Positions 1 through 27,905 of a stretch of DNA of 27,905 bases are shown here, piece after piece (within the stretch, counting starts at the first letter, position 1; every line of letters begins with the position of its first letter). The stretch comes from an uncultured Acidimicrobiales bacterium. GTDB taxonomy: Bacteria > Actinomycetota > Acidimicrobiia > Acidimicrobiales > SZUA-35. The notes under the pieces are model-generated. The model did no database searches. It saw only the letters and a list, made by a program, of their open reading frames with translations, and was not told the origin of the DNA. The translations under genes were made by a program, and so were the position numbers. The stretch lies in the NCBI GenBank assembly GCA_938008925.1, contig CALLIQ010000607.1, positions 1-27,905 of the forward strand, read 5' to 3'.

Positions 1-1
1 C

Positions 2-1420
2 GAACGGGCAGCGGGCTTCGTCAAGAACGACACGCCCCAGATCGTGACGTCGCGCTTCGATGTCGAGGACAGCCACACGCTGGTCAACTACCTGGCGACC
101 GGCGGCTACGAAGGCTTGCGGGCAGCGCTGGCCAAGCGCCCCGATGAAGTGCATTCCGAGATCCGCGACGCCACCGTGCTCGGTCGCGGCGGCGCCGGTT
201 TCCCCGCTGGCGTCAAGTGGGGCTTCATGCCGCCCGACGTCTTCCCTCGCTACCTGGTCGTCAACGGCGACGAGTCGGAGCCGGGTACCTACAAGGATCG
301 GCTCCTCATGGAGCTCGATCCCCATCAGCTCATCGAGGGTTGCCTGATCGCGTCGTACGCCGTCGGCCTCAGCCAGTGCTTCCTCTACGTCCGTGGAGAG
401 ATGGCGCTCGCCCAGGAGCGGATCGCCAACGCACTGAACGAGGCCTACACCGCCGGCTACGTCGGTCGGAACATCCTCGGCACCGACTTCAGCCTCGACA
501 TCGTGTTGCACTGGGGTGCTGGCGCCTACGTCGTCGGTGAGGAGACCGCCCTCATCGAGAGCCTCGAAGGCAACCGTGGCATGCCCCGGCTCAAGCCGCC
601 GTACTTCCCGGCAGCCATCGGGCTGTACGGCAAGCCGACGATCGTCAACAACGTCGAGACGCTCGCCAACCTGCCGTGGATCGCAACGAACGGCGCCGAG
701 GCCTATCGCAAGATCGGCAGCGAGAGCTCGCCCGGCACGCGCATGGTCGCGGTCTCCGGGCACGTGAAGCGGCCCGGCGTCTACGAGATCATCAATGGTC
801 ACACCACCTTCCGTCAGCTGCTGTTCGACGACGAGTACTGCGGAGGCATGCGAGAGGGCCGCACACTCAAGGCGTTCGTGCCCGGCGGCGGTTCCGCCCC
901 GTGGTTCCTTCCCGATCAACTCGATCTCCCGTTCGAGGCGAGCGAGGTCGGCCCTGCCGGCTCGATGCTCGGTTCGGGCGCCATCATGGTGATGGACGAC
1001 ACCACCGACATCCCGCGCGCCGCTCACAGCCTCACCCGCTTCTATGCCCACGAATCGTGTGGCAAGTGCGTGCCGTGTCGCGAAGGTGGTACGTGGCTCG
1101 AGCGGATCATGAGCCGCATCGTCGATGGTCACGGCACCACCCGCGACCTGCAGATGCTGCTCGAGGTCGGTGAGACCATCTGCCCCGGCGATTTCCCGCA
1201 CGCCTCGTCCGAGCGCCTCGGTCTCGAATCGCAGCGCTTCCCCTATCAGATGACCACCATCTGCTTCGTCGGACCGTCGGCCTTTGCCCCGGTCCACTCG
1301 GCCCTGACCCTCTTCCCCGAAGAGTTCGCATCCCGAGTGCGAGAGGTCACCGACGAAGACCTCGCCGGGTCCTCTGTCGGAGCCGTTCCGGTCGAGCTCA
1401 AGGGCGTGGCCGCGCAATGA
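2..1420 (+). CDS. nuoF: NADH-quinone oxidoreductase subunit F (flavoprotein); probably 5'-partial, the frame is open back to the window edge
   Basis: GRGGAGFPAGVKW, NGDESEPGTYKDR, GAGAYVVGEETALIESLEG, PTIVNNVETL, and N3 ligands ESCGKCVPCREG...TTICFVG. The ORF track starts at GTG 44, but the frame has no upstream stop (ERAAGFVKNDTPQIVTSRF). Confidence 0.97.
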   Translation, partial: ERAAGFVKNDTPQIVTSRFDVEDSHTLVNYLATGGYEGLRAALAKRPDEVHSEIRDATVLGRGGAGFPAGVKWGFMPPDVFPRYLVVNGDESEPGTYKDRLLMELDPHQLIEGCLIASYAVGLSQCFLYVRGEMALAQERIANALNEAYTAGYVGRNILGTDFSLDIVLHWGAGAYVVGEETALIESLEGNRGMPRLKPPYFPAAIGLYGKPTIVNNVETLANLPWIATNGAEAYRKIGSESSPGTRMVAVSGHVKRPGVYEIINGHTTFRQLLFDDEYCGGMREGRTLKAFVPGGGSAPWFLPDQLDLPFEASEVGPAGSMLGSGAIMVMDDTTDIPRAAHSLTRFYAHESCGKCVPCREGGTWLERIMSRIVDGHGTTRDLQMLLEVGETICPGDFPHASSERLGLESQRFPYQMTTICFVGPSAFAPVHSALTLFPEEFASRVREVTDEDLAGSSVGAVPVELKGVAAQ

Positions 1421-3834
1421 CGACGAACGAAGCGAGCGAGAAGCCTCCCGTGATCACGATCACCATCAACGGCCGCGAGGTCGAGTGCCAGCCAGGCGAA
1501 CTCGTCATCGACGCCGCCGAACGCAGCGGTACCTACATCCCACGCTTCTGCTACCACCCGCGCATGAAGCCCGTCGGCATGTGCCGCATGTGTCTCGTCG
1601 ACGTCGATTCGGGCCGTGGCCCGGGTCTGCAACCGTCGTGCATGATCCAGGTGTCCGAGGGGATGAGCGTCGACACCGAGAGCGAGCGCACCCAGCGGGC
1701 CCAAGAGGGCATTCTCGAGTTGCTGCTCGTCAACCACCCGCTCGACTGCCCGGTCTGCGACAAGGGCGGCGAATGCCCCCTGCAAGATCAGACCGTCGCC
1801 TACGGCCCCGGCGAGAGCCGCTTCATCGAAGAGAAGCGTCACTACGAAAAGCCGATCCCGATCAGCGATCTGGTCTACCTCGACCGCGAGCGCTGCATTC
1901 TGTGCGATCGATGCACCCGCTTCGCCTCCGACGTCGCTGGCGATCCGCTGATCCACTTCATCGATCGCGGCAACGAGACCCAGGTCAACACCTTCCCCGA
2001 CGAGCCGTTCTCCTCGTACTTCAGCGGTAACACCGTGCAGATCTGCCCCGTCGGTGCGCTCACCGCCGAGCCGTACCGCTTCAAGGCCCGTCCGTGGGAC
2101 CTCGCGGAGGTCGAGAGCACGGCGACGGTCGACTCCACCGGCGCTCGCGTCGTGGTGCAGTCGTCCCGGGACTCCATGGTTCGCGTGCTCGGTGTCGACT
2201 CAGACGCCGTCAACTGGTCCTGGCTCAGCGACAAGGATCGCTTCGCGTACGAGTCGGCCAACTCCGACGGCCGTGTGCTCGATCCGCTCGTCCGCAACGA
2301 GAGCGGCGAGTTCAACGTCGCTCGCTGGAGCGATGCGTCGTCCTTCGCCTCCGAGGCGCTGTCCGTCGAGCCATCGCGCATCGGTGTGATCGGTGGCGCT
2401 CGCCTCCCGATCGAAGGTCAGTTCGCCTGGCGTCGTCTCCTCGATGCAGCCGGGGTCGCCAACATCGACGCTCAGCTCGGTGATGGCATCGACGCCGACA
2501 TCATCCAAGGCCTGCCTCGCGCCACGATCGCCGAGGCCGCAGCGCCCGGTGGTGTCGTCGTCCTGCTCAGCGCAGATCCGAAGGAAGAACTGCCGACGCT
2601 GTACCTGCGGCTGCGTCACGCAGCCATCGAAGACGGCGCCGCGATCATCGAGATGACGCCCGGGGCAACGGGCCTCAACCGTCAGGCCGCCGTCTCGCTC
2701 CACCCACTTCCCGGTTCGGTCGCCGAAGTCGCCACGGCGCTCGCCGATGGCCAGACCGGCGCCGAGGTCGGTGGAGTCGATGCGGCGTCCCTCGCGGCAG
2801 CAGCCGAACTCATCAACTCGGGCCGCCCGGTCACCATCGTGTTCGGCCGCCAGAACCTGGCCGAGAATGAGAGCTTCGTCACCGCAGCGGCCAGCGCTCT
2901 GGCCCGGATGGCACCCGAGGCTCGATTCTTGCCTGCGCTTCGCCGCGGCAACGTGCACGGAGCGATCGAACTCGGTCTCACACCGAGCTCGGGGCTCGAG
3001 ACCCACGAGATGCTCCAGGCCTGTGCGAACGACGAGATCGACACGCTCGTTCTTCTCGGCGCCGACCCACTCGCCGATTTCCCCGATCGCAGCATCGTCG
3101 ACGCCGCCTTCGATCACGTCGAGAACGTCATCGCGATCGACACCTTCCTCAACCAGTCGTCGAGCCGCGCCGATCTCGTGCTCCCGGCCGCCGGCTTCGG
3201 CGAGGTCGACGGCAGCTTCTTGAATCTCGAGCGTCGACTCAGCCCACTGCGGGCCAAAGTGACGCCTCCCGGCCAGGCTCGCGCCGACTGGATGATCGCC
3301 GCCGAGCTCGGCGCCGCCATCGGCCACGACCTCGGATTCGCCACCATCGACGAACTGCGCACGGAGCTGTCGGCGACGGTGCCTTCCTTCACCGATGTCG
3401 ACTGGGCCGACCTCGATTCGGCCGGCGACGGACCCGTTCTCCCGACCCAGAGCGACGCAGGCGTCGCCCTCGCCGACATCGGGTCGGCATCGACCGTCGC
3501 GGTCCCGCCCCGCGACGGCTACGGTCTCCGGCTGGTGGTCGATCGCAAACTGTGGGATCTCGGGACGATGGTGCAGCAATCCGTGTCGTTGGCGCATCTT
3601 CCAGCGCCTGCTGAGCTCAGCTTGTCGACCCACGATTTCGAAGCGCTCGGCGTCGCCGATGGCGCGGAGGTCACCGTGGCCAGCGAGGCAGCGAGCGCGA
3701 CGCTCGCGGTCCGCCACGATGCCGGCCTGCCCCGAGGGGCAGCACGCATTCCCTACCTGCTTCCCGGCTTCGATGCCGGCCGACTGCTCGCCGCTGATCA
3801 GCCTGTGATCGACGTGCGCGTGTCGGCCGGATAG
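1417..3834 (+). CDS. nuoG: NADH-quinone oxidoreductase subunit G
   Basis: IPRFCYHPRM..GMCRMCLV (N1b), HPLDCPVCDKGGECPLQ (N5), CILCDRCTRF...ICPVGAL (N4); degenerate molybdopterin-fold C-terminus; ATGA overlap with the nuoF stop. Confidence 0.97.
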   Translation: MTTNEASEKPPVITITINGREVECQPGELVIDAAERSGTYIPRFCYHPRMKPVGMCRMCLVDVDSGRGPGLQPSCMIQVSEGMSVDTESERTQRAQEGILELLLVNHPLDCPVCDKGGECPLQDQTVAYGPGESRFIEEKRHYEKPIPISDLVYLDRERCILCDRCTRFASDVAGDPLIHFIDRGNETQVNTFPDEPFSSYFSGNTVQICPVGALTAEPYRFKARPWDLAEVESTATVDSTGARVVVQSSRDSMVRVLGVDSDAVNWSWLSDKDRFAYESANSDGRVLDPLVRNESGEFNVARWSDASSFASEALSVEPSRIGVIGGARLPIEGQFAWRRLLDAAGVANIDAQLGDGIDADIIQGLPRATIAEAAAPGGVVVLLSADPKEELPTLYLRLRHAAIEDGAAIIEMTPGATGLNRQAAVSLHPLPGSVAEVATALADGQTGAEVGGVDAASLAAAAELINSGRPVTIVFGRQNLAENESFVTAAASALARMAPEARFLPALRRGNVHGAIELGLTPSSGLETHEMLQACANDEIDTLVLLGADPLADFPDRSIVDAAFDHVENVIAIDTFLNQSSSRADLVLPAAGFGEVDGSFLNLERRLSPLRAKVTPPGQARADWMIAAELGAAIGHDLGFATIDELRTELSATVPSFTDVDWADLDSAGDGPVLPTQSDAGVALADIGSASTVAVPPRDGYGLRLVVDRKLWDLGTMVQQSVSLAHLPAPAELSLSTHDFEALGVADGAEVTVASEAASATLAVRHDAGLPRGAARIPYLLPGFDAGRLLAADQPVIDVRVSAG

Positions 3835-3847
3835 CGGGGACGCTCCG

Positions 3848-5182
3848 ATGGGTCATCCCTTCCTCGCAGACGGCGTCGACTTCGGCGACGTGATCATGGT
3901 GATCGTCATGGTCGTGATCTCGTTCACGCTGTGCCTGGTCGCCACCATGTTGATGGTGTGGTTCGAGCGCAAGGTCGTGTCGCGCCTCCAGAACCGCATC
4001 GGCCCGAACGTCGCCGGCCCCTTCGGTCTGCTGCAGACCCTGGCCGACGGCATCAAGCTCTTCTTCAAAGAGGACCTCATCCCGACCCGGTCCGATCGGT
4101 TCGTCTTTCAGCTGGCCCCGTACCTGTCGCTGATTCCGGCGTTCCTCACGTTCACTCTCGTCCCGATCGCCGGCGCATTCGACGTCAGCGACACCGCCGA
4201 CGGGTCCCAGTCGGGAACCAGCACCATCTTCGGCCGCGAGTTCCTGTGGCAAGCGGCCGACCTGCCCGTCGGCATCTTGTTCTTCCTGGCCATGAGCTCG
4301 CTCGGCATCTACGGCATCATGCTCGCCGGCTGGTCGTCGGGTTCGAAGTACCCGCTGCTCGGCTCGGTGCGTGCGACGGCGCAGGCGATCTCGTACGAAG
4401 CGGCTCTCGGCCTCTCGCTCGCCGCGGTCATCCTCGTGACCGGCACGCTCAGCACCAATGGCATCGTCACCGCTCAGGCCGGCGACCTCAGCCGACTCAA
4501 CCTGGTCGCCACGGGCTTCATCCCCTTCATCGTCTTCCTCATCGCCGGCACCGCCGAGCTGAACCGCCCCCCGTTCGACCTCGTCGAGGCCGAGCAGGAG
4601 CTGGTCGGCGGTTTCCACACCGAGTACTCCTCGATTCGCTTCGCTCTGTTCTTCCTCGCCGAATTCATGAACACGGTCACGATGGGCGCCATCATCGTCA
4701 CGCTGTTCTTCGGTGGCCCGGCTCCGCTGTTCGACCTGCCGCTCATCGACTTCCCGTCGGCCTGGTACATCGGATTCATCCTCTTCTTCGCCAAGCTGCT
4801 GGTGTTCCTCTTCATCTTCGTGTGGTTCCGGGCGACGCTTCCCCGACTCCGCTACGACCAGCTGATGGACCTCGGTTGGAAGGTGCTCATCCCGATCTCG
4901 TTGGGTTGGCTCATCGTCCTCGGCGCCATCCGGGTCGCCCAAGACGGCAACATCGGCATCTTCGACGACAACACCACCGCTGACACGATCGCCGTGCTCG
5001 TCATCGGCTTCTTGATCGGTGGCCTCGGCTACGTCTTGTTGCGCAAGGCGATCGACAACGCTCGCGAGGATCGCCTCGCGGAGGCCGGTCTCACGGCGGT
5101 CGCCAACCCCGACCTCGCCGAGATGGACGCTGTCAACACCGACGCGGCCCACGCGGTCGACCACGGCATGGGAGGCCACTGA
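3848..5182 (+). CDS. nuoH: NADH-quinone oxidoreductase subunit H (copy 1)
   Basis: ERKVVSRLQNRIGPN, GLLQTLADGIKLFFKED, AQAISYE, ELNRPPFDLVEAEQELVGGFHTEYS, RATLPRLRYDQLM. Confidence 0.97.
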   Translation: MGHPFLADGVDFGDVIMVIVMVVISFTLCLVATMLMVWFERKVVSRLQNRIGPNVAGPFGLLQTLADGIKLFFKEDLIPTRSDRFVFQLAPYLSLIPAFLTFTLVPIAGAFDVSDTADGSQSGTSTIFGREFLWQAADLPVGILFFLAMSSLGIYGIMLAGWSSGSKYPLLGSVRATAQAISYEAALGLSLAAVILVTGTLSTNGIVTAQAGDLSRLNLVATGFIPFIVFLIAGTAELNRPPFDLVEAEQELVGGFHTEYSSIRFALFFLAEFMNTVTMGAIIVTLFFGGPAPLFDLPLIDFPSAWYIGFILFFAKLLVFLFIFVWFRATLPRLRYDQLMDLGWKVLIPISLGWLIVLGAIRVAQDGNIGIFDDNTTADTIAVLVIGFLIGGLGYVLLRKAIDNAREDRLAEAGLTAVANPDLAEMDAVNTDAAHAVDHGMGGH

Positions 5183-5871
5183 TGGGGTACCTCGAGGGCT
5201 TTGCCGTCACGTTCAAGAAGTGGGGCGAGGGCGTCACCACGAAGGAATACCGAGCCGGCAAGACCGGTAAGGACGGCACGATCGATGCCCGCGATCAGAA
5301 GGCTCCGAAGCCCGAGCGGGCACACGGTCGCCATGTCCTGAACCGCTACGAAGACGGCATGGAGAAGTGCATCGGCTGCGAGCTGTGCGCGGGTGTCTGC
5401 CCCGCCAAGTGCATCTACGTCCGTGGCGCCGAGAACGAGCCCGACGATCCGAAGTCTCCCGGCGAGCGCTTCGGGTTCGTGTACGAGATCAACTACCTCC
5501 GGTGCATCCACTGCGACCTCTGTGTCGAGGCATGCCCGACCGAGGCCATCACCGAAACGAAGCTCTTCGAGTTCAGCTTCACCAACCGCAGCGACGCGAT
5601 CTACACCAAAAACGAGTTGCTCGTCGACGACGATGGCAAGCCCCAGAATCTTCCATGGGAAGACTGGCGGCCGGGTGAAGACCAGAACACCTCCGGTTGG
5701 ATGCGGGCCACCGCTCCGGCCGGCCGCGCGTCGTTCGAGAACAAGGTCGCGTGGTCTGGCGAGCTCGGTTACGGCGTGCGTGAGCCCGAGAAGGGTCAGG
5801 CCTTCGAGGATCCCGAGCCGATCCCTGAGCCGGCGGCCGACGACCACGATGACCACGGAGGCCACCACTGA
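5182..5871 (+). CDS. nuoI: NADH-quinone oxidoreductase subunit I (copy 1), 2x[4Fe-4S]
   Basis: CIGCELCAGVCP and INYLRCIHCDLCVEACP; TGATG coupling to nuoH. Confidence 0.96.
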   Translation: MGYLEGFAVTFKKWGEGVTTKEYRAGKTGKDGTIDARDQKAPKPERAHGRHVLNRYEDGMEKCIGCELCAGVCPAKCIYVRGAENEPDDPKSPGERFGFVYEINYLRCIHCDLCVEACPTEAITETKLFEFSFTNRSDAIYTKNELLVDDDGKPQNLPWEDWRPGEDQNTSGWMRATAPAGRASFENKVAWSGELGYGVREPEKGQAFEDPEPIPEPAADDHDDHGGHH

Positions 5872-6461
5872 TGGCTGACGCGATCGTCTTTCTCATCAGC
5901 GCGGTCATCGTGCTGGGCGGCGCCCTCGGCGTGATTCTCCTGCCGAACCCGGTCCACAACGCCCTGTCATTGATCGCATCGTTCTTCGGTGTCGCCGTGT
6001 TGTTCGTCATCGAACGAGCCCACTTCCTCGCCCTCGTGCAGATCGTGGTCTACGGCGGCGCGATCGTGGTGCTGTTCTTGTTCGTCATCATGTTGCTGGG
6101 CGTCGACCGCATCGAAGCGATCGAAGAAGAGACGTTGCCCGGCCAGCGCTCCACCGCCGTCGTGGCGGGCGTCGCGCTGTTCGTCGTGCTGCTCGGCGGC
6201 CTGTTCCTCTCCGGTCCCGACACCGACACCGCCCCCGAAGCCGGCCGCGCCGCGATCACCGGCCGGCAGGGCCAAGTCGTGCCGCTCACCGACGAACCGA
6301 ACGTCACCCAGCTCGGTCGTGACCTGCTCACGCGCAACGTGCTCGCGTTCGAAGCAACCGGCCTCCTGCTCACGATCGCCACCGTCGGCGCCGTCGTGCT
6401 CGTCCGCAATCGCGGTGCGGAAGACCTCGCCGTCGACGAACCCGGATCGGCGGCGTCATGA
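5871..6461 (+). CDS. nuoJ: NADH-quinone oxidoreductase subunit J
   Basis: [50 protein letters not shown]; operon position. Confidence 0.95.
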
Positions 6462-6763
6462 TCGTCACCGAGTCCTGGTATCTCATCCTCAGCGCAGCGC
6501 TGTTCTCCATCGGCGCGGTCGGGCTGCTCGTCCGACGCAACCCGCTCGTGATGTTCATGTGTGTCGAGCTCATGCTCAACGCCGTCAACATCAGCTTCGT
6601 GGCCTTCTCGACCGCACTCCAGGATCTCAGCGGTCAGACCGCCGTGTTCTTCGTGCTCGTCGTCGCCGCGGCAGAAGTCGTTGTCGGGCTGTCGATCGTC
6701 GTCGCCGTGTTGCGCCGTCGACCCTCCGCGACAGCTGACGATCTCGCTGAGCTGGGGGGCTGA
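6458..6763 (+). CDS. nuoK: NADH-quinone oxidoreductase subunit K
   Basis: [41 protein letters not shown]; 101 aa, three TM segments. Confidence 0.97.
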
Positions 6764-6768
6764 CCGCA

Positions 6769-9153
6769 ATGCTCGAGGCCACATGGCTGATCCCTGCCCT
6801 TCCACTGCTGGGCTTCTTCCTCCTCGTCATCGGAGGCCGTCGCCTCGGTGAGCCGCTGGCCGGCTGGCTGGCGACGGCGATGATGGGCGGCAGCTTTCTC
6901 GCCACCGTCGCGGTGTTCGCAGGGCTCGTCGCCGAAGAAGAGGCCGATCGCTTCTTCCTCCAGACCATCTTCACCTGGGTCCCATCGGGCACCTTCAGCG
7001 TCGACGTCGGCTTTTTCGCCGATCCGTTGTCGATCACGATGTGCCTGTTCATCACGGGCGTCGGCACGCTGATCCACCTGTACTCGATCGGGTACATGCA
7101 CGGAGACAAGAACTTCTCGAAGTTCTTCCTCTATCTCAACCTCTTCGCCGCATCGATGCTCGTGCTGGTGCTCGGCGACAACTTGTTGATGACCTTCCTC
7201 GGCTGGGAGGGCGTCGGCGCTTGCTCGTACTTCCTGATCAGCTTCTGGTTCGACGAGGAAGCCAACGCCTCGGCCGGCAAGAAGGCCTTCGTCACGAACC
7301 GAATCGGCGACTTCGGCTACATGCTCGGCATGTTCCTGATCTTCAACGCGATCGGGTCGATCCGCTACGCCGACATCATCACCGAGACCCAGGCGGGCAA
7401 CCTCTCCGCCGGCGTCGCCACCGCCGCCGTCCTGCTGTTCATGTTGGCCGCCGCCGGCAAGTCCGCGCAGATCCCGTTGTTCGTGTGGCTGCCAGACGCC
7501 ATGGCGGGCCCGACCCCCGTCTCGGCGCTCATCCACGCCGCGACCATGGTGACCTCGGGCGTCTACCTGCTCACCCGCCTCAACCCGGTGCTCGCCGCTG
7601 CCGATCCGTGGGCCACCGACCTGATCGCCTGGATCGGCGCGATCACCGCGCTCGTGGCTGCGCTCGCCGCTCTGGTCCAGACCGACATCAAGAAGGTCCT
7701 CGCCTACTCCACCGTCTCGCAGCTCGGCTATCTGTTCCTCGCCGTCGGCGTCGGTGGCTACGTGCCGGCGATCTTCCACATGATCACCCACGCCTTCTTC
7801 AAGGCGCTGTTGTTCCTCGGCTCGGGCTCGGTCATCCACGGGCTTCACGACGAGCAAGACATGCGACGGATGGGTGGGCTCACCAAGCTCATGCCCATCA
7901 CCGCGGGCACGTTCATCATCGGCTGGCTCGCCATCGCTGGCGTCCCGCCATTCTCCGGGTTCTGGTCGAAGGACGAGATCCTTCTCTACGCCTACGACGC
8001 CAACCCGATCCTCTGGGCCATCGGTCTCGTCACTGCCCTGCTGACCGCGTTCTACATGACCCGCCAGGTCATCCTCACGTTCTTCGGCCGCATCCGCTTC
8101 TTCGATGCCCACACCGACGAGATCCAGGCCGCGTTCGCCGGCGGCGTCACCGCTGCCGAAGCCGACGTCGAGGCAGCTGAGGCCGACCTCGTCAAGGCGA
8201 ACGAAGCGATCGAGAAGGCCACGGCCGACGTCGCCAAGCGAACCGAGGCGATGACCAAGGCCACCACCGGCCTGTCCGAGGCCACCGACGCGCTCGCCGC
8301 ATCGGACGAGGCGGCCGATGGTCACGCCAAGATCGTGAAGGCCTTCGAGAAGGCCGAAAAGGCCGTGCCGAAGGCCGAGGCCGCGATCGACAAGGCCAAC
8401 GCGGGACTCGCCGAGGCTGAGACCGGTGTCGCCGACGCCGAAGCAGCGCTCGTGGCAGCCCGTGAACGCATTGGCGTCGCCCAGGCCAACGTCGCCAACG
8501 CTCCGAGCGCGCCGACCCACGTCACCGCCCTCACCCCGGCTCCCGACATTGACGAGTTCGCCGACGCCATGCCCGCGTCGTACCGGGAGCGACAGGAGTA
8601 CCACCCGCACGAGTCGCCGTGGACGATGACGCTGCCACTGGTCGCTCTCGCCGGGCTCGCCGCCGTCGGTGGTGGGCTCAACCTGCCGTTCACCAAGGAC
8701 CTGCACTTCCTGGCCCATTGGATCGAGCCGTCGCTGTTCCTCAATGAGGCACACCCGAGCGTCTCCACCAACACCAAGATCGTGTTGGCCATCATCGCTA
8801 TCGCCGTCGGCGTCGTGGCCATCGCTGCAGCGTTCGCTGTCTATCTCCGGGGCAAGGCCGATCCGAAGGCCATCGAGAACCCGGCTCTCGGCGCTGCGGT
8901 TCACTACGACCACGCACTCGCCCGCTTCATGGGCGGTCCCGGCCGGGCGTCGTTCGACGTTGCTGCCTGGTTCGACAAGACCTTCGTCGACGGAGCCGTC
9001 AACGGTGTCGCCACGATGGTCAACGGCGTGGGTACCTCGCTGCGTCGCACACAGACCGGCTTCGCCCGTCAGTACGCCCTCGGCATCACCCTCGGCGTCG
9101 CCGTCGTCGGGCTGTGGCTGCTCCTCAAGTTCTGGATCGAGGTGCCGTCGTGA
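6769..9153 (+). CDS. nuoL: NADH-quinone oxidoreductase subunit L with a large internal coiled-coil insertion
   Basis: YSIGYMHGD, GWEGVGACSYFLISFW, KKAFVTNRIGD, GKSAQIPLFVWLPDAMAGPTPVSALIHAATMV, TDIKKVLAYSTVSQLGY, HAFFKALLFLGSG, HPHESPW. At 794 aa it is longer than the usual ~620-650 aa. Confidence 0.97.
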   Translation: MLEATWLIPALPLLGFFLLVIGGRRLGEPLAGWLATAMMGGSFLATVAVFAGLVAEEEADRFFLQTIFTWVPSGTFSVDVGFFADPLSITMCLFITGVGTLIHLYSIGYMHGDKNFSKFFLYLNLFAASMLVLVLGDNLLMTFLGWEGVGACSYFLISFWFDEEANASAGKKAFVTNRIGDFGYMLGMFLIFNAIGSIRYADIITETQAGNLSAGVATAAVLLFMLAAAGKSAQIPLFVWLPDAMAGPTPVSALIHAATMVTSGVYLLTRLNPVLAAADPWATDLIAWIGAITALVAALAALVQTDIKKVLAYSTVSQLGYLFLAVGVGGYVPAIFHMITHAFFKALLFLGSGSVIHGLHDEQDMRRMGGLTKLMPITAGTFIIGWLAIAGVPPFSGFWSKDEILLYAYDANPILWAIGLVTALLTAFYMTRQVILTFFGRIRFFDAHTDEIQAAFAGGVTAAEADVEAAEADLVKANEAIEKATADVAKRTEAMTKATTGLSEATDALAASDEAADGHAKIVKAFEKAEKAVPKAEAAIDKANAGLAEAETGVADAEAALVAARERIGVAQANVANAPSAPTHVTALTPAPDIDEFADAMPASYRERQEYHPHESPWTMTLPLVALAGLAAVGGGLNLPFTKDLHFLAHWIEPSLFLNEAHPSVSTNTKIVLAIIAIAVGVVAIAAAFAVYLRGKADPKAIENPALGAAVHYDHALARFMGGPGRASFDVAAWFDKTFVDGAVNGVATMVNGVGTSLRRTQTGFARQYALGITLGVAVVGLWLLLKFWIEVPS

Positions 9154-10838
9154 CGTTCGCCGTCGAAGCTGCCGCATCGGCAAACGTGCCGATCTTGCCG
9201 GCGATGATCGCCGTCCCGCTGTTCACCGCTCTGGTGTTGCTGCTGATCCCCAAGAACCGACTCGCCGAGCTGAAGCTCACGGCGCTGGTCGGCTCCTCCA
9301 TCACCGCCGCGTTGTCGGTGTGGATGATGTGGAACTTCGACGCCACCGACGCCGGGCTGCAATTCGTCACCCGCCAGGAGTGGTCTGGCGACCTCGGCCT
9401 CAGCTGGTTCCTCGCCGTCGACGGGATCTCGCTGTTCCTCGTCGTGCTGAGCGGCATCTTGTTCCCGATCGCCATCCTGGCCACCGAACCCCACCACGAT
9501 CACAAGCCGTATTACTTCTGGCTGATGCTCCTGATGACCGGCTCGATGGGCGTCTTCATGGCGCTCGACCTGCTGCTGTTCTTCCTGTTCTTCGAGATCG
9601 TCCTCGTGCCGATGTACTTCCTGATCGGCGGCTGGGGCCACGGTCGACGGATCTACGCCGCGCTGAAGTTCTTCCTCTACACGATGGCCGGTTCGGCGCT
9701 GATGCTCGTCGGCATCGTGTCGGTCGCCTTCTTGTCACGCGACGCCACCGGCGGCCTCACCTTCGACGTGGTGCAGCTGGCAGAGGCCCAGGCGCTCGGC
9801 GACACCGCCGAGGTGCTGGTCTTCTTGAGCTTCGCCCTCGCCTTCGCGGTGAAGGTCCCGCTGTTCCCTCTGCACACCTGGCTGCCAGACGCTCACACCG
9901 AGGCGCCGACGGCCGGCTCGGTGATCCTCGCCGGCGTCATGCTCAAGCTCGGTACGTACGGCTACCTCCGCTTCGGCATCTACCTCTTCCCGAACGCAGC
10001 CCACGACCTCGCCTGGATCTTCCTCACCCTCGGCGTGATCGGCATCGTCTACGGCGCAGCCGTCGCGACCATGCAGCGTGACCTCAAGCGGCTGGTCGCC
10101 TACAGCTCGGTCGCTCACCTCGGCTTCATCGTGCTCGGGCTGTTCGTGCTCAACACGCAGGGCATCCAGGGCGCCATCTTGCAGATGGTCAACCACGGTG
10201 TGTCCACCGGTGCGTTGTTCATCATGGTCGGTTGGATCTACGAACGTCGCCACACCCGTGAGATCGCAGCGCTCGGCGGCCTTCAGAAGTCGGCCCCCGT
10301 CTTCGCCGCCGCCTTCACACTGATCATGCTCTCGAGCATCGGCTTGCCCGGTCTCAACGGCTTCGTCGGCGAGTTCCTGATCCTCATCGGCGGCTTCCAG
10401 GGCGCACGCTGGTGGACCGTCGTCGCCGTCTCGGGCGTCATCCTCGCTGCCCTCTATCTCCTCTGGGCCTACCAGCGGGTGTTCCACGGCCCCGCCGAGG
10501 GCGACAACGCCGACATGCCGGAACTGCGCCTTTCCGAGGGGTTGGCGATCCTGCCGCTGTTGTTCCTCATCGTGTTCATGGGCGTCTATCCCAAGCCTGT
10601 CCTCGAGCGGATGGAGCCCGCGGTCGAGCGTTTGGTCGCCCACATCGAATTCAACGTCGACGGCTTCACCGAGCCGGGCCCAGAGCAGTTCCCGGACGAG
10701 CCAGCCACGGCTGAGGATCTCACCCACACCCTCGAAGAAGCAGAGGCCGCCGAGGAGGATCACTCCGAAGACGATCACTCTGAAGACGGCGACCACTCCG
10801 AGGGCGACGATCACAGCGAAGAAGAGGGAGAGGGCTGA
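9150..10838 (+). CDS. nuoM: NADH-quinone oxidoreductase subunit M
   Basis: FFLFFEIVLVPMYFLIGGWG, AVKVPLFPLHTWLPDAHTEAPTAGS, LKRLVAYSSVAHLG, LPGLNGFVGEFLIL. Start placed at GTG 9150 (GTGA overlap with the nuoL stop, GAGGTG upstream) rather than 9114. Confidence 0.96.
   Translation: MTFAVEAAASANVPILPAMIAVPLFTALVLLLIPKNRLAELKLTALVGSSITAALSVWMMWNFDATDAGLQFVTRQEWSGDLGLSWFLAVDGISLFLVVLSGILFPIAILATEPHHDHKPYYFWLMLLMTGSMGVFMALDLLLFFLFFEIVLVPMYFLIGGWGHGRRIYAALKFFLYTMAGSALMLVGIVSVAFLSRDATGGLTFDVVQLAEAQALGDTAEVLVFLSFALAFAVKVPLFPLHTWLPDAHTEAPTAGSVILAGVMLKLGTYGYLRFGIYLFPNAAHDLAWIFLTLGVIGIVYGAAVATMQRDLKRLVAYSSVAHLGFIVLGLFVLNTQGIQGAILQMVNHGVSTGALFIMVGWIYERRHTREIAALGGLQKSAPVFAAAFTLIMLSSIGLPGLNGFVGEFLILIGGFQGARWWTVVAVSGVILAALYLLWAYQRVFHGPAEGDNADMPELRLSEGLAILPLLFLIVFMGVYPKPVLERMEPAVERLVAHIEFNVDGFTEPGPEQFPDEPATAEDLTHTLEEAEAAEEDHSEDDHSEDGDHSEGDDHSEEEGEG
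10758..10820 (+). repeat. Four imperfect tandem copies of a DHSE(D/G) coding unit in the NuoM C-terminal tail
   Basis: gat cac tcc gaa gac / gat cac tct gaa gac ggc / gac cac tcc gag ggc gac / gat cac agc gaa. Confidence 0.85.
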
Positions 10839-12571
10839 TGATGAGCCTGCTCGCACAGATCGAAGCCCAAGGCGTTCCGCAGCAGTCGGTCGAGTGGTCG
10901 ATGCTGTGGCCGATCATGATCTTGTCGATCGGCGCCGTGCTGTTGGTGACGATCACGTCGCTCGCCCCGTCGACTCGCAACAACGCGTTCCCCGCGATCT
11001 ACACCGCCGTCGCCGGTGTCGCCGCCGCCGCTTTCCTCCCGGGGATGTGGAGCCGGGTCTCGGTGCCGAGCGACGCTGCCGTCGCCAACGCCCAGAATCC
11101 GATCGGCACCGTCTACCAGGCGCTGCTTGGTGATCGCACCGGTCCGATGACCATCGTGAACGACGCCCTGATCGTCGATCACTTCACACTGTTCATCACC
11201 GGCATCATCTGTCTCGCCGTCGTGCTCGTTGCCCTGGTCTTCCACGGCTACCTCGAGCGTGAGGGTTTCGCCGGCCCCGAGTGGTACGTCCTGTTGCTGC
11301 TGTCCGCCAGCGGTGGCGTGATGCTCGCATCGGCCGAAGACCTCATCGTCACCTTCCTCGGCCTCGAGATCTTGTCGATCGCCGTCTACGTGCTGGCCGC
11401 CCTCCACTTGCGTCGGTCCGACTCGCAGGAAGCCGGTTTCAAGTACTTCATCCTCGGCGCTCTCTCGTCCGCTTTCTTCCTCTACGGCATCGCCCTCGTG
11501 TACGGCGCGACGGGTAGCACTCGCATCAGCGACATCGCCGGGTCGCTCTCGACTCCGAACGAAGCAGGCCTCATCCCGAACCAGGACGCCTCGATGCTCC
11601 TCGTCGGCGCTGCGCTGCTGTTGGTCGGCTTCGGCTTCAAGGTGTCGGCCGCCCCGTTCCACGTCTGGACCCCCGACGTCTACGAGGGTTCACCGTCGCC
11701 CGTGGTCGCCTTCATGGCGTCAGCGGTGAAGGTCGCCGGCTTCGCCGGCATGGTCAGGGTCTTCGTCGTCGGTCTCGACGGCATCAGCGGTGACTGGCGG
11801 ATCATGGTGGCCGCCATGGCCGTGCTCACGCTGGTGGTCGGGTCGTTCCTGGCCGTCGTCCAGACCAACGTCAAGCGCATGATGGCCTACTCGTCGATCG
11901 CCCATGCCGGCTTCATGTTGGTTGCGCTCTTCGTGGCCGGCGGTGTTGAACTCGACGACTCCATCGTCGGTGCGCAGGCGCTGCTCTTCTACTTCTTCGC
12001 CTACTCGGTCATGGTGATCGGCACGTTTACGGCGATCACCGTGCTCGGTCGGACCGGAGACGGTCACCACTCGCTTGACGACTACAAGGGTCTCGCACAG
12101 CGTCAGCCGGTGATCGCCGGTTGTCTCGCTGTCCTCGCCTTCGCTCAGGCCGGGATCCCCTTCACGTCCGGCTTCTTCTCGAAGTTCCGAGTGATCGCCG
12201 CTGCGGCTGGCTCCGGTGCGTACGTCTTGGCCGCGGTGGCGATGCTCACCGCTGCTGTCAGCGCCTACCTCTACCTGCGGCTCGTCGTCGCCATCTTCCT
12301 CGACGGCGACGGCCACGACGATGACCACGAAGCCATCGACCTCACCGACGGCGACGCAGCGACTGCGGCCGAGGCTGGCGATGGCGCCGAGGCAGCGGCT
12401 GGAGCGGTTGCCGTCGACGCACCCCCGGTCGCCGTCGATCGCGAGGTCGCCCCGGTGCCCACTGCGGCGCTCGCCGTGCTCGTGGCAACGGTGGTCATCA
12501 CGGTGTTGTTCGGTGTGTTGCCGGGTCTCGGCGGCGACATCCTGCGTCAGGCTGCCGAAGCCCTCAGTTGA
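10838..12571 (+). CDS. nuoN: NADH-quinone oxidoreductase subunit N
   Basis: FLGLEILSIAVYVL, EAGFKYFILGALSS, GFKVSAAPFHVWTPDVYEGSP, NVKRMMAYSSIAHAG, AGIPFTSGFFSKF. Confidence 0.96.
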   Translation: MMSLLAQIEAQGVPQQSVEWSMLWPIMILSIGAVLLVTITSLAPSTRNNAFPAIYTAVAGVAAAAFLPGMWSRVSVPSDAAVANAQNPIGTVYQALLGDRTGPMTIVNDALIVDHFTLFITGIICLAVVLVALVFHGYLEREGFAGPEWYVLLLLSASGGVMLASAEDLIVTFLGLEILSIAVYVLAALHLRRSDSQEAGFKYFILGALSSAFFLYGIALVYGATGSTRISDIAGSLSTPNEAGLIPNQDASMLLVGAALLLVGFGFKVSAAPFHVWTPDVYEGSPSPVVAFMASAVKVAGFAGMVRVFVVGLDGISGDWRIMVAAMAVLTLVVGSFLAVVQTNVKRMMAYSSIAHAGFMLVALFVAGGVELDDSIVGAQALLFYFFAYSVMVIGTFTAITVLGRTGDGHHSLDDYKGLAQRQPVIAGCLAVLAFAQAGIPFTSGFFSKFRVIAAAAGSGAYVLAAVAMLTAAVSAYLYLRLVVAIFLDGDGHDDDHEAIDLTDGDAATAAEAGDGAEAAAGAVAVDAPPVAVDREVAPVPTAALAVLVATVVITVLFGVLPGLGGDILRQAAEALS

Positions 12572-13091
12572 TGTAGGGCAGGTCGATGCGGCCCGGCTCG
12601 AGGTCGCTCGCCCGGCGCACGGTCACCCGACGTTCCGAGAACACCTGCGTCCAGTCCTGGAGTAGACGGCGATCGCGCTGCACGCGACGTTCGGTCTGCT
12701 CAGCAGGATGGTCCAGCGCCTCGGCGGTCGAATCGAGCGCCGTTCGCATGGCCGCCGGATCGTGGTCGTGGACGGCATGGGTCACGTTGGCCGCGTCTGC
12801 GACGACGGCCGGATCGCCGGCGATCGTGATGATGACGTTCGCCCTCGGCACGTCGCTTTCGAGATCGCCGAGAATCTCGCGTCCCTGCACGCCGGGGGAG
12901 AGGTCGGACAAGATCACGAGGTCTGGCTGCAACGTCGCCGCCGAGTCCAGGGTCAACACGGCGTTCGGCGCGTCGCGGATCACGTCGAAGCGCGGGTGAC
13001 GATCGATCTCGCGACGCATGATCGATGCCTGGTGCGGATCGGCGATCCCGAGCACGACCGTGAAGATGGGTCGTTCCTGAACGTCAGTCAC
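12564..13091 (-). CDS. Atypical receiver (CheY-like) domain protein with an Arg-rich C-terminal tail
   Basis: VVLGIADPH at beta1, LQPDLVILSDLSPGVQGREIL around the beta3 phospho-site region, PRANVIITI at beta4; tail ERRVQRDRR...SERRVTVRR. Converges on nuoN with an 8-bp overlap. Confidence 0.7.
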   Translation of the reverse strand: MTDVQERPIFTVVLGIADPHQASIMRREIDRHPRFDVIRDAPNAVLTLDSAATLQPDLVILSDLSPGVQGREILGDLESDVPRANVIITIAGDPAVVADAANVTHAVHDHDPAAMRTALDSTAEALDHPAEQTERRVQRDRRLLQDWTQVFSERRVTVRRASDLEPGRIDLPYIN

Positions 13092-13121
13092 CCCATCTGT
13101 ATCGGCCGAAACCGACTCGGC

Positions 13122-13781
13122 TCAAGCGTTCGATGGAGTGTCCGGTACGCCCGTTGACTCGAGCGTGAAGAACGGGATGAACACCTGCGCCAGCGGCCCG
13201 ATCGCGGCGGCGAAGACGATCGTGCCGATGCCAAATGTCCCGCCAAGGGCGATGCCAGCCACGAGGACGACGATTTCGATCCCCGTTCGAACGAGACGGA
13301 TGGACCAGCCGCGCTTGGCGAGCCCTGTCATCAGCCCGTCGCGGGGACCGGGCCCGAGTCCGGCACCCACGTACATGCCCGTCGCGGCGCCGTTCAACAC
13401 CACGCCGACGATGAGGGCGCCGATCCGCACCGGCCAACCCGTGAGCTCCGGCAACACGGCGAGCGATGCGTCGAGTGCGAGCCCGACCACGACGGCGTTC
13501 GAGATCGTGCCGATTCCGAGCCGTTCTCGCAGCGGGATCCAGCCGAGGAGCACCACGGCGCTCGTCATGATGACGACCGCACCGATCGACACACCGATCA
13601 GGCCGCTCACCCCTTGGTGAAAGACGTCCCACGGTGCGTTGCCGAGCTCCGCGGCCACGATGAGGGCGAGGCTGAATCCAAAGACGGCGAGGCCCACGTA
13701 GAGCAGAACGAGACGAGCCAGCGGCCGATCGTCGAGTTGGAGCGCTGTTCGGATCGAGTGGAACGCGGGGCGCTCAGCCAC
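13122..13781 (-). CDS. YczE/YitT-like integral membrane protein
   Basis: LGNAPWDVFHQGVS, ERLGIGTISN, YVGAGLGPGPRDGLMTGL, VRTGIEIVV, GGTFGIGT. Start placed at GTG 13781, overlapping the dusB stop; the start is uncertain. Confidence 0.85.
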   Translation of the reverse strand: MAERPAFHSIRTALQLDDRPLARLVLLYVGLAVFGFSLALIVAAELGNAPWDVFHQGVSGLIGVSIGAVVIMTSAVVLLGWIPLRERLGIGTISNAVVVGLALDASLAVLPELTGWPVRIGALIVGVVLNGAATGMYVGAGLGPGPRDGLMTGLAKRGWSIRLVRTGIEIVVLVAGIALGGTFGIGTIVFAAAIGPLAQVFIPFFTLESTGVPDTPSNA

Positions 13782-14892
13782 CCGAGACGGCCGAATCACC
13801 CTCGGGGTTCGCCATCGCATCGTCGTCGGGGTCGCCGAGCCAGTTCTCGGGGAGCGCCACCACTTGCGGGCCCCGTGTGTGGCCCCGGGCAACCCGGCGA
13901 TTCTCCGGCGGCAACGGCGCGTCGGGGATCATCGACAGCAGGGTCTCGAGCTCGTCGAGGCTTTCGATCCGGCCGAGCTTGCCCCGCATCTCGCCGCCCA
14001 CCGGATAACCCTTGAGATACCAGGCGGTGTGCTTGCGGAACTCGCGGATCCCCTTGCGGTCGCCGAACCAGTCGAGCAGCGCGGTGGCGTGCTCCACCAT
14101 GATCGGCTTCACCTCGTCCGTCGACAGCGCGGGCGGCACGGGTTCACCCGCCATCGCGGCAGCCAGCTCACCGAAGAGCCAGGGCCGTCCGAGACAGCCG
14201 CGCCCGATGACGACGCCGTCGCAACCGGTCTGACGCATCATCTCGATGGCATCGGCGGCCTCCCAGATGTCGCCGTTGCCGAGAACGGGGATCTCGGCGG
14301 GAACGGCCTCGCGGAGCTTGGCGATGGTCGACCAATCGGCGTGGCCGGAGTAGAGCTGGGCGACGGTTCGTCCGTGTAGGGCGATGGCGGCTGCGCCGGA
14401 ATCGGCGGCGATGCGGCCGGCGTCGAGGTAGGTCAGGTGGTGATCATCGATGCCGACCCGCATCTTCACGGTGACGGGCACCCCGGCCGGCCGAGCGGCT
14501 TCCACCGCCGACCGCACGATCGCTTCGAAGAGTTTCCGCTTGTAGGGAAGGGCGCCCCCGCCGCCGTTGCGCGTGACCTTGCGGACCGGGCAGCCGAAGT
14601 TGATGTCGATGTGGTCGACCCGTTCTTCACCGACCAGGCGCTCGACGGCGAGTCCCATGTAGTGAGGATCGACACCGGCGAGCTGCAGCGATCGAGGTGA
14701 TTCGTCCGGAGCGAAACTGGCCAGCTTCTGAGTCTTGTCGTTGCCCTCGACCAGGGCGCGGGCCGACACCATCTCGTTGACGTAGAGCCCGCCGCCGAAG
14801 CGGCGGCACAGGGTACGGAACGGCGCGTTGGTGACGCCCGCCATGGGGGCGAGCACCACGGGGGTGGCGACGTCGATCGGACCGATCTTCAT
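13774..14892 (-). CDS. dusB: tRNA dihydrouridine synthase
   Basis: C-terminal 372 aa of track ORF 13774..16335: VVLAPMAGVTN, IDINFGCPVRKV (catalytic Cys), PVTVKMRVG, ALHGRT, GNGDIW, VVIGRGCLGRPWLF. Confidence 0.93.
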   Translation of the reverse strand: MKIGPIDVATPVVLAPMAGVTNAPFRTLCRRFGGGLYVNEMVSARALVEGNDKTQKLASFAPDESPRSLQLAGVDPHYMGLAVERLVGEERVDHIDINFGCPVRKVTRNGGGGALPYKRKLFEAIVRSAVEAARPAGVPVTVKMRVGIDDHHLTYLDAGRIAADSGAAAIALHGRTVAQLYSGHADWSTIAKLREAVPAEIPVLGNGDIWEAADAIEMMRQTGCDGVVIGRGCLGRPWLFGELAAAMAGEPVPPALSTDEVKPIMVEHATALLDWFGDRKGIREFRKHTAWYLKGYPVGGEMRGKLGRIESLDELETLLSMIPDAPLPPENRRVARGHTRGPQVVALPENWLGDPDDDAMANPEGDSAVSGG

Positions 14893-14898
14893 CCACAC

Positions 14899-14904
14899 AG
14901 TCTG
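14899..14904 (-). promoter_or_regulatory. Possible -10 element (CAGACT) for a leaderless dusB mRNA
   Basis: Hexamer ends 6 nt before ATG 14892, the same spacing as the TAnnnT boxes elsewhere in the window, but with a non-consensus first base. Confidence 0.35.
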
Positions 14905-14934
14905 CCGCGTCAGCCGCTGAGCAGCGACGAGCAC

Positions 14935-14940
14935 TACCGT
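14935..14940 (+). promoter_or_regulatory. Putative -10 element (TACCGT), leaderless LLM gene
   Basis: TAnnnT 6 nt before ATG 14947; no Shine-Dalgarno. Confidence 0.6.
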
Positions 14941-14946
14941 TGGCTC

Positions 14947-15819
14947 ATGTCCGCTTCGATCGGTGCCATGGTCCTCCGCACCGTCGCCCCCGAGCACGAG
15001 GTCGCGCATGCGGTCGCCCTCGCTCCTCTGGTCGACGAGTTGTGGATCGTCGAAGACCTTCCGTTCGCGGGAGGAATCAGCCAGTGCGCCGCGATTCTCG
15101 AGGCGACGAGCGGTCTTGATGATCCGCCGCTGATCGGCCACGGCATCGCGCCCGCTCCCTTCCGCAATCCGGTCGCGCTCGCGATGGAGTGGGCGGCACT
15201 GGCGCGGATGTACCCCGGGCGCATCCACGGCGGGATCGGCCACGGCGTGCCGTCGTGGATGAGTCAGATCGCAAAGACGAAGGCCTCGCCGCTCACGCTG
15301 CTCGACGAGACGATCACCGCCGTTCGGACCTTGCTGCGCGGCGAGACGCTTGACGCGGACGGCCGTTACGTGAACGTGAGCGACGTGACCCTCGAGTTCG
15401 CTCCGCGCGACGTACCGCTCGTCTCGGCCGGTGTGACCGGACCCCGATCGCTGGAGGTCGCCGGTGAGCGGGCCGACGGGACGATCCTCCCGGAGGGGCA
15501 GGGTCCCGAAGAGGTGGAGCGAGCTCGTGGGCACATCGACGATGGTCGGAACCGGGCCACACCGCCGCCGAACGACGTGCATCGGCTCACCGTCTTCACC
15601 GGCTACTTCTGTGGTGACCTGTCGACGCTGCCGCCCCCACCGGCGCACCTGCCACCCGGTTGGGACGCCGTCGGGGCCAGCCCCGATCAGGTCGCGGCTC
15701 GGTTGCAGTCGCTGATCAACGCAGGCGTCGACTCGATCGTGCTCGTTCCCTTCGGTGACGACGCGGTCGGTCAGATCGAGCTGGCGGCGAACGACATCGT
15801 CCCCCAACTCGTCCGCTGA
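14947..15819 (+). CDS. LLM-class (luciferase-like) flavin-dependent oxidoreductase
   Basis: DELWIVEDLPFAGG, GIAPAPFRNPVALAMEWAALARMYPGRIHGGIGHG, GPRSLEVAGERADGTIL. FMN versus F420 dependence cannot be resolved by eye. Confidence 0.88.
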   Translation: MSASIGAMVLRTVAPEHEVAHAVALAPLVDELWIVEDLPFAGGISQCAAILEATSGLDDPPLIGHGIAPAPFRNPVALAMEWAALARMYPGRIHGGIGHGVPSWMSQIAKTKASPLTLLDETITAVRTLLRGETLDADGRYVNVSDVTLEFAPRDVPLVSAGVTGPRSLEVAGERADGTILPEGQGPEEVERARGHIDDGRNRATPPPNDVHRLTVFTGYFCGDLSTLPPPPAHLPPGWDAVGASPDQVAARLQSLINAGVDSIVLVPFGDDAVGQIELAANDIVPQLVR

Positions 15820-15849
15820 ACGGCGAATCTGCTGAACGGCGTATCGACG

Positions 15850-16944
15850 GTGCTGTGCCGAGCGGCGGTCGCGCTCGCCGTTCTCTTCGCCGCGTCGGCG
15901 TGCGGTGTCGTGTCGGCCGACTCGGCCTCCGAACCCACTACGCCGATGATCACGGTCACGACGCTCACCTTCGACGACCCTGCGATCGCCGACTCCTCGT
16001 CCGGTTCGACCAGCGCGGCTGTCAACAGCACCGATTCCGCAGCCGACGATCAGGTGGCGACCCTCGACGACGTGGTTGCGTTCGCCGACTTGGCGAACCT
16101 CGAGACGGTGATCGCGCTCGACGCACGCGTCGTCCACGTCGCCTACACCGAGAGGGGTGTCGATGGCATGCCGGAGCGCCGAGGGCACAGCCACGAGGTC
16201 GCCCCGCTCGGGTGGGCGTGGTCCGACGGTGACTACGTGTTCCAGTGGGTCGACGACGGCGACGGCGCCTTGCGTTCGACGGCCGCGACCTTCGACGGGA
16301 CGATCATCTGCGAGGCGGACGGATCGATCCACCACTTCGACCCGCCAGAAGACGAGGCGGGACGCTCAGGCGTCATGGCCGTCGAGGCGTCGCCGAGCGA
16401 GTGGCAGCTCCCGACCTCCGACGATGCCGAATTCGCCATTCCATTGACGGACGTCGACTGTGAGACGGGCGGCGCCGAACCCGGTGAGTCGGTGTCGTTC
16501 CGCAGCGCCGACGGGTTCCGCTTCACGAAGTACGCAGGCCCGAGGACGTTCCGGGGCGTACGCGACACCAACGGCATCGCCACGTTGTTCGACGACCTCG
16601 ATCGACCGGTCAACGGCGACGACCCGGCGATCGATCACAAGTTCAACATCAACGCGACGATTGTGGCCTACGGCGTGTTGGCCTCACCGGACGACCCGTC
16701 GATCGTGACCGACGTGATTCGAGTTCGAGTGGTCGACACCGGAGAGATCCTCTGGACGGTGAAGCTCCCGTTCCCATTCACGTTCTTCCACTTCGCCGAC
16801 GATCGGCTCGTGGTCGGCCAACCGGACCGCGGTGGCTCGCAGGGGGGACAGTCGACCGCGTCGGTCTTGCTGTTCGACGTGCGCGACGGTTCGCAGCTCG
16901 GTCACTTCGCCGCGCCGTTCGAGGTGTTGTCCGTCGGCGGCTGA
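15850..16944 (+). CDS. Hypothetical lipoprotein
   Basis: Signal peptide with lipobox-like FAASAC, Ser/Thr/Asp-rich linker, beta-rich acidic body; no family recognised. Confidence 0.7.
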   Translation: MLCRAAVALAVLFAASACGVVSADSASEPTTPMITVTTLTFDDPAIADSSSGSTSAAVNSTDSAADDQVATLDDVVAFADLANLETVIALDARVVHVAYTERGVDGMPERRGHSHEVAPLGWAWSDGDYVFQWVDDGDGALRSTAATFDGTIICEADGSIHHFDPPEDEAGRSGVMAVEASPSEWQLPTSDDAEFAIPLTDVDCETGGAEPGESVSFRSADGFRFTKYAGPRTFRGVRDTNGIATLFDDLDRPVNGDDPAIDHKFNINATIVAYGVLASPDDPSIVTDVIRVRVVDTGEILWTVKLPFPFTFFHFADDRLVVGQPDRGGSQGGQSTASVLLFDVRDGSQLGHFAAPFEVLSVGG

Positions 16945-16954
16945 CCTCGGCCGG

Positions 16955-17863
16955 TCAGTCAGTGATCGCCGGCTCGTGCTCGAGCATTCCGAGCGCATCG
17001 ATGTGGGCGAGGAGCCGATCTCCCTCGGGCCGGTTGCCGATCGTGGCGTTGTAGACCAGGTGCCCGGCGGCGATGTGGACCGCGCAGGCCTCGAGGCGAA
17101 CGGGATCCGCTCGATGACCCCAACGCCGTTCGAGCTCGCGGCGCAGCAGCGAGACGTCGAGCGCTGGGAACCACGGTGCCCACAGCTCGAACCAGGCGAG
17201 GTCATAGAGGTGGTCGCCCCAGAGCCGGCAGCCCCAGTCGAAAACGCCCGTGATCGTCGACCCGACGGTGTGGACGTTCCGGTTGACGAGGTCGCGATGC
17301 AACAAGGTGGGTCGCACGCCCGCCACCTCGGGCTGCTCGCACAACTCGGCGAGCCGTTCGACGAGAACGGCGTGGGCCCGCGCGGCGTCAGGCAGGGCGT
17401 CGAGGTGCTCCCGCCATCCGTCGAGACGGCCGTCGTCGTCATGGCGATCGAACAGAACCTCCGGCCACGACGGGGCCGGCGCCGCCACGGGTGGCTCGAT
17501 CTCGCGCATCGCTTCGAGCATGTCGGCGACTCGGGGAACGAGCGCCGCCCACTCGCTCGGTTCGGCACGCTCGAGCGGCCGACCCGGCGCGTACGTCGAA
17601 ACGCACACCCACAGGTCCTCGTGCGGCGGGTCGAGACGGTCCACCTCGAGCACGTTCGGGATCGGGAGTGCAGCCGACGCGTGCGCGGCCATTTCGGCAT
17701 CGATCTCGAAGTCTTCGTGGTGAGGGCCGACGCGAACGACGAGTGATTCACCGCGCCGAGAGAACCGGAACGCCGTCGACCACGCTCCCGCCCCGATCGG
17801 CACCAACGCACCGAACCGCCTCGTCAACGCTTCGATCACCTGGGGTGACACCGTCGCTCGCAC
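16955..17863 (-). CDS. Aminoglycoside phosphotransferase/choline kinase (APH) family protein, substrate unknown
   Basis: C-terminal 302 aa of track ORF 16955..19567: IGAGAWSTAF (Gly loop), VVRV, LLHRDLVNRNV (Brenner motif), GVFDWG, GDHLYDLA. Confidence 0.85.
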   Translation of the reverse strand: MRATVSPQVIEALTRRFGALVPIGAGAWSTAFRFSRRGESLVVRVGPHHEDFEIDAEMAAHASAALPIPNVLEVDRLDPPHEDLWVCVSTYAPGRPLERAEPSEWAALVPRVADMLEAMREIEPPVAAPAPSWPEVLFDRHDDDGRLDGWREHLDALPDAARAHAVLVERLAELCEQPEVAGVRPTLLHRDLVNRNVHTVGSTITGVFDWGCRLWGDHLYDLAWFELWAPWFPALDVSLLRRELERRWGHRADPVRLEACAVHIAAGHLVYNATIGNRPEGDRLLAHIDALGMLEHEPAITD

Positions 17864-17869
17864 CCTCGG

Positions 17870-17875
17870 ATCGTA
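17870..17875 (-). promoter_or_regulatory. Putative -10 element (TACGAT), leaderless APH-family gene
   Basis: TAnnnT 6 nt before GTG 17863 on the minus strand. Confidence 0.6.
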
Positions 17876-17938
17876 GGTCCAACGACCCAATTCCGGCCTG
17901 GAGAAAACCGCCGGCCGCCCGTCGTGCGACAGATGAAC

Positions 17939-18343
17939 ATGCTTCGCACCGTCGCCGTCTCTCTCCTGGGTTTGTCTCTGCTCACCGCCTGTGAACGCAC
18001 GGAGGTGAACGGCATCGGTTCCTACACCGGCGACCCGGCGCAGCCTCCGCAGCTCGACGTGGTCGGTTCCGACCGCTGCGCGGCCGGCGAGTGGGGTTTC
18101 GCGTTGGCCGACGCGACGATCCGCAACAACACCGCCGACGTCGCGACCTACGAGGTCGTCATCGCGTTCGAGTCCGATGCGGTGCGGCTCGGTCAGGGGA
18201 GCGCGTGGGTGCGCAGCCTCGATCCGGGCCAGACGAGTGAGCTCACCGTGACCCGTCACCTCGGCGAGGCGGCGGCCGAGCTCACGACGTGTCGCGTCAT
18301 CACCGTGAATCGATGGGAGGCCGACACGACATCTCCGGGTTGA
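17939..18343 (+). CDS. Small lipoprotein with an FxLYD-like Ig-fold domain
   Basis: Lipobox LLTAC; IRNNTADVATYEVVIAF...LDPGQTSEL resembles the FxLYD domain pattern; two further Cys could form a disulfide. Start may be 17933 or 17939. Confidence 0.65.
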   Translation: MLRTVAVSLLGLSLLTACERTEVNGIGSYTGDPAQPPQLDVVGSDRCAAGEWGFALADATIRNNTADVATYEVVIAFESDAVRLGQGSAWVRSLDPGQTSELTVTRHLGEAAAELTTCRVITVNRWEADTTSPG

Positions 18344-18415
18344 GCGCGGCGCAACACGGGCCGACCGAAACGGCTCGTGGAGACCAGCGGCCGCCGGCGT
18401 GTTTGACTGGCGGGG

Positions 18416-19249
18416 ATGATCGACGCCGACTGCCGAGTGCTGAGCTGGAACCTCTGGTGGCGGTTCGGCGGCTGGGAGGCCAGGCAGCCGCTGATCGATC
18501 ACGCCATCGCCGAGGCGCAAGCCGACATCATCGGTCTCCAGGAGGTGTGGCGCACCGTCGCGGAGAGCCAGTTCGATCGACTCGCCGATGCTGCAGGACT
18601 CGCAAACGTGGCCTGGAGCCCCAATCGCCAGCCCGAGCGGTGGCGCTCTCGTCTCGTCGACGGGCCGAACGATCTCGACTGCGGATTGGCGATCATCAGC
18701 CGATGGCCGATCACCGAAACCGCCGAGATCGAGCTTCCGAACGGTGATCGGCCGCCGAGTGGACGAACGGCGCTCGCCGCGGTCATCGAACACCCTCGTG
18801 GACCGCTTCTGTTCGTCACGACGCACCTCGAGCCGCACCCCGCTCGGTCCGCCGTGCGAGTCGATCAGCTCAACGCCGTGGCATCGATGGTGCACGAGCT
18901 GTCGATGCGGTCTGGCTCGGAGCCGTTGCCCTCGATCGTGTGCGGAGATCTGAACGCAGAACCTCACTCCGACGAGGTCCGTCGCTTCAGCGGCTTGCAG
19001 ACCGCCCCGCACGTTGACGACCTCGCCTTCCAAGACGCTTGGCACGTGGCCGGGCCAGAGAACGACCCCGGTTGGACCTGGCGCAAGGAGTGTCCCCACA
19101 TCGCAGCGGGCAATCCGAGCGCCCGAATCGACTACGTGTTCTGCGACCTCCGCAGCCGCATTGCCGGCGTCGATCTCGTCGGCATCGGTCCCTCGACGAT
19201 GTGGCCCTCCGATCACGCGGGCGTGGTCGCCGATGTTCGGCCTGGCTGA
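18416..19249 (+). CDS. Endonuclease/exonuclease/phosphatase (EEP) family protein
   Basis: VLSWNL, IIGLQEV, TTHL, VCGDLNA, RIDYVF, SDHAGV. Confidence 0.92.
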   Translation: MIDADCRVLSWNLWWRFGGWEARQPLIDHAIAEAQADIIGLQEVWRTVAESQFDRLADAAGLANVAWSPNRQPERWRSRLVDGPNDLDCGLAIISRWPITETAEIELPNGDRPPSGRTALAAVIEHPRGPLLFVTTHLEPHPARSAVRVDQLNAVASMVHELSMRSGSEPLPSIVCGDLNAEPHSDEVRRFSGLQTAPHVDDLAFQDAWHVAGPENDPGWTWRKECPHIAAGNPSARIDYVFCDLRSRIAGVDLVGIGPSTMWPSDHAGVVADVRPG

Positions 19250-19276
19250 CGCGCCCCGACCCTGACCGCACGTCGT

Positions 19277-19282
19277 TAGCGT
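19277..19282 (+). promoter_or_regulatory. Putative -10 element (TAGCGT), leaderless VOC gene
   Basis: TAnnnT 6 nt before ATG 19289; no Shine-Dalgarno. Confidence 0.6.
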
Positions 19283-19288
19283 TTCTTC

Positions 19289-19642
19289 ATGGGTCTCGAT
19301 TGGGAACAGGTCGTCGTCGCTGCGAGCGACCCGGTTGCGCTCGGGCGCTGGTGGTGCGACGCACTCGACTGGGTCGTCGTCGACCACGGGCCGGTCGTCT
19401 TCGAGATTCAGCCGGAGGTCGATCGCACACCGGGGATCATGTTCCTCCCCGTCGAGCAGGCCAAGACGGCGCAGAATCGGCTCCACATCGATCTCCGACC
19501 GGATGATCAAGACGGCGAAGTCGAGCGGTTGATCGGGCTCGGGGCGACCCGGGTCGACGTCGGCCAAGGCGACGCGTCGTGGGTCGTGCTCGCCGATCCG
19601 GAGGGCAACGAGTTCTGCGTCCTGTCGGGTCGGGCGCTCTGA
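19289..19642 (+). CDS. VOC (glyoxalase-like) family protein
   Basis: DPVALGRWWCDALDW, NRLHIDL, VLADPEGNEFCV. Confidence 0.92.
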   Translation: MGLDWEQVVVAASDPVALGRWWCDALDWVVVDHGPVVFEIQPEVDRTPGIMFLPVEQAKTAQNRLHIDLRPDDQDGEVERLIGLGATRVDVGQGDASWVVLADPEGNEFCVLSGRAL

Positions 19643-19705
19643 TCGCCAGGTCTCGGCCGGGCCGGGCTCTTTCGCGATGGTCGGGTGCTCGCGCCGCCGG
19701 ATGGG

Positions 19706-19711
19706 TACTGT
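19706..19711 (+). promoter_or_regulatory. Putative -10 element (TACTGT), leaderless SDR gene
   Basis: TAnnnT 6 nt before ATG 19718. Confidence 0.6.
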
Positions 19712-19717
19712 CCAGGG

Positions 19718-20605
19718 ATGAGCTCACAGAACGCTGACACCGTTGCCGTCGTGACCGGATCGAACTCCGGGATCGGTCGATCCGCGGCGGTCGATCTCGC
19801 CGCAAAGGGGTGGAAGGTCTACGGCACGATGCGATCGCTCGACAAGGGCGAGAAACTCGCTGCCATGGCTGCCGACGCCGGTGTCACCGTGCACCCCGTC
19901 GTCTGCGATGTCGCCGACTCCGATTCGGTGAACTCGGCGATCGCCGAAGTGCTGGCCGATGCAGGACAGATCGACGTCTTGGTCAATAACGCCGGCATCG
20001 GCGGAAACGGCGTGGCCGAGGAGACCCCGATCGAGGTCTACGACGAGGTCATGAACGTGAACGTCAACGGCATCGTTCGTGGCGTGCAGGCCGTCGCCCC
20101 GCACATGCGCGAGCGCGGCACGGGAACCATCGTCAACGTGTCCTCCGTCGCCGGACGAATCGCCGCGATCGCCCAGTCTCCTTACGTCGCATCGAAGTGG
20201 GCCGTCGAGGGTCTGAGCGAGGGTCTGGCTCAAGAGCTCGCCCCGTTCGGCATCCGCGTGGTGATCATCGAACCCGGCATCGTCAAGACCGCGATCATGG
20301 CGAAGAACACCGATGCCCCGAACGCTGCTGGGGCCTACGACATGGCGTACCGACGCCTGTTCAACTTCTACATGGCCGGTCTGCAGAACCCGGGCATGCC
20401 CTCAGAGGTCGCCGACGTCATTCACGAAGCCGTCACCACCGACGAGTACCGCCTTCGTTGGACCTGCGGATGGGGCGGGCCCGAGTTGTGCGAGAACCGT
20501 CCGAACGTCAGCGACGAGGACTGGGTCGAGCTCGGAGCAATCGAGGACGATGCCGCGTACAACGAGCGGTTCAAGGAGCTCTTCGGGCTCACGCTCGACG
20601 TCTGA
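19718..20605 (+). CDS. Short-chain dehydrogenase/reductase (SDR)
   Basis: VTGSNSGIG, LVNNAG, NVSSVAG, YVASK (YxxxK). Start moved from 19685 to ATG 19718. Confidence 0.93.
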   Translation: MSSQNADTVAVVTGSNSGIGRSAAVDLAAKGWKVYGTMRSLDKGEKLAAMAADAGVTVHPVVCDVADSDSVNSAIAEVLADAGQIDVLVNNAGIGGNGVAEETPIEVYDEVMNVNVNGIVRGVQAVAPHMRERGTGTIVNVSSVAGRIAAIAQSPYVASKWAVEGLSEGLAQELAPFGIRVVIIEPGIVKTAIMAKNTDAPNAAGAYDMAYRRLFNFYMAGLQNPGMPSEVADVIHEAVTTDEYRLRWTCGWGGPELCENRPNVSDEDWVELGAIEDDAAYNERFKELFGLTLDV

Positions 20606-20680
20606 TCGGGCGTTGATCGACGTTCGATGGTCGGCGGCGGGAACACTCGACGCTCGATGCCATCTGCCGACAGGAATGCG

Positions 20681-22573
20681 GTGACCGAAGTGATTTCCGA
20701 ACACGATCGTTGGCTGTTCAACGAAGGTGCCCACTCGCGCCTCTTCGAACTGCTCGGCCAACAGCCAATCGACGGCTGGGCCGATCAGGGCCGACGCTTC
20801 GCCGTCTGGGCTCCAGAAGCCGAGCGTGTCTGGGTGGTCGGTGACTTCTCCGACTGGAACGTGAACGATGCGTATCGTCTCGAACCGCAGGGTTCGTCGG
20901 GACTGTGGGCCGGCATCGTGCCGACCGCATCGGTCGGTGATCGCTACAAGTTCCGCATCAGCACCAAGGCCGGCTACGACGTCGAGCGAGCCGATCCTTT
21001 CGCGTATGCCGCCGAGCTCCCTCCTGCGACCGCATCGGTCGTGACCGATCTCGACTACTCGTGGGGCGATGCCGATTGGCTGGCGAAGCGCCCGGAAACG
21101 CAGCGTCACGACCAGCCGATCTCGATCTACGAGCTGCACGTCGGATCGTGGCGGCACGCCGAGGCGTATCGGAGCCTTTCGTGGCTCGAACTGGTCGAGC
21201 CGCTCGCCGATCACCTCACCGAGCGTGGCTTCACGCATGTCGAGCTGATGCCGGTCACCGAGCACCCGTTCTACGGTTCGTGGGGCTATCAGACGACGTC
21301 GTACTTCGCCCCCAGTGCTCGCTACGGGTTGCCGACCGAGATGATGGAGTTCGTCGACGCGCTTCACCAGCGAGGCCTCGGCGTGATCCTCGACTGGGTG
21401 CCGTCGCACTTCCCGTCCGACGACTTCGCGCTCGCCAACTTCGACGGATCGCATCTCTTCGAGCACGCCGACCCCAAGGAGGGTTGGCACCCCGACTGGA
21501 AGAGCTACATCTTCAACTACGGACGCCACGAGGTCCGAGCGTTCCTGGTCTCCAGTGCGATGTCGTGGATCGAGCGCTATCACATCGACGGAATCCGGGT
21601 CGATGCCGTCGCCTCGATGCTCTACCGCGACTACTCACGCGAAGCGGGGGAGTGGATCCCCAACGTCTTCGGCGGTCGCGAAAACCTCGAAGCGATCTCG
21701 TTCTTGCAGCAGCTCAATGCGACGATCGGCGAGTCACACCCCGACGTGTTGACCATCGCCGAGGAGTCGACGGCGTTCCCCGGCGTGACCCGTCCCGTCG
21801 AAGCGGGTGGTCTCGGGTTTCACTACAAGTGGGACATGGGGTGGATGCACGACACCCTCGAGTACTTCGCCTTCGATCCGATCCATCGTCGCTATCACCA
21901 CGACGACCTCACCCGCCGTGGGATGTGGGCGTTTTCTGAGAACTACGTACTCCCGCTCTCCCATGACGAGGTCACCCACGGCAAGGGCTCGCTCCTGTCG
22001 AAGATGCCGGGCGACGAATGGCAGCAGTTCGCGAACCTTCGGGTCCTGCTCGCCAACCAGTGGCTGAGCCCCGGCAAGAAGCTGTTGTTCATGGGCCAGG
22101 AGTTCGGCCAGGGTCCGGAGTGGAACCACGACCACCCCGTCGCGTGGTCGCAGGCAGAGTTGCCAGCTCACGCCGGCGTCGATCGCTGGGTGGCCCATCT
22201 CAACGCCCTGTACGCCGACGAGCCCGCACTCCATCGGCGCGAGCTCGATCCCGACGGCTTCGAATGGGTCGTCCTGGACGACGGCGAGAACTCCGTGACC
22301 GCTTGGCTGCGAATTGGCGACGCCGACGACCGGCCGGTGTTGTGCATCATCAACCACACGCCCGTTCCCCGCCCTGGCTACCGCATCGGTGTGCCAGTCG
22401 GCGGAGCATGGGAGGTGTTGGCCGACTCGGATCGATCCGTCTTCGGTGGGAGTGATGCGTCGGCAGACCTCGCGAGCATCGACGCCGCGGGCCCTGGGAC
22501 CCACGGTCGAGCCCAGGCGCTCACCATCGACCTCCCGCCGTTGGCTGCGTTCGTGTTGGCGCCCGCCACCTGA
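20681..22573 (+). CDS. glgB: 1,4-alpha-glucan branching enzyme (GH13), short form without the extra N-terminal domain
   Basis: FAVWAP, IYELHVGSW, ELMPVTEHPFYGSWGYQTTSYFAPSARYG, GIRVDAVASMLY (nucleophile), IAEEST (acid/base), LPLSHDEV. Start is uncertain (20627, 20657 or 20681; AGGA precedes 20681). Confidence 0.95.
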   Translation: MTEVISEHDRWLFNEGAHSRLFELLGQQPIDGWADQGRRFAVWAPEAERVWVVGDFSDWNVNDAYRLEPQGSSGLWAGIVPTASVGDRYKFRISTKAGYDVERADPFAYAAELPPATASVVTDLDYSWGDADWLAKRPETQRHDQPISIYELHVGSWRHAEAYRSLSWLELVEPLADHLTERGFTHVELMPVTEHPFYGSWGYQTTSYFAPSARYGLPTEMMEFVDALHQRGLGVILDWVPSHFPSDDFALANFDGSHLFEHADPKEGWHPDWKSYIFNYGRHEVRAFLVSSAMSWIERYHIDGIRVDAVASMLYRDYSREAGEWIPNVFGGRENLEAISFLQQLNATIGESHPDVLTIAEESTAFPGVTRPVEAGGLGFHYKWDMGWMHDTLEYFAFDPIHRRYHHDDLTRRGMWAFSENYVLPLSHDEVTHGKGSLLSKMPGDEWQQFANLRVLLANQWLSPGKKLLFMGQEFGQGPEWNHDHPVAWSQAELPAHAGVDRWVAHLNALYADEPALHRRELDPDGFEWVVLDDGENSVTAWLRIGDADDRPVLCIINHTPVPRPGYRIGVPVGGAWEVLADSDRSVFGGSDASADLASIDAAGPGTHGRAQALTIDLPPLAAFVLAPAT

Positions 22574-22611
22574 TTCCGCCGGGGCGACGCCACCGCGGAC
22601 GTCTCAGCTTC

Positions 22612-22617
22612 TACCGT
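22612..22617 (+). promoter_or_regulatory. Putative -10 element (TACCGT), leaderless candidate selenoprotein gene
   Basis: TAnnnT 7 nt before GTG 22625. Confidence 0.55.
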
Positions 22618-22624
22618 TCTCCTC

Positions 22625-23296
22625 GTGTTCGACCCCCGGACTCGACGAGCCGCAGCGACGGCGTGTGCGCTGAGCCTCGCGCTCGTCGCCTGTGGTGGCG
22701 GTTCCGAGCCAGACGCGGCCGCGACGACAGCACCGGCGGTGAGCGGCGACACTCCACAGGAGGCGGCGCAGGAGTCGTCACAGGACGAGTCGGCGCCCGC
22801 CACCACGAATGCGGTGAGCGGCGACAGTGCACAGGAGCCAGCACAGGCCGAGCCAGCCCCGGAAGAGCTGGCCGCCCCGATCGAAACCGGCGGCCCCGCC
22901 GACGCGTTGTTGACCGGTGACGTGGCGACGATCACCGGTGGGACGCTCGACCTCGCGTCGCTGCGGGGCACCGACGTCGTGCTCTGGTTCTGGGCGCCCT
23001 GGTGACCGTTTTGACGTGCGGAAGCCCCTGCGGTCGCAGAGGTGCAGAACAACCTGGGAGACGACGTCACGATCATCGGCGTTCCCGGTCTCGGCCAGCT
23101 CGGACCGATGGAAGACTTCGTCGTCGAAACGGGCGTCGAGGGCATCGTGCACGTCCCCGATGTGGACGGCACGTTGTGGGCCCGATTCGGCGTGAGCCAG
23201 CAACGGACCTACATCTACATCGACGATGACGGAACGATGGAGGTGGCGGGGTACGGCTCGCTCGAGGCCGATGTCCGCGACTTGATATCGAAGTGA
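22625..23296 (+). CDS. Thioredoxin-fold (Mpt53/DsbE/TlpA-like) lipoprotein with a UxxU motif; candidate double-selenocysteine selenoprotein, 223 aa
   Basis: Track ORFs 22625..23005 and 23042..23296 are in one frame, joined by TGA CCG TTT TGA CGT GCG GAA GCC CCT..., which gives VVLWFWAPW-U-P-F-U-RAEAPAVAEV. Both TGAs (23003-5, 23012-14) sit at the CxxC positions. The downstream part keeps the fold (VTIIGV, DVDGTLWARFGV, YIYIDDDG). Lipobox LVAC. Confidence 0.85.
23024..23045 (+). promoter_or_regulatory. Candidate bacterial SECIS element
   Basis: GCCCCTGC-GGTC-GCAGAGGTGC: CTGC/GCAG stem, extended by C-G pairs across an A and a T bulge, with a GGUC loop starting 17 nt after the second TGA. Confidence 0.7.
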
Positions 23297-23310
23297 CGCC
23301 AAATCTGCCG

Positions 23311-23324
23311 CAGACCTTGGTCTG
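23311..23324. promoter_or_regulatory. Inverted repeat CAGACC-TT-GGTCTG upstream of nuoA2 (possible operator or hairpin)
   Basis: Perfect 6-bp arms, overlapping the expected -35 position of the TACCAT -10 box. Confidence 0.3.
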
Positions 23325-23340
23325 GGGGTCTCGGTAGCGG

Positions 23341-23346
23341 TACCAT
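23341..23346 (+). promoter_or_regulatory. Putative -10 element (TACCAT) for the second nuo operon
   Basis: TAnnnT 8 nt before GTG 23355; no Shine-Dalgarno. Confidence 0.55.
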
Positions 23347-23354
23347 CCCGACCC

Positions 23355-23720
23355 GTGTCGGACTTCCTCCGCGAGTACATCATTGTCGCGCTCTTCGGTG
23401 CCCTGGCCTTCGGTCTTGTGGCGACCTTCATCGGCCTTGCTGGGCTGATCCGTCCGAGCCGGCCAACGCCCGCCAAGATCGAGAACTACGAGAGCGGCGT
23501 CGACCCGGTTGGGTCGTCGTGGTCCCAGAGCCAGATCCGCTACTACATCTTCGCGTTGCTCTTCGTCATGTTCGACGTCGAGGCCGTGTTCATCTTTCCG
23601 TGGGCCACGAGGTTGGAAGACCTCGGCCTGTTCGGTCTCGTCGAGATGGTCATCTTCATTTTCATCCTCGTGCTCGGCCTCGCATATGCCTGGCGCAAGG
23701 GTGTGCTGCGCTGGGTCTGA
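23355..23720 (+). CDS. nuoA: NADH-quinone oxidoreductase subunit A (cluster 2)
   Basis: KIENYESGVDP, IRYYIFALLFVMFDVEAVFIFPWA, LGLAYAWRKGVLRW. Confidence 0.96.
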   Translation: MSDFLREYIIVALFGALAFGLVATFIGLAGLIRPSRPTPAKIENYESGVDPVGSSWSQSQIRYYIFALLFVMFDVEAVFIFPWATRLEDLGLFGLVEMVIFIFILVLGLAYAWRKGVLRWV

Positions 23721-23793
23721 CCTCGTCAACCCGACTTCGTATTCGTTCGTTCCCGTATCCGACACCGTTCTGATCACACTGTGAGGCGCCCCG

Positions 23794-24303
23794 ATGGGTC
23801 TGGTTGAATCAGGGAAGCTCCCCAAGCCCCTGACCACCTTGTTGAACACCAGTCGCAAGTACTCGCTGTGGGTGTACCAGTGGGGCCTCGCCTGCTGCGC
23901 GATCGAGATGGGCGCGGCCTTCGGGTCGCCTCGCTATGACGTGATGCGTCTCGGCGTGATCCCGCTTCCCGCGAGCCCCCGCCAGGCCGACCTCGTCTGC
24001 GTTTCCGGCACGGTCACCGACAAGATGGCCCCGGCCATTCGCCGCCTCTACGAGCAGATGCCCGAGCCCAAGTACGTGATCTCGATGGGTTCGTGCGCGA
24101 ACTGCGGCGGCCCGTACTGGGACAGCTACTCGGTCACCAAGGGCATCGATCAGATCATCCCGGTCGATGTTTACGTGCCCGGATGTCCCCCTCGGCCCGA
24201 GGCGCTGCTCGAAGGCATCGTGCTGCTGCAGGAGATCATCCAGAACGAAGACATGGCCGAGAAGTGGAACACCGACCCGCTCGCCGTGGGAGTGATCGAC
24301 TGA
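23794..24303 (+). CDS. nuoB: NADH-quinone oxidoreductase subunit B (cluster 2)
   Basis: [50 protein letters not shown]. Confidence 0.97.
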
Positions 24304-25091
24304 TGACCGACACCACCGAGGAACCCCAGACCGAAGAGGTCGTCGACGAGGCCAGGGTGGCTCTGCTCGAGGCCATGAGCGCAGAGCTCGGCGATGCGCT
24401 GGTCGATTCCCACCTCATTCCCGGCAAGGACCTCATCATCCGAGTCACCTCGGAATCGTGGGGTGACACGGCTGCGTATCTGCGTGAACGCCAGCGTTTC
24501 CGGTACTTCAACTTCTTGTCGGCGATCGACTGGCTGCCGTCGCCCTTCGGCCGCTCGATGGACTCCGAGGTCGACAAGATCGTCGGCGCCGTCGATGGCG
24601 CCGAGGACGAAGCCGGCGAGGAAGAAGAAGCCGGAACCGGCTACGCCGGCGGCGACACCCGCTTCCAGATGCTGGCTCGGGTCAACAGCCTCACCACGCT
24701 GCTGGGCGTCACCGTCAAGGCCGACGTCCCAGACGACGACCTCACCGTCGCCACCTGGACCGGCGTCTACCCCGGTGCCGATTGGCACGAACGGGAGATG
24801 TACGAGATGTACGGGATCTCTTTTGCCGGCCATCCCGGCCTGCGGAACCTCTACCTGCCTGGCGACTTCGAGGGCCACCCGCTCCGCAAGGACTTCCCGC
24901 TCCTCGCCCGCATCGTGAAGCCCTGGCCCGGCATCGTCGACGTCGAACCCATGCCGCCGCTCCCTTCGGTCGCTAACGACCTTTCGCCTGACGGCGAAAC
25001 GCCCGCCGTTGAAGGTGGTCCCTCAACGACGAATCCCGAGGATGGCGGCAGTTCCGAAGGAACTGTGATGAACCCGGAGGGTTCACGATGA
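24303..25091 (+). CDS. nuoC: NADH-quinone oxidoreductase subunit C (cluster 2)
   Basis: FNFLSAIDW, GADWHEREMYEMYGISFAGHPGLRNLYLP, GHPLRKDFPL. Start at ATG 24303 (TGATG coupling to nuoB). Confidence 0.95.
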   Translation: MTDTTEEPQTEEVVDEARVALLEAMSAELGDALVDSHLIPGKDLIIRVTSESWGDTAAYLRERQRFRYFNFLSAIDWLPSPFGRSMDSEVDKIVGAVDGAEDEAGEEEEAGTGYAGGDTRFQMLARVNSLTTLLGVTVKADVPDDDLTVATWTGVYPGADWHEREMYEMYGISFAGHPGLRNLYLPGDFEGHPLRKDFPLLARIVKPWPGIVDVEPMPPLPSVANDLSPDGETPAVEGGPSTTNPEDGGSSEGTVMNPEGSR

Positions 25092-26260
25092 CTGCTGTTT
25101 CTGATCGTCGCCAGCTCGCCTACATCGCGGCCCAGGCCGCCGATGCTCGAGTCAACATCGAGCTCGAGGCCGAGGGCATGACCCTCAACATCGGCCCGCA
25201 GCACCCGGCCACCCACGGCACGCTTCGCATCGTGGCCCGCCTCGATGGCGAGCAGGTGATCGAAGCCGATCCGATCATGGGCTACATGCACCGCGGCTAC
25301 GAGAAGCTCGCCGAGGTGCGGACCTATCCGCAGGTCACGACGCTCATCAACCGCATCGACTGGCTCGGCAGCTTCGCAAACGAGGTGCCGTTCATCCTCG
25401 CTGCCGAGCAGCTGATGGACATCGAGGCACCGCCTCGGGCCCAGCACATCCGCACGATCCTGTTCGAGCTCGCTCGCATTGCGAACGTCACGCTGTTCCT
25501 CGGCGACATGGGCGTGCAGCTCGGCGCGGTCACGCCCGTCTTCTACGCCTTCCGCGATCGTGAGCACGTGCTCAACCAGATCGAGGCCGCCACCGGTGGT
25601 CGGTTCCACCCGAACTTCGACCGCATCGGCGGCCTGAAGGACGATCTGCCGGCAGGTTGGATCGAGGAGACCAAGCGGTCCCTCAAGGAGATCCGCAAGT
25701 TCTGCGATCAGATGGACGACTTGATCGTCGGCAACGAGATCTTCCAGGCCCGTACCCGCGGCATCGGCGTGATTCCTGCCGACGTCGCCCTGAGCTACGG
25801 CCTGTCCGGCGCCAACGTGCGCTCGAGCGGTGTCGACTGGGACCTCCGTCGAGACAACCCGGTCGGCCTCGCCTACGACAAGGTCGACTGGAAGGTCTGG
25901 ACCCACCCAGACGGCGACTCGTTCGCTCGCTATTGGGTCCGTCTCCAAGAGGTGCGCGAGAGCTGCAACATCGTCGAGCAGCTCCTCGACACGATTCCCA
26001 GCGGCCCGATCATGGCCAAGGTGCCCCGCATCATCAAGGTGCCCGAGGGTGAGGCCTACGTCGAGACCGAGAACCCGCTGGGCGTGATGGGCTACTACGT
26101 CGTGTCGAAGGGCGGGCTCAACCCGTTCCGGGTCAAGATCCGTTCCGCCAGCTTCTCGAACATGTCGATCAGCCCGTGGCTGCTCAAGGGCTCCTACGTG
26201 CCCGACGTGATCACGATCTTGGCCAGCCTGTACTTCATCCTCGGAGACATCGACCGTTAA
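25088..26260 (+). CDS. nuoD: NADH-quinone oxidoreductase subunit D (cluster 2)
   Basis: LNIGPQHPATHGTLR, GYMHRGYEK, GEAYVETENPLG, FILGDIDR; no NiFe CxxC motifs. Confidence 0.96.
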   Translation: MTAVSDRRQLAYIAAQAADARVNIELEAEGMTLNIGPQHPATHGTLRIVARLDGEQVIEADPIMGYMHRGYEKLAEVRTYPQVTTLINRIDWLGSFANEVPFILAAEQLMDIEAPPRAQHIRTILFELARIANVTLFLGDMGVQLGAVTPVFYAFRDREHVLNQIEAATGGRFHPNFDRIGGLKDDLPAGWIEETKRSLKEIRKFCDQMDDLIVGNEIFQARTRGIGVIPADVALSYGLSGANVRSSGVDWDLRRDNPVGLAYDKVDWKVWTHPDGDSFARYWVRLQEVRESCNIVEQLLDTIPSGPIMAKVPRIIKVPEGEAYVETENPLGVMGYYVVSKGGLNPFRVKIRSASFSNMSISPWLLKGSYVPDVITILASLYFILGDIDR

Positions 26261-27334
26261 ATGTTGACCTCTCTCTTTGCAGTTGATTGGCCTTGGGCCA
26301 ACTGGCCCTGGTGGGCCGACACCAGCGTCAAGATGGTCTTCGCCATCGTCGCGGTGCTCATCCCCGCCGGCGGCACCGTCTACCTCTATCTCTTCAAGAT
26401 GGTCTCGTTCATGCAGAGCCGTCTCGGACCGATGGAAGCCGGCCCCTACGGCTCGCTCCAGTTGCTCGCCGAGCTCGGCAAGAACGTCCAGAAGGAAGAC
26501 ATCTTCCCGGAGAAGGCCGATCGTTGGGTCTTCGCCCTGGCGCCCTACGTGGTGCTGATGAGCACCTTCTTGCTCGCCGTGGTCGTCCCGTTCGGTCCGC
26601 AGGCGCAGTTCACCAACCTCGACACCGGCGTCTACCTCGCCCTCGCCGTCTCGTCCATCTCGGTCGTCGGCATCTTGATGGCCGGCTGGGCCAGCGCATC
26701 GAAGTACTCACTGCTCGGTGGGCTTCGAGCCGCCGGTCAGCTCATCGCCTACGAGTTGCCGCTGATCCTCGCCGTCGTCGGCGTGGTCATCCAGGCCGGC
26801 ACGCTCAACCTGCAAGAGATCGTCGCTGCGCAGAATCAGCAGGAGATCTTCGGCTGGGGAGCGATCGGCAACCCCTTCATCCTCACCCAGGGCCTCGGCT
26901 TCTTGATCTTCATGATCGCCGTGCAGGCCGAGCTCACGCAGGGCCCGTTCGACATGCCCGTCGCTGAGTCGGAGCTCGTGTCGGGCTACATGACGGAGTA
27001 CTCCGGCTTCCGATTCCTGATGTTCTTCATCGGCGAATTCGCAACGGCGAACATCTTCGCCTTCCTCGGCTCGGTGCTGTTCCTCGGCGGCTGGGCGCTT
27101 CCGCCGTTCGTCACCGACCTGCTCGGCATCGAGTGGAACTCGCCATGGATGAATGTCATCGGCCCGGCCGTGATGTTCACCAAGATGCTCTTGATCACAT
27201 TCGTGATCTACTGGGTCCGCTTCACCTACCCCCGCTTCCGCGAGGACCAGCTGCAGAAGTTCGCCTGGAAGGTGCTCATTCCGCTGTCGCTCGTCAACAT
27301 CGCCATCACCGGTGCTCTCAAGGTGGCGTTCTGA
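26261..27334 (+). CDS. nuoH: NADH-quinone oxidoreductase subunit H (copy 2)
   Basis: [59 protein letters not shown]. Follows nuoD directly. Confidence 0.95.
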
Positions 27335-27381
27335 TGATGTTCGGCCACACTGTTCGCCGCATGCGCGTGGGAGAAGTCTGA
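27334..27381 (+). CDS. Possible 15-aa bridging mini-ORF ([15 protein letters not shown]) between nuoH2 and nuoI2
   Basis: Its ATG overlaps the nuoH2 stop (TGATG) and its own TGA overlaps the nuoI2 ATG (TGATG). Confidence 0.3.
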
Positions 27382-27887
27382 TGGGTCTCGTTCCCGGTTT
27401 GGTCACCGGTCTCGGTGTCACGTTCAAAGAGATCGTCAAGACGGTCACCAAGGGTGCCGAGACGGTGCAGTACCCCCACGTCAAGGAGGATCCGCCCGCC
27501 CGTGCGCGCGGCGTGATCGCTCTACACGAGGAGAACTGCACCTCGTGCATGCTCTGCTCGCGCGAGTGCCCCGACTGGTGCATCTACATCGAAGGTCACA
27601 AGACCCTCGCCCCGCCCCGTCGTGCCGGTGGCAAACCCCGAACCGTCAACAAGCTCGACCGGTTCGACATCGACTACAGCCTCTGCATGTACTGCGGGAT
27701 CTGCGTCGAGGTCTGCCCCTTCGAAGCGCTGTTCTGGAGCCCTGAGTACGAGTACTCCGAGCCTCGCATCGCCGACCTCCTCCACGACAAGAGCCGTCTC
27801 GGCCAGTGGATGGAGACCGTGCCGGAGTTCGAGTCCTACGAAGGCGGCTCCGAGGTCAAGACCAAGAAGGTGCCGCGCCCCGCATGA
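27381..27887 (+). CDS. nuoI: NADH-quinone oxidoreductase subunit I (copy 2), 2x[4Fe-4S]
   Basis: [14 protein letters not shown] and [19 protein letters not shown]. Start at ATG 27381 with GGAGA upstream. Confidence 0.95.
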
Positions 27888-27905
27888 CCGCGCTGATCCT
27901 CTTCG
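27884..27905 (+). CDS. 5' end of the next gene, probably nuoJ copy 2 (MTALILF...), truncated by the window edge
   Basis: ATGA overlap with the nuoI2 stop, hydrophobic start, expected operon order; only 7 codons are visible. Confidence 0.45.

Follow-up and report, generated by a model that had tools for sequence, protein, structure and literature searches.

A predicted two-helix coiled-coil hairpin inserted in the TM13-TM14 loop of NuoL in an Acidimicrobiales lineage

The nuoL gene and its insert

The window (the whole stretch of DNA analysed, 27,905 nucleotides from an uncultured Acidimicrobiales bacterium) carries complex I genes, identified in the sequence, in the order nuoF-G-H-I-J-K-L-M-N. 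The nuoL gene (6769..9153, forward strand, as for all features given below) sits between nuoK and nuoM and is one open frame encoding 794 amino acids. The protein matches NF005141 with 661.9 bits (cut-off 556) and TIGR01974 with 646.5 bits (cut-off 407.5), both matches being broken into two stretches by an insert, and the Pfam families PF00361, PF00662 and PF01010 are all found in it. An AlphaFold2 model of NuoL compares with the Mycobacterium smegmatis subunit (8e9g_L) at a VIA Z of 49.7, with 584 residues aligned over model residues 1-762. Residues E147, K231, H256, H337, H341, K345, K401 and D402 are invariant in an alignment of 41 sequences; by their equivalence to Escherichia coli, we take them to be the proton-path charges of TM5, TM7, TM8, TM11 and TM12. 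The C-terminal extension that distinguishes NuoL from NuoM and NuoN, consisting of TM15, a long lateral helix and TM16, is present according to the AlphaFold2 model and the alignment to 8e9g_L. On the same basis TM14 (amino acids 618-637), TM15 (667-693), the lateral helix HL (709-761) and TM16 (768-790) are assigned to 8620..9138.

The insert (8101..8601, amino acids 445-611) occupies the predicted cytoplasmic loop between TM13 and TM14. Residues 5-444 of NuoL align to residues 8-449 of 8e9g_L and residues 611-788 to 453-628, which leaves about 166 extra residues (amino acids 445-610, 8101-8598) where the M. smegmatis protein has a 3-residue loop. A search of the PDB with the whole of NuoL returned no chain aligned across residues 445-610. 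The earlier note had described about 167 codons rich in Ala, Glu and Lys; 8101-8601 translates exactly to the text quoted there, and the figure is fair, since 171 codons lie between G440 (the end of the FFG motif) and H612 (of HPHE). The insert is composed of 30% Ala, 11% Glu, 8% Asp and 6% Lys, contains no Cys and has a net charge of -17. It begins 10 residues past TM13, the final helix ahead of it (8005..8082, amino acids 413-438, by DSSP of the AlphaFold2 model), and Arg/Lys residues border it.

Fold of the insert

In the AlphaFold2 model of whole NuoL, amino acids 445-610 have a pLDDT of about 90. Modelled alone, the insert forms an antiparallel two-helix hairpin (pLDDT 94, pTM 0.71), its helices spanning insert residues 5-67 and 75-132. 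It is therefore predicted to be folded, and the disorder that the earlier note had considered as a possible objection is not what the models display. Helix 1 (8113..8301, amino acids 449-511) has its heptad a positions at 460, 467 and so on to 509, with Ala at d. It is followed by an acidic turn of 7 residues (8302..8322, amino acids 512-518; consensus S-S-E/P-x-D-D-G) and by helix 2 (8323..8496, amino acids 519-576), with a positions at 519, 526 and so on to 575, again Ala at d, and an invariant Pro534 inside the helix. A conserved return segment (8497..8601, amino acids 577-611) begins with an extended VTA-x-T-x-AP-D stretch and continues with short helices at 595-600 and 603-610 that carry P-x-SY-x-x-R-Q-EY; AlphaFold2 gives this segment a pLDDT of 87-91 even without the membrane part. 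With a rise of 1.5 A per residue, helices of 63 and 58 residues would extend about 9 nm if the hairpin is straight, in keeping with the claim of an antiparallel stalk several nanometres long.

The heptads are best read from the large hydrophobic residues. In helix 1, the 8 sites of one register account for 8 of 9 such residues (p = 8e-8, corrected for 7 registers); in helix 2, the 9 sites of one register account for 8 of 12, with 8 of the 9 sites filled (p = 1.5e-5). A Fourier test on Kyte-Doolittle values, applied to the family mean, reaches significance in helix 2 (1 of 1000 shuffles) but not in helix 1 (173 of 1000 shuffles), and it does not reach significance for the single sequence. This second test is weak because Ala occurs everywhere, particularly for single sequences, and we regard the register test on large hydrophobic residues as the valid one. 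At d, helix 1 has A-A-A-A-R-A-A and helix 2 has I-A-A-A-A-A-A-A, and the a positions are large and aliphatic, so that Ala follows three residues past each large hydrophobic heptad site in an Alacoil-like pattern. Core positions of the two helices pair around the turn (amino acids 512-518) with residue numbers that sum to 1028. The two heptad-like helices, short turn and mirror symmetry reported from the sequence are thus recovered with defined boundaries. Among relatives, both arms shorten or lengthen in concert (in genus g9 and family f52, see below), which backs the antiparallel packing of the predicted hairpin.

These data show the insert, as modelled, to be an Alacoil-type coiled coil of two antiparallel helices, stably folded and under selection. 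Its foot (amino acids 445-459 and 577-611) and its tip third are conserved, and the stalk between them varies on its surface.

Position relative to the membrane

The numbering of the NuoL helices is anchored by the broken helices TM7 (214-244) and TM12 (376-411). In the secondary structure of the AlphaFold2 model, 13 helices, including these two, precede the insert, which supports its placement in the TM13-TM14 loop, facing the cytoplasm from the distal tip of the membrane arm of complex I. The lateral helix is located on the cytoplasmic or stromal side (PMC11794437), and the insert is separated from it by TM14 and TM15, that is, by two membrane passes, so the loop should be cytoplasmic as well. 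Both the TMH14-15 loop and the TMH2-3 beta-hairpin lie in the periplasm (PMC11522691); a position of the insert in the periplasmic TM14-TM15 loop is ruled out by the 13 preceding helices, in a numbering that agrees with both studies (PMC11794437; PMC11522691). The cytoplasmic location that had been proposed for the stalk is supported by this helix count, which puts it on the side of the lateral helix.

Distribution and conservation

Of 88 genomes of this family, 74 carry the insert, across 12 genera and at a near-fixed length, and it is not an artefact of this assembly. Among 18 genus representatives it measures 165-168 amino acids without indels. A diverged form occurs in two other families. 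The insert is 32 amino acids shorter in genus g9, the difference being shared by both helices, and about 25 amino acids longer in family f52. It is absent from the small-genome genus g7 and probably from the sister family f17, both nested among insert-bearing lineages in the NuoL tree; the insert therefore appears to be dispensable for the enzyme.

Mean pairwise identity is 45% in the insert, 56% in the C-terminal part and 80% in the core. For the closest pair, which alone can be trusted because dS is saturated in most pairs, dN/dS is 0.10 in the insert, 0.03 in the core and 0.10 in TM14-TM16. Within the family the entropy of heptad positions is lowest at d (about 0.5), followed by g (1.1-1.4), a (1.5-1.7) and b, e and f (about 2 or more). 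Hypervariability, also considered in the earlier note, is thus not observed, heptads and length being conserved among relatives.

Conservation of exposed residues is displayed by the tip module (8215..8403, amino acids 483-545). K483, D487, K490, K521, K524, K528, K531, P534 and K535 are invariant in all 18 sequences; R491 is retained in 16 and replaced by Lys in 2, and K542 is kept in 16 of the 18. The tip third thereby combines seven invariant exposed lysines and one proline with small residues at the flanking heptad position. The tip part of helix 2 is the sole segment with a net positive charge (mean +2.2 over the 18 sequences), all others being negative. In family f24 the lysines of this ladder are replaced by Gln or Ala.

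Origin of the insert

Helix 1 contains a tandem repeat of 42 bp (8181..8264; 14 amino acids or two heptads, 2 copies, 81% matching), and helix 1 and helix 2 compared in direct order are 47% alike over 36 amino acids. The long hairpin has apparently grown in its membrane-protein loop by heptad duplication. A phmmer search of 1.84 billion representatives, with the insert alone as query, gave 13 matches and no donor outside NuoL: three are NuoL fragments, and the others are unrelated repetitive or coiled-coil sequences (DUF11/HYR, HlyD, ankyrin, alanine-zipper). Pfam and NCBIfam return only sub-threshold coiled-coil noise for the insert, and the ESM Atlas holds nothing above 0.83 for it. Several sister families carry unrelated low-complexity His/Ala/Glu inserts of 10-45 amino acids in the TM13-TM14 loop, and cyanobacterial and chloroplast NdhF have about 16-75 amino acids there, which marks this loop as a hot spot of insertion.

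Comparison with known systems

The closest precedent is found in chloroplasts. Of the chloroplast NdhF chains (such as 7wff_F, 7eu3_F and 9grx_F), 9grx_F has about 75 extra residues at the TM13-TM14 site, its N-terminal part ending at residue 463 and its C-terminal part resuming at 538 in the alignment. In the NDH-PSI supercomplex of Arabidopsis, the stromal loop-1 of NdhF docks PnsB2 and PnsB3 (10.1101/2021.12.16.472899); from the alignment, this loop-1 is presumably the TM13-TM14 loop that holds the insertion of 9grx_F. Like the insert described here, it is an insertion in a NuoL-type subunit and lies on the side of the lateral helix at the distal end of the membrane arm; loop-1 protrudes from the membrane and docks accessory subunits there, as the insert may do. 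It differs in that it has no detectable sequence similarity to the insert, about half the length and plant-specific partners, and it is described as an L-shaped coiled structure (10.1101/2021.12.16.472899), whereas the NuoL insert is predicted to be a long two-helix coiled coil. The literature yielded nothing relevant on coiled-coil NuoL insertions or on NuoL of Acidimicrobiia. The remark of the earlier note that it knew of no described complex I with such a hairpin agrees with this search, with the qualification that the NdhF insertion of about 75 amino acids in the same loop is a precedent.

Two further insertions, likewise in C-terminal loops of the distal antiporter-like subunit, may be compared. 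In Paracoccus denitrificans, the TMH14-15 loop of ND5 (PMC11522691) has an insertion in the same distal subunit, but it is periplasmic and flexible, with 44 disordered residues. Synechocystis NdhF1 has about 58 amino acids (452-509) in the same TM13-TM14 loop (PMC11794437), not known as a coiled coil. Unlike the NuoL insert, neither is a long, rigid and conserved hairpin.

In a Foldseek search with the model of the insert, the best matches are the hairpins of colicins E3 and E9 (1jch, 2b5u, 7nsu, 1ujw; E 1.4e-3 to 1.6e-2), with 21-27% identity over 118-138 columns and a TM score of 0.3-0.4. The receptor-binding hairpin of these colicins is likewise an antiparallel two-helix structure of about 10 nm with Ala at each seventh core position, and its tip binds BtuB according to the titles of entries 1ujw and 2ysu. 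Colicin hairpins are parts of extracellular toxins, whereas the insert is a loop of a membrane enzyme; the matches are weak and the identity reflects composition, and so there is no evidence of common descent. Other weak look-alikes are EnvC and RipA (all E >= 1.4e-3); in these proteins the tip or side of the hairpin binds a partner. The cytoplasmic hairpin of chemoreceptors (MCPs) is a membrane-anchored antiparallel coiled coil with a conserved tip and a variable stalk, in which changes of length affect both arms together. By comparison, MCP hairpins have about three times the length of the insert and form four-helix bundles as dimers, and no MCP sequence match was found for the insert in Pfam or NCBIfam.

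Possible functions

Our preferred reading, held tentatively and by analogy with NdhF loop-1, is that the hairpin is a docking arm for an acidic partner. The exposed c and f positions of the tip third carry a ladder of lysines (K483, K490, K521, K524, K528, K531, K535 and K542), and the g positions beside it, mostly Ala, would form on one face of the hairpin a groove of small residues between two basic rails, as judged from helical-wheel geometry and not from the model. Such a groove may accommodate another protein's acidic helix or tail. Being acidic (net charge of the domain about -17), the stalk could hold the arm off the anionic membrane and place the tip some nanometres into the cytoplasm. 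The logic would be that of chloroplast NdhF, in which an insertion on the same side of a NuoL homologue carries PnsB2/PnsB3. Counting against docking, the lysines at c and f could be there in part to form intrahelical salt bridges with Glu/Asp at b and e; moreover, the ladder is replaced in f24, and the insert is missing in g7 and probably in f17.

Several candidates for a partner were considered. The nuoF-N stretch holds no additional gene as a candidate. An acidic insertion in the paralogous loop of NuoN was rejected: within the genus the NuoN frames measure 595, 584 and 521 amino acids, and as its length varies in this way the insertion does not co-occur with the hairpin. NuoM has an acidic, His-rich C-terminal tail; NuoM has 14 TM helices with both ends outside, and its tail should consequently be periplasmic, on the wrong side. 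A genome of the same genus contains a second complex I-type operon, whose NuoL is unbroken at the TM13-TM14 loop and without a large insert; this operon does not correlate with the insert, since genus g7 carries it but lacks the insert.

The hairpin may alternatively be an internal brace that lies down on the cytoplasmic side of NuoL and NuoM, approximately in the direction of the lateral helix, and stiffens the membrane arm, its lysine face touching acidic loops of neighbouring antiporter-like subunits or lipid head groups, comparable to mitochondrial supernumerary subunits. We consider this unlikely. A firm mounting is indicated by the short link of 10 residues from TM13 and the return via a conserved 35-residue foot, the lateral helix of NuoL is already a clamp (PMC11794437), two antiporter-like subunits together span a width similar to the hairpin's length of about 9 nm (our own estimate from published structures), and a brace agrees with the failure to find a separate partner gene in the nuoF-N stretch or a match in the NuoN insertion. 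However, a domain that is strongly acidic save for one segment would be unfavourably placed beside an anionic membrane, AlphaFold2 folds the foot confidently without the membrane part, and packing along the whole length should conserve one entire face, whereas the stalk surface varies (entropy of about 2 or more at b, e and f).

Two other explanations appear less probable still. Hairpins of two complexes I, or of complex I and another hairpin protein, might associate in an antiparallel four-helix bundle and so form dimers or rows; chemoreceptor hairpins share the conserved tip and the paired heptad indels. Small or hydrophobic residues occupy a, d and g in the tip half, an apolar stripe wider than two helices need, and a designed sequence with an a/d/g core and Ala assembles into an antiparallel tetramer, one interface of which is an Alacoil (10.1101/503698). 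Such self-association is nevertheless quite improbable in our estimate: invariant lysines of both helices line the relevant face, so that packing of like on like would be electrostatically unfavourable unless offset. We judge it similarly improbable that a permissive loop merely grew by heptad duplication into a stable hairpin with no specific role, kept mainly because partial deletions misfold. This would fit an insertion hot spot, the traces of internal duplication (the tandem repeat of helix 1 and the resemblance of the two helices), the clean loss in g7 and probably f17, the shortening in g9, and the lack of a homologue outside NuoL among the 1.84 billion representatives searched by phmmer. 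It accords poorly with a length fixed across 74 genomes and 12 genera and with a dN/dS of about 0.1 (closest pair), and eleven invariant or almost invariant residues at exposed or near-exposed positions, among them a proline inside a helix, are more than core packing alone can account for.

A more specific and, in our view, doubtful form of the docking-arm reading is that the hairpin anchors a novel accessory module of a bacterial complex I, with the lysine-railed tip keeping a soluble protein, or a cytoplasmic portion of some other respiratory complex, at the far end of the membrane arm. If true, an actinobacterial lineage would possess its own supernumerary subunit or supercomplex contact, independent of those of mitochondria and chloroplasts.

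Significance

Bacterial complex I is usually regarded as a bare core of 14 subunits, and most of the known accessory structures belong to mitochondria, chloroplasts and a few alphaproteobacteria. In the Acidimicrobiales lineage described here, a core subunit carries what is predicted to be a rigid arm of about 9 nm with a conserved charged tip, at the site presumably used for accessory subunits in chloroplast NDH. Should nothing bind to it, the insert would be a clean natural example of a long Alacoil hairpin in a membrane-protein loop. If the tip does bind a partner, the isolated soluble domain of 167 amino acids would serve as bait for it, and the finding would show that accessory modules and supercomplex contacts may start as loop insertions in core subunits.

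Extent of the insert in NuoL

The window contains nuoF, G, H, I, J, K, L, M and N in this order. Judged by its sequence, the product of the open frame at 6769–9153 (plus strand, 794 aa) is unambiguously NuoL; it scores 661.9 bits against the profile NF005141 (cut-off 556) and displays all three Pfam domains of the NuoL family. An antisense open frame of 849 aa (6634–9183, minus strand) overlaps all of nuoL, and was rejected as a gene because such frames are the usual artefact in a genome of 65% G+C. Profile and structure matches to NuoL are each broken into two pieces. Alignment with the M. smegmatis NuoL chain (8e9g_L, 629 aa) maps residues 5–444 to 8–449 and residues 611–788 to 453–628; hence about 166 residues (aa 445–610, window 8101–8598) replace 3 in the mycobacterial protein. 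The insert text quoted in an earlier note matches the translation of window 8101–8601 exactly. Among solved chains of NuoL, ND5 or NdhF, none extends over the insert residues (the best aligns 584 of the 794 residues), and full-text literature searches found no published description of the insert.

Predicted fold and membrane side

The AlphaFold2 model of whole NuoL, computed from an alignment of 41 sequences (A1), has a mean pLDDT of 84.5, with the insert blocks at about 90. In this model the insert consists of helix 1 (aa 449–511), a turn (512–518), helix 2 (519–576), an extended piece of 18 residues and two short helices (595–600 and 603–610). Folded alone (19 sequences; pLDDT 94, pTM 0.71), it retains the same elements, and the two-helix hairpin proposed in the earlier note is thus predicted in both settings. 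At 1.5 Å per residue, the residue count corresponds to a helix length of about 9 nm. In the window sequence, 8 of the 9 large hydrophobic residues of helix 1 fall on 8 heptad "a" sites (p = 8e-8, corrected), as do 8 of the 12 in helix 2 on 9 such sites (p = 1.5e-5), and the "d" sites of both helices are Ala nearly throughout. Conservation across the 18 genus representatives is highest at heptad position "d" (entropy about 0.5); "a" remains aliphatic, "g" is mostly small, and b, e and f are free to vary. By these residue preferences the heptads follow the Alacoil pattern, which fits the top, but weak, Foldseek matches to the insert model, the receptor-binding hairpins of colicins E3 and E9 (E 1.4e-3 and weaker).

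The model places 13 transmembrane helices before the insert, a numbering anchored by the broken helices TM7 (214–244) and TM12 (376–411). The insert is followed by TM14 (618–637), TM15 (667–693), the lateral helix (709–761) and TM16 (768–790). This count rules out an assignment of the insert to the TM14–15 loop, which would make it periplasmic. Being two membrane passes apart, insert and lateral helix should share one side, and the lateral helix is stromal or cytoplasmic (PMC11794437); periplasmic parts are the TMH2-3 beta-hairpin and the TMH14-15 loop (PMC11522691). Arg442, Arg444 and an Arg-rich stretch right before TM14 agree with the positive-inside rule. The cytoplasmic side, a guess in the earlier note, is therefore also the one predicted by the helix count in the model together with published structures. 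Cyanobacterial NdhF1 has a named "hydrophilic segment between TM13 and TM14" (PMC11794437).

Distribution, selection and origin

Among 41 related genomes, NuoL proteins with the insert (786–799 aa) occur in 13 of the 14 genera of the source family, and all 16 other families sampled have a NuoL of 623–671 aa. Within the source family, genus g7 (genomes of 1.2–3.2 Mb) has a NuoL of 645 aa with a loop of 3–6 residues in place of the insert, and in genus g9 the insert is 32 aa shorter, both helices sharing the loss. The earlier note had considered that the insert might be unique to this assembly; it recurs with near-constant length, an insert-only query matching 74 of the 88 genomes of the family, with one copy per matching genome and nearly always 165–172 residues. 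In an even sample of the order (401 genomes), matches to this query are confined to the source family and two weak ones, both true NuoL with a diverged insert in the same place: equal in length with the lysines replaced by Gln/Ala (family f24), or about 25 aa longer with the lysine pattern partly kept (family f52). All named records are metagenome-assembled genomes of uncultured Acidimicrobiales.

In an unrooted and quick maximum likelihood tree of the NuoL core (insert columns removed), every insert-bearer falls into a single clade (SH-aLRT 98), within which genus g7 and a further family, f17, are nested. The minimum on this tree is three changes in insert presence, most simply read as one gain and two losses; the insert is dispensable in some lineages. 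Sequences of the core are on average 80% identical between pairs, those of the insert 45% and those of the TM14–TM16 part 56%; the corresponding dN/dS values in the closest pair (dS being saturated in other pairs) are 0.03, 0.10 and 0.10. The insert is real and under purifying selection.

No homologue of the insert outside NuoL was found by phmmer among 1.84 billion representatives or in the ESM Atlas. The coding sequence of helix 1 contains a 42-bp tandem repeat of two heptads (window 8181–8264; 2 copies, 81% matching), which may be a trace of insert growth or else an effect of codon and composition bias. Helices 1 and 2 match at 47% over 36 aa in direct order. The insert likely grew by heptad duplication within a permissive loop. 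In sister families that lack the hairpin (L022, L023, L026, L028 and L029, in genomes G040, G039, G034, G038 and G028), the TM13–TM14 loop often contains 10–45 aa of unrelated His/Ala/Glu/Gly-rich sequence, and longer segments are present there in cyanobacterial and chloroplast NdhF too. In Acidimicrobiales this loop is a hot spot for insertions.

Other features of the window

NuoM ends in an acidic, His-rich low-complexity tail of Glu/Asp/His/Ser repeats (aa 511–574, window 10644–10835), NuoN has an acidic, His-rich low-complexity insertion preceding its last TM helix (aa ~490–545, window 12305–12472), and the acidic, His-rich C-terminal tail of NuoI ends in D-D-H-D-D-H-G-G-H-H (window 5770–5868). 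Metal or proton binding is a possible role of these additions. The start of a second complex I-type operon lies at 24093–27887, with 30-kDa/NuoC-like (24093–25091), 49-kDa/NuoD-like (25088–26260), NuoH-like (26261–27334) and 2x[4Fe-4S] NuoI-like (27312 to the contig end) genes. In a genome of the same genus (L071) NuoL-, M- and N-like genes come next in this operon, the NuoL there lacking the hairpin. This second NuoL, about 50% identical, is present in nearly all 41 related genomes searched, often 13–20 kb from the first. On the minus strand, an 853-aa frame (13774–16335) has Dus as its sole Pfam match, in the C-terminal part (495–799), and an 870-aa frame (16955–19567) likewise only an APH-type kinase (589–816); both genes probably begin well downstream of the starts listed for these ORFs.

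Possible function of the hairpin

Conservation is unevenly distributed over the insert. A conserved foot comprises aa 445–459, including D446, E451 and A455, and aa 577–611 with V-T-A and P-x-S-Y-x-x-R motifs; in the stalk (about 460–482 and 546–576) conservation is limited to the core. In the tip third (483–545), invariant exposed or near-exposed residues are K483, D487 and K490 in helix 1, along with R491 (Lys in 2 of 18), and K521, K524, K528, K531, P534 and K535 in helix 2, along with K542 (16 of 18). The conserved tip residues occupy heptad positions c and f. The tip part of helix 2 is the only net-positive segment (mean +2.2, in 18 of 18 sequences), all others being negative, and the net charge of the whole domain is about −17. 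Since g and c of both helices share one face in an antiparallel pair, the tip should have a small-residue strip flanked by two lysine rows, a geometry taken from the heptad assignment rather than from measurement on the model.

The insert is a rigid, cytoplasmic hairpin on the distal subunit with a conserved basic tip. We tentatively suggest, with somewhat less than even confidence, that it would be a docking arm for an acidic partner protein. Docking is favored by conservation that is concentrated at the tip and not along one whole face, and by the acidity of the rest of the domain, which should keep clear of the membrane; that the hairpin lies along the membrane arm as an internal brace appears unlikely. 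There is also a direct precedent: "loop-1" of chloroplast NdhF, a stromal insertion, protrudes from the membrane and bears PnsB2 and PnsB3 (10.1101/2021.12.16.472899), and in our alignments (chain 9grx_F) the chloroplast protein has about 75 extra residues at exactly the TM13–TM14 loop, the same site as the insert. Self-association of hairpins into a four-helix bundle, for which a/d/g cores (10.1101/503698) would speak, seems slightly less probable than a brace, and a tolerated expansion with no specific role is about as improbable as self-association.

No docking partner was found. The nuoF–N stretch contains no extra gene. The acidic loop of NuoN was rejected, its length differing within the genus (frames of 595, 584 and 521 aa), as was the NuoM tail, which should sit on the opposite membrane side. 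The NuoL of the second complex I-type operon, examined in the same-genus genome, lacks such an insert.

The insert is one of a known kind of feature, the elaborations particular to a lineage in the distal subunit of complex I. It stands out among them as a long and rigid element whose length and tip are both conserved.
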